Source of the DNA: a virus
Taxonomy: Duplodnaviria; Heunggongvirae; Uroviricota; Caudoviricetes
IMG/VR virus record: IMGVR_UViG_648276650_000001
Coordinates: 1 to 15,112 of that record
Length of the DNA: 15,112 nt
Strand: one strand, 5' to 3'
Shown here: positions 1-15,112 of the stretch, in pieces
How the letters are laid out: every line of letters starts with the position of its first letter
Position numbering within the stretch: the first letter of the stretch is position 1
Program-made: the position numbers and the translations under genes
Notes under the pieces: model-generated
Seen by the model: the letters and a program-made list of their open reading frames with translations, nothing else
What the model was told of the DNA's origin: nothing
The model's database searches: none

Positions 1-342
1 GACGAAGTAATTTTCAGGGAATATTTCTATGATACACCACCAGAAGGAAAATACAGATGTGTCGGAGAGGATGGGCTGCCTGCGTGGGCAGATATTCCTC
101 CACCCACGCATGAAGAACTTATTGAAATTACAGAATCAGAAAGACAGCTACTAATTAACCAGGCCAACGAATACATGAACAGTAAGCAATGGCCCGGTAA
201 AGCCGCTATTGGTCGTCTGAAAGATGATGAACTGGCGCAATATAATTTGTGGCTGGATTATCTGGACGCACTGGAACTGGTTGATACCTCCAGTGCTCCA
301 GATATTGAATGGCCTACGCCTCCGGCAGTTCAGGCCAGATGA
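1..342 (+). CDS. tfa: Tail fibre assembly protein, C-terminal part only (5' end lies outside the window); convergent with the minus-strand tfa
   Basis: Frame 1 of the plus strand is open from base 1 to TGA at 340-342 and translates to ...GRLKDDELAQYNLWLDYLDALELVDTSSAPDIEWPTPPAVQAR*. The C-terminal motif (TSxAPDIEWP) is the conserved Tfa end as I recall it from lambda Tfa. Absent from the ORF track because no long Met-initiated stretch falls inside the window. Confidence 0.7.
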   Translation, partial: DEVIFREYFYDTPPEGKYRCVGEDGLPAWADIPPPTHEELIEITESERQLLINQANEYMNSKQWPGKAAIGRLKDDELAQYNLWLDYLDALELVDTSSAPDIEWPTPPAVQAR

Positions 343-919
343 CATCCGGCGCGGTGCTGGTATCTGTTGCCGTCACCGCGTCAATGTAATCCAGCACGGC
401 GTTAAGTCGGGTTGTTTCTGCCTGCGTCAACTTCCGTCCGGCCTGTAATTTCAGCTGAATCAGACTAATGGAAACCATTGCTGCATCAATCAGTGACTGG
501 CGCTGTGCTTCTGCCGCTTTTACTGCGGCACCATATTGTGCCTCAGTATCTGTCACCCATTTCTCACCATCCCATTTATCGTATGGCGTTAACGGAGCGA
601 TAGTGCTCGTATTTTCAGGGTAATCTCCTGGCGCGGTGATTTCTTTTGGTTCTCCAGTTTCGGTGCTATAAACAATTTCACCGCGATGGTCTGGCACATA
701 TTTCCACGAGTTCAAATCCGTTGAGCGGCATATTGCATAACCAGCTTTAGATGCACCTGGTGCATCTAAACAAGAACATGCCGGGATACCGACACCGACA
801 GCAAGATATTCTGTTGATGTTGAAATATATTCCTGCGTCTCACCATCATAATTATAAACGGTAACATTCCCCGCCTTTGTAGCAATAAGCTCACTATTTA
901 ATACAGCTTTATTCATCAT
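314..919 (-). CDS. tfa: Tail fibre assembly protein (Tfa-like chaperone)
   Basis: 201-aa ORF. The C-terminal half (DHRGEIVYSTETGEP...YDKWDGEKWVTDTEAQ...DTSTAPDVIWPELPEA) resembles lambda Tfa as I recall it. The start overlaps the stop of the upstream tail-fibre gene in an ATGA arrangement. Confidence 0.85.
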   Translation of the reverse strand: MMNKAVLNSELIATKAGNVTVYNYDGETQEYISTSTEYLAVGVGIPACSCLDAPGASKAGYAICRSTDLNSWKYVPDHRGEIVYSTETGEPKEITAPGDYPENTSTIAPLTPYDKWDGEKWVTDTEAQYGAAVKAAEAQRQSLIDAAMVSISLIQLKLQAGRKLTQAETTRLNAVLDYIDAVTATDTSTAPDVIWPELPEA

Positions 920-1887
920 GCAGCCCTCACAATATAATTAAAAGCGATGTTACGTGGACGATTTTCATTTGCTGTTGGAACGACATTTGCTGCAGAAAAA
1001 TAAACATCTTGTCTGATACGTCTGTCTGTTGCGTAAGTCATAGGTACGTTAATGTTATTTCTAGTAGTTTCTTCCCCATAAAAGGCCCCAGCCACACCAC
1101 TAACATCGATAATTGCATTAATCTCACTGTTAACACGCTGCTGACCGAATGAACCAGTGATGTTTCGAATGGCATCTCCCTGTGACGAAAGCAAGCTACG
1201 GTTAGTATCAATTCCTCTTCCATCATCCCAGCCACGAATGAACTCACCACGTAAATCAGGCAATTTTTTTGTCGGGTAAGCCTTTGCCAGTTCCGGGTAT
1301 TCTTCAGCAGAAAAAACCGCACCGTTGCATTTCAGCCAGCCTGTTGGCGGAGTGGCGGAAGGCCACGGAACAGGGACACCAACAGGTAATGCAGAGCCTT
1401 CTCCCAAACCAAGGTTTGTGCTAGCGTCTGCGGCATTCGTTGCGCCGGTACCACCTTGATTAACCGGCAAAGCTCCGTTGCTCCCCTTCTGCAGTAATTT
1501 CCCAAGAGCCGGGATTGATAAACTGGTGCCATTGATCGTAACGGTAATGTTCTGGTTGGCTGAGGTTGTGGCGAACGTCTCCCACGCACCAATATTCTCG
1601 TCATACTCCTTGATAAGCTGCGACATGGCCTGCGCCAGCCCATCAACCGAGATATTGTCTGATACCAGAATGCCGTACTTCTGGCCGCTCAGCGCCGGTG
1701 ATGCAGCAGGCGTTACCGTCATTGACGTGGCGCTATTCACGGATGAAATCTGGAACAGTTGCACCGGGTTAGACATCACGATAATTGTCTGGCCAGCGCG
1801 AACCTGGCTGGCCGGTGCAGTCCAGTTTGTACCGGAGCCGGTTGCGGTATTTCCGTTAATAGAGATAGTTCCGGTGCTATAAATCAT
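916..1887 (-). CDS. Tail fibre protein (short, 323 aa) with a C-terminal phage-tail-collar type domain
   Basis: The C-terminal region (PVPWPSATPPTGWLKCNGAVFSAEEYPELAKAYP...LPDLRGEFIRGWDDGRG...NIAFNYIVRAA) resembles the conserved C-termini of E. coli prophage side tail fibre proteins (StfR-type ...NIAFNYIVRLA) as I recall them. It has its own AGGAG Shine-Dalgarno 5 nt upstream of the ATG at 1887. Confidence 0.85.
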   Translation of the reverse strand: MIYSTGTISINGNTATGSGTNWTAPASQVRAGQTIIVMSNPVQLFQISSVNSATSMTVTPAASPALSGQKYGILVSDNISVDGLAQAMSQLIKEYDENIGAWETFATTSANQNITVTINGTSLSIPALGKLLQKGSNGALPVNQGGTGATNAADASTNLGLGEGSALPVGVPVPWPSATPPTGWLKCNGAVFSAEEYPELAKAYPTKKLPDLRGEFIRGWDDGRGIDTNRSLLSSQGDAIRNITGSFGQQRVNSEINAIIDVSGVAGAFYGEETTRNNINVPMTYATDRRIRQDVYFSAANVVPTANENRPRNIAFNYIVRAA

Positions 1888-2392
1888 AACAACTCCTAAA
1901 TTTAGACAACATGAAGCCCGGAGAGGTATATAACCCTCACCAGAAATAATTTCTGAATTGGTTTTTAATACATGTTGGGCAACGCCAGTGTTGGCATAGC
2001 TATAGTTGTATCAAATGCCATTGACCACCAACCCAAATAATAATTGCCGACTACTTTATTCCTTTCCGCTATGACATTCCCACCTGTCATTACAATTCCT
2101 TTATACCTAATATTTCCGTAACCACCAACGTGTCGACAGTTAGCCCCGGTATAAACAATCTGGCAAAATTTATCACCAATATTCAGGTTCGCATTGGTGA
2201 TATTTATTGTCCCATCAAAAATGAATGGCTTCGTGCAAGTAAGAACACGTTTGCGTTGACGATTGGTTTATTCAATCCATCAACTAGAATACCTTGTAAA
2301 AGAATTGCCATAATATTTCTCACTTTATTTAACTTACTCAGCATAACAAGTATATTGAAATTCAACCATGTCAACAACACAAAGGAGTCCCA
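1888..2392. promoter_or_regulatory. AT-rich non-coding region between the divergent tail-fibre gene (-) and lipoprotein gene (+); presumed to hold divergent promoters
   Basis: About 500 bp with no convincing ORF and clearly more AT-rich than the flanking coding sequence. Exact -35/-10 hexamers could not be assigned with confidence. Confidence 0.4.
2171..2202. repeat. Perfect 10-bp inverted repeat with a 12-bp spacer (TATCACCAAT-n12-ATTGGTGATA); candidate protein-binding site
   Basis: Read directly: tatcaccaat (2171-2180) and attggtgata (2193-2202) are exact reverse complements. Confidence 0.5.
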
Positions 2393-2626
2393 ATGAAACT
2401 CGCTCTAATTATGCTGCCATTATGTCTGTCCCTCACTGCATGTGGTAATGGTTTAAATACCGGTAAACCAAATTCCGGTGTCATTCCAAAACCTTTGGAT
2501 CGCGATGGTAACGGTTCTTTAATTTATGATACCGAAAAGCTTCCAATGACTGGGCAATGGTGCCATGAAATTGATCACGAATACAGACGAATTGGTTCAC
2601 CTTCAAACTGTGTGATTGATTATTGA
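2393..2626 (+). CDS. Small lipoprotein (77-aa precursor); candidate Cor/Llp-like superinfection-exclusion moron
   Basis: AAAGGAG Shine-Dalgarno 7-8 nt upstream of the ATG. N-terminus MKLALIMLPLCLSLTAC has a hydrophobic core and an LTAC lipobox, with Gly at +2. Two further Cys in the mature part. AT-rich relative to the tail genes. Followed by a strong hairpin with a T-tract. Confidence 0.75.
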   Translation: MKLALIMLPLCLSLTACGNGLNTGKPNSGVIPKPLDRDGNGSLIYDTEKLPMTGQWCHEIDHEYRRIGSPSNCVIDY

Positions 2627-2662
2627 TAATTAACCCCTCAAACGAGGGGTTAATTATTTATT
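2627..2662 (+). terminator. Intrinsic terminator for the lipoprotein gene, formed by a 13-bp perfect palindrome and shared with the 3' end of J
   Basis: taattaacccctc (2627-2639), loop aaac, gaggggttaatta (2644-2656), then tttatt. The T-tract is good on the plus strand only; on the minus strand the hairpin is followed by TCAATAATC. Confidence 0.7.
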
Positions 2663-5600
2663 ACGACCAACTGCCAGTTCCGCGAGTCATTAATATTACA
2701 GACGGGCGCAAGTAGCTATTATAGACGTTCGTATACGCCTCCTTAACGCTTATTGTTACGCTCGACGCTGTCTTTCCTTTCACTGCTAACGGTATGGTTA
2801 CATCCATGTCGGGACCATTAGCAGCTCGCTCAATGCTCCTTGTAATTGAGGTCCCCCCTATGTTAGCAGTCACAGTTATACGACTTGCCTGATTTGATGT
2901 ATATGCGGTTAAACTATAACTTAATAGCAACACAAAGTCTTTAGATAATGTTGAACCAGATGAGTCTTTGAAAGTTTTTGTCCAGGTTCTTGAACTTGTA
3001 GTTTCTGTGTTTGGTATTGCGGACTCAGCAATGACACACATATTCGCAACATCACCGATAAAACTTTGCGCTTCTACAGTTCCTTTGAACTTACCGCTTG
3101 TTGCTTGTATCTCACCAGTAAAGCTACCGCCACTAGCATATACCACACCTCTGACAGTTACGTTATTGAATTCAGCATCCCCGGCTTTATCAAGCTTCCA
3201 GCCAGCAGAACCAGCAACATAATTGTTCGACTGGATATAGTTGCCGATTTTGGCGTTCTCAATGGTGCCGTCCTGGATGAAGCTGGCCCGGATGAATGTC
3301 TGCCCGTTCTGGATCACGAACGGCAAAGCCACGCTATTTCCGGCCGCCGTGGTGACGGCGAAGCGATCAGCCAGGAAGATAACCTGCGACTGCATGCCGG
3401 ATGGCGTATTCTCCACGCCGATCCCCATCCCTGCGGCGTAATACTGCCCGTTGCTGGAGACACCAACCTTGATGTTGTACATCGCGCTGAGTTCGCCATT
3501 AACGTTGGCTATAGCCTGAGCGTTAGTGGTGATGGCGGAGGTATGCCCGTTCACGGTCGCCGTGATGCCGTTTATCTGCGTGGCGGTGGCCTGCTGATAG
3601 TCGGAGAGCGTCTGATTCAGGCTGTTGATGGATGCCTTGTTGCCGTTGACGTCCGTCTGCAGGCTCAGCAATGAACGTGCTGTGGCTTCCTTCTCACTGA
3701 CGATCACCTCGTCGAGACGGTCCAGCTGAGCGCTGTTACCGGCGACCGTTGCGGATAGCCTTTTGCGTGTGGCGACCTGCGCCAGCCCGTTCTGGATAAT
3801 GGCAATGGCTGAGTTCTTGACCCCGCCCGTCATGCCATCCATAGACACACTGATGCTGTCGATTCGCTGGCCCAGCGCGGTATCAGCCGTCGCAACGGTC
3901 TGCTCAAGCTGACTGAGTGAAGACGAAACATTCCCGACCGTGCTGGAAAGCTCATTAACGCTGGTCTGAACCTTCCCGACGTCCTGGGCATTTTTGGCGA
4001 TGTCCTTCGCCTGCTGCTCCAGTTCGTCGTTGGCCTGTTTGATATCGTTAGCCATGTCAGCAATTTTTTCATTGCTGTCCACCGCGTTCTCGATCAGGTC
4101 CTTGAACGTATCGGAGCCTTTCATGTCCTCCAGGATCACATCTGTGATGTCGGAAACATCGATGCTGGCCTGTCCTCGCACCCATTCTGTGTACCCTGAT
4201 TCGTTGCCGCTGCGGTCCACCAGCTGAGCGCGGTACCAGAAAATCTGCCCAGCATTGAGGCCCATCTGCTGATATTTGCGCTGCGGATAAGGCACATCGG
4301 CCAGCAGCATCGCATCGTCCTCGGTTCCGGTCAGGCTGTACTGAATTTCCGTCTTCAGCGTGTCGTCGGTATTCGCCGGGAATCCCCAGTTCAGCTCGAT
4401 GCCGAAATCCACATTTTCAGAAGCGATGAAGCCAACCGGCTTAGGTGGATTGCCCACTTTACCCGTCAGCGTTTTCTCTTCTGAATAGCCCCATCCGGAT
4501 GAAATTTCTGCGGCATTGATTGCGCGCACCCGCACCAGGTAGCGCCCGGCATAAATCCCCGGGACGTCGAATGACGTGGTGGAGGTGCGCGGCACGTTAA
4601 CCCAGTTCCCGTCGTTGCGGCGCCATTGCGCTTCATAGGCGATAGCGTTCTGCGCCTGGTCCCAGCTCACGCGCATCGTTTCGACGCTGATATTTTGCTG
4701 CACCACGGAAAACGAGCTGATCACGATGTTCGCAGGCGGCGACTGGTTACCAGGCGGGATCACGCTCACCGGCCGCTGGTCAATAATGGCTCCGGTATCG
4801 ATTCGGGCATATTTATCCGGATCGTGCCATGCACCGGTAATGGTGAAAGTGCCATCATCGTTATCAGTGACGCTCACAACACGGTACTGCTGTGCGTACA
4901 GTTCGTTTGACTCAACCACCCAGACAGCTTCGGCCTGCGGCGTCTCACTGTATGCGGTGGTGACTGTGACCGATTCCCCGTTAACCGCCTGAATTGTCCT
5001 GCTCTGTGACGCTCCGGAGGGAAGGTTGAGGATAAGGCGATCACCTGCTGCCGCATCAGCTACACGGTCAAGTTTGATAACGCGACCATTAACGGCGCTG
5101 ATGCGTCCGCCCATAACCTTTCCGGAAAGCAGCTCGTCTGCCACAGCGATGATATAGCCAGGCTGCGGTATGTTTCCGTCCAGCCCGACATCGAACGAAA
5201 CAACGCGATCCTTGTTGTTGGTGAGAATACCCCAGCGCCCCTTTCGGTTCGCTTCTGACTGTCTGGTACAACCAATGGCTGTCATTTCGAGCTGATTTGT
5301 GCCAAAGCGAGCAACGAGATCCTGCTCAAATACAGGCTCCATCGCATCCGCGTAGGCATTACCCGGATCGGACCAGGAAACCAGTGCTGTGGTATAGCGG
5401 GTTTTCGTGGTGCTGCCCGAATAGGTAAAGCGCCCATTAACCACGTTTGCACGCGTGTAGCTGTAATCCACATCGCGGGGCATATCCGCCAGCGCAACGA
5501 TTTGATCGCCACCCCAGTACGTCATGCCCCGGAATATCGCCGCAAAATCACGTAACACGGTATAGGCATCATTCCTCTCCTGCACATACACGTTGCAGGT

Positions 5601-6605
5601 ATAGCGAGGCTCAGTGCCGCTACCGCCTTTACCATCAGGAACCGGCTGATCGCAATATTGCGCGACCTGGTAAAGCGTCCATTTATCAATATTGGTCGCC
5701 GTCAGGCGATTGCCCAGCCCAAAGCGGTCGCTCACCACCAGATCGTAAAAAATCCAGGCCGGATTATCCGTCCACGCCCACTTAAACACCCCCGTCCATG
5801 TGCCGCTATAGGTGCGGGTCTCCGGGTCATACGTATCCGGAACGCGGATTACACGGCCTCGCGGTTCGCAGGCTATTTGCGGGATAGAGCCGTTAAACTG
5901 GCTTGAGTCAAATTCGATGTAGAGCAGCGCGGTATTTGGATAACGCAGTTTGGCGTCGATAACCTCTGTGTAGCTCTGCAGCGTCATTGTGTCGCCAATT
6001 TTCGCGCTGTTGGCATCCGCCGTGAGCTTACGCAGGCGCACCGTCCATGTGCTGCCTGCCTGTGGTAAGTCGATGCGATGGCTGCGTTCGTAGCCGGAAG
6101 TTGTCTTGCCGGTTACGCTGGTATTAAGTACCGTCTGCCAGGTACCACCATCAGTCTGCAGATCAATGGCGTAGTTAATTGAATAGCCAACCAGATCGCC
6201 ATCGTTCTCCTGTTTAAAAAGCGATGGCCATTTCAGGCGCAGGCGAACGGCTGACAGCTGCGTGTTGGTAAAGGTGTGTGTCCAGGCGGTGGTGCTTGAA
6301 ACTTCGGTGCCCACGCTGATTTCGTTTTCGGTACCGGGGATGCCCTGAATGTATTTTTGTGCCTGCGTCCCCGGGCGGAATTCCCACGCCACGCCGCTGA
6401 AGTTTTGCGAACCGTCTGCATTCTCCAGTGGTGTGCCGTCGAGATAGATATCTTTCGCCGTCAGTTGCCCGGCAAATTCCCCCTCTCCCAGCGCAACAAG
6501 AATTTTGGCCTTTGCTACGGACTGGAGGTCGTCTGGTTGTTCAGTCGGGGTGCGGGAACTTGAGCTGCCGCCCTTGCGGCCTCTAATCGGAGTAGATGTA
6601 GCCAT
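2661..6605 (-). CDS. J: Tail tip / host specificity protein J (central tail fibre, 1314 aa)
   Basis: Very long ORF immediately after I in lambda gene order. Internal segments (e.g. YPNTALLYIEFDSSQF, TWTGVFKWAWTDNPAWIFYD, CDQPVPDGKGGSGTEPRYTCN, FTITGAWHDPDKYA) resemble lambda gpJ as I recall it. Includes a long Ala/Gln/Ser-rich coiled-coil-like stretch and a distinct C-terminal domain. Confidence 0.95.
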   Translation of the reverse strand: MATSTPIRGRKGGSSSSRTPTEQPDDLQSVAKAKILVALGEGEFAGQLTAKDIYLDGTPLENADGSQNFSGVAWEFRPGTQAQKYIQGIPGTENEISVGTEVSSTTAWTHTFTNTQLSAVRLRLKWPSLFKQENDGDLVGYSINYAIDLQTDGGTWQTVLNTSVTGKTTSGYERSHRIDLPQAGSTWTVRLRKLTADANSAKIGDTMTLQSYTEVIDAKLRYPNTALLYIEFDSSQFNGSIPQIACEPRGRVIRVPDTYDPETRTYSGTWTGVFKWAWTDNPAWIFYDLVVSDRFGLGNRLTATNIDKWTLYQVAQYCDQPVPDGKGGSGTEPRYTCNVYVQERNDAYTVLRDFAAIFRGMTYWGGDQIVALADMPRDVDYSYTRANVVNGRFTYSGSTTKTRYTTALVSWSDPGNAYADAMEPVFEQDLVARFGTNQLEMTAIGCTRQSEANRKGRWGILTNNKDRVVSFDVGLDGNIPQPGYIIAVADELLSGKVMGGRISAVNGRVIKLDRVADAAAGDRLILNLPSGASQSRTIQAVNGESVTVTTAYSETPQAEAVWVVESNELYAQQYRVVSVTDNDDGTFTITGAWHDPDKYARIDTGAIIDQRPVSVIPPGNQSPPANIVISSFSVVQQNISVETMRVSWDQAQNAIAYEAQWRRNDGNWVNVPRTSTTSFDVPGIYAGRYLVRVRAINAAEISSGWGYSEEKTLTGKVGNPPKPVGFIASENVDFGIELNWGFPANTDDTLKTEIQYSLTGTEDDAMLLADVPYPQRKYQQMGLNAGQIFWYRAQLVDRSGNESGYTEWVRGQASIDVSDITDVILEDMKGSDTFKDLIENAVDSNEKIADMANDIKQANDELEQQAKDIAKNAQDVGKVQTSVNELSSTVGNVSSSLSQLEQTVATADTALGQRIDSISVSMDGMTGGVKNSAIAIIQNGLAQVATRKRLSATVAGNSAQLDRLDEVIVSEKEATARSLLSLQTDVNGNKASINSLNQTLSDYQQATATQINGITATVNGHTSAITTNAQAIANVNGELSAMYNIKVGVSSNGQYYAAGMGIGVENTPSGMQSQVIFLADRFAVTTAAGNSVALPFVIQNGQTFIRASFIQDGTIENAKIGNYIQSNNYVAGSAGWKLDKAGDAEFNNVTVRGVVYASGGSFTGEIQATSGKFKGTVEAQSFIGDVANMCVIAESAIPNTETTSSRTWTKTFKDSSGSTLSKDFVLLLSYSLTAYTSNQASRITVTANIGGTSITRSIERAANGPDMDVTIPLAVKGKTASSVTISVKEAYTNVYNSYLRPSVILMTRGTGSWS

Positions 6606-6614
6606 ATTGCGCCC

Positions 6615-6641
6615 ATAAAAAAAGCCACCCTGAGGTGGCTT
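6615..6641 (-). terminator. Intrinsic-terminator-like hairpin between the 88-aa ORF and the J start codon
   Basis: On the minus strand: AAGCCACC, loop TCAG, GGTGGCTT, followed by a T-run of about 7 that includes the stem end. The J ATG lies about 11 nt further downstream. Confidence 0.6.
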
Positions 6642-6659
6642 ATTGCAAGAGAAAATTAA

Positions 6660-6926
6660 TCAGATATTTGTTTCGCTAAATGGGTTTACAAAATCAGCTT
6701 CTGCTTTGAAAAACTGACAATCACTGGACGACGTTACTGATACTGGAATACCGGTATCTTCAACTTCATATAGCTTTGAATATTTATCGGAAACTTTGCC
6801 AGAAAATGTCTCGCGACAAATAACCTCTCCGCCACGGTTTACTATTACTGTCGCATTTCCGCCGATCAGGATTCCGTCATCAACGCGATGCAGGCCTGAA
6901 ATGGTCAATCTTAAGTATTTCTTCAT
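6660..6926 (-). CDS. Hypothetical 88-aa protein inserted between I and J; unknown function
   Basis: ATG overlaps the I stop (ATGA). GGGGA Shine-Dalgarno-like motif about 6 nt upstream. Noticeably more AT-rich than I and J. Lambda has no gene at this position. I recognise no family for the sequence MKKYLRLTISGLHRVDDGILIGGNATVIVNRGGEVICRETFSGKV... Confidence 0.55.
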   Translation of the reverse strand: MKKYLRLTISGLHRVDDGILIGGNATVIVNRGGEVICRETFSGKVSDKYSKLYEVEDTGIPVSVTSSSDCQFFKAEADFVNPFSETNI

Positions 6927-7510
6927 TGTTGATCCCCAACGTAAATCCCGGCTGAAATAATTGCGCCGCCTATGCGTCGGCGACCATAAAGAAGCGGTAC
7001 CGGATAGCCCTGCGCTGCGGTGTTTGTGACTCCGCCGAACGCGTATGAGGCGCGGTTATCTGAGCTCTGTTTGCTGGCCAGCCCTGTAGCCTGGGGGGAT
7101 AACATCTGAACTACACCCCCCAGCGTTATGGACGCACCAGCAGCAAACATCATATTGCTGGCAGCTATACTCAGACCTGGCATCCAGATCGATGCAATCA
7201 CTAATACTGCGCCCAGGATAGTTTGAATCAAACCGGCTTTTTTACTCCCGATGATTACCGGGACAATGCGGATAACATCGCCGGTAACCGGGAAACCGAG
7301 GTCATCCACACCGATGTTTTTTTTACCCTTAAATACGGAGTATGTGATCCCACGGCGCTGGCTGGAAATCATAAACTGCTCAAAGCCCGGAATAGTCTTT
7401 GCGAGCGCCACTCCCGCCTCGCTTACACGGGAAATCAGGCGGTGGTGAATTTTACCGAATGATTTCCCGAGCACGCCGCCAAGCTCAATGCGGGTCATTA
7501 CTTCCTGCAT
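6923..7510 (-). CDS. I: Tail assembly protein I
   Basis: 195 aa, between K and J. Gly/Ala-rich hydrophobic middle and the C-terminal motif (VPLLYGRRRIGG) resemble lambda gpI (LPVLYGEMRVGS) as I recall it. Confidence 0.9.
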   Translation of the reverse strand: MQEVMTRIELGGVLGKSFGKIHHRLISRVSEAGVALAKTIPGFEQFMISSQRRGITYSVFKGKKNIGVDDLGFPVTGDVIRIVPVIIGSKKAGLIQTILGAVLVIASIWMPGLSIAASNMMFAAGASITLGGVVQMLSPQATGLASKQSSDNRASYAFGGVTNTAAQGYPVPLLYGRRRIGGAIISAGIYVGDQQ

Positions 7511-8229
7511 GTTTCACCTGCCATTACATCTTTATAGCGAACGATCTTCATCGTGCGCTCCTGCCAGTATCCGCCATAAGGAACTCGCTGGCTCAGATGC
7601 CCGTAAAGATGGTGCAGCAGCATGTTACCCTCCAGTAAAATCCCGGCATGATTCCACTTATCGGCCTGCACCTGCATGATTACGAGGTCCCCTTCCTGAG
7701 GCGGGCCGTCAAACTCCCTGAATCCGCATTCATACCAGCAATCCTGATAGAAATTGTCCGGGTAGTCGTTTTCCCACCAGGGATAATCCACCCGGTAATC
7801 GTAGAGCTCGATACCGTGGGTCTGCCGGAAATAGCTCATTACCAGACCCCAGCAATCGAAGTGGCCAAGCACAAACGGTCGCTCCAGCAATGGGAGCTCC
7901 CCGCGTGGCTGAATGGTACGTAAATCCCCCTCTGGCCAGCTCACAATATGCCAGGGCAGCAGTGTTGCATCACACTGCGCCTTATCAAGCTCGCTGGCCT
8001 GTGTCGTCGCGTCAGGATGGCTGTGAACAATGGCTACCACCGTCCCCCAGTCTTCTGCCGCTGCGTAATCTTCGGGGGACAGGTGAAAATGTTCAGTCGG
8101 CTCTGCTGCGAGATTACGACAGGGAAAATAGCGCTCAACCCGGCTTTTCTGTGCCACCACGCCGCAGCACTCGCGCGGATATTCCGCTGCAGCGTGTGCC
8201 ATGATGGCATCAATGGTTTTCTGACGCAT
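7498..8229 (-). CDS. K: Tail assembly protein K (MPN/JAB plus NlpC/P60-like domains)
   Basis: N-terminus MRQKTIDAIMAHAAAEYPRECCG resembles lambda gpK (MRQETLNAIRAHAAA). Contains an HSHP JAMM-type motif and a DCWGL Cys motif. Position between L and I. Confidence 0.9.
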   Translation of the reverse strand: MRQKTIDAIMAHAAAEYPRECCGVVAQKSRVERYFPCRNLAAEPTEHFHLSPEDYAAAEDWGTVVAIVHSHPDATTQASELDKAQCDATLLPWHIVSWPEGDLRTIQPRGELPLLERPFVLGHFDCWGLVMSYFRQTHGIELYDYRVDYPWWENDYPDNFYQDCWYECGFREFDGPPQEGDLVIMQVQADKWNHAGILLEGNMLLHHLYGHLSQRVPYGGYWQERTMKIVRYKDVMAGETCRK

Positions 8230-8230
8230 A

Positions 8231-8986
8231 TCAGCTCCTGATAAGAGATGTACCCGGGAAACCGCCGAACGGCAGTTCGTTGCTGTCTCCGTGCCGGAGC
8301 TTGCAGGCCGTCAGCGTGCCGTTGCAGACATCCAGCGAGGGATCGTCAACCGGATTATTGTTTTTGTCGAAATAGCGCGTTCCGGCATAGTCGCAGCCGT
8401 CGCCGGTCCGGTACTTGTTCCGGATGCACCAGCTGCATAACGAATGCAGCTGACGCGTCGGAATCATCTGGCCCTGTAAATCCATCGGACTGGAAAGCGT
8501 AAATTCGACAACTTCATCCGTCTCGGTGCTTCTGGCATCGATATAAAAGACCTTCAGCTTTTCCTGTGACGGGTCTGCAGTGGGATTGCCCTGCGGAAAA
8601 TTTCTGGCGTCCAGATACTGTGCCAGCGTGTCGTGGATACTCACTTTCGCCTGCAGCAGATCGTCATACGCCAGACAGAGCGCTGAGATCGAGCTGTCCA
8701 GGTTCGCCACCCTCAGTTTTGGCTGTGGGCTGGTACCATCCGTGGTCGCTTCAATACCCTCAACCTGACACGGCCAGGCTTTATACTCCTCCCCCTGCCA
8801 CCAGATGGACTTCGCCGGAAGTTTATTCTCGTCGCCGCCTGCGGCTTCAATCTCTTCCGGGGTGTGCGCGATATTGTGTGCGTGGAAGCGGAGCACATCT
8901 GACATACCGAACGCTGTACCATCGACAGAAAAAAGCCGGACTTCATTGCCCGGCTCAAGTTTTTGATAATCAGCATTAAGACTCAT
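8231..8986 (-). CDS. L: Minor tail protein L
   Basis: 251 aa, between M and K. Cys-rich C-terminal region consistent with the Fe-S-binding gpL family. Start overlaps the M stop. Confidence 0.9.
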   Translation of the reverse strand: MSLNADYQKLEPGNEVRLFSVDGTAFGMSDVLRFHAHNIAHTPEEIEAAGGDENKLPAKSIWWQGEEYKAWPCQVEGIEATTDGTSPQPKLRVANLDSSISALCLAYDDLLQAKVSIHDTLAQYLDARNFPQGNPTADPSQEKLKVFYIDARSTETDEVVEFTLSSPMDLQGQMIPTRQLHSLCSWCIRNKYRTGDGCDYAGTRYFDKNNNPVDDPSLDVCNGTLTACKLRHGDSNELPFGGFPGTSLIRS

Positions 8987-9330
8987 GGTGTAAATGCCTG
9001 TTCAAACGTTGCGGTTACGGTTATCACTTTTACGTTTTTAACCACCTTTTTGAGCGTGTCAGCCTCTACACGCCACAGCGCGGTATCGCCGAAAGGCGGA
9101 GTGAAAATAAATGACTTCACTTTATGCCGACGAAGGAAGGCATGGATTTCATTCGCTGTAGTCGGATCTCCTGAAAAGGAATATTCATAGGTGCGAATCT
9201 CATCATTCAGGCCGGAGCCGCTCACCTGTGCGTACCCGTCGCCGAACTGGACTTTCCTGACTATGTCTTTACTTCCCTCGGTGGGCTGGCTGGAAACCTT
9301 AATGCCCCAGGGGAATGTTTCTATCGTCAT
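8983..9330 (-). CDS. M: Minor tail protein M
   Basis: 115 aa, immediately after the tape measure gene in lambda order; size and position match gpM. Confidence 0.85.
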   Translation of the reverse strand: MTIETFPWGIKVSSQPTEGSKDIVRKVQFGDGYAQVSGSGLNDEIRTYEYSFSGDPTTANEIHAFLRRHKVKSFIFTPPFGDTALWRVEADTLKKVVKNVKVITVTATFEQAFTP

Positions 9331-9335
9331 AACTG

Positions 9336-11852
9336 TTACCTGCGATTGGTCGCATTCCAGATAAGCCCACCGGGCTGGATTGCCCTGGCGATACCATCAT
9401 TGACAGATTTGTTAATCACCTGCTGATACGCCTTACCCAGCCTGTCTCCGTCGTTTTGCTGCTGTGCGTTACCGGAAGCATTCTCGACCGTCACCGGGGC
9501 ATACACACTGACACCGAAAGGTGCTGCAGCCGGGCCTGTACCACCGCCCCCGACATACCCTCCCGTTGCATAGCCTTTCATCATCCGGTAAAGATTGCCG
9601 ACGCCGATCCTGCTGGTAGCCTCTTTGGTGAAAACAAACTCACCACGGTGAACGACACCTGCTGGCTCATATTTCCCGCCTGAACCGGTATAACCGCCAC
9701 CTGCAAATCCCAGCGCGGTTGATGCTGAATCCACCAGGCCTACCATCGCCTGTTTCAGCAGGATCTGTGTCAGCATGGAGAGCGTGGAGCGGGTGAAGTC
9801 AGCCCAGTCAGCCTTTCCGCGCGTCAGCATGTCAGCCATATTTTGCCCAATGCCATCAAACGTACTGCTGGCAAACGACTTCATCTGGCCATAAGCATCA
9901 GAAGCAGAATCAACATAATCTGCCCATGCGGATTTGGCTCCGGATTGCCAGTCACCCCGAAGCTTATCCTGCTCGGCGTAATACGCATGCAGCCCCTGCA
10001 GCTCATTCTGATAACCGGCATCGTTTTCGGAACCTCCACCATTTTTCCACCCCTGAAGAAGCTGGGCCTCCTCGTTGCGGCGTTGTGCTGCACGACTGCT
10101 CATACCAGCACTTTCCGCCAGGGCTCGGGTTTTCTCGCCGATCTGCGTGACGTATTTTTGGGACGTATCCTGCAGGCGATTAAGCCGCTCCTGCGCCACT
10201 ATCTGATCGCCGAGCTTCGCGTTCAGCTCCGCACGGGAAAGCACCTCGCTTTTACTGGCCAGCAGGGATTTTTCCTCGGCAGAAAGCGTCCGGGTCTTCG
10301 CGGCCTCTTCCAGAACCGTAAAACGGGACTGCTTACGCCACAGCTCCTGACGCTGCTGGCTGATGGTGTCATTTATCCCCTTATGCTCCTGCAGGGTGCG
10401 CAGCTGTGCTTCCAGCTCCATCGTCTGGGCGCTGGCCGCATCGGTTGCACGGGTACCGGCAGGAGTCCTGACTGCAGGTGTTTTCTTCGGCTTTTTAAGG
10501 GTGTCTTCGTACTCTTTTTTCGCGGCAGCCAGGTTGATGTTGTAGTCAGCCTGGAGGATCCGCCCCTCTTTCAGCGCCTTGTTGAGCTCGCTCTGCCTGG
10601 CCGTGTATTTCTCCAGTGCCGTCTGCGTTTTGGCATAGTTTGCCTGTGCCTGCGCAGCATACTTCTGGCGATCCGATTCCGCAGCCGCTTCGCGCGATGC
10701 ATTCTCTTCGTTCGCCATGGCAATTCCCGCCTGCTGCTGCGCCATATCCAGCGCAAGCCTGGCCGTTTCGCGGTCATTCCAGAATCGGGCGCGAGCCTCA
10801 TCATTGACATATCGGTCACCTTTACGCAGGTTCCAGATTTCATCAGCCTTTTTAAACGCGGCCTGGGCTTTTGCCACCATCTCCTGGGCGGTGTCAGGTC
10901 TGCCAATATCAAGTGCAGCATCCCACATCGACTTGAAGGCACGCTTCAGGGAATCCGCTGAAGACTCAATCGTCCCCATATTGTCGCGGATGGCCTTGGT
11001 CTGATCGTTGAATCCGGCAGTAGCAGCCTGATTAGCCGCCTGCAGTGCGCCAGCCTCATCACCGGCACGCTGCAGCTGTGCCACATGGGCAATCTGTTCG
11101 GCCGTAACGTTGTGGAACTGCTGAGCCATCGCGATCAGGCCTGATGTAGGGTCAGTAGTGAGCTTGCCGTATGCGGCTGCGACTTTTTCCACCGGCACGC
11201 CGGAGGCATCAGTAAATCGCGCCACCGCCTGGCTCATTTCATCAAAGCGCGAACTCGCGCCCACCCCCGCGTTGATAAGCTCGCTCAGGGCTTCGCTGGT
11301 CTGATTGAACGTCAGCCCCGCTGCCTGGCCGTTTCGTGCCAGCGCCAACATACGATCGGCAGTCAATCCGGCCGTGTTCCCCGACAGTACCAGCGTTTTG
11401 TTGAAGTCAGATAGTGTGGATGAGCCCTGGTACCAGGCATAGAACAGCGCACCCGTTGCGGCGGACAGCGCACCGATGCCGACCATCAACGGTGAGATCG
11501 TACCCAGTAAGGCCCTGAATGTTGGTATTATCCCGCCAAAGGAGTCCTTAACCTGACCGCCCTGCTGAAGCAGAATCAGCCATGGGTTCTGCCCGCCCGC
11601 TAGCTGCGTAGCTATATCGGTAAACTGCGCCGGAAGCATACGCATTGCTGCGTTATACTGGCCTATTGAAATACCCGCCTTGCGCGCGGCGTTCTCCTGG
11701 CGGCTAAAGGACTGCTGGATCCGTAGCGCTTCGTCGTTCGCCGCGCTGCCAGTCTGCTTTAATTCTTTTTTGACGTAGTTAAGCTGCTCGTTAAATTTCG
11801 TCGAGTTAACGTCAAGGTTAACGACCAGATCACCCACTGCCGTCTGGGCCAT
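9336..11852 (-). CDS. H: Tail tape measure protein H
   Basis: 838 aa. The N-terminal region (GDLVVNL...KAGISIGQYNAAMRMLPAQFTDIATQLAGGQNPWLILLQQGGQVKDSFGG) closely resembles lambda gpH as I recall it. Long Ala/Gln-rich helical middle and Gly-rich C-terminus. Confidence 0.95.
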   Translation of the reverse strand: MAQTAVGDLVVNLDVNSTKFNEQLNYVKKELKQTGSAANDEALRIQQSFSRQENAARKAGISIGQYNAAMRMLPAQFTDIATQLAGGQNPWLILLQQGGQVKDSFGGIIPTFRALLGTISPLMVGIGALSAATGALFYAWYQGSSTLSDFNKTLVLSGNTAGLTADRMLALARNGQAAGLTFNQTSEALSELINAGVGASSRFDEMSQAVARFTDASGVPVEKVAAAYGKLTTDPTSGLIAMAQQFHNVTAEQIAHVAQLQRAGDEAGALQAANQAATAGFNDQTKAIRDNMGTIESSADSLKRAFKSMWDAALDIGRPDTAQEMVAKAQAAFKKADEIWNLRKGDRYVNDEARARFWNDRETARLALDMAQQQAGIAMANEENASREAAAESDRQKYAAQAQANYAKTQTALEKYTARQSELNKALKEGRILQADYNINLAAAKKEYEDTLKKPKKTPAVRTPAGTRATDAASAQTMELEAQLRTLQEHKGINDTISQQRQELWRKQSRFTVLEEAAKTRTLSAEEKSLLASKSEVLSRAELNAKLGDQIVAQERLNRLQDTSQKYVTQIGEKTRALAESAGMSSRAAQRRNEEAQLLQGWKNGGGSENDAGYQNELQGLHAYYAEQDKLRGDWQSGAKSAWADYVDSASDAYGQMKSFASSTFDGIGQNMADMLTRGKADWADFTRSTLSMLTQILLKQAMVGLVDSASTALGFAGGGYTGSGGKYEPAGVVHRGEFVFTKEATSRIGVGNLYRMMKGYATGGYVGGGGTGPAAAPFGVSVYAPVTVENASGNAQQQNDGDRLGKAYQQVINKSVNDGIARAIQPGGLIWNATNRR

Positions 11853-12581
11853 AGCGCACGCCTCCTGAAATACCTGCAGCCTTCGCCATCAGCGTATCGT
11901 CATCCGGCTCATCAACGTCGATGCTTTCCGATACAGGGGAAAGGATGCTGAAACTGTCCGGTGTTAATTCCGGATCAGCAAAAAACAGGGTTGAGATGGT
12001 GTAGAGCAAACCGGAGAAATGAGCATCCAGCTGCGCATCATGAAAGTAATTGTCCTGGTAGAAGATTTTCCAGTCGCCGTATTCCGTTGAGGACATGCCA
12101 GCAAGCATGGCACGCCAGTCCGGGCGACCGAACTCACGCGCCAGTTTCATGGCAAACTTCAGCTCACTGGCGAGGGCTTTTCCGCAGTAACAGGTTCAGC
12201 GGGTTCATTACGTTCTTCACCGGGCTCAGCCTGGTCATCAGTGACCGGCGCAATCATCCCGGACAGGAGTTTCACCTTATATTCGGCTTCGGCAACAAGT
12301 TCGGTCGGCCATGTCTGCATGACCTCATCCTGAATCTGCTCCACTTCCGCCGCCGCGTTTTCTCCCTGCGATCCTTTAAGCGCGTGGCCATGCCAGAGTG
12401 ACATTGCCACCAGATATGCTCCACTCTTCACGGTAAGGGTAATGGCAGCCTGAAAATCACCAGCTTCAACCGCCTCAAGTTGTTTCAGGTATTCGAGGTA
12501 TTCAATACGCTGCAGCGCCGACAGCTGGAACAATGTGACGCTGCTGCCGTTACTTTCAAGCAGCTCGCTCTTTAGAAACAT
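11830..12581 (-). CDS. T: Tail assembly chaperone G-T, predicted -1 programmed frameshift fusion (T frame continues to the stop at 11832-11830)
   Basis: The T reading frame is -1 relative to G and is open from 12195 to 11830, overlapping the last 12 G codons. The only slippery-looking motif in the overlap is GGAAAAG (minus strand, 12183-12177), one base different from lambda's GGGAAAG. The T end overlaps the H start, as in lambda. Confidence 0.75.
12159..12581 (-). CDS. G: Tail assembly chaperone G
   Basis: 140 aa. MFLKSELLESNGSSVTLFQLSALQRIEYL...AMSLWH...TWPTE...PAEPV...S matches the lambda gpG pattern as I recall it. GGAG Shine-Dalgarno 5 nt upstream. Confidence 0.9.
   Translation of the reverse strand: MFLKSELLESNGSSVTLFQLSALQRIEYLEYLKQLEAVEAGDFQAAITLTVKSGAYLVAMSLWHGHALKGSQGENAAAEVEQIQDEVMQTWPTELVAEAEYKVKLLSGMIAPVTDDQAEPGEERNEPAEPVTAEKPSPVS
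12177..12183 (-). other. Candidate -1 frameshift slippery heptamer G GAA AAG for G-T synthesis
   Basis: Read from the minus strand: zero-frame codons GCG GAA AAG CCC; -1 frame codons TGC GGA AAA GCC. The Lys-tRNA can re-pair AAG to AAA; the P-site re-pairing GAA to GGA is imperfect. Confidence 0.5.
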
Positions 12582-12597
12582 AATTACTCCGGGGGAA

Positions 12598-12613
12598 CGG
12601 GGCTTTCGCCCCG
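12598..12613 (-). other. GC-rich stem-loop (GAAA tetraloop on the mRNA) in the V-G intergenic region, next to the G ribosome-binding site
   Basis: cggggc (12598-12603) and gccccg (12608-12613) pair; on the minus strand CGGGGC-GAAA-GCCCCG. No following U-tract, so it is not a canonical terminator. Confidence 0.45.
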
Positions 12614-12617
12614 GTTA

Positions 12618-13355
12618 TCAGGAAACAGTGACTTTGCAGATCGCCACAAAGTTACCGTCATTGCTCATTACGATGATCTCGACGGTGCCTGCCGCCACGC
12701 CGGTAACAGTCAGGGTATTGCCGCTGACGGTGACCGTTGCTTTTGACGGATCAGAACTGGCTACGCGGAAAGACTTATCTGAAGCACTTGCTGGCAGGAC
12801 AGAAACAACCAGTTGCGTCGTGGCCGCGACAGCCACAGCCGCCGTGGATTTATCCAGGCTGATCCCCGTAACGGCAATCGGCGCGGTACCACTGTCTTCG
12901 GCCAGCGATGGTTTGCCATTGTTGGTGATTTTTGCCGTGCGGGTCATGACCTCTTTAGACGAGATGGTCTTGCCGAGACTGCTCACCCAGCCCTTAAAGA
13001 CATCGACAACACCATTCGGATATTTGATTTTATACCCCTTCACGGTGCCTTCATCGAACCAGTTCACCAGGTCCTGCTGACCGGAATCCTCCGGCATCCA
13101 TGCGAGCGTCAGGTTTGTTTCACCGGCTGATTTCTGCCCCTGCATCGTTGATGTCCAGTCGGCATTCTCATCATCGATGTAGGTGTCATCTTCCGATTCA
13201 GCTGTCAGTTCTCCGGGCTGCAGGTCTTTAATCTTTGCCAGGCGCAGCCAGTCAACGTCTGAAAGCGGATTGGCGTATGGATCACCAGTTCCGGTGTAAA
13301 CCCAGAGGGTGGTACCAGCACCTTTTGTTGGTGCCAGCGGGTTTGGTGTGGCCAT
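12618..13355 (-). CDS. V: Major tail protein V with C-terminal Ig-like (Big_2-type) domain
   Basis: 245 aa (lambda gpV is of similar length). C-terminal region has the Thr/Val/Ser-rich beta-strand pattern typical of bacterial Ig-like domains. Position after U. Confidence 0.9.
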
Positions 13356-13362
13356 AGGGTCC

Positions 13363-13761
13363 TCACATGTCGTAAGTAATGGAATATTTCAGGTCGGCAG
13401 AACTCCACAGCGCCATATCGTCATCGCGCTGGTAGTCATAGCCCTGCTGAACCATTGTGGTGATAAGAGATTCAAGCCCCGGAACCTCTGCGAGAACCGG
13501 ATACACTCTCGTCTCCATCCAGTCATCCAGATCAGAATCAGGTACCTGAGCCTCAAGAAAGACTTCGATATGCAGAATGGCCTGCCAGCTATCGGCGTCC
13601 AGTTCTTCCCCTGTGTATTCCGCATCTGTCAGGTAGACGGCAACAGCGGGAAAATCACCCTCTTCGAGCACTGCAGGTCTGCCGTCAAAATAAATGACAT
13701 CAGTACCAATCGCGCTTTCCAGCGCGTCAATAATCACCTTGCGAATATCGCTGTGTTTCAT
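13363..13761 (-). CDS. U: Tail terminator protein U
   Basis: 132 aa. [45 protein letters not shown]...[24 protein letters not shown] is close to lambda gpU as I recall it. Confidence 0.95.
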
Positions 13762-14312
13762 CGTGTCAGAATTAACCTGAGTTGGTTGGTAAGGGATGCC
13801 CGGAGCTCTTTGGGCATATCTGACTCCATGAGCTTCGGCAGTTCTTCTTTAAATGCCGTAGTTAATGGAGCTGCCAGCGGGATGCTGACCACTTCAATGG
13901 GGTAACGAGGTTTTGAAGTCCGCCTCATGACATGCCAGCGACCATTTTTAAGTTGCTGGATAAAGCCGCCCGGAAAACGAAATGGCCCTATGCGCAGAAC
14001 GCTGTTGGCCCCTTTCTTGTCCCGTTTTCTGCGGGAAAGTCGCACGCTTGCGGTACCGAGTTTAATGGCCGGTAAATTTCCCCGGTTTACCCGGATAAGT
14101 GCACGAGGTCTATTGACCGTCGCACGCTTCACCATGGCGCGTTGCTTTACCAGTTTTCGCGGTACGCGCGTATCTTTTGATACGACTGCCACGCTGCGGC
14201 TGACGGCCCGGTTTGCCACGCGGTTAACGGCCTGCGCCGATGCCCGCGGAACAGCCGTTTTGCTGATGCTGTTAAGGTTTTCTATGGCCTGTTCAAGGCC
14301 TTTTATGGACAT
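13758..14312 (-). CDS. Z: Minor tail protein Z
   Basis: 184 aa basic protein between FII and U; size and position match lambda gpZ. Confidence 0.85.
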   Translation of the reverse strand: MSIKGLEQAIENLNSISKTAVPRASAQAVNRVANRAVSRSVAVVSKDTRVPRKLVKQRAMVKRATVNRPRALIRVNRGNLPAIKLGTASVRLSRRKRDKKGANSVLRIGPFRFPGGFIQQLKNGRWHVMRRTSKPRYPIEVVSIPLAAPLTTAFKEELPKLMESDMPKELRASLTNQLRLILTR

Positions 14313-14321
14313 ATGCGCTCC

Positions 14322-14675
14322 TTAACGGCGACGCGAAGATGCAGGTGGAGAGCCGTTACCCAGACAGATATGACAGGAGCCACAGTCATCCGGACCAATA
14401 CGTTCAACCCAGAATTGCCGACCGTTAATCGTCAGCGTGTCCATACGCTGCAGCTGCCTGACAGTGGCGGTTTCCACAAACAGGGTCGGGCTGGTTCCTT
14501 CAACACGAATCCCGGCACCGGCATATCCGATATTTTCTGGATCATCGAATACACCGACCAGGGTGGCACCTGACAAAGCGCCTGACATCACCTTTGCCTC
14601 TGTGCCCATCACACCACGGATAGCGCTATCAGCTCGCGACATGGCCTCGTCAAAGAGATTATCGAAATCAGCCAT
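14322..14675 (-). CDS. FII: Head-tail joining protein FII
   Basis: 117 aa. MADFDNLFDEAMSRADSAIRG...GVFDDPENIGYAGAGIRVEGTSP...DTLTI...PDDCGSCHI closely resembles lambda gpFII as I recall it. Confidence 0.95.
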   Translation of the reverse strand: MADFDNLFDEAMSRADSAIRGVMGTEAKVMSGALSGATLVGVFDDPENIGYAGAGIRVEGTSPTLFVETATVRQLQRMDTLTINGRQFWVERIGPDDCGSCHICLGNGSPPASSRRR

Positions 14676-14685
14676 GTGGCCCCCT

Positions 14686-15093
14686 TCAGACTTCGAAAGC
14701 CAGCCCCTTTGCGATCAAGTCGTCGGCATCCTGTTCAGATACGCGGATAATCACACCAGGCTCTACGATAGATACCGGCTCGTTACGCGTGGCATGCAGA
14801 GCGTCAATATGCAGGGTGGCCAGCGTTTCTACTGATACCAGGTCACCCGTTGTGGCCGATTCCGTTTTTACTTTTGCCACGTTAGCAACATTGTTGTCGG
14901 TGCTGTCGGTGCTGTCGGAAGCATTCTGCACGCCGTTTTCACCGTCAACTGACCCGGCATTGCCATCCAGTTCCTCTTCAAGCTCAGCAATACGCATCGT
15001 CAGTTCCTGAATGGTGCCGCTGGTACTGACCTCGCGGTTAAGCTGGGTCCCAAGTTCATTCAGGCGGGCGACCAGCTTTTCTTTTTCTGTCAT
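14686..15093 (-). CDS. FI: DNA packaging / head assembly protein FI
   Basis: 135 aa. N-terminus MTEKEKLVARLNELGTQLNREVSTSGTIQELTMRIAELEEEL and C-terminal ...LHIDALHATRNEPVS... resemble lambda gpFI as I recall it. GGAG about 12 nt upstream of the ATG. Confidence 0.9.
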   Translation of the reverse strand: MTEKEKLVARLNELGTQLNREVSTSGTIQELTMRIAELEEELDGNAGSVDGENGVQNASDSTDSTDNNVANVAKVKTESATTGDLVSVETLATLHIDALHATRNEPVSIVEPGVIIRVSEQDADDLIAKGLAFEV

Positions 15094-15112
15094 GGGAAAT
15101 ACTCCAGAAAGG

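Follow-up and report, generated by a model that had tools for sequence, protein, structure and literature searches.

A probable Din-family invertible tail-fibre segment at the contig end of an HK97-like lambdoid Escherichia prophage

The analysed stretch of DNA, here called the window, is the entire 15,112-bp contig GG771772.1 of the draft assembly GCA_000164235.1. Its minus strand carries a lambdoid tail module with homologues of the tape measure, M, L, K and I genes and a 1314-aa J/TipJ protein. The reading frames of these genes, as well as those of the side tail-fibre gene stf and the chaperone gene tfa, are all open, and the module, which is approximately 95% identical to prophage tails of complete E. 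coli genomes, looks intact. The genes and features found beyond J, towards the left end of the contig, are listed in Table 1.

Table 1. Genes and sequence features at the left end of the window.
Feature	Position	Strand	Description	Basis
tfa', 3' part	1-342	+	113 codons and stop; chaperone gene of the predicted silent cassette	Caudo_TAP, E 1.2e-29
tfa/tfa' overlap	314-342	both	29-bp overlap of convergent 3' ends	ORF coordinates
tfa	314-919	-	201 aa; TfaE-like chaperone of the cassette predicted to be currently expressed	Caudo_TAP, E 7.7e-31; phrog_105, E 2.5e-96
stf	916-1887	-	complete side tail-fibre gene, 323 aa; present fusion of Sc and Sv	ORF listing; phrog_3100 tail fiber, E 1e-86
Sv	916-1410	-	variable C-terminal part of Stf, aa 160-323; inside the putative segment	Pfam Collar, aa 170-217
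Crossover site	1399-1424; AA core 1411-1412		26-bp Din-family site TTCTCCCAAACC-AA-GGTTTGTGCTAG, inside stf	motif search and comparison with published sites
Sc	1413-1887	-	constant N-terminal part of Stf, aa 1-159; outside the putative segment, carries the ATG	near-identity to EC2001 Stf
Membrane-protein gene			disrupted remnant downstream of J, in the order J, lipoprotein, remnant, stf	
Lipoprotein gene	2393-2626	opposite to J	77 aa, downstream of J	

The stf gene starts with an ATG at 1885-1887, preceded by an AGGAG ribosome-binding site (reverse complement of ctcct) at 1893-1897, and its stop is overlapped by 4 nt by tfa, which has 87% nucleotide identity to e14 tfaE. In the second chaperone gene, tfa', the frame is uninterrupted from base 1 up to its stop codon (340-342); the gene is cut at its 5' end by the contig end, and about 102 nt of it are missing. 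The product of the remaining part shows 100% identity to the last 113 aa of the 147-aa E. coli Tfa WP_338789594.1. Two alternative Tfa genes of opposite orientation, both belonging to Caudo_TAP, lie side by side. The preliminary description of this DNA had noted a minus-strand fibre and tfa pair meeting a second, plus-strand tfa that ends at 342, with an overlap of 29 bp at 314-342, and the ORF listing together with Pfam confirmed this arrangement. An overlap of the same length is present in e14 tfaP/tfaE and in six other prophages (L001, L002, L006, L008, L009 and L010). Since it is annotated likewise in e14 and other E. coli prophages, the overlap is taken as inherited architecture and not as chance. 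The numbers of promoters and terminators predicted by scanning positions 1-2800 were no higher than in shuffled sequence, and therefore neither a dedicated stf promoter nor an inter-tfa terminator is claimed.

A search with AAACCNNGGTTT (AAACC-NN-GGTTT) produced one match in the 15-kb window, at 1406-1417, the number expected by chance being 0.03. The match lies within a 26-bp sequence that has the layout of Din-family crossover sites, with two half-sites of 12 nt, imperfectly inverted, flanking a core of 2 nt in the pattern TTC---AAAC- -A -GTTT---GAA. The 16-nt CCTTCTCCCAAACCAA at 1397-1412 is an exact copy of the inverted repeat reported at the ends of the e14 P segment, which is 1797 bp long (PMC12529663). 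In comparison with published sites (Table 3 of PMC3241671), there is no difference from pixL or pixR in the left half-site or in the AA core, and over the whole 26 bp 22 positions match e14 pixL, among them all those of the inner half-site and of the core. Read on the minus strand, the site translates to N-L-G-L-G-E, amino acids 158-163 of Stf. The AA core falls in stf codon 159, which places the predicted exchange point at nucleotides 1411-1413.

Several groups of elements share sequence with the window up to this site. Matches in P2-like phages run from window position 36 to 1412-1420 and then end. The e14 matches cover window positions 187-966 and 1205-1420, with 87-93% nucleotide identity over tfaE and the collar-type tip, and HK97 matches positions 262-1968 with approximately 90% identity. 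When 500 bp centred on the site were compared with 5,426 complete E. coli genomes, one half of the query was matched in 1835 genomes, and every alignment either ended or began at window positions 1398-1420. Both halves together were found in none of the 5,426 genomes, and neither the exact Sc-Sv junction of the window nor its flipped counterpart was present in any complete E. coli genome of this set. These alignments show the crossover site as a sharp module boundary for the exchange of fibre tips among lambdoid, e14-like and P2-like elements.

The same boundary divides the fibre protein. The window Stf and the Stf of E. coli strain EC2001 are nearly identical up to NLGLGE and unrelated beyond it, and the window Sv is 87% identical to a silent, promoterless copy that adjoins the invertase gene in EC2001 (positions 3220-3711 of locus L010). 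Collar-type and gp53-like tips are both read across the site in the same frame, so that one constant N-terminal part outside the segment is continued, in a single frame, by alternative C-terminal parts inside it. The comparisons support the reading of stf as a constant part of 159 amino acids joined at the site, without a change of frame, to a variable tip, in the manner of Mu S, P1 S and e14 stfP. The start of its own that the gene has, with ATG and AGGAG, had been raised in the preliminary description as an argument against a truncated variable part; it is explained by the first 159 codons being the constant part outside the segment, just as a switch model predicts. The segment itself, which had been described as a possible half lying at 1-1887, holds up as a segment but not in its extent: the predicted boundary is at 1411/1412 inside stf, so that the window contains about 1411 of about 1875 bp, or roughly three quarters.

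The genes that would lie to the left of the contig end were sought in close relatives, among them prophages of E. coli strains 730V1 (L001), EC09 (L002) and EC2001 (L010). The first two share with the window the gene order J, lipoprotein, remnant, stf, tfa, tfa'. In both, this is followed leftwards by the first approximately 100 nt of tfa', a tip ORF (Sv'), an inverted site and an invertase gene. The Sv' ORF encodes a fibre tip of 116-122 aa with a gp53-like C-terminal domain; it is promoterless, has no N-terminal part and starts at the partner site, which lies 1845-1848 nt from the first site. Paired inverted sites, both with the AA core, were found in L001, L002, L006, L008, L009 and L010. 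In L002 the neighbouring invertase has 182 aa, matches Resolvase (E 4e-39) and HTH_7 (E 1.5e-9), and carries the conserved catalytic motif YxRVST. The invertase type of L001 and L002 matches Gin (PDB 3uj3) over its full length (E 1e-56), and much more weakly gamma-delta resolvase. Identity to PinE is only 53-55% for the invertases of the nearest lambdoid relatives. An invertase gene is present in three of the four close lambdoid relatives (L001, L002 and L010). Instead of a second tail operon, the relatives have a tip fragment with no promoter and an invertase ahead of tfa'. Aligned with L002, the window begins at L002 position 6001, from which we infer that about 460 bp of the segment and the invertase gene would lie beyond the contig end.

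In E. coli Nissle 1917 both sites and both cassettes are kept and there is no adjacent invertase, its place being taken by DinI-like and S24 peptidase genes. Identical Tfa proteins were found in one lambdoid and one e14-like prophage. This identity and the homology break at 1398-1420 are compatible with an exchange of cassettes mediated by the site, but homologous recombination at a conserved motif would explain them equally well.

Both orientations of the segment were found among the relatives. In EC2001, window positions 1398-2660 are colinear at 96% nucleotide identity and positions 36-1412 are reversed; correspondingly, the EC2001 Stf consists of the window-type Sc up to NLGLGE and then a gp53-like tip, with a silent window-type collar tip beside the invertase. 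In the isogenic pair 0H24 and 0H25, the sequences on either side of the locus (4.8 and 4.4 kb) show 100% identity, and the strains differ only by the inversion of a homologous 1885-bp segment adjoining pinE. Across all sites written out, the inner flanks (agagcc or agcacc with the collar tip, tgccgc with the gp53-like tip) swap between the two outer half-sites, as is predicted for an exchange at the AA core. Experiments have shown that the e14 segment inverts, and the extent of its inversion in culture has been quantified (PMC4272514, PMC12529663). Synthetic flipped junctions (L001 Sc with L001 Sv', and window Sc with L002 Sv') had no full-length match in the 5,426 complete E. coli genomes because such combinations of alleles are rare. 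The same search pointed to EC2001 and the isogenic 0H/CX series, from which the orientation evidence was taken.

The exact window sequence was found in three assemblies, the window itself and two Logan runs, and all three cross the site in the same orientation; two other contigs that carry an identical stf do not reach the window in length. There is thus no sign of a mixed population in this genome. Also the position of the contig end was considered as a sign of heterogeneous orientation and rejected, since heterogeneity would break the assembly at the crossover sites and not inside tfa'. It is more likely that the contig ends in a repeat shared with other prophages, tfa modules occurring up to seven times per genome. 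Contigs of 1.2-1.9 kb that consist of such a segment alone do exist, as expected from assembly breaks at crossover sites.

Of the 5,426 complete E. coli genomes, 991 had a convergent tfa pair that spanned 80% or more of window positions 1-900, the best match to this region being 93%. A survey across species, with one genome per species of Enterobacterales, included 48 loci that encode a relative of tfa'. Fifteen of them had a convergent tfa pair and enough flanking sequence, and in 12 of these an invertase gene was adjacent, two of the 12 genes being frameshifted; the remaining three loci had no invertase. Most of the 12 loci bearing an invertase also had paired inverted sites. The arrangement of convergent tfa genes with an invertase is widespread and well described.

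The explanation best fitting the whole material is that window positions 1-1411 very probably form the fibre-gene-proximal part, approximately 75%, of a Din-family invertible tail-fibre segment of the Pin/Gin/Cin type. With the same high confidence, the carrier is taken to be an HK97-like lambdoid Escherichia prophage with the segment situated at the end of the tail operon. A resemblance to the Mu G, P1 C and e14 P segments had already been proposed in the preliminary description, and it is now supported by the in-frame site, by the full architecture of the relatives and by the presence of both states among them. The checks recommended there also gave positive results: AAACC-NN-GGTTT has its single match in the window at 1406-1417, the search leftwards for a second fibre gene and an invertase, run on E. 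coli relatives, found the promoterless tip, the inverted site and a serine invertase, and the search for both orientations, likewise run on relatives, found EC2001 flipped in relation to the window and the 1885-bp inversion between 0H24 and 0H25. The far site, Sv' and the invertase of this particular genome are postulated from the relatives, the contig ending 1411 bp into the segment. By analogy with them, the segment would still flip in this genome, and flipping would act as a switch of host range.

Dimers of Din-family invertases bind the two crossover sites of 26 bp and come together with an enhancer to which Fis is bound, after which both strands are cut at the 2-nt core, a pair of subunits rotates 180 degrees, and religation leaves the DNA inverted (PMC3798978). 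Applied to this locus, the segment would hold two convergent cassettes, each composed of a variable fibre tip and the Tfa chaperone belonging to it. As the segment now lies, Sc would continue into the Collar tip, the fusion being expressed together with the TfaE-like chaperone while tfa' stays silent. The far partner site, predicted to be TTCTCCCAAACCAA in the opposite orientation, would lie beyond window base 1, and a serine invertase encoded just past it would bind both sites. Together with Fis and the enhancer, the invertase would cut the sites at their central AA and, after rotation, rejoin the ends, by which approximately 1.87 kb would be flipped. After the inversion Sc would read in frame into the gp53-like tip and then into tfa', and the new tip with Tfa' would give virions of a different receptor specificity.

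In the preliminary description simply two convergent fibre loci had been left as an alternative to a switch, and the bare layout taken alone, with facing tfa genes, a separate start codon for the fibre gene and a window that has no invertase gene, could indeed come from two unrelated loci converging by accident, for example at the ends of adjacent prophages. However, the canonical site in stf lies exactly where the homology of all relatives breaks, the 29-bp overlap repeats the architecture of e14, and in the relatives tfa' is preceded by a promoterless tip and an invertase with no second tail operon. The site, the homology break, the overlap and the leftward genes of the relatives effectively refute two independent fibre loci, leaving this explanation extremely improbable. 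A loss of the adjacent invertase, the far site or both in this genome would be harder to see from the window. The orientation would then be frozen unless an invertase acted in trans, and there are examples of such decay: Nissle 1917 has no adjacent invertase despite its two sites and cassettes, HK97 retains the site in stf but just the last 81 nt of tfa', and among the 15 cross-species loci three have no invertase and two a frameshifted one. Also the single orientation of the three assemblies would agree with a fixed remnant. Nevertheless, the site in the window, the tfa' frame and both cassettes are intact, three of the four close lambdoid relatives have the invertase, and the e14 segment is inverted in trans by Pin enzymes of other prophages, which act on the same class of site (PMC12529663), so that a loss of the invertase in cis need not freeze the segment. 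A fixed remnant is therefore considered rather unlikely.

Another possibility concerns the pay-off of the inversion and not its existence. The main benefit to the lysogen could be a chimeric tip protein that blocks the adsorption of other phages, instead of a change in the host range of the prophage itself. Inversion of the homologous e14 segment gives the gp53-like chimera StfE2, which blocks T2 adsorption (PinQ/StfE2; PMC12529663), and the alternative tip in the segment family of the window is likewise gp53-like. On the other hand, what produces the StfE2 effect is a fragment whose reading starts on the side of the invertase, and the prophage concerned is cryptic, while the intact-looking tail module in the window favours a function in virions, and such a defensive role as the main benefit is judged very unlikely here.

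A broader reading would connect these elements with each other. The 14-nt half-site and core TTCTCCCAAACC-AA is common to HK97-like, e14-like and P2-like elements, and through it their segments might form one trans-acting network, in which any resident Pin-type invertase could flip the tip, crossover between prophages could move tip and chaperone cassettes, and the flipped state might block adsorption. This idea is speculative and, as a whole, unlikely to hold.

For the annotation of the invertible segment favoured here, stf should be read as a constant part with a switchable tip, the tfa' fragment as a part of the silent cassette and not as a pseudogene, and the contig end as falling inside a recombination switch. 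A host range predicted for the prophage from its fibre tip would apply to only one of the two states that the segment could take. The segment leaves the present picture of Din-family inversion systems unchanged, being an ordinary feature of a well-known kind.

Among known systems, the e14 P segment of E. coli K-12 with PinE, reportedly described by Plasterk and van de Putte in 1985, comes closest. It has the same class of site, the same 29-bp tfa overlap and the same types of cassettes as the window, and the two share the half-site and core TTCTCCCAAACC-AA as well as NLGLGE encoded by the site in the fibre gene. The e14 segment is 1797 bp long and those of the window relatives approximately 1.87 kb, and the expressed cassette is of the TfaP type in K-12 e14 and of the TfaE type in the window. 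Furthermore, Sc and the tail genes of the window are of the HK97/lambda-like siphovirus kind and not of the baseplate type of e14, Sc aligning only weakly with StfP and, apart from the motif of the site, showing no relationship to it. The setting of e14, with ymfQ and ycfK (stfP) as the constant part and pinE and mcrA as neighbours, was not found in the window, where the context is J, lipoprotein and stf. Judged from these comparisons, the window segment is a homologous segment in a different phage backbone, and not e14 itself.

With the Mu G/Gin and P1 C/Cin systems the locus has in common Sc outside the segment and Sv/U and Sv'/U' opposed inside it, as well as inverted 26-bp sites and an invertase by the far site, the last two being seen in the relatives of the window. 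Mu G and P1 C are segments of 3 and 4.2 kb, respectively, carried by myoviruses, whereas the segment described here is smaller, approximately 1.9 kb, and its carrier is a lambdoid siphovirus. Also the core dinucleotide differs, being AA in the window and GA in gix (Din-family site table, PMC3241671).

HK97 resembles the window in its Stf (81% amino acid identity over the full length), in the type of its tail module and in having the same crossover sequence in stf. It differs in that only the last 81 nt of tfa' are left, followed by sib, att and int, and neither an alternative tip, a second site nor an invertase was found at the locus. These comparisons show the HK97 stf/tfa locus as a fixed deletion derivative of such a switch.

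Din-family invertases act on prophage tail-fibre tips also in the Rac and Qin prophages (pinR and pinQ) and in the segments and shufflons of P2-like prophages (PMC4272514), and P2-like phages share the cassette of the window up to the site. These loci differ from the window in their constant parts and backbones, and some of them have three or more sites that give several tips (for example L037), while the relatives of the window have a simple two-site switch.

Four circular 'plasmids' of 1.89 kb in PLSDB (NZ_CP148551, NZ_CP148552.1, NZ_CP148553 and NZ_CP148554) consist of the interior of an invertible tail-fibre segment of this kind. The sequence of NZ_CP148552.1, used here as comparison locus L060, lacks a crossover site and begins immediately inward of one. 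These four circles are most likely assembly artefacts of a flipping region. Many draft assemblies of enterobacteria likewise have the segment as a separate short contig of 1.2–1.9 kb (L014, L021, L023, L025, L035 and L044), and in one of these, L044 (1860 bp), inverted sites are found at either end (45–70 and 1791–1816). A short contig comprising only the segment is a recognisable assembly signature of tail-fibre switches.

Within the segment, the 29-bp overlap of the convergent chaperone genes tfa and tfa' is quasi-symmetric (window 310–342), with homologous overlaps in the comparison loci L001, L002 and L006–L010. The conserved Trp-Pro codons of either gene are followed just after by the stop codon of its opposite-strand partner, and the length of the overlap is conserved even where the cassette proteins are only ~40% identical.

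The region between the tail protein gene J and stf contains a lipoprotein gene on the strand opposite to both, a placement that appears moron-like, and a hairpin that looks like a bidirectional terminator. A membrane-protein gene remnant is also present, its frame interrupted by stops; its counterparts in the relatives are annotated as pseudogenes or as fragments of 71–87 aa.

Features between J and stf (window positions)
Feature	Position	Strand	Remarks
Remnant of DUF6453 / phrog_1265 'membrane protein' gene	~1965–2396	-	C-terminal part only; between lipoprotein gene and stf
Lipoprotein gene, 77 aa	2393–2626	+	phrog_12984, E 9e-57; signal sequence LSLTAC
Perfect 12-bp hairpin, AATTAACCCCTC-AAAC-GAGGGGTTAATT	2628–2655		Between lipoprotein stop and J stop

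The stf of EC09 (L002) has a tandem duplication of ~78 bp just outside the crossover site (7384–7554), the repeat ATTCGTTGCGCCGGT occurring at 7462 and 7540; its constant part is therefore longer, giving a Stf of 361 aa.

In phage HK97 (L011), positions 2501–2581 are a remnant of tfa', its final 81 nt, with 97% identity to window 262–342; this remnant ends abruptly beside sib/att. The locus has neither an alternative tip, a second site nor an invertase. Because the end of tfa' and the crossover sequence inside stf (3636–3651) are kept and these other parts are absent, the HK97 side-fibre locus looks as if it arose from an invertible segment by deletion. In Trabulsiella odontotermitis (L037, 3125–8864), at least four Din-type sites lie around several tfa genes and the locus encodes two invertases, an arrangement that suggests a multi-inversion, shufflon-like tail-fibre system.

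Follow-up and report, generated by a model that had tools for sequence, protein, structure and literature searches.

Organisation of the locus between J and the tail-fibre gene

The window analysed here is a 15,112-nucleotide stretch of a Caudoviricetes virus (IMG/VR record IMGVR_UViG_648276650_000001), and the region under study covers its positions 1888-2392. On one side lie J (2661-6605, minus strand) and a lipoprotein gene (2393-2626, plus strand), which is antisense to the late operon and encodes 77 amino acids with the lipobox LTAC. On the other side lies an intact HK97-Stf-type tail-fibre gene (916-1887, minus strand) encoding 323 amino acids with a Collar domain. Coordinates and strands of this J/antisense lipoprotein/tail-fibre arrangement agree with the original prediction, which had described the region as an AT-rich non-coding island. 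The region is indeed AT-rich, with a GC content of 0.37 compared to 0.525 for the whole window and 0.54 for J. It holds no intact gene, yet "non-coding" does not describe it, as the minus strand consists of an 81-bp intergenic segment, the head stub of a side-tail-fibre gene (stf'), the 3' remnant of a DUF6453 gene (DUF6453') and a 77-bp spacer. An NCBIfam search with all open reading frames returned no meaningful match, and an Rfam E-value scan of positions 1500-3000 matched no RNA family.

The intergenic segment (2312-2392) separates the lipoprotein start at 2393 (plus strand) from the stub start at 2311 (minus strand) and is common to Queuovirinae phages. Upstream of the lipoprotein gene it carries a promoter-like TTAACT-16-TATATT (2329-2356, plus strand) and AAAGGAG (2381-2387, plus strand); phage 9g, phage SeppeHuegi and the prophage of E. 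coli ARL09 share the -10 element and have TTxACT as the -35 element. This putative plus-strand lipoprotein promoter is the only plausible regulatory element of the region. In some relatives the 81-bp segment has been replaced by other alleles, and 53 of its 81 sites vary across seven copies. The lipoprotein gene itself matches phrog_12984 ("lipoprotein", E = 9e-57), has counterparts in 9g and SeppeHuegi and belongs to a module common to Queuovirinae. Between its stop and that of J lies a hairpin (2626-2657) with a perfect 14-bp stem and a 4-nt loop (-20 to -21 kcal/mol, z = -6 to -7), which is likely the lipoprotein terminator, because a U-run follows it on the plus strand only. Phage 9g has an annotated "H1 loop" stem-loop at the matching position between its lipoprotein gene and J. 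The paper describing the 9g genome (PMC4276943) contains no discussion of the "H1/H2 loops" that the annotation places around this lipoprotein gene. At the other end of the region, the spacer (1888-1964, minus strand) runs from the DUF6453' stop to the tail-fibre ATG and contains a Shine-Dalgarno sequence, AGGAG (1893-1897), 5 nt from that ATG.

Two truncated genes meet at an abrupt homology break

The stf' open reading frame (2204-2311, minus strand) has 35 codons and reads MAILLQGILVDGLNKPIVNANVFLLARS followed by HSFLMGQ and the stop. About 29 leading codons are genuine stf, while the last six codons and the stop are DUF6453 remnant read out of frame. Phage 9g is 93.5% identical to window positions 2225-2392, which correspond to the start of its stf gene and the upstream intergenic DNA, and the 9g side-tail-fibre protein begins with MAIRLHGILVDGLNKPIVNANVFLLARSN. 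The 29 stf codons are 93-97% identical to those of 9g and HdK1, and DNA-level homology to the beginning of the tail-fibre genes in 9g, HdK1 and SeppeHuegi ends at about 2225-2228. Profile searches outline the same truncation: tail-fibre PHROGs align over positions 1-30 (E = 3e-5), and Pfam phage_tail_N (PF08400) aligns over profile positions 1-30 only, below threshold with 14.6 bits against a cut-off of 26.6. An intact fibre of the lambda Stf or Rac StfR type was rejected as an assignment, since the ~134-residue N-terminal domain and the long shaft are missing from a frame of 35 codons.

The DUF6453 remnant (1965-2222, minus strand) comprises 85 codons plus a stop, or the last ~28% of a protein of ~320 amino acids. 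It scores 62 bits against Pfam PF20051 (cut-off 25) over profile positions 229-289 of 291 and matches positions 248-332 of 332 of phrog_1265. BLASTP with 1965-2231 aligned it without gaps to residues 232-319 of the 319-amino-acid SPN3UB gp38 (51% identity, E = 4e-31). While intact family members are ~320 amino acids long and have a normal start codon, only the C-terminal fragment is present here, and its frame contains no ATG, GTG or TTG before codon 45. Annotation by PGAP/RefSeq either starts the remnant at an ATT, which no clear Shine-Dalgarno sequence precedes, or marks it as "incomplete; missing N-terminus". In RefSeq, 36 E. coli genomes carry it under the label "DUF6453 family protein"; most of them, including the probiotic Nissle 1917, list it as a CDS, and in one case it is given as a partial pseudogene.

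Protein, HMM and tblastn searches found no full-length DUF6453 donor closer than ~52% identity. A word-indexed protein search returned the remnant itself only, an exhaustive HMMER search of 1.84 billion representatives gave no full-length match closer than ~48%, the best DUF6453 match in tblastn against phages was 51.8%, and two scans of genome contigs for a full-length donor yielded nothing. In the literature searched, DUF6453 is mentioned by a single paper, as an entry in a list.

The homologies of stf' and DUF6453' abut or overlap at 2223-2231 (minus strand), where the DUF6453 frame lies at -1 relative to the stf' frame across a run of five T. The two sides have different relatives, with 2225-2392 resembling 9g-type phages and 1965-2231 resembling DUF6453 3' ends. 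An identical 32-nt junction was found in all seven copies compared and in a further 11 IMG/VR contigs, and because all copies share it, the junction appears to be of single origin. The region as such is present in 41 of 5426 complete E. coli genomes.

Relatives show several other architectures at this locus. Full-length stf is found in 9g and Seurat, and the order J, intact DUF6453, tail fibre in the Salmonella phages SPN3UB and 29485. E. coli CX21 keeps the spacer and only the last ~19 nt of DUF6453', with J and its hairpin directly upstream and the fibre gene downstream, and mEp237 has cor, a terminator and then the fibre gene. In relatives, both the module of the J end and lipoprotein gene and that of the tail fibre are found combined with other partners. 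The tail fibre of the window lacks a phage_tail_N domain, as an HK97-type fibre, and its N-terminal ~130 amino acids are related to the fibre that follows DUF6453 in SPN3UB (27% identity, E = 2e-4). The suggestion of the original prediction that the region could be a scar of module exchange is borne out by the abrupt break of homology at about 2225-2231, the truncated genes on both sides of it and the alternative architectures. It is therefore very probable that the tail-fibre locus, which belongs to a lambdoid prophage, contains a mosaic joint, or recombination scar, at 1888-2392.

The ancestral locus would have consisted of J, the antisense lipoprotein gene and a long stf, as in phage 9g and Seuratvirus phages. 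An illegitimate or microhomology-mediated exchange would then have fused stf at about codon 29 to DUF6453 at about codon 232, the donor having probably been a module of the type DUF6453, HK97-type tail fibre, tfa. With the joint out of frame (-1), the exchange would have left a 35-codon stf stub with its own start, followed by a start-less 85-codon DUF6453 tail and, downstream of that tail, the spacer with the ribosome-binding site of the tail-fibre gene.

The DUF6453 remnant evolves neutrally

Variable sites in the remnant are spread over the three codon positions in a ratio of 5:5:4, compared to 17:11:70 in the tail-fibre gene (Fisher p = 0.0045). The comparison used the first 120 codons of the tail-fibre gene from the same genomes, with CX21 in the tail-fibre set only. 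In addition, 9 of the 13 variable codons of the remnant alter the amino acid. Because its variable sites fall evenly over the codon positions, unlike those of the adjacent tail-fibre gene, the remnant evolves neutrally, while the third-position bias in the tail-fibre gene points to purifying selection there. An intact DUF6453 gene is likewise rejected: the N-terminal ~72% is absent, as are a usual start codon and any sign of purifying selection.

Variable sites make up 5% of the scar and 27% of the tail-fibre gene that flanks it, so the scar is the less diverged of the two. Such a difference could mean constraint. We attribute it to a single recent origin of the scar combined with flanks that import divergent alleles by recombination; a 7-kb query spanning tfa, the tail fibre, the scar and J matches 2694 genomes, a much larger gene pool.

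A protein could still be made from the remnant, either as an 85-amino-acid fragment starting at the ATT or, through -1 slippage at A-TTT-TTG, as a chimera of ~115 amino acids that joins the N-terminal 31 residues of stf to the DUF6453 C-terminal domain. In favour of this, all 18 copies have an uninterrupted 85-codon frame, the native ATG of the stub and the sequence upstream of it are preserved, the frames of stub and remnant are in a -1 relation where they overlap at the T run, and most RefSeq genomes list a CDS. The open frame carries little weight, because by our estimate ~20 substitutions overall would leave it open about half the time by chance. Against a product stand the even codon-position pattern with its many amino acid changes, so different from that of the neighbouring gene, the lack of a usual start codon or clear Shine-Dalgarno sequence, the one pseudogene record and the loss of all but 28% of the family domain; for the chimera, A-TTT-TTG is not a canonical X-XXY-YYZ heptamer. 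We consider continued protein production very unlikely, and a functional small protein was rejected because of the codon-position pattern. Were the ~115-amino-acid chimera made by ribosomal or transcriptional -1 slippage, it would combine the tail-attachment N-terminus of a long side fibre with the DUF6453 C-terminal domain and could serve as an adaptor docking the HK97-type fibre on the tail tip, a scenario that we regard as extremely improbable.

The repeats lie within decaying coding sequence

The perfect 10-bp inverted repeat noted earlier is present at 2171-2202, with TATCACCAAT (2171-2180) and ATTGGTGATA (2193-2202) separated by 12 nt, and extends to 17-nt arms with 82% complementarity. 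It lies within the DUF6453' codons N-I-T-N-A-N-L-N-I-G-D-K, and on the coding strand its right arm (ATT GGT GAT A) encodes the conserved I-G-D-K motif of the family. In three full-length DUF6453 genes, the homologous site is only 4-5/10 complementary. When the 505-bp region was dinucleotide-shuffled, 2.2% of the shuffles contained perfect arms of at least 10 bp with a loop of up to 30 nt. Across the 15-kb window ~0.5 such repeats are expected and four were observed, so that for a scan of the whole window the palindrome is only marginally unusual.

The palindrome had been proposed as the binding site of a dimeric protein within a regulatory hub for the divergent lipoprotein and tail-fibre genes. 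Such an operator would fit its perfect 10-bp arms, spaced 22 bp centre to centre, its nominal rarity in 505 bp of AT-rich sequence, its position in AT-rich DNA between divergently oriented genes and the resemblance of its half-site, TATCACC, to lambda operator half-sites. However, operator sites usually recur, and this palindrome has a single copy in the window and a single copy in a complete related 42-kb prophage (E. coli ARL09/232), while half-sites with one mismatch stay at chance frequency (5 versus 3.05 +/- 1.67). Nor is it conserved. Of 18 copies, 5 have a perfect repeat and 12, including that of E. coli Nissle 1917, carry two non-compensatory arm substitutions; one further copy has a different, ambiguous arm variant. 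With 2 of the remnant's 14 variable sites falling in them, the arms are no better conserved than the rest of the remnant. In addition, 190 bp separate the palindrome from the start of the lipoprotein gene and 285 bp from that of the tail-fibre gene, the nearest promoter-like match (9/12 at 2136-2109, minus strand) is 35 bp away and within chance expectation, no regulator gene lies in the neighbourhood, and intact DUF6453 genes have no palindrome at this site. An operator role is therefore highly improbable, and the proposed hub with a dedicated fibre promoter is not supported for a unique, non-conserved palindrome in a dead gene, in a region whose homologous sequence is spanned by a protein-coding gene in relatives.

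Alternatively, the palindrome might act in RNA, as a leader hairpin affecting processing or stability or as a plus-strand terminator. It folds at -15.3 to -15.4 kcal/mol (z = -2.2 for the minus strand and -3.1 for the plus strand), and on the plus strand the stem is followed by UUUAUUGU. Yet the loop has 12 nt, the AT-rich stem has 3/10 G-C pairs and a terminator scan made no call; upstream on the plus strand, the window has no coding sequence closer than the partial alternate tfa' (1-342), at a distance of about 1.8 kb. Most copies have a disrupted stem, and Rfam gave no match. An RNA role is thus hardly probable, and an intrinsic terminator was rejected on stem and loop criteria as well as on conservation.

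The second repeat that had been pointed out, a direct 9-mer ACCACCAAC at 2024-2032 and 2121-2129 (plus strand), is also present. Its first copy results from a substitution at 2030 that is private to the window and changes a Gly to a Trp codon in the remnant frame; the second falls in the remnant codons H-V-G-G-Y. All relatives checked have ACCACCCAC at 2024, which confines the pair to the window. Exact 9-mer direct repeats number two pairs in the region compared to 0.88 expected, and 22% of shuffles reach the observed count. Being private to the window and of chance frequency, the repeat was rejected as a signal. Both the palindrome and the 9-mer repeat are best explained as accidents of decaying coding sequence.

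Expression of the tail-fibre gene

The original prediction had taken the separation of the tail-fibre gene from J as a sign of transcription from its own promoter. Non-contiguity alone is no argument for a separate promoter, because the order J, antisense lipoprotein gene, lateral fibre gene is standard and also found in virulent Queuovirinae. Most likely, late (Q-antiterminated) transcription would read on through the antisense lipoprotein gene and so produce the tail-fibre/tfa message, with the ~500 nt studied here as its untranslated or barely translated leader.

If the tail-fibre gene had a constitutive or late promoter of its own within 1888-2392, which could lie in the 77-bp spacer or the remnant, for instance, this would be independent of the palindrome and compatible with a scar. 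In favour of such a promoter, J is separated from the fibre gene by a strong hairpin (2626-2657) and an antisense gene, the 9/12 match at 2136-2109 (minus strand) reads TCGACA-16-AATATT, the spacer goes with the tail-fibre gene in CX21, and a terminator is annotated just upstream of the homologous tail-fibre gene in mEp237. Promoter-like matches, however, show no enrichment, with seven compared to 3.8 +/- 2.1 in shuffles, none above 9/12 and none well placed for the tail fibre, and on the late-transcript strand the hairpin has no U-run. Late transcription in lambdoid phages is antiterminated by Q and passes through terminators, and the same J/antisense lipoprotein/stf layout is found in virulent phages. 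A weak internal promoter may exist, but a promoter of its own for the tail fibre is unlikely.

Implications and comparison with known systems

For the region itself, there is little consequence beyond correct annotation as two pseudogene fragments, stf' and DUF6453', in place of regulatory non-coding DNA or an intact "DUF6453 family protein" CDS. More broadly, the scar offers a clean, datable case of tail-fibre module exchange between temperate lambdoid prophages and virulent Queuovirinae, and it marks the extreme 5' end of lateral tail-fibre genes as an anchor point of such exchanges. Both lessons are already known in principle.

Lambda OR and OL operators are 17-bp sites with TATCACC-type half-sites 3 bp apart, arranged in tandem at immunity-region promoters. 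The palindrome resembles them in that its half-site begins with TATCACC and its dyad is perfect. It differs in that its TATCACC and GGTGATA cores are 18 bp apart and in being a single, non-conserved site in a dead tail-region gene.

Genes of the DUF6453 family, with gp38 of SPN3UB and a "DUF6453 family protein" of Escherichia phage TR2 as examples, likewise lie between J and a tail-fibre gene, and the C-terminal 85 residues align with the remnant without gaps at 51% identity. In TR2, the DUF6453 gene adjoins a lipoprotein gene, convergent with a J-like gene. A locus position of that kind is named the "bona fide RBP locus" in the BASEL collection (PMC8594841), to which the TR2 DUF6453 position would correspond.

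In the BASEL collection, lateral tail-fibre variation begins just past the far 5' end of the first gene, and the modules located downstream of gpJ are exchanged horizontally (PMC8594841). The junction described here resembles the BASEL siphovirus joints, and more generally the mosaicism of lambdoid phages, in its conserved fibre 5' end, the abrupt loss of homology and the different distal module. Unlike in those joints, the exchange went out of frame and into a different gene, DUF6453, while the functional fibre is encoded by a separate downstream HK97-type gene. As a consequence, the exchange would have killed both genes and given no chimeric fibre. A similar outcome is found for the stf gene of lambda PaPa (orf-401/orf-314), for which PMC8594841 cites Hendrix and Duda (1992) as its reference 93. 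In that phage, a lambdoid side-fibre gene has again been inactivated by disruption of its frame, with open reading frame fragments left downstream of J; there, this is due to a one-base frameshift in an otherwise complete gene, whereas here ~29 stf codons are fused to foreign sequence.

Two gene stubs are joined upstream of the tail-fibre gene

The window comes from a lambdoid prophage and contains the distal part of its late operon, which runs on the minus strand; from 4182 onward, it is 93–95% identical to phages mEp237 and HK225. J (2661–6605, −) is followed by a perfect hairpin with a 14-bp stem (2626–2657) and a 77-aa lipoprotein gene running opposite to the late operon (2393–2626, +). 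The region at 1888–2392 then separates the lipoprotein gene from a tail-fibre gene (916–1887, −; 323 aa, Collar domain), beyond which lie tfa (314–919, −) and the end portion of an inverted alternate tfa (1–342).

This region had been described as an AT-rich non-coding island. While its AT-richness was confirmed (GC 0.37 vs 0.525 in the window), it is not featureless, as its minus strand is made up of four parts, two of which derive from genes: an 81-bp intergenic stretch (2392–2312); a 35-codon ORF (2311–2204, −; MAILLQGILVDGLNKPIVNANVFLLARS followed by HSFLMGQ and a stop); an 85-codon open frame with a terminal stop (2222–1965, −), in the −1 frame relative to that ORF; and a 77-bp spacer (1964–1888) in which AGGAG precedes the tail-fibre ATG by five bases. 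The intergenic stretch and the 35-codon ORF (stf' stub) share 93.5% DNA identity with the virulent phage 9g, where they correspond to the first 29 codons of its side-tail-fibre gene (protein N-terminus MAIRLHGILVDGLNKPIVNANVFLLARSN) plus the sequence upstream, and 97% with HdK1; the 9g alignment collapses at around 2225–2228. The stub matches tail-fibre PHROGs and Pfam phage_tail_N at profile positions 1–30 only. The 85-codon frame (DUF6453' remnant) matches Pfam DUF6453 with 62 bits (cut-off 25), restricted to profile positions 229–289 of 291, as well as phrog_1265 (positions 248–332 of 332), and shows gapless 51% identity (E = 4e-31) to gp38 of Salmonella phage SPN3UB, covering residues 232–319 of its 319 aa. 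None of the codons ATG, GTG and TTG appears in this frame ahead of codon 45. The region as a whole is a recombination scar composed of two gene stubs; the secondary suggestion of the original prediction, a scar of module exchange, was right.

The scar is shared among E. coli genomes and inconsistently annotated

Of 5426 complete E. coli genomes, 41 carry the 505 bp at 95–97% identity, 36 of them over at least 80% of the region; Nissle 1917 and strains derived from it account for many of these. Eleven viral contigs of IMG/VR likewise contain the 32-nt junction without any change. All 18 copies examined have an identical joint, which therefore originated a single time. In most genomes, RefSeq (PGAP) labels the remnant an intact 85-aa 'DUF6453 family protein' with a non-canonical ATT start (for example at 4078–4335 in both L001 and L002, two loci carrying the scar), while in strain 730V1 it is a partial pseudogene ('incomplete; missing N-terminus'); the stf' stub carries no RefSeq annotation. 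The RefSeq annotations of the scar are thus mutually inconsistent. The region is already partly annotated there, and the observation is real but ordinary. In two genomes, PGAP also calls an overlapping 165-aa plus-strand 'hypothetical protein', in which the lipoprotein gene is extended upstream across the scar.

The DUF6453 remnant evolves neutrally

A comparison of seven copies gave 14 variable sites in the remnant, distributed 5:5:4 over codon positions 1, 2 and 3, and the amino acid was altered in 9 of 13 variable codons. In contrast, the first 120 codons of the tail-fibre gene showed a distribution of 17:11:70 in the same genomes plus CX21 (Fisher p = 0.0045). The remnant therefore evolves neutrally. 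Its frame is open in all 18 copies, which is uninformative because there are so few substitutions. A reading in which stub and remnant are fused by frameshift into a 115-aa adaptor protein conflicts with this neutral pattern of substitutions; we regard it as highly improbable. Divergence is lower in the scar than in the flanking sequence, with 5% variable sites vs 27% in the fibre gene. This low divergence is attributed to a single recent origin and the absence of other homologues for recombination; the fibre gene belongs to a pool found in thousands of genomes.

The palindrome and direct repeat stem from decaying coding sequence

Both repeats reported for this region are present: a perfect 10-bp inverted repeat (TATCACCAAT at 2171–2180 and ATTGGTGATA at 2193–2202, 12-nt gap), the arms of which can be extended to 17 nt with 82% complementarity, and a direct 9-mer repeat (ACCACCAAC at 2024 and 2121). 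When the 505 bp were dinucleotide-shuffled, perfect inverted repeats with arms ≥10 and a loop ≤30 arose in 2.2% of the shuffles; for a 15-kb window, the expectation is about 0.5, vs four observed. Direct 9-mer repeats are at chance level (two pairs vs 0.88 expected; observed count reached by 22% of shuffles), and the one at issue was created solely by a substitution at 2030 private to the window, all relatives checked reading ACCACCCAC there.

The palindrome lies inside remnant codons (AAT ATC ACC AAT GCG AAC CTG AAT ATT GGT GAT AAA). On the coding strand, its right arm encodes I-G-D-K, a motif conserved in the DUF6453 family, and its left arm I-T-N, which aligns with V-T-D of intact genes. 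In three intact genes, only 4–5 of 10 positions are complementary at the corresponding site. The perfect repeat is kept in 5 of 18 copies, while 12 carry TATCGCCAAT...ATTGGTGATG, two mutually non-compensating changes, and one (locus L021) has another arm variant. Comparison with the intact genes indicates that the palindrome state of the window is the older one. Recurrence, as would be usual for an operator, was not observed: the complete prophage of strain ARL09/232 (42 kb), whose copy of the palindrome is perfect, contains the dyad once, and half-sites with one mismatch occur there at chance frequency, without excess. The RNA fold of the palindrome (about −15 kcal/mol, z = −2.2 to −3.1) is not terminator-like, and a role as terminator was rejected; Rfam gave no match at the palindrome or region. 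Palindrome and 9-mer repeat are incidental to the decay of coding sequence, leaving the primary suggestion of a regulatory hub unsupported.

Transcription around the scar

A consensus scan of 1500–3000 returned seven promoter-like sites vs 3.8 ± 2.1 in shuffles, the best scoring 9/12. The only sensibly placed site, TTAACT-16-TATATT (2329–2356, +), lies 37 nt before the lipoprotein ATG, ahead of AAAGGAG; in 9g, SeppeHuegi and ARL09, its −10 is conserved and its −35 reads TTxACT. We infer that this promoter drives the lipoprotein gene. The encoded lipoprotein, which matches nothing in Pfam and only phrog_12984 'lipoprotein' among the PHROGs, is a candidate for superinfection exclusion (Cor/Llp-like) on account of its position.

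The hairpin at 2626–2657 (4-nt loop; −20 to −21 kcal/mol, z = −6 to −7) sits exactly between the stops of J (2661) and the lipoprotein gene (2626). As a U-run follows it on the plus strand only, it should stop lipoprotein transcripts more than late transcripts. Phage 9g has an annotated 'H1 loop' stem-loop at the equivalent position, and E. coli CX21 keeps a similar hairpin (78.6% DNA identity) and has no lipoprotein gene. Late transcription of lambdoid phages is antiterminated. Since, in addition, the scan revealed nothing comparable ahead of the tail-fibre gene, read-through is the most likely mode of its expression, the scar then serving as leader; an internal promoter of its own is considered unlikely.

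A candidate invertible tail-fibre locus

TTCTCCCAAACCAAGGTTTGTGCTAG at 1399–1424 (+) occurs once in the window, is conserved in four distinct relatives and resembles a crossover site of the Gin/Cin/Pin/Hin invertase family. It coincides with the end of the mEp237 tail-fibre homology (1403), the constant/variable boundary of the tail-fibre gene, and in relatives an invertase gene ('recombinase family protein') neighbours inverted fibre-tip/tfa cassettes. Therefore, the tail-fibre/tfa locus is probably an invertible host-range switch, with the window starting inside it. Within tfa, positions 746–770 form a perfect inverted repeat with 12-nt arms, TTTAGATGCACC-t-GGTGCATCTAAA, which is the second longest of the window behind the 2626–2657 terminator hairpin and was absent from the relatives compared.

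Origin of the joint and comparison with related phages

In 9g and Seuratvirus phages, J is followed by the antisense lipoprotein gene and a long lateral tail-fibre gene. Window 2253–3176, comprising the stf head, intergenic stretch, lipoprotein gene, hairpin and last ~170 J codons, has 89% DNA identity to the virulent Seuratvirus SeppeHuegi, and the same module has 88% to Nonagvirus 9g (2253–3176 and 2225–2660 considered). In the Salmonella lambdoid phages SPN3UB and 29485, J is followed by an intact DUF6453 gene and a tail fibre whose N-terminal ~130 residues are homologous to the window fibre. From these two intact architectures it follows that the scar is the left joint of an exchange, which would have brought in a DUF6453-fibre-tfa module. 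The crossover may be placed between stf codon ~29 and DUF6453 codon ~232; being out of frame, it would have killed both genes. In the BASEL study (PMC8594841), variation in siphovirus lateral tail-fibre loci is reported to set in directly behind the far 5' end of the first lateral tail-fibre gene, and the loci that follow gpJ are reported to be modules exchanged horizontally.

Among genomes with the same stf' and DUF6453' stubs, at least three unrelated alleles of the 81-bp intergenic stretch plus lipoprotein gene occur (divergent at 3336–3510 of L015, E. coli 21AR0133, and at the L003 and L011 equivalents of window 2312–2392). As 53 of 81 intergenic sites vary vs 6 of 86 in the stub, the 29-codon stf head acts as a conserved anchor, flanked by two modules that are exchanged independently of each other.

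E. coli CX21 represents a third variant, which lacks the lipoprotein gene: J and the hairpin are followed by ~35 nt, the final ~19 nt of DUF6453, the 77-bp spacer and then the fibre gene. In mEp237, cor and an annotated terminator precede a homologous fibre gene. The module of J receptor-binding end and lipoprotein gene is common to temperate lambdoid prophages and virulent Queuovirinae. The exchange account agrees with the BASEL study on Queuovirinae and Dhillonvirus phages (PMC8594841).

What the first reader, a model, noticed from the sequence alone, without database searches (positions are those of the whole stretch)
2393..2662. Lipoprotein moron antisense to the tail operon, beside the J gene: candidate receptor-blocking superinfection-exclusion factor
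A 77-aa ORF on the opposite strand has a textbook lipoprotein signal peptide (lipobox LTAC, Gly at +2, predicting outer-membrane sorting), a strong ribosome-binding site, AT-rich composition and its own terminator. Phage-encoded small outer-membrane lipoproteins next to receptor-binding genes (T5 Llp; Cor of phi80/N15/HK022) block the phage's own receptor and so exclude superinfection. Size, lipobox and genomic context fit that class. I cannot assert sequence homology to Llp or Cor from memory.
Basis: partly seen in the sequence, partly recalled or inferred. Interest (0 to 1): 0.65.

Follow-up and report, generated by a model that had tools for sequence, protein, structure and literature searches.

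The report
LamB-directed phage exclusion lipoprotein gene
This small prophage gene encodes an outer-membrane lipoprotein whose close relative has been shown experimentally to stop phages that enter through the maltose porin LamB, so it is a new member of a recently described family, not a new kind of system.

Summary
A 77-aa ORF at 2393-2626 (+) has a canonical lipobox (LTA|C, Gly at +2), an AAGGAG ribosome-binding site, a conserved sigma-70-like promoter and a strong bidirectional hairpin. It lies tail-to-tail with the J tail-tip gene.

The window is a lambdoid prophage next to ssrA in E. coli MS 115-1.

The protein has no detectable similarity to Cor or Llp beyond the signal peptide. It is a full-length member of PHROG 12984 and is 53% identical (73% in the mature core) to Lpp010 of phage mEp010. 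Plasmid-expressed Lpp010 excludes the LamB-dependent phages mEp010, mEp044, mEp554 and lambda (PMC11893012).

In all 42 phage records where its neighbourhood could be assessed, the gene sits about 30-65 nt beyond a J gene. That J gene carries one of two related receptor-binding domain types. Every experimentally tested carrier of either type uses LamB. The lipoprotein stays nearly identical when the domain type is swapped, so its target is most likely the receptor.

dN/dS in the mature part is 0.02-0.08.

The molecular mechanism is still untested, and structure prediction failed.

The parts
2329..2356 (+). Sigma-70-like promoter: -35 TTAACT, 16-nt spacer, -10 TATATT
   Evidence: Consensus scan, 9 of 12 matches. 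It aligns with TTGACT-16-TATATT in Seurat and KurtStettler and is conserved in the Nissle prophage and 9g. Function is inferred, not shown.
2382..2387 (+). Shine-Dalgarno AAGGAG, 5 nt before the ATG
   Evidence: Read directly from the sequence. Conserved in the Queuovirinae and prophage copies.
2393..2626 (+). Lipoprotein gene. Signal peptide at 2393-2440, lipid Cys codon at 2441-2443, mature 61 aa at 2441-2623, stop at 2624-2626.
   Evidence: PHROG 12984 'lipoprotein', E 9e-57, full length. 53% identical to the tested exclusion protein Lpp010. PS51257 rule met. dN/dS 0.02-0.08 in the mature part. Invariant Cys57 and Cys73 suggest a periplasmic disulfide.
2625..2658 (.). Bidirectional intrinsic-terminator-like hairpin (15-bp stem, 4-nt loop) between the stop codons of the lipoprotein gene and J
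   Evidence: dG -21.3 and -20.2 kcal/mol, z about -6. The equivalent element is annotated as a bidirectional terminator in phage Seurat and as a terminator in mEp010.
2661..3038 (-). Last 125 codons plus stop of J: the receptor-binding domain, 'Seurat type'
   Evidence: 92-95% aa identity to the J C-termini of the LamB-dependent phages GottfriedDienst, WildeMaa and SeppeHuegi. HK97, Nissle and 9g carry a different RBD type exactly here, while homology resumes at 3039.
2661..6605 (-). J-like tail tip / central fibre gene (1314 aa)
   Evidence: Pfam FNIII-A_GpJ, Phage-tail_3 and Phage_Tail_Tip. 88% nt identity to HK97 J from 3039 onward.
1969..3038 (.). Low-GC (0.40) mosaic block that replaces the HK97-like sequence. 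Positions 2253-3176 are 90% identical to Seuratvirus DNA.
   Evidence: blastn map, GC values, alignment to HK97.
2204..2311 (-). 35-codon remnant of the N-terminus of a Seuratvirus-type lateral tail fibre gene, carried in with the cassette
   Evidence: 65% identical over 31 aa to the N-terminus of Seurat gp21, then a stop codon.

Best explanation
The gene encodes a small lipoprotein. It is exported by Sec, lipidated and cleaved at Cys17 by Lgt and Lsp, and sent by the Lol pathway to the outer membrane because it has no Asp at +2. There it inactivates the maltoporin LamB as a phage receptor. A cell carrying this prophage would therefore be protected from phages that enter through LamB. In the virulent phages that carry the same gene, the infected cell and its debris would likewise stop capturing such phages. 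The gene travels as a cassette with the LamB-binding C-terminal domain of J: own promoter, convergent orientation, shared bidirectional terminator. This makes it the LamB counterpart of the Cor and Llp (FhuA) and Rtp45 (LptD) cassettes. Shown here: the gene is real and under purifying selection, it has the lipoprotein signals, it is homologous to a tested exclusion protein, and it is linked to LamB-type J domains. Inferred: it acts on LamB itself, from the periplasmic side. The most likely route is that its mature 60-residue, disulfide-stapled, largely unstructured chain binds the periplasmic face or enters the lumen of LamB, as Rtp45 does in LptD, and so disturbs the extracellular loops that J must bind.
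For: Homology to a tested protein. BLASTP to mEp010 gp116 gives 53% identity over the full length, E 3e-31, and 73% identity in the mature core. That protein, Lpp010, excluded mEp010, mEp044, mEp554 and lambda when plasmid-expressed, and all of these need LamB (PMC11893012). The architecture in mEp010 is the same.

Linkage to the receptor-binding domain. All 32 phage records with this window's RBD type carry the gene. So do 10 of 12 records with the HK97-type RBD; the two without it are both HK97.

Receptor data. The BASEL phages Bas21-24 carry the gene and all use LamB. Bas14-20 and Bas25 use LptD or FhuA and lack it. HK97 also adsorbs to LamB (PMC6832061).

The target appears to be the receptor. 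The Nissle 1917 copy is 76/77 aa identical to the window's copy, yet it sits beside the other RBD type. Lpp010 also excludes lambda, whose J C-terminus is only about 25% identical to this one.

Positional allelism. The closest phage for the tail genes, mEp237, has a Cor module in the same slot. The Seuratvirus VogelGryff, which uses LptD, has a different gene there.

Lipoprotein signals are conserved, and dN/dS is 0.02-0.08.

Precedents for periplasmic lipoproteins that disable receptors: Llp with FhuA, and Rtp45 with LptDE (PMC12685063).
Against: No member of the family has been tested for adsorption, for binding to LamB or for localisation. The only experiment is a spot assay with the 53%-identical mEp010 protein. 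Lpp010 failed to exclude the LamB-dependent phage mEp013, so LamB is not simply removed or fully occluded. LamB has no plug domain, so the Llp-type allosteric route does not transfer directly. Two AlphaFold runs gave no confident fold (pLDDT 61 and 58). HK97 carries the same RBD type without the gene, so the gene is dispensable. The promoter is only a consensus match.
Confidence: 0.8

Rival explanations
1. The lipoprotein excludes LamB-dependent phages at a step after adsorption. It would let J bind LamB but block tail-tip opening, tape-measure insertion or DNA passage through the periplasm. This resembles the Gram-positive lipoprotein Ltp, or HK97 gp15 and T4 Imm/Sp, which act on injection.
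For: The published assay measured only plaque or spot formation, not adsorption. The authors themselves list both options. mEp013 escapes although it needs LamB, which is easier to explain if the block depends on phage components. A periplasm-facing lipoprotein is well placed to meet an incoming tail tip.
Against: Lpp010 excludes both lambda and the mEpimmI phages, whose J C-termini differ strongly. The lipoprotein is 76/77 identical beside two different RBD types. The gene is linked to the receptor-binding end of J, not to the tape-measure gene. The characterised analogues in this genomic slot act on the receptor.
Confidence: 0.15
2. It is a lysogenic-conversion lipoprotein that benefits the bacterium in the animal host (serum resistance or adhesion, like lambda Bor or Lom) and has no role in phage exclusion.
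For: It occupies the position where lambda carries lom, directly after J. It has its own promoter and terminator, as a moron does. It occurs in gut isolates including Nissle 1917.
Against: The same gene, under strong purifying selection, is carried by strictly virulent phages in the Seuratvirus, Nonagvirus, Dhillonvirus and Drexlerviridae groups, which cannot lysogenise. There is no Pfam hit to Bor, Lom or any other family. A homologue has a demonstrated exclusion phenotype.
Confidence: 0.03
3. It is an outer-membrane spanin (Rz1-like) or another lysis accessory lipoprotein.
For: A weak PHROG match to an Rz-like spanin family, E 0.24, covering residues 2-32 only. It is a small outer-membrane lipoprotein.
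Against: The match covers only the signal peptide. The gene lies between J and the side tail fibre genes, not in a lysis cassette, and has no partner inner-membrane spanin. It is convergent with late transcription.
Confidence: 0.01

Closest known systems
Lpp010 (gp116) of phage mEp010, the 'type-C' exclusion lipoprotein of mEpimmI phages (Negrete-Mendez et al. 2025, PMC11893012); PHROG 12984
   Same: Homologous over the whole length (53% identity, and 73% in the mature core). It has the same lipobox, the same two conserved cysteines and the same PNSGVIP, DTEKLP.TGQWCHE and RRIGSPSNC motifs. It has the same position and convergent orientation after J, with a shared terminator, and the same association with LamB-dependent phages.
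   Different: The signal peptide and the first ~10 mature residues differ (CGNGLNTGK here, CAVDKEAALHNL in Lpp010). The host element here is a lambdoid prophage with a 'Seurat-type' RBD, whereas mEp010 is a non-lambdoid temperate phage with an HK97-type RBD. This copy has never been tested.
T5 Llp (FhuA-blocking lipoprotein)
   Same: It is also a 77-aa precursor and an outer-membrane lipoprotein. It is encoded next to the receptor-binding protein gene and has an internal disulfide. Its established function is to inactivate the phage's own receptor.
   Different: There is no sequence similarity outside the signal peptide and no hit to the Llp chains in the PDB. Its target is the plugged TonB-dependent transporter FhuA, not the plug-less trimeric porin LamB. 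The cysteine spacing differs.
Cor of HK022, phi80, N15, T1 and mEp237
   Same: It is a 77-aa lipoprotein. In mEp237, the closest relative of this prophage's tail genes, it occupies the same slot between J and the side tail fibre genes. It is a moron-type exclusion gene.
   Different: There is no similarity in the mature part. Cor is co-oriented with J and accompanied by two small accessory genes. It excludes FhuA-dependent phages.
Rtp45, the superinfection-exclusion lipoprotein of LptD-targeting small siphophages (PMC12685063)
   Same: It is a small periplasmic lipoprotein with a disulfide, encoded in the J-adjacent receptor module. It acts on a barrel that is not a TonB-dependent transporter. 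AlphaFold also predicts it poorly. It is the best mechanistic model for how this protein could act.
   Different: Its target is different (LptDE). No sequence comparison was made here because its sequence was not fetched. Lumen insertion is shown for Rtp45 and is only hypothesised here.

Membership tests
Lpp010 / mEpimmI type-C exclusion lipoproteins (PHROG 12984) | Sequence homology across the mature domain | tested here: met
   BLASTP E 3e-31, 53% identity over the full length. PHROG 12984 E 9e-57, profile positions 1-77 of 77. Shared invariant motifs.
Lpp010 / mEpimmI type-C exclusion lipoproteins (PHROG 12984) | Lipoprotein signal peptide with a lipobox and no inner-membrane retention residue | tested here: met
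   The PS51257 pattern is met with Cys17 and +2 Gly. 26 of 28 family members meet it, and +2 is always G, A or S. No dedicated predictor (SignalP or LipoP) was available.
Lpp010 / mEpimmI type-C exclusion lipoproteins (PHROG 12984) | Located directly after, and convergent with, a J gene of a LamB-dependent phage | tested here: met
   The two stop codons are 34 nt apart, across a shared hairpin. The RBD is 92-95% identical to those of the LamB-dependent phages Bas21, 23 and 24.
Lpp010 / mEpimmI type-C exclusion lipoproteins (PHROG 12984) | Expression excludes LamB-dependent phages | not testable with these tools
   Shown only for Lpp010 itself.
Cor family | Sequence similarity of the mature protein to Cor | tested here: not met
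   BLASTP finds no alignment at E<=100. hhalign matches only residues 1-27, the signal peptide and lipobox.
Cor family | Excludes FhuA-dependent phages and is linked to FhuA-type receptor modules | tested here: not met
   The gene is linked exclusively to J domains of LamB users. The FhuA users Bas15-17 lack it.
T5 Llp family | Sequence similarity of the mature protein to Llp | tested here: not met
   BLASTP finds none. hhalign matches only residues 1-21. phmmer against all PDB chains finds nothing at E<=10.
T5 Llp family | Fold similarity to Llp | tested here: inconclusive
   Two AlphaFold2 runs gave pLDDT 60.8 and 57.6. The models were too poor for a fold search, so none was run.
Moron (independent transcription unit added to a phage operon) | Own promoter and terminator, deviant composition, and absence from close relatives | tested here: met
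   Promoter-like site, conserved. Hairpin. GC 0.40 against 0.555. Absent from HK97 and mEp237 at the same site. Annotated as an 'apparent moron' in phage Seurat. Promoter activity was not tested.
Rz1-type outer-membrane spanin | Encoded in the lysis cassette with, or inside, an inner-membrane spanin gene | tested here: not met
   The gene lies between J and the side tail fibre genes. The only PHROG similarity is to the signal peptide, E 0.24.

The most novel reading that the evidence does not exclude
The lipoprotein disables a plug-less trimeric sugar porin from the periplasmic side, for example by threading its disulfide-stapled C-terminal segment into the LamB lumen. This would be a structurally new way to inactivate a porin receptor. 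It should also reduce maltodextrin uptake, so the prophage would trade a nutrient channel for phage immunity. The 76/77-identical copy in E. coli Nissle 1917 would then be the unidentified factor behind that probiotic's complete resistance to lambda.
Probability: 0.3. Interest if true: 0.55.

Novelty: new member of a known kind. Interest (0 to 1): 0.35.

Why it matters
LamB is the classic phage receptor, yet until 2025 no lipoprotein was known to exclude lambda. This gene shows that the LamB-exclusion family is not confined to the mEpimmI phages. It moves as a roughly 0.9-kb cassette, joined to the LamB-binding end of J, between temperate lambdoid prophages and at least four groups of virulent phages. 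This gives a simple genomic marker for predicting LamB use and cross-exclusion among coliphages, which is relevant to phage-cocktail design. It gives a concrete candidate for the unexplained lambda resistance of the probiotic Nissle 1917. It also offers a tractable system for asking how a periplasmic lipoprotein can disable a porin that has no plug domain.

Tried and rejected
1. Pfam, NCBIfam, PADLOC and PDB sequence searches gave no hit.

2. Direct and profile comparisons with HK022 Cor and T5 Llp matched only the signal peptide.

3. AlphaFold2 was run on the full-length protein and on the mature protein, each with a 24-25 sequence alignment. Mean pLDDT was 60.8 and 57.6, with essentially no secondary structure. 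I did not run fold searches, because matches to such models are meaningless.

4. A profile search of 1.84 billion representatives found only three true clusters plus a 4467-aa repeat protein, P0031 (E 5e-8, 9 stretches). I read the P0031 hit as summed chance similarity of a 'DANGDITSVTVPGEGTW' repeat to the DGNGSLIYDTEKLPMTGQW segment, not as homology.

5. I first assumed the window was a Seuratvirus, because the best matches to 1900-3200 were Seuratvirus phages. Whole-window and E. coli genome searches rejected this: it is a lambdoid prophage of MS 115-1.

6. The terminator scan did not report the hairpin. Folding showed it is there.

7. Rfam gave no RNA family in 1800-3200.

8. I considered co-variation between the lipoprotein and the RBD type as a sign of RBD-directed action. 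I rejected it because nearly identical lipoproteins sit beside both RBD types.

Full report
**1. What is in the sequence**

The + strand carries a 77-codon ORF at 2393-2626 that encodes MKLALIMLPLCLSLTACGNGLNTGKPNSGVIPKPLDRDGNGSLIYDTEKLPMTGQWCHEIDHEYRRIGSPSNCVIDY.
- The N-terminus meets the PROSITE PS51257 lipoprotein rule: K2, an uncharged hydrophobic core, the lipobox L-T-A-C with Cys17, and Gly at +2.
- AAGGAG lies at 2382-2387, 5 nt before the ATG.
- A promoter-like site, TTAACT-16-TATATT, lies at 2329-2356.
- A 15-bp hairpin at 2625-2658 fills the gap between the ORF's stop codon and the stop codon of the convergent J gene (2661-6605, - strand). It folds at -21.3 kcal/mol on the + strand and -20.2 on the - strand, z about -6, and none of 200 shuffles is as stable.
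- Gene GC is 0.40, against 0.555 for the body of J.

The only adjustment is that the CDS ends at 2626 and the remainder of the stated interval is the terminator.

**2. It is a real gene**

Homologues from the Nissle 1917 prophage, Seurat, KurtStettler and 9g differ from the window mainly at synonymous sites. In the mature part, dN/dS is 0.02-0.08, with dS up to 1.3. In an alignment of 28 relatives the signal peptide varies freely. The lipid Cys is invariant, and the segments PNSGV, TE, GQWC and N-C are invariant or nearly so. The two conserved cysteines, Cys57 and Cys73, suggest a periplasmic disulfide; this is an inference.

**3. Where the window comes from**

The short region around the gene matches Seuratvirus phages best. 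The window as a whole, however, is a lambdoid prophage. Its tail genes are about 95% identical to mEp237 and about 88-93% identical to HK225, N15 and HK97. The sequence is 100% identical to a prophage next to ssrA in E. coli MS 115-1, where the gene is WP_000761616.1, annotated 'hypothetical protein'.

A blastn map shows the mosaic structure:
- HK97 aligns with 262-1968 and 3039-6640, but not with 1969-3038.
- Seurat aligns with 2253-3176 at 90% identity.
- The non-HK97 block has GC 0.40, close to the 0.44 reported for Seuratvirus genomes.
- The block contains the last 125 codons of J, the hairpin, the lipoprotein gene and its promoter.
- It also contains a 35-codon stump of a Seuratvirus-type lateral tail fibre gene at 2204-2311, which is 65% identical to the N-terminus of Seurat gp21.

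The lipoprotein gene and the receptor-binding end of J therefore arrived together by recombination.

**4. What the protein is related to**

Pfam, NCBIfam, PADLOC and the PDB give nothing. PHROGs gives a full-length match to phrog_12984, 'lipoprotein', at E 9e-57. In the phage Seurat record the gene is annotated as a 'putative lipoprotein', and its terminator is noted as ending an 'apparent moron'.

tblastn finds the gene in 44 phage records:
- Seuratvirus, Nonagvirus 9g and Dhillonvirus (EP23, PNS1, Maverick, CS16, HH3);
- Cronobacter phage CSP1, Salmonella phage STP-SP5 and Enterobacter phage AS5 (Drexlerviridae);
- the temperate mEpimmI phages mEp010, mEp013, mEp044 and mEp554.

The mEp010 match is gene 116. 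Negrete-Mendez et al. 2025 (PMC11893012) cloned exactly this gene as Lpp010. They showed that its expression prevents spot formation by mEp010, mEp044, mEp554 and lambda, all LamB-dependent, but not by mEp013. The window protein and Lpp010 are 53% identical over the full length (E 3e-31) and 73% identical in the mature core.

There is no alignment with HK022 Cor or T5 Llp at E<=100. Profile comparison matches only the signal peptide.

The family is small. A profile search of 1.84 billion representatives returned three true clusters.

**5. Linkage to LamB**

Table S5 of the BASEL study (PMC8594841) lists these receptors: LamB for Bas21-24; LptD for Bas14, 18, 19, 20 and 25; FhuA for Bas15-17. 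Exactly the four LamB users appear among the tblastn hits. VogelGryff (Bas25), a Seuratvirus that uses LptD, is in the collection and has a different gene in this slot. That is 4 of 4 against 0 of 8. These are not independent lineages, so the count is only indicative.

The broader linkage to the receptor-binding domain (RBD) of J is as follows:
- All 32 phage records with this window's J C-terminal domain carry the lipoprotein gene.
- A second, distantly related RBD type (the HK97 type, about 30% identical) occurs at 59% identity or more in 12 records. Ten of these carry the gene; the exceptions are the two HK97 records.
- In every case the gene ends about 30-65 nt beyond the end of J, by coordinates and by annotation.
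- Experimentally tested carriers of both RBD types need LamB: Bas21, 23 and 24 for the Seurat type; Bas22, mEp010, mEp013, mEp044 and mEp554 for the HK97 type. HK97 itself also needs LamB (PMC6832061).

**6. The target is probably the receptor, not the phage protein**

The Nissle 1917 prophage and phage 9g share the lipoprotein region with the window at about 88-90% nt identity up to position 2660. They differ across 2661-3038, the RBD, and become homologous again from 3039. The Nissle RBD is 92% identical to that of HK97, yet its lipoprotein is 76/77 identical to the window's. In addition, Lpp010 excludes lambda, whose J C-terminus is only about 25% identical to this one. What these phages have in common is LamB.

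**7. Positional analogy**

In mEp237, the slot between J and the side tail fibre gene holds two small genes plus Cor. In lambda it holds lom. In VogelGryff it holds an LptD-type module. The BASEL authors, and van den Berg and colleagues, describe this locus as the place where small siphoviruses keep receptor-binding and superinfection-exclusion genes.

**8. Mechanism**

The steps from Sec export to Lol sorting follow from the signal sequence and from the established rules of lipoprotein biogenesis. How the mature protein disables LamB is not known.
- Two AlphaFold2 runs gave low confidence, pLDDT 60.8 and 57.6. The same was reported for Rtp45.
- LamB has no plug, so the allosteric route of Llp does not transfer directly.
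- The Rtp45-LptDE structure is the best available model. There, a hairpin of the lipoprotein rises through the barrel lumen and causes clashes that prevent receptor-binding-protein binding.
- The escape of mEp013 shows that the block is partial or conformation-specific.
- A block after adsorption remains possible, and I give it 0.15.
- The lysogenic-conversion and spanin readings are disfavoured: virulent phages carry the gene, and it does not lie in a lysis cassette.

**9. Distribution**

34 of 5426 complete E. coli genomes carry the gene, always on the chromosome. Many of them are Nissle 1917 and its derivatives.

**10. Verdict**

The gene is an uncharacterised member of a family whose exclusion activity was first reported in 2025. 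It is not related by sequence to Cor or Llp. Three points go beyond the published description: the spread of the family across five phage lineages, its cassette structure with two interchangeable LamB-binding domains, and the Nissle 1917 copy. These are refinements of a known kind of system.

Noticed in passing
L009 3688-3921 (E. coli Nissle 1917, NZ_CP022686.1 430269-430502; NZ_CP007799.1 about 2.039 Mb): Nissle 1917 carries a copy of the lipoprotein that is 76/77 aa identical, beside a J gene with an HK97-type (LamB) RBD. By coordinates it lies in PHAST 'prophage 4' of Bury et al. 2018 (PMC5987069). It does not lie in 'prophage 3', whose repressor gave only about 200-fold protection. That paper leaves an 'unidentified factor' for the strain's complete lambda resistance, and this gene is an untested candidate.
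   Followed up: partly
window 1965-2311 (- strand): The side tail fibre region contains gene fragments. One is a 35-codon N-terminal stump of a Seuratvirus-type lateral tail fibre (2204-2311). Another is a 71-aa piece matching only the last 47 positions of Pfam DUF6453 (1965-2180). An HK97-like stf C-terminal gene (916-1887) and tfa (314-919) follow. Whether this prophage can still make side fibres is unclear.
   Followed up: partly
L006 6243-8217 (window 1-916 and the 1 kb to its left): A recombinase/invertase gene is followed by a gp53-like fibre-tip fragment and a tail fibre assembly gene, in inverted orientation relative to the stf/tfa pair. This looks like a Mu Gin / P1 Cin-type invertible host-range segment.
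   Followed up: no
L005 3543-4864 (phage mEp237): The closest sequenced phage for this prophage's tail genes has a Cor gene plus two small genes in the exact slot occupied here by the lipoprotein cassette. This is a clean natural swap of receptor and exclusion modules.
   Followed up: yes
L010 about 1480-1722 (Shigella phage EP23); also PNS1 (H62-H63, H67-H68): The homologous lipoprotein gene is present but not annotated in the GenBank and RefSeq records of EP23 and vB_EcoS_PNS1.
   Followed up: no
P0017 (74 aa, seen on 29 contigs including E. coli chromosomes): This variant is identical to the window protein up to about residue 54, after which its C-terminus is unrelated. The most likely cause is a frameshifted, inactivated copy in some prophages.
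   Followed up: no
window 6660-6926 (- strand): An 88-aa ORF with no Pfam match lies between the tail assembly gene I and J. This is the position where HK97 and HK022 carry small moron genes.
   Followed up: no
window 11830-12150 (- strand; L006 19137-19451): RefSeq marks the tail assembly protein T reading frame as an incomplete pseudogene. Its position after gpG fits the usual G/GT programmed frameshift product, not a defect.
   Followed up: no

Follow-up and report, generated by a model that had tools for sequence, protein, structure and literature searches.

The window, meaning the whole 15,112-nt stretch of viral DNA that was analysed, carries a tail operon on its minus strand in the order H (11852-9336), M, L, K (8229-7498), I (7510-6923), ORF88 (6926-6660) and J (6605-2661). 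A sequence-only reading had drawn attention to an extra ORF between I and J, and this ORF, here called ORF88, is indeed present in the window and absent from the corresponding place in lambda, N15 and mEp237. The interval 6606-6926 that was singled out then comprises ORF88 and a 54-nt spacer 5' of J, whose ATG lies at 6605. The features discussed below are the following.

9339..9440, minus strand: end of the tape measure gene, last ~34 residues LGKAYQQVINKSVNDGIARAIQPGGLIWNATNRR, given as context; matches the segment fused to distant relatives of ORF88
6923..7510, minus strand: gene I homologue, 195 aa, complete, directly upstream of ORF88
6933..6937, minus strand: GGGGA ribosome-binding motif, 6 nt 5' of the ORF88 ATG, within the end of gene I
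6923..6926, minus strand: ATGA overlap of the I stop (TGA, 6925-6923) and the ORF88 start (ATG, 6926-6924)
6660..6926, minus strand: ORF88, 88 aa, TGA stop counted in the CDS, 9.7 kDa, pI 5.3
6615..6641, minus strand: hairpin AAGCCACC-TCAG-GGTGGCTT with T-run (stem 6641-6622), directly 5' of the J start
2661..6605, minus strand: gene J, central tail fibre, 1314 aa, downstream neighbour of ORF88

The I homologue had been judged complete, and the comparison agrees: gpI has 195 residues in the window, 192 in N15 and 196 in mEp237, the C-terminus is the same in all three, and the homologue in the window gives a weak Pfam Lambda_tail_I match under the curated cut-off. The ATGA overlap at 6926-6923 and the GGGGA motif at 6937-6933 are likewise as first described. 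The overlap of the I stop and the ORF88 start is kept in every I-J context of the subfamily examined, as ATGA or, in the divergent relative L023, as TAATG. As far as gene layout can indicate, this suggests that translation of ORF88 is coupled to that of I. ORF88 is more AT-rich than its neighbours, as had also been noticed, with a GC content of 40.4% and a GC3 of 34.8% compared to 49-57% and 51-64%, respectively, for the twelve neighbouring tail genes; in three other I-J contexts its GC content is 39-42%. A consensus scan, which weak or atypical promoters could escape, revealed no sigma-70-like promoter site in 5500-8500 on either strand, where shuffled sequences gave a mean of 2.5. The lack of a promoter-like site together with a start that overlaps the I stop suggests that ORF88 is built for production with the late tail genes, and it is probably expressed as part of the tail-tip gene block.

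Comparison of related phages revealed that the I-J junction is variable, some close phages having ORF88 and others lacking it. ORF88 is present at this site in the window, HK225 and SaltyDalty and is missing from N15 and mEp237, in which the flanks are 85-95% identical, and a five-way alignment that included N15 and mEp237 showed a clean indel of ~275 bp between the I stop and a shared hairpin, followed by the start region of J. Positions 6400-7200 of the window are 97% identical to HK225, and HK225 gp20, annotated as 'hypothetical protein', is 99% identical to ORF88. The DNA of ORF88 was found at 100% identity in one of 5426 complete E. coli genomes, that of strain MS 115-1, and in no other, and the protein is annotated in RefSeq as hypothetical (WP_001324901.1). 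The window most likely stems from the MS 115-1 prophage. ORF88 had been put forward as a candidate for something undescribed, but it is already annotated as a hypothetical protein; what is new is the link of its family to the tape measure C-terminus and to the gp59/orf66 proteins, set out below. The gpI of the window is 84% identical to that of N15 and mEp237, with the last 60 residues nearly identical, and J residues 1-700 are 94-95% identical between the window and these two phages without ORF88. With gpI and J near-identical in the presence and absence of ORF88, the same tail tip is built either way, and ORF88 is thus dispensable for the N15/HK225-type tail tip. Eight contexts were compared (the window, HK225, SaltyDalty, three Citrobacter and three Enterobacter-type loci, and a relative with 56% protein identity), and all of them keep the I-J site and the overlap with the I stop. 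The 88-aa subfamily was always placed between I and J in the contexts examined, and the I-J ORF88 genes co-occur with J proteins of five different lengths. ORF88 is an accessory gene, probably of horizontal origin, within the N15/HK225-type late operon.

Other parts of these operons vary as well. In SaltyDalty (PP925825, L020 30285-36900), the gene directly after the tape measure gene encodes 89 aa from the C-terminus of I and is followed by ORF88 and J. The M, L and K genes are found nowhere in the 'complete genome' record, so that either the phage is a deletion derivative or its record is misassembled. Small inserts between K and I occur in other relatives, namely a YecR-family protein in Citrobacter (L008 5031-5357) and a 111-aa ORF in a gut metagenome prophage (L015 10994-11329). 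Given these varied small inserts, accessory genes seem to have entered the K-I-J stretch repeatedly. The last ~114 codons of J (window 2661-3000, minus strand) have a GC content of 42% compared to 53-58% in the remainder, and J varies from 1059 to 1320 aa among close relatives; both fit an exchange of the receptor-binding end.

The downstream terminator that had been read as a mark of the insert does exist as a hairpin with a T-run, but it is not specific to the insert. The hairpin, GCCACC-TCAG-GGTGGC, follows ORF88 in the I-J contexts examined and is common to all five aligned junctions; in N15 and mEp237, which lack ORF88, the same hairpin stands directly after I. It is annotated as a terminator in N15 and in HK225. 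In the divergent relative L023 the stem is CCGCC-TACG-GGCGG, the structure being kept by compensatory changes, and the hairpin is found across N15-type tail operons with or without ORF88 (for example, L004 2001-2024 and L023 ~5280-5310). Since it is present without ORF88 and lies outside the indel, the hairpin belongs to the ancestral I-J junction rather than to the insert. Its stability compared to shuffled sequences is not unusual (z = -1.2), so that the case for it comes from conservation and compensatory changes and not from energy. An Rfam scan of the whole window found no known RNA family. Such strict conservation of a terminator-shaped element within an antiterminated late operon may mean that the hairpin has its own function, for instance that it stops stray transcription before J or makes the transcript more stable.

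These results bear on the suggestion that ORF88 is a classical moron, that is, an independently transcribed lysogenic-conversion gene that brings the host an exclusion, defence or fitness benefit. Part of the moron signature that had been claimed for it stands: its base composition is unlike that of its flanks, it is present or absent at the same site among close relatives, and downstream of it stands a hairpin with a T-run. Tail operons do host morons, the window itself having a textbook one with a promoter-like site at 2393-2626. The lambdoid tail-operon morons HK97 gp15, lom and cor resemble ORF88 in being extra genes of atypical composition that lie between conserved tail genes and are absent from close relatives. 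Unlike ORF88, however, these genes are transcribed from promoters of their own, and their products are membrane or exported proteins that act in the lysogen. ORF88 has no promoter-like site by the consensus scan, its start overlaps the I stop in every context, and the hairpin is not a terminator of its own, being shared with N15 and mEp237. It also has no signal peptide or membrane segment (see below) and so cannot act at the envelope as Cor, Lom and HK97 gp15 do, and it matched no PADLOC model. We consider it improbable that ORF88 is a moron of this kind.

The textbook moron in the window is a plus-strand 77-aa lipoprotein ORF (MKLALIMLPLCLSLTAC...) located beyond the J stop and opposite to the tail operon, with a GC content of 40% and a promoter-like TTAACT-16-TATATT (2329-2356) 37 nt upstream. 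It occupies the site where N15 and phi80 carry cor and has no Pfam match. A hairpin, ACCCCTCAAACGAGGGGT (~2640-2660), lies between the convergent stops of J and the lipoprotein ORF. A Citrobacter relative has a different reverse-strand lipoprotein in a similar place (L008 10726-10980).

The ORF88 protein begins with MKKYLRLTISGLHRVDDG and ends with DFVNPFSETNI. A search of 5.8 billion clustered proteins recovered homologues in 32 clusters at 74-99% identity, nearly all of them 88 aa in length, from Enterobacter, Leclercia, Citrobacter and E. coli. The dN/dS was 0.06-0.15 in all pairs compared, some of which had saturated dS. AF2 modelled ORF88 as an 8-stranded β-sandwich (pLDDT 87.9, pTM 0.75), with low confidence only at the end of the C-terminal tail (last four residues). 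On the strength of the dN/dS values, the 32 conserved clusters and the confident model, ORF88 is a real gene under purifying selection and not a chance open frame. The N-terminus is not hydrophobic, the maximum Kyte-Doolittle 15-residue mean of the protein being 1.29, which upholds the earlier view that there is no signal peptide. Neither a signal peptide nor a lipobox nor a membrane helix was seen, as judged from hydropathy and the sequence. ORF88 is therefore best described, at the level of prediction, as a small soluble β-sandwich protein.

The sequence-only reading had recognised no family for the protein, and profiles from Pfam, NCBIfam and PADLOC indeed gave no usable match to ORF88 and its relatives. 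A Pfam Pertussis_S2S3 match (E 0.13) was dismissed as noise, and the PADLOC defence models matched neither ORF88 nor four relatives at E up to 1. However, ORF88 does have a family, since it matched the PHROG 2571 profile over its full length (residues 1-88 on profile positions 99-178, E 4.4e-20), as did ten relatives (E 1e-12 to 1e-49) and all of the distant relatives found. PHROG 2571 is without an assigned function, so membership by itself explains nothing. Within it, ORF88 falls into a separate 88-aa subfamily, marked by an additional conserved C-terminal tail (FVNPFSETNI) and by a constant location between I and J, whereas the other members examined sit between the lysis genes and terminase. 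The GC content of PHROG 2571 members is consistently below that of the DNA around them. A profile search of PDB sequences with the ORF88 family gave matches at chance level (E above 0.3), profile-profile comparison with the J of the window, phi80 orf66 and AtiEcA revealed no similarity, and the family HMM found no paralogue or fragment among the ORFs of the loci then gathered for comparison. Five repetitive large proteins from the search of representatives (P0037, P0038, P0041, P0048 and P0049) were read as compositional or repeat matches and excluded.

The best structural matches of the ORF88 β-sandwich were parts of gpJ, and Ig-like domains are appended by frameshift to other phage structural proteins. 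ORF88 might on these grounds be a domain split off from I or J, or one that a programmed -1 frameshift attaches to a fraction of the gpI molecules, and its frame is in fact open for 44 codons 5' of its ATG, across the end of I. The same -1 frame, however, is equally open in N15 and mEp237, which lack ORF88; the 44 codons contain no X_XXY_YYZ slippery site, and in a Citrobacter relative there is none anywhere in I. The stand-alone relatives of ORF88 begin at the same methionine, and ORF88 has no profile similarity to J. No fusion to I or J was found among the homologues in 5.8 billion clustered proteins and 1.84 billion representatives, so that ORF88 does not appear to be a conserved domain normally joined to either protein, and the fusions that were found for its relatives involve tape-measure-like and gp59-like modules only. 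Collectively, the absence of I or J fusions, the open frame in phages without ORF88 and the missing slippery site largely refute a split gene or frameshift, which we regard as very improbable.

A profile search of the 1.84 billion representatives recovered distant relatives of ORF88 with 27-38% identity. All six of those with a readable context lie on the late-gene strand in the variable stretch from the lysis cassette to the small terminase subunit, and one of the six, mEp237_060, belongs to a phage without any I-J ORF. About half of the distant PHROG 2571 clusters (clustered at 50% identity) are longer forms. Their extra segment, before or after the domain, consists of a long helix ending in (Q/R)PGG(L/I)(L/W/Y)..R, in some cases with a 'VFIKD' hairpin. 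The tape measure protein of the window ends in ...INKSVNDGIARAIQPGGLIWNATNRR. An HMM of six fused segments was searched against the 2,299 ORF fragments of all loci; besides the proteins from which it was built, it matched only tape measure C-termini (E 2e-6 to 5e-4), the next match having an E of 3.2. In the reverse search, performed with a tape measure model slightly contaminated by an unrelated tape measure end, the segment-bearing proteins were the best matches that were not tape measures, individually weak (E 6e-4 to 0.4), and two of them matched in two collinear pieces.

In lambda, residues 818-849 of gpH form a trimer that is bound to residues 134-222 of gpI within the tip or virion (PMC12617516; PMC11101478). 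The lambda gpH segment (...ARDEIQTQMRDGGLFS) has the same layout. Compared to the C-terminal gpH fragment, gpHC, the fused module has the C-terminal helix and the (R/Q)(P/D)GG(L/I) end that it shares with tape measure C-termini, and some fused modules also share a 'VHRGEFVF'-like hairpin with them, but the glycine-rich spacer is missing. The likeness belongs to the fusion partner of the relatives and not to ORF88 itself, and the fused-segment HMM detects N15-type tape measure ends, not that of lambda. To see if the tape-measure-like helix docks on the domain, we modelled the natural fusion P0040 with AF2. The model had the same sandwich and one long helix that was not confidently packed on it (pTM 0.54).

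In three independent contexts, the distant PHROG 2571 member is followed by a conserved protein of ~70 aa (L006 4303-4524, L015 6327-6536 and L011 6275-6493) with the sequence MFVxxGLKxDxDNxGWVxGWGVVRxAPWHLxGVY... and no Pfam match where tested. The two genes may therefore form a cassette. In the window, ORF88 is not adjoined by a follower gene of this kind.

Some of the fused relatives also link the domain to the N15 gp59, phi80 orf66 and mEp237_062 proteins, an uncharacterised family encoded by the last gene before cos. All of its members carry a tape-measure-like C-terminal tail. P0094 and P0096 consist of a gp59/orf66-type N-terminal domain, an ORF88-type domain and then the tape-measure-like tail, and the middle part of phi80 orf66, at the same position, matches the Pfam Phage_Tail_Tip (J domain) profile (E 6e-5). 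From these architectures, the ORF88-type domain is an exchangeable middle module of a tail-tip-like scaffold. ORF88 itself lacks both the N-terminal domain and the C-terminal tail of the scaffold. In mEp237, the gene for the ORF88-type domain lies two genes upstream of the scaffold gene mEp237_062. Phi80 orf66 (L019 5353-6081) and mEp237_062 (L006 4685-5152) have a common N-terminal domain, differing middles and an end of the form ..PGG(V/I/T)IW...R, and SaltyDalty CDS0020 (L020 11493-12044), downstream of the lysis genes, has the same tape-measure-like tail. These three proteins look like free-standing mimics of tail-tip parts. When phi80 orf62, orf65, orf66 and orf64 were singly deleted in the study of Tai, a lower titre was reported only for the orf64 deletion (PMC11364771).

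Four lines of evidence thus link ORF88 to the tail tip: its coupling to I, the tape-measure-like segments fused to its relatives, the binding of the corresponding lambda gpH segment to gpI, and the architecture of P0094 and P0096. Our preferred reading, to which we give a probability of about 0.4, is that ORF88 is a dispensable, late-made binding protein that acts at the hub formed by gpI, the tape measure end and J. Judging from the gene layout, production of ORF88 would be confined to the lytic cycle, when ribosomes that finish gene I on the antiterminated late mRNA would go on to translate it, roughly in parallel with gpI. The product would then serve as a protein-binding module at the hub of the assembling tail tip, a hub made up of the gpI trimer, the tape measure C-terminus and the J base, and ORF88 may be either a passenger carried in the tip or a cytoplasmic protector of tip assembly. 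We favour this mechanism because a small copy of the tape measure C-terminus ('VFIKD' hairpin, long helix and (Q/R)PGGLL tail) recurs as a fusion partner in relatives of the domain, because the matching lambda gpH segment is a coiled coil that binds gpI, and because the domain of the relatives sits in the gp59/orf66 scaffold, whose middle module in phi80 resembles part of J.

A broader and more doubtful proposal is that the ORF88 domain and the gp59/orf66 proteins together form a late-expressed class of tail-tip mimics, in which β-sandwich or J-like modules would be interchangeable and a copy of the tape measure C-terminus would bring them to the gpI hub. Such proteins could act as decoys, absorbing defences aimed at the tape measure end or J, or as passengers that the tip would carry and, at infection, deliver to the periplasm along with gpI and the tape measure fragment. 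ORF88 would be the version without the targeting tail, dependent instead on co-translation with gpI. We think this possible, if unlikely.

The main rival to a role at the hub is counter-defence, and the two overlap. In phi80, Tai blocks tail assembly, with escape mutations in J, and is neutralised by AtiEcA, a small protein whose gene precedes the packaging genes in the Q-dependent late operon (He et al. 2024, PMC11364771). In JBD26, Tab targets the tape measure C-terminus and is neutralised by anti-Tab, an 83-aa protein encoded in the late operon with a one-base overlap with the preceding late gene (Patel et al. 2024, PMC10884400). ORF88 could by analogy be a late-operon anti-defence protein that shields tail-tip assembly by binding and sequestering an assembly-blocking inhibitor, and its fused relatives would be decoys of the tape measure end. 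Like AtiEcA (phi80 orf64), ORF88 is a small protein (63-88 aa) of a lambdoid phage, patchy and accessory, in a Q-dependent late operon, and the hot spot that holds AtiEcA, whose system has its escape mutations in J, is the site of all six distant PHROG 2571 members examined. Anti-Tab (JBD26 gp30) is likewise dispensable and overlaps the preceding late gene, as ORF88 overlaps I. The patchy distribution and atypical GC of ORF88, its lack of an enzymatic motif or export signal, and the fusion or exchange of its domain with mimics of both known targets, the tape measure C-terminus and the J tip segment, are all consistent with such a function, and the Tai study allows that other, unrelated counter-defences may exist (PMC11364771).

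However, neither sequence nor profile comparison relates ORF88 to AtiEcA, TaiEcA, Tab or anti-Tab: AtiEcA gave no BLASTP match and an hhalign probability of 0.1%, and JBD26 anti-Tab scored 5 bits against the ORF88 family profile. On sequence inspection, anti-Tab seems helical, in contrast to the β-rich ORF88. AtiEcA is encoded beside the divergent tai gene and anti-Tab is always paired with tab on the opposite strand, whereas no tab partner or other divergent defence gene adjoins ORF88, the nearest opposite-strand gene being the exported lipoprotein beyond J. The MS 115-1 prophage, which carries ORF88, already contains a taiEcA-atiEcA pair between the lysis genes and terminase, about 16 kb from ORF88, and HK225 has ORF88 but no TaiEcA; ORF88 is therefore not tied to the Tai/Ati system. 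On balance we hold counter-defence by ORF88 to be unlikely.

The MS 115-1 pair belongs to a tail-assembly-inhibition locus of phi80 type (L021 24445-26173; NZ_CP146665 1184444-1186172). It comprises taiEcA on the opposite strand (204 aa, 99% identical), atiEcA (100% identical over 63 aa) and orf66 (98% identical), all three annotated in RefSeq as hypothetical.

Lambdoid tail tips are among the best-studied phage machines, and ORF88 sits inside one without an assigned role and occurs in a cultured phage, HK225. The defences Tai, with escape mutations in J (PMC11364771), and Tab, aimed at the tape measure C-terminus (PMC10884400), attack the same tail parts, and phages answer them with small late-operon proteins (PMC11364771, PMC10884400); further counter-defences might therefore reasonably be sought in an unrelated family that occupies the same niches. 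Should ORF88 prove to be without a phenotype, it would remain an ordinary hypothetical accessory gene. If ORF88 is truly linked to gpI and the tape measure end, this would identify an accessory layer on the tail-tip hub and would provide a handle on the unexplained gp59/orf66 genes beside cos in N15 and phi80.

Follow-up and report, generated by a model that had tools for sequence, protein, structure and literature searches.

Late transcription of lambdoid phages is antiterminated by Q, and RNA polymerase modified by this protein ignores terminators (PMC7547250, PMC8022706). Intrinsic terminators within such operons have been described for phage L and P22, P22-like podophages in which a terminator follows the procapsid gene module inside a single-promoter operon under Q-type antitermination (PMC8022706). 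The same work proposed two roles, partial termination or the stopping of transcription begun without antitermination, and treated the matter as an open question of phage genomics, saying of the roles that such terminators play in lambdoid late operons that they "are not known" (PMC8022706). Terminators of another kind accompany morons. In the HK97 gene 15 type, a factor-independent terminator follows an extra, compositionally deviant gene of the tail operon, and the summary of the moron criteria of Juhala et al. (2000) in PMC3594210 describes morons as AT-rich.

A terminator between the tail genes I and J of lambda-like phages is already known. It is annotated in GenBank records that go back to the HK97 and N15 genomes, and a terminator or putative terminator before J is also given in the records of phiKO2, mEpX1, HK75, mEp234, and HK633. 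Berget, Poteete and Sauer are said to have reported in 1983 a P22 terminator between the ant region and the tailspike gene 9. That terminator would likewise lie directly before a receptor-binding tail gene, beside a variable moron-like region, and be read through by antitermination; its sequence is unrelated to the I–J hairpin and the phage is of a different type, so that it serves as an analogy only.

Here we compare these systems with a hairpin located upstream of J in a 15,112-nt stretch of DNA from a virus of the class Caudoviricetes (IMG/VR record IMGVR_UViG_648276650_000001, positions 1 to 15,112), hereafter the window. The discovery value is small, since the element is annotated in relatives and follows textbook rules, and what is added is mainly corrective.

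Structure of the hairpin between the 88-aa ORF and J

All tail genes of the window are on the minus strand, namely H (11852–9336), M (9330–8983), L (8986–8231), K (8229–7498), I (6923–7510; tail assembly protein I, phrog_32, E 8.7e-73), an AT-rich inserted ORF of 88 aa (6660–6926) whose start overlaps the I stop in the sequence ATGA, and J (2661–6605), which encodes the tail tip/central fibre protein of 1314 aa with FNIII-A_GpJ, Phage-tail_3, and Phage_Tail_Tip matches. A pyrimidine-rich spacer of 18 nt (6642–6659) leads from the ORF stop to the hairpin. The hairpin consists of the 5' arm AAGCCACC (6634–6641), found by the terminator scan, RNA folding, and the covariance model, a UCAG tetraloop (TCAG in DNA; 6630–6633), and the 3' arm GGTGGCTT (GGUGGCUU in RNA; 6622–6629), found by the terminator scan and RNA folding. 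The run of seven T (6617–6623) corresponds to the terminator U-tract, and its first two T are paired in the stem. It is followed by TATGGG, and the ATG of J is at 6605–6603. Like the genes, these elements are read on the minus strand, i.e., in the sense of J; the RNA is AAGCCACC-ucag-GGUGGCUU (6641–6622) with U7 starting within the stem base, and the whole junction reads UGA-UUAAUUUUCUCUUGCAAU-AAGCCACC-ucag-GGUGGCUU-UUUUUAUGGGCGCAAU-AUG. The distance to the J start is 16 nt from the end of the stem and 11 nt from the end of the T run.

The terminator scan detects the hairpin with eight pairs, five of which are G-C, and a loop of four. It is contained in both the minimum-free-energy and the centroid structures of the RNA, and folding in isolation gives −13.1 kcal/mol. 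The GC-rich stem, the adjacent U-tract, the orientation in the sense of J, and the intergenic position after the ORF stop are all as expected for an intrinsic terminator, and the opposite strand has no T run. The initial annotation, which placed an 8-bp stem and a T run at 6615–6641, about 11 nt upstream of the J start, was thus correct in coordinates and description, the latter distance being that from the T-run end.

On the window sequence alone, the hairpin signal is not above chance. A generic terminator scan of the window gave 16 sites against 15.4 expected from shuffled sequences, and the local 81-nt fold around the hairpin has z = −1.8. The whole window gave no match to Rfam 15 at the gathering threshold. 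A covariance model built from the hairpin family, in turn, matches 6614–6642 with 41.4 bits. The significance of the hairpin comes from comparison with relatives, through the census and the covariation described below, and not from the single sequence.

The hairpin in close relatives with and without the insert

The closest phage is HK225, which is 97.3% identical to the window across 6400–7200 and 97–99% identical over the hairpin and its flanks. In its GenBank record, the hairpin is already entered as a "rho-independent terminator," with a hypothetical protein (the 88-aa ORF) on one side and the central tail fibre gene on the other. The same record has a "late gene regulator Q" with an annotated terminator behind it; D, E, and cor are each followed by a terminator as well, and V by a stem-loop. 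The window, which has tail genes only, does not contain Q; since HK225 encodes Q with an annotated terminator behind it, read-through of the intrinsic terminators is to be expected in its late operon. By analogy with these relatives, the operon of the window would also be under Q antitermination.

Homology to the window extends from inside J to the 5' edge of the hairpin in N15, mEpX1, HK75, mEp234, HK633, HK97, and phiKO2. The annotated I–J terminators of these seven phages have the hairpin, the U run, and TATGGRCGC before the J ATG as in the window; they represent the same element at the same position, and nothing essential differs. What lies upstream of the hairpin, on the other hand, varies among the phages. 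The I stop is reached directly in N15, mEp237, mEpX1, and phiKO2, the 88-aa ORF is found in the window, HK225, and SaltyDalty, and gp22 and the reverse gp23 "moron" genes are found in HK97 and HK022. mEp237 corresponds to the window with the ORF taken out, and its hairpin is the same, down to the UCAG loop, except that the stem base differs from that of the window by a compensatory change from A-U to G-C. Matches to the J start and the hairpin were also found in 24 complete E. coli genomes, where the 88-aa ORF is absent.

The initial annotation had suggested that the terminator arrived with the inserted gene. This suggestion is contradicted by the above homology, which in phages that lack the insert covers the hairpin and breaks off at its 5' edge. 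The insert-free phages N15, mEp237, mEpX1, phiKO2, and lambda all keep a hairpin at the same distance from J.

Census of J loci

We collected 80 loci from one-genome-per-species contigs, almost all of Enterobacterales, using the first 200 residues of J as the anchor. With the phage loci and the window, the census comprised 90 loci, 85 of which could be given a J start. In 76 of these 85, a strict terminator scan found a site within the 90 nt preceding J, while 93-nt control windows from the same loci were positive in 3.3% (sense) and 3.8% (antisense). In every strict hit, a U run of 5–8 directly follows the stem, and its length is seven in 64 of the 76. Most of the misses show a hairpin by eye: two have one mismatch (L032 and L063) and one has a short stem (L075). 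In L081, the J start was wrongly assigned. Hairpins of the lambda type were also missed by the strict scan, in which greedy G-U extension consumed the U-tract, and these were counted by eye. The hairpin before J is clearly absent in only two loci of the 85-locus census, one from Rhodobacteraceae and one from Prochlorococcus.

The 57 insert-free loci have only 50–65 nt from the I stop to the J start, a gap with room for just the spacer, the hairpin, and the J ribosome-binding site. The hairpin is present in all 57 (52 by the strict scan). In the 23 loci bearing inserts of 317–2029 nt, the insert is upstream of the hairpin without exception. With or without an insert, the distance from the stem to the AUG is 15–21 nt, mostly 16–17 nt. 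The K–I junction of the same loci behaves differently. By the strict scan, a terminator is found there in 0 of 21 loci without an insert and in 27 of 47 with one. These terminators follow the inserts and sit directly before the I ribosome-binding site, whereas K and I abut or overlap where no insert is present. The K–I terminators therefore resemble moron terminators in behavior. That a terminator occurs at K–I only with an insert but constitutively at I–J contradicts the arrival of the I–J hairpin with a moron, as does its presence at the same distance from J in every insert-free locus. In these loci, the hairpin is linked to the 5' flank of J and is borrowed rather than imported by inserts.

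Evidence for selection on the RNA structure

The 76 strict hits represent 53 distinct hairpins with quite different stems, such as GCCACC/GGUGGC, ACCGCC/GGCGGU, GGGACGC/GCGUCCU, GGUCGC/GCGGCC, ACCUCC/GGAGGU, and CCCGC/GCGGG. The main covariation alignment was a gapless, loop-anchored one of 48 distinct sequences, in which 91.7% of the cells pair, compared with 27–59% in slid controls. Changes on both sides are observed in six of the eight stem pairs, in 47 cells. None of 500 shuffles reached the observed number of paired cells, cells with both-side changes, pair types, or the covariation score, and two of the 500 reached the count of six covarying pairs. Because its hairpins had been picked out in each sequence separately, this alignment is biased toward structure. 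The count was therefore repeated on 73 sequences aligned by MAFFT without guidance; 89% of the cells in this second alignment are paired (32–57% when slid), with 27 both-side-change cells, though plain MAFFT puts the hairpins with loops of 3, 5, and 6 nt out of register.

The loop sequences are also biased. The UNCG motif, which stabilizes RNA hairpins and is common in terminators, occupies the loop in 23 of the 53 distinct hairpins (14 UUCG, six UCCG, two UACG, and one UGCG). The covariation and the UNCG loops point to selection on the RNA structure.

Genetic context of the 88-aa ORF

The ORF was seen in 11 loci, which are the window, HK225, SaltyDalty, Enterobacter wuhouensis, and seven contigs of Enterobacter, Leclercia, and Citrobacter with more distant homologues, 74–91% identical. 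In all 11 contexts, the order is I, the ORF, a spacer of about 20 nt, the hairpin, and J. Conservation of the hairpin alongside the ORF, which the initial annotation had taken as a test of its proposal, is thus complete (11 of 11); the hairpin is equally kept where the ORF is absent, and the test does not separate the ideas.

The ORF start overlaps the I stop in ATGA in all eight contexts read at the sequence level (the window and L090–L096), and its Shine-Dalgarno (SD) sequence is GGGGA. The GC content of the ORF is 37–45%, compared with 50–60% in the flanks. No sigma-70-like promoter with at least 8 of 12 matches was found in the 400 nt upstream of the ORF, where a weak or non-consensus one is possible. 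The ORF shares with morons the deviant GC content and the position as extra DNA between the normally adjacent I and J, while a sigma-70 promoter of its own and a terminator arriving with the cassette are not found. Being AT-rich and coupled to I, with no promoter of its own found, the ORF does not qualify as a classical moron and rather resembles a late gene that was added and would be co-translated with I. The terminator of the window differs from moron terminators in the same manner, being present without any insert and, where an insert exists, following one for which no promoter was found.

Lambda, T1-like phages, and other distant relatives

In lambda, the I–J gap of 60 nt contains the hairpin AAACCGCC-ugcg-GGCGGUUU-UGUCAUUUAUGGAG, which scores 30.7 bits with the covariance model and is located at about 15,462–15,481 of NC_001416, as converted from the coordinates of the locus. 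A tblastn search with the J N-terminus retrieved 1,724 phage records, of which 12 were sampled. All seven sampled virulent Drexlerviridae (Sd1, 12469II, IMGroot, pSf-1, vojen, SH2, and SRT8) have the I stop, a GC hairpin, T8, a −10-like box, a leader of about 35 nt, an SD, and J, in this order. The −10-like box is TGTATAAT, TGTACAAT, or TGTAGAAT, and TTGCGC is located 17 nt upstream of it, within the hairpin, in four of the seven. The hairpin is about 55 nt from J, with the predicted promoter in between. The presence of both a terminator and a predicted promoter before J indicates that I–J is a true transcription-unit boundary in these phages. To our knowledge, virulent T1-like phages have no Q.

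This arrangement is similar to that of promoter-coupled terminators (bioRxiv 10.64898/2026.08.19.745784), since the T1-like I–J junction likewise has a −10 hexamer a few bases after the T-tract. The window is different in this respect. Neither scanning nor reading of the sequence after its T run revealed a −10-like hexamer or a J promoter, which means that J of the window depends on read-through.

Among the other sampled records, a hairpin before J is also found in one Pseudomonas phage and one Stx phage. No I–J hairpin was found in Dhillonvirus JL1, Vibrio phage Len, and Burkholderia phage E174, where I and J overlap or are 9 nt apart. The I–J hairpin is widespread but not universal; it is common to the lambda, HK97, N15, and phiKO2 types, to Pectobacterium and Brenneria prophages, and to virulent T1-like phages.

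Translation start of J

The ribosome-binding region of J is UAUGGGCGCAAU (6606–6617, minus strand), in which TTTATGGGCGCAATATG is kept throughout the main family. The SD-like element is a weak GGG at 6614–6612. Its anti-SD pairing of −2.4 kcal/mol is the weakest among the window genes that are not translationally coupled to an upstream neighbor, in agreement with the weak motif noted in the initial annotation. Directly before J, U7-AUGG(G/A) is invariant, and the weak SD site, retained in over 60 loci, is evidently the one that functions. A low output from this site would suit a protein of which a virion requires only a few copies. The U7 run probably also serves as a U-rich leader of J, which may be used via ribosomal protein S1. 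The U-tract is specific to the I–J site and not general to hairpins of the operon, as the hairpin GGGGC-gaaa-GCCCC at the V–G junction has no U run.

The out-of-frame AUG in UUUAUGG was considered as the start of a conserved small ORF and rejected, the frame having about 33 codons in the window and about 10 in HK97 and mEpX1.

Possible roles of the I–J hairpin

We favor, with a probability of about 0.6, the explanation that the hairpin is a resident Rho-independent terminator belonging to the 5' flank of J and punctuating the I–J boundary of lambda-like tail modules. The view of the initial annotation that it is a canonical terminator-type hairpin within the late tail operon agrees with both its anatomy and the census. 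Polymerase unmodified by Q would release the transcript at the hairpin and U7; such polymerase might come from insert promoters, from spurious promoters in AT-rich inserts, or from leakage in the lysogen. Q-modified polymerase starting at pR' would read through the hairpin, and J and the genes behind it would then be made only from antiterminated late transcripts. After read-through, the hairpin would stay in the mRNA just upstream of the weak J site, U7-AUGGG. The short spacer between the I stop and the hairpin would be an insertion hot spot, where the 88-aa ORF may have landed to reuse a pre-existing hairpin. Two observations count against this explanation. Most insert-free loci have no obvious upstream promoter, so that a pure role in stopping unmodified polymerase does not readily account for the strong conservation. 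A role in the translation of J or in the stability of its mRNA would be just as compatible with the constant spacing to the J start and the invariant U7-AUGG. Among the accessible papers on 3'-end mapping of lambdoid late operons, none gave 3'-end or read-through data for the I–J junction.

Three of the alternatives can be judged largely from where the hairpin occurs and how it varies. Import of the hairpin together with the ORF, the two being parts of an autonomous promoter-gene-terminator cassette whose 3' end is the hairpin, would be in line with the HK97 record, which calls gp22 at this site a "moron product" and puts a putative terminator after it, with the AT-richness that the ORF has in common with morons (PMC3594210), and with the neighboring K–I terminators, which come only with inserts. 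It is nevertheless very improbable given the insert-free loci and mEp237, the N15-type and HK97-type homology that covers the hairpin, and an ORF whose start overlaps the I stop and that has no promoter found upstream. The hairpin-T7-ATGG block might instead act at the DNA level, as a short homology patch through which J modules and cassettes are exchanged. The homology breakpoints at the 5' edge of the hairpin, the many different inserts in the slot upstream of it, the nearly identical block before I in loci with K–I inserts, and the gene I of one locus (L012) that is flanked on both sides by a shared stretch of about 27 nt are all consistent with such a linker. The compensatory changes, the differing stems, and the UNCG enrichment, however, reflect selection on RNA folding and not on a fixed DNA sequence, and the feature is oriented, with the U-tract on the sense strand only; we regard the linker as improbable. 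The 3' end of an sRNA that derives from the 3' end of I or of the 88-aa ORF is the idea to which we give the least credence. The pyrimidine-rich spacer, the hairpin, and the U tail do resemble the U/C-rich tract, hairpin, and poly-U of an Hfq-binding module (PMC4104026), and lambdoid prophages encode many Hfq-bound sRNAs (PMC4104026). The EHEC prophage sRNAs covered there map to the moron site at pR' and not to tail genes (PMC4104026), the window has neither an Rfam match nor a detected promoter for such an RNA, and the spacer upstream varies from one insert type to another.

The remaining alternatives concern J expression. As an attenuator of J dosage, the hairpin would partially terminate even Q-modified polymerase, or set J apart as a separate, weaker unit. 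The rationale is that few copies are required of J, the protein that nucleates tail-tip assembly, and this role is compatible with the resident terminator. The pairing of the terminator with a conserved weak J SD speaks for it, as do the T1-like phages, whose J has its own predicted promoter after the terminator and is thereby uncoupled from the upstream tail genes; partial termination is also among the two roles proposed for intra-operon terminators (PMC8022706). On the other side, a good SD (GGAG or GAGG) follows the hairpin in lambda and in some distant relatives. Moreover, Q-modified polymerase strongly resists intrinsic terminators, and J might hence be lowered only slightly. Attenuation is a viable role, though less likely than not. 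The hairpin may alternatively act in the read-through mRNA, as a 3' barrier shielding the V-to-I message from exonucleases that start in the long, poorly translated J, as a 5' protective stem of a processed J mRNA, or as an insulator keeping the U-rich J site unpaired regardless of what has inserted upstream. The fixed distance of 15–21 nt, the constant association of the hairpin with J, the invariant U7-AUGG, and the signs of selection on RNA structure would suit such an element, and other late-operon hairpins in HK225 and the window follow D, E, and V, genes for abundant proteins. A stability hairpin needs no U-tract, however, as that at V–G illustrates, yet at least five U are present in all scan hits here. 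The upstream genes M, L, K, and I do not encode abundant products, and the Drexlerviridae hairpin, separated from J by a predicted promoter, is not part of the J leader. A post-transcriptional role of this kind is also viable, with a somewhat lower probability than attenuation.

A broader version of the resident-terminator explanation, which we put forward tentatively and with well under even odds, is that the I–J hairpin is an ancient J-tied punctuation that sets the dose or timing of the tail-tip initiator J relative to the other tail genes, by attenuation, by mRNA processing, or by a coupled promoter in virulent lineages, with a safe landing pad for foreign genes as a by-product. If this is true, foreign genes can insert at I–J without disturbing J expression. 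Since the terminator at this site is a fixture of J, calling morons from a gene-plus-terminator pattern can mislead. The constitutive I–J terminators and the insert-only K–I terminators, together with the compensatory stem variants, form a natural set for testing the role of intra-operon terminators in antiterminated phage operons.

Predicted product of the 88-aa ORF

A Pfam search with the 88-aa ORF gave no family, and its PHROGs matches are to families of unknown function only. The homologues, from Enterobacter, Leclercia, and Citrobacter, are all annotated as "hypothetical protein." The AlphaFold model of the product is a confident all-beta sandwich with a pLDDT of 88.5. In a fold search with this model, the best matches, which are weak, were lambda gpJ fibre entries (E about 2e-3, TM 0.45–0.46), and the other weak matches were beta-sandwiches.

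The 88-aa ORF inserted between genes I and J

The AT-rich 88-aa ORF (6660–6926, minus strand) lies between gene I and the pre-J hairpin in all 11 contexts, and its start codon overlaps the stop codon of I through ATGA in each of the eight contexts read at sequence level. Its predicted fold is a confident all-beta sandwich, for which the fold matches to gpJ fibre entries are weak. Instead of being a lysogenic-conversion moron, the ORF may encode a late accessory protein that serves in the virion or in assembly. The sources of its homologues are almost all Enterobacter, Leclercia, and Citrobacter, and at megablast sensitivity it was not found in 5,426 complete E. coli genomes (matches to the J start and hairpin, H33–H56). 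The closest phage, HK225, was nevertheless isolated on E. coli.

Sequence elements adjoining the pre-J hairpin

Downstream of the hairpin, an out-of-frame AUG (6614–6616, minus strand) is embedded in an invariant UUUAUGG, and an equivalent site is present in lambda (L009). The distance from this AUG to the J AUG is 11 nt in the window and 14 nt in lambda. The length of the reading frame that it opens is not conserved, suggesting that the AUG is probably only a part of the SD-like sequence UAUGG(G/A).

Loci with HK97/HK022-type inserts (gp22 and a reverse-oriented gp23 between I and J in those two phages) have the motif CATCCTGATATTYGATCAG in common just upstream of the hairpin (L005, L006, L022, L024, L028, L029, L031, L052, L053, L055, L057, L060, L064, L072, and L076). 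The motif includes an inverted repeat, CTGAT-N5-ATCAG, that adjoins the hairpin, and might serve the gp23-like gene, which is reverse-oriented, as an operator or promoter element.

The I-J junctions of the virulent T1-like phages (Drexlerviridae; L098, L099, L102, and L104–L107) are composed of a terminator followed at once by a near-consensus −10 box, both before J. In four of them, TTGCGC is located inside the hairpin, 17 nt upstream of the −10 box. These junctions are predicted to be promoter-coupled terminators. In phage Sd1, J is annotated from an ATG that directly follows TGTAGA, and this start may have been placed too far upstream.

Terminator-like structures at other positions of the tail operon

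Inserts at the K-I junction close with a terminator whose module is nearly identical to that before J, consisting of a hairpin, T7, ATGGRG, about 6 nt, and ATG. The module is seen within the 60 nt before the I start in L004, L005, L006, L012, L019, L020, L024, and others. In L012, a direct repeat of about 27 nt (GCCACCTTCGGGTGGCTTTTTTTATGG) is found on both sides of gene I. The shared module could be a recombination substrate, or the two junctions could have converged on an optimal terminator-plus-RBS design.

The hairpin at the V-G junction of the window (12599–12612, minus strand), GGGGC-GAAA-GCCCC with a GNRA loop, is immediately followed by the SD of gene G (GGAG), has no U run, and is labeled only as "stem_loop" in the HK225 record. 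It is a candidate 3′ stabilizer of the major tail protein message. The top-strength terminator-like site of the terminator scan (8933–8956, minus strand; 9 bp with six G-C pairs, then TTTTCTG) falls within the coding sequence of gene L near its 5′ end, about 30 nt past the L start.

The cassette downstream of J and phage sequences in unrelated assemblies

On the plus strand downstream of J, two small ORFs of 88 and 77 aa (2130–2626) run convergently towards its 3′ end and form a reverse-oriented accessory cassette, possibly of the Cor-like exclusion type. The 77-aa ORF matches the lipoprotein family phrog_12984 (E = 9e-57), while this plus-strand 88-aa ORF has no family match. HK225 differs from the window at this cassette.

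Enterobacterial phage sequences also occur within assemblies of unrelated organisms (L079, L087, L088, and L089), one case being a Deinococcus petrolearius contig of 617 nt. The other three are lambda-like I-J junctions, from a Bacillota MAG, from Chromatium weissei, and from Oceanobacillus profundus. Contamination, for example by lambda control DNA, is the most likely origin of all four loci.

Follow-up and report, generated by a model that had tools for sequence, protein, structure and literature searches.

The non-canonical heptamer GGAAAAG as the probable -1 frameshift site between tail genes G and T in a lambda-like siphovirus

Introduction

The best described counterpart of the locus studied here is the G/T gene pair of phage lambda, where a -1 frameshift occurs at the heptamer G_GGA_AAG, as later papers report with reference to Levin et al., 1993 (cited in PMC5009743 and PMC3296357). 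The measured G:GT ratio of lambda is about 30:1 (PMC5009743), and this ratio is critical for tail assembly (PMC5009743; PMC3296357). In E. coli reporters, GGGAAAG gave 0.28% frameshifting when no stimulator was present, and the IS911 stimulators raised this to 3.8% and the IS3 pseudoknot to 43% (PMC4066793, supplement). The tetramer A_AAG, which is the best one in E. coli (PMC4066793; PMC5009743), reached 5.6% with the same IS3 pseudoknot, and the best tetramer stays about 10-fold under the best heptamer (PMC4066793). Enterobacteria possess a single tRNA-Lys, which reads both AAA and AAG (PMC5009743).

Several other systems may be set beside our locus. The stimulated cassettes of dnaX, IS911 and IS3 likewise have an X_XXA_AAG-type site on a single tRNA-Lys, and a stable hairpin or pseudoknot located 5-9 nt downstream is needed for their efficiency. 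The sites of IS1222 (G_CGA_AAG) and B. subtilis cdd (A_CGA_AAG) share with our locus the A-site AAG to AAA core and a P-site codon which is not a canonical XXY. The nearest of all are genes 14/15 of phage N15, together with the corresponding junctions of phi80, HK225, mEp237 and LLS. They bear the same heptamer at the same position, and the locus described here is a member of this group, with no difference of substance.

Results

The G and T genes overlap in a lambda-type arrangement

All coordinates refer to the window, i.e. the whole analyzed stretch of 15,112 nt (IMGVR_UViG_648276650_000001:1-15112), and all features lie on its minus strand. The tail genes stand in the order V-G-T-H-M, with V at 13355-12618, G at 12581-12159, the T frame reaching to 11830 and H at 11852-9336 in the ORF list; Pfam matches were found also for V (tail tube protein), H (tape measure) and M. 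Gene G (12159..12581) runs in the 0 frame from ATG 12581 to TGA 12161-12159 and encodes a tail assembly chaperone of 140 aa, which ends with PVTAEKPSPVS, matches PF06894 (Phage_TAC_2, E 3e-51) and is named minor tail protein G in the mEp237 record. The T frame is -1 relative to G. It is open from after a TGA at 12196..12198, which sets the 5' limit of the shift in the window, as far as TGA 11832-11830, and its part read after the shift, from AAA 12180-12178 onward (11830..12180), matches PF06223 (Phage_tail_T, E 9e-13). These translations agree in every detail with the original prediction, in which T was placed in the -1 frame, opening after this TGA, and the shift near the end of G.

The overlap of both frames comprises 11 sense codons of G (CCT GTT ACT GCG GAA AAG CCC TCG CCA GTG AGC). 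Translation with a shift at GGAAAAG yields a G-T fusion of 250 aa with the junction PVTAEK-ALASELKF, of which 115 aa belong to T; on this fusion, PF06894 (lambda chaperone G) covers residues 1-126 and PF06223 (tail protein T) residues 164-241. The organization is thus that of lambda G/GT, as two overlapping ORFs are present between the major tail protein and tape measure genes, the upstream one encodes a gpG homologue and the downstream frame a gpT homologue (53% identity to lambda GT over the fusion), and the downstream ORF lies in the -1 frame, with a start codon of its own that is not conserved.

Two further features of this region were noted. The ATG of the tape measure gene H (11852) lies inside the final 23 nt of the T frame (11830-11852), an overlap which suggests translational coupling of GT and H. 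Between V and G, a hairpin CGGGGC-GAAA-GCCCCG followed only by TT is located at 12598-12613; it is a putative rho-independent terminator in the N15 record, while our consensus terminator scan did not flag it, and it may attenuate transcription downstream of the abundant tail tube gene. Our scan for promoters and terminators yielded nothing relevant.

The only slippery-like motif in the overlap departs from the canonical form

The heptamer G_GAA_AAG (12177..12183) is in phase with G, and the G stop follows 15 nt downstream, the same distance as in lambda. Its 0-frame codons are GAA (12182-12180) and AAG (12179-12177) and its -1-frame codons are GGA (12183-12181) and AAA (12180-12178). The motif check revealed no other in-phase Z_ZZN or heptamer-like slippery motif in the G/T overlap, so the earlier claim that GGAAAAG is the only candidate there was borne out. 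Positions 1-3 are G, G and A, hence the canonical X_XXY_YYZ pattern is kept solely in its YYZ half (A_AAG); relatives carry the canonical G_GGA_AAG or A_AAA_AAG in the same alignment column. On the other hand, the Z_ZZN pattern is present, namely an in-phase A_AAG (GAA AAG in the 0 frame), in a phage group whose hosts are enterobacteria with one tRNA-Lys (PMC5009743).

By itself, the motif is unremarkable in frequency. GGAAAAG occurs twice in the window against 2.0 expected, and N_NNA_AAG occurs in phase 20 times in about 4450 codons, which corresponds to a chance of about one in twenty (~5%) per 11-codon overlap. The significance of GGAAAAG therefore rests on its conservation and not on its presence.

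The second in-phase G_GAA_AAG of the window is located at 8558-8564, in tail gene L (8986-8231). A -1 shift there would add 14 residues before a stop. The first 16 nt downstream have no predicted structure, and the minimum free energy (MFE) of the following 120 nt is -28.0, against -48.9 at G/T. The gene L copy could thus serve as a natural negative control for the bare heptamer.

GGAAAAG is conserved in phages and prophages of many enterobacterial genera

The original prediction had proposed an alignment of related G/T junctions as a check, and this check came out in favor of the site. In a survey of 80 IMG/VR loci with relatives of G (identity as low as 54%), GAA AAG was kept in all but one. 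A second scan, anchored on the T side only and therefore blind to the heptamer, found in the same column GGGAAAG 105 times, GGAAAAG 10 times, AAAAAAG twice and AGGAAAG once. In a third survey, restricted to one genome per species, GGAAAAG appeared in prophages of Trabulsiella, Citrobacter, Enterobacter, Kluyvera, Pseudocitrobacter, Yokenella, Superficieibacter, Entomohabitans and Pluralibacter. Altogether, GGAAAAG is invariant in 81 unique G/T sequences, including prophages of at least 10 enterobacterial genera, and is found also in N15, HK225, phi80, LLS, Gifsy-2, mEp460 and a Providencia phage. The more distant of these (31-37% identity) read CCG GAA AAG TCC TGA (Gifsy-2 and mEp460) and CTG GAA AAG TAG (the Providencia phage).

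Codon choice at the site is strict. The A-site codon is AAG in 167/167 unique G/T sequences, and the P-site codon is GAA in 82 of them, GGA in 82, AAA in two and GCA in one. Within its class GAA is found in 82/82 sequences, never as GAG. In the window's own genes, AAG makes up 41% of Lys codons and GAA 53% of Glu codons.

Some sequences deserve a separate comment. Two one-off variants, GGCAAAG with GCA in the P site (L043, 1899-1905) and AGAAAAG with A at position 1 (L058, 1899-1905), both keep only A_AAG, and may be either sequencing noise or a sign that single-tRNA slippage suffices. Lambda-identical G/T sequences on short, low-coverage contigs (L222-L234) came from assemblies of Neobacillus, Oceanobacillus, Kitasatospora, Chromatium, Shewanella, Leeuwenhoekiella, Pseudomonas, Paenibacillus and Enterococcus, and almost certainly represent contamination of sequencing libraries with lambda DNA. 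A Geobacteraceae-labelled metagenome-assembled genome (L210, DAINBV010000046.1), whose G/T is nearly identical to that of Enterobacter prophages, is likely a case of binning contamination.

The heptamer is not a sequencing error and was already annotated in related phages

As the heptamer is one base off that of lambda (A and not G at position 3), it is conceivable that the real sequence is GGGAAAG and that the difference arose by a sequencing or assembly error, the outcome which the original prediction had named as its refutation. Nothing was found in favor of such an error, and its probability is practically negligible, because independent sequences are identical. The G/T region of the window matches that of mEp237 with 100% identity, as it does that of a second phage record and of about 20 complete E. 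coli chromosomes, whose sources were humans, pigs, a cat, a frog and cattle; 30 genomes match it at 90% or more, and identity is 92.5% to N15 and 91% to HK225. The conservation of the heptamer in the 81 unique sequences and in the distant phages stands equally against an error.

The site had also been noticed before. The N15 record (AF064539) bears a misc_feature 'slippery sequence for -1 translational frameshift' at 10027-10033, which is GGAAAAG, and the LLS record (PQ299149) contains a joined CDS and a 'minus-one programmed translational frameshift site GGAAAAG'; phi80 has the same G/T junction. The claim that G-T shifting takes place at a heptamer differing from lambda's by this single base is thus upheld by conservation and by these annotations. 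The further idea that it is a natural variant of a well-studied site stands insofar as the non-canonical heptamer is real, but not as a novelty, since two GenBank records already mark it: GGAAAAG as a G-T frameshift site is known to phage annotators and is not a discovery. Other records miss it. The mEp237 record has no frameshift annotation and lets 'GT' begin at an internal ATG (L001, 801-1121), and RefSeq presents T as an incomplete pseudogene from the internal ATG (L245, 701-1015, E. coli ECONIH4). The absence of the frameshift join from both points to a systematic annotation gap at the non-canonical heptamer.

Relatives narrow the shift down to the heptamer region, and a separate start for T is unlikely

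In three relatives (L062, L064 and L067) the T frame opens just 3 nt 5' of the heptamer, while the G stop lies 3 nt past it in five genomes and directly past it in the Providencia phage. Provided that the site is conserved across relatives, the shift would be confined to the heptamer and at most 3 nt on its 5' side. Even in genomes where G has terminated by then, conservation extends to the T-frame residues that directly follow the heptamer (A/V-L-A/T-S/G-E-L/R-x-F-V), with T-frame synonymous changes, which argues that this stretch is translated.

One might nevertheless assume that there is no frameshift at all and that T is translated from the ATG at 12148..12150, 8 nt past the G stop, either by independent initiation or by termination-reinitiation. 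This ATG is indeed present and is the one used by the mEp237 and RefSeq annotators. However, the codon at 12150 is CTG in 123/167 unique relatives, all lambda-type ones included, and ATG in only 42/167, which argues against an independent start. Moreover, the residues ALASELKFA between the heptamer and the ATG are conserved, also past G termination, no Shine-Dalgarno sequence precedes ATG 12150 in the window, and the function in lambda requires fused G and T domains (PMC5009743). We thus consider a separate T start very unlikely.

Slippage of RNA polymerase on the run of A residues, giving rise to a -1 mRNA, is another route to the same fusion, and the heptamer does contain four consecutive A. 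Transcriptional slippage is known, though, on runs of about 6-9 or more identical bases, and the conserved terminal G together with AAG, not AAA, suits a ribosomal shift on tRNA-Lys; hence this explanation appears extremely improbable. Sequencing error, independent T initiation and transcriptional slippage were thus all three rejected.

Taken as a whole, and with the mechanism proposed below included, the best explanation is that GGAAAAG at 12183-12177 is a programmed -1 frameshift site which produces the G-T fusion of a lambda-like siphovirus, and we regard this as very probably correct.

Position 1 of the heptamer favors slippage of two tRNAs

In the proposed mechanism, most ribosomes would read G through to its stop at 12161-12159, while a minority would slip back by one base on G_GAA_AAG and go on in the T frame, producing the 250-aa protein. 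The driving event would be the movement of tRNA-Lys (mnm5s2UUU) from AAG to AAA, an A-site slip which, as predicted earlier, is of the standard type and is shared with lambda. The P-site tRNA-Glu would probably shift along from GAA to GGA. Its anticodon is mnm5s2U-U-C, so that on GGA it would form G:C in the first position, G.U in the middle and A:U in the third. The re-pairing is thus imperfect, just as the original prediction had it, and the event would be a near-cognate tandem slip rather than pure single-tRNA slippage. In lambda, by contrast, the P-site tRNA is that for Gly, with a third-position U.G wobble after the shift.

Pure single-tRNA slippage, which the original prediction had named, as the predominant mode, as one of two possible outcomes beside a lower G-T:G ratio, would mean that only tRNA-Lys re-pairs, as on A_AAG of IS1222 or B. 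subtilis cdd, and that GAA and position 1 are irrelevant. The idea is not unfounded, as bare A_AAG supports -1 shifting and is in natural use (PMC5009743; PMC4066793), Peng et al. count G GAA AAG among the one-tRNA sites (PMC6924986), and L043 and L058 keep A_AAG alone. Position 1 speaks against it. Since this base occupies the third place of the codon before GAA, where the T frame is untranslated, it is a free synonymous site, yet it is G in 62/62 unique GGAAAAG junctions, after GCG, CTG and GTG codons, and again after CCG and CTG in the distant relatives; GCG accounts for just 27% of Ala codons locally. On the tree of 167 sequences, position 1 required 2 parsimony steps against 11-13 at each of three adjacent four-fold sites, and the probability of two or fewer changes under the neighbors' rate is about 4e-4, though three other four-fold sites nearby are likewise invariant. 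One of the position 1 changes is to A in the A_AAA_AAG class, where the rule demands A. If bases 5' of A_AAG were free to vary, as expected of a tetramer, such a pattern would be hard to understand, since positions 1-3 are nearly invariant in our comparison. The constraint on the P-site codon, where GAA is never GAG and only one sequence bears any other codon, also exceeds what a tetramer needs, with the caveat that the A which ends GAA is the first base of the A_AAG tetramer. Finally, tetramers fall about 10-fold below good heptamers with the same stimulator (PMC4066793).

The conservation of position 1, almost invariantly G behind four codon families, thus indirectly favors slippage of both tRNAs, with G.U as the middle pair of the P site, and disfavors a shift made mostly by a single tRNA, although L043 (GGCAAAG) and L058 (AGAAAAG) lose P-site pairing. 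We consider pure single-tRNA slippage rather unlikely. Compared with IS1222 and cdd, the P-site tRNA of our locus can keep two Watson-Crick pairs and a G.U, it carries mnm5s2U34 where theirs has inosine, and position 1 is conserved.

A candidate stimulatory structure is predicted downstream

The 124 nt from the heptamer onward have a predicted MFE of -49.5 kcal/mol (z -3.0). The 120 nt after the heptamer fold at -48.9 kcal/mol, whereas control windows from other parts of G/T average -31.9; they are more stable than controls in 35/35 non-redundant representatives. In the MFE fold, a candidate outer helix of 10 bp pairs 12171-12162 with 12106-12097; its 5' strand GCCAGUGAGC (12162..12171) begins 5 nt after the heptamer (+6) and its 3' strand is GCUUGCUGGC (12097..12106). 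Inside it lies a candidate GC-rich inner hairpin (12109..12142), whose pairing probability is near 1 in most relatives. Large hairpins starting from 7-11 nt downstream are found also in the MFE folds of lambda, Stx, Gifsy-2 and Providencia phage sequences.

Covariation is limited to a single pair of the outer helix, 12168-12100, which is A-U in 28 of the 35 representatives, G-C in 7 and broken in none. The synonymous site 12100 underwent two changes on the tree, both together with its partner 12168, i.e. in two independent events. Furthermore, four-fold sites at alignment columns 54, 57 and 87, all in predicted helices, are invariant in the 167 unique sequences, and columns 54 and 87 close the inner hairpin. 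On the other hand, the outer helix contains a G.G mismatch in 11/35 representatives, several relatives give it a predicted probability near zero and most lambda-type sequences a low one, and both its strands lie inside conserved coding sequence. Sharma et al. reported just a weak hairpin signal for the lambda gpG cluster, and no Rfam family matched the region, with a single chance sub-threshold match to a snoRNA. A small inner hairpin (alignment columns 38-42 with 49-53) was discarded as unsupported, as only 68% of its cells pair. The downstream structure is therefore best treated as a candidate stimulator, which, about 5 nt past the heptamer, may pause the ribosome and raise the yield of the fusion.

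As for the upstream side, neither GAACCTGTTACTGC nor the consensus of the relatives contains a Shine-Dalgarno-like GGAG, AGGA or GGGG, and no element of the dnaX/IS911/IS3 type was seen 6-17 nt upstream. The locus thus resembles these cassettes in a possible downstream structure with a spacing of 5-7 nt, which in the window is a prediction only, but differs from them in having no visible upstream Shine-Dalgarno-like element, and in an expected efficiency of a few per cent or less, not 50%.

Frameshifting efficiency is plausibly lower than in lambda

The reported slippage of related motifs is worth considering here. Licznar et al. in 2003 are said to have measured NNA_AAG motifs. Among the papers covered by our full-text search for frameshifting on GGAAAAG or 'G GAA AAG', which did not include that one or the 2004 paper of Xu, Hendrix and Duda, only Peng et al. 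2019 proved relevant. The search gave no experiment or fusion measurement for any GGAAAAG phage, and a search for N15 frameshifting gave nothing useful. Peng et al. used AUG GAA AAG as a 'less slippery' control, which yielded mainly the 0-frame product in a reconstituted system without stimulators, while under limiting EF-G a shift on G GGA AAG occurred with ease (PMC6924986). Second-position changes fall outside the thermodynamic model of Bock et al. 2019, which thus cannot predict GGAAAAG.

It is plausible that the GT:G ratio is lower than in lambda, unless the context compensates, and such an expectation seems reasonable because the control of Peng et al. slips poorly and tetramers are weaker than heptamers. 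The ratio of about 30:1 is a measured one for lambda. Lambda and the window also differ in the length of T, 144 aa versus 115 aa. T is about 144 aa long in lambda and Stx-type phages, which have a second copy of the C-terminal motif DDxMLMxxxEGIxGGVRYG (alignment A2, columns 250-290), and 115 aa in the GGAAAAG clade, with one copy.

Discussion

The original prediction regarded GGAAAAG as a variant of the lambda site. The history was probably the reverse, as GGAAAAG is the more widespread and comes out as ancestral on a midpoint-rooted neighbor-joining tree of the fusion proteins. A single origin of each heptamer class is seen on the tree of 167 sequences. On the protein tree, the sequences with GGAAAAG from Providencia, Gifsy-2 and mEp460 fall outside the rest, which is divided into a large GGAAAAG clade (N15, phi80 and the window) and a sister clade of lambda (GGGAAAG) and Stx phages (AAAAAAG). 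Parsimony on this tree suggests that GGAAAAG is ancestral and that the lambda heptamer is derived, a conclusion which depends on the rooting and on a small sample.

What our analysis adds is modest: the probable ancestry of the motif, the support which position 1 lends to a two-tRNA slip, and a candidate stimulator. The value lies in the comparative picture and not in the site itself. There are also practical consequences. Motif-based frameshift finders limited to canonical heptamers will miss GGAAAAG, and the mEp237 record and the RefSeq pipeline mis-annotate T as a separate ORF or a pseudogene.

One may go further and propose that G_GAA_AAG is both the ancestral and the most widespread G/T site, working in vivo by a two-tRNA slip with a middle G.U pair, aided by a conserved long-range helix that begins 5-10 nt downstream. 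In this full form we offer the idea tentatively, as one that is possible but rather doubtful. If it is true, what served as a non-slippery control in vitro would in nature be a frameshift signal maintained over a long time, and G_GAA_AAG would have given rise to canonical heptamers at least once. As a family-wide site that breaks the X_XXY_YYZ rule is found here in genes whose G:GT ratio is critical, the G/T junctions of these phages may be seen as a natural experiment on the extent of P-site pairing required for -1 frameshifting in bacteria.
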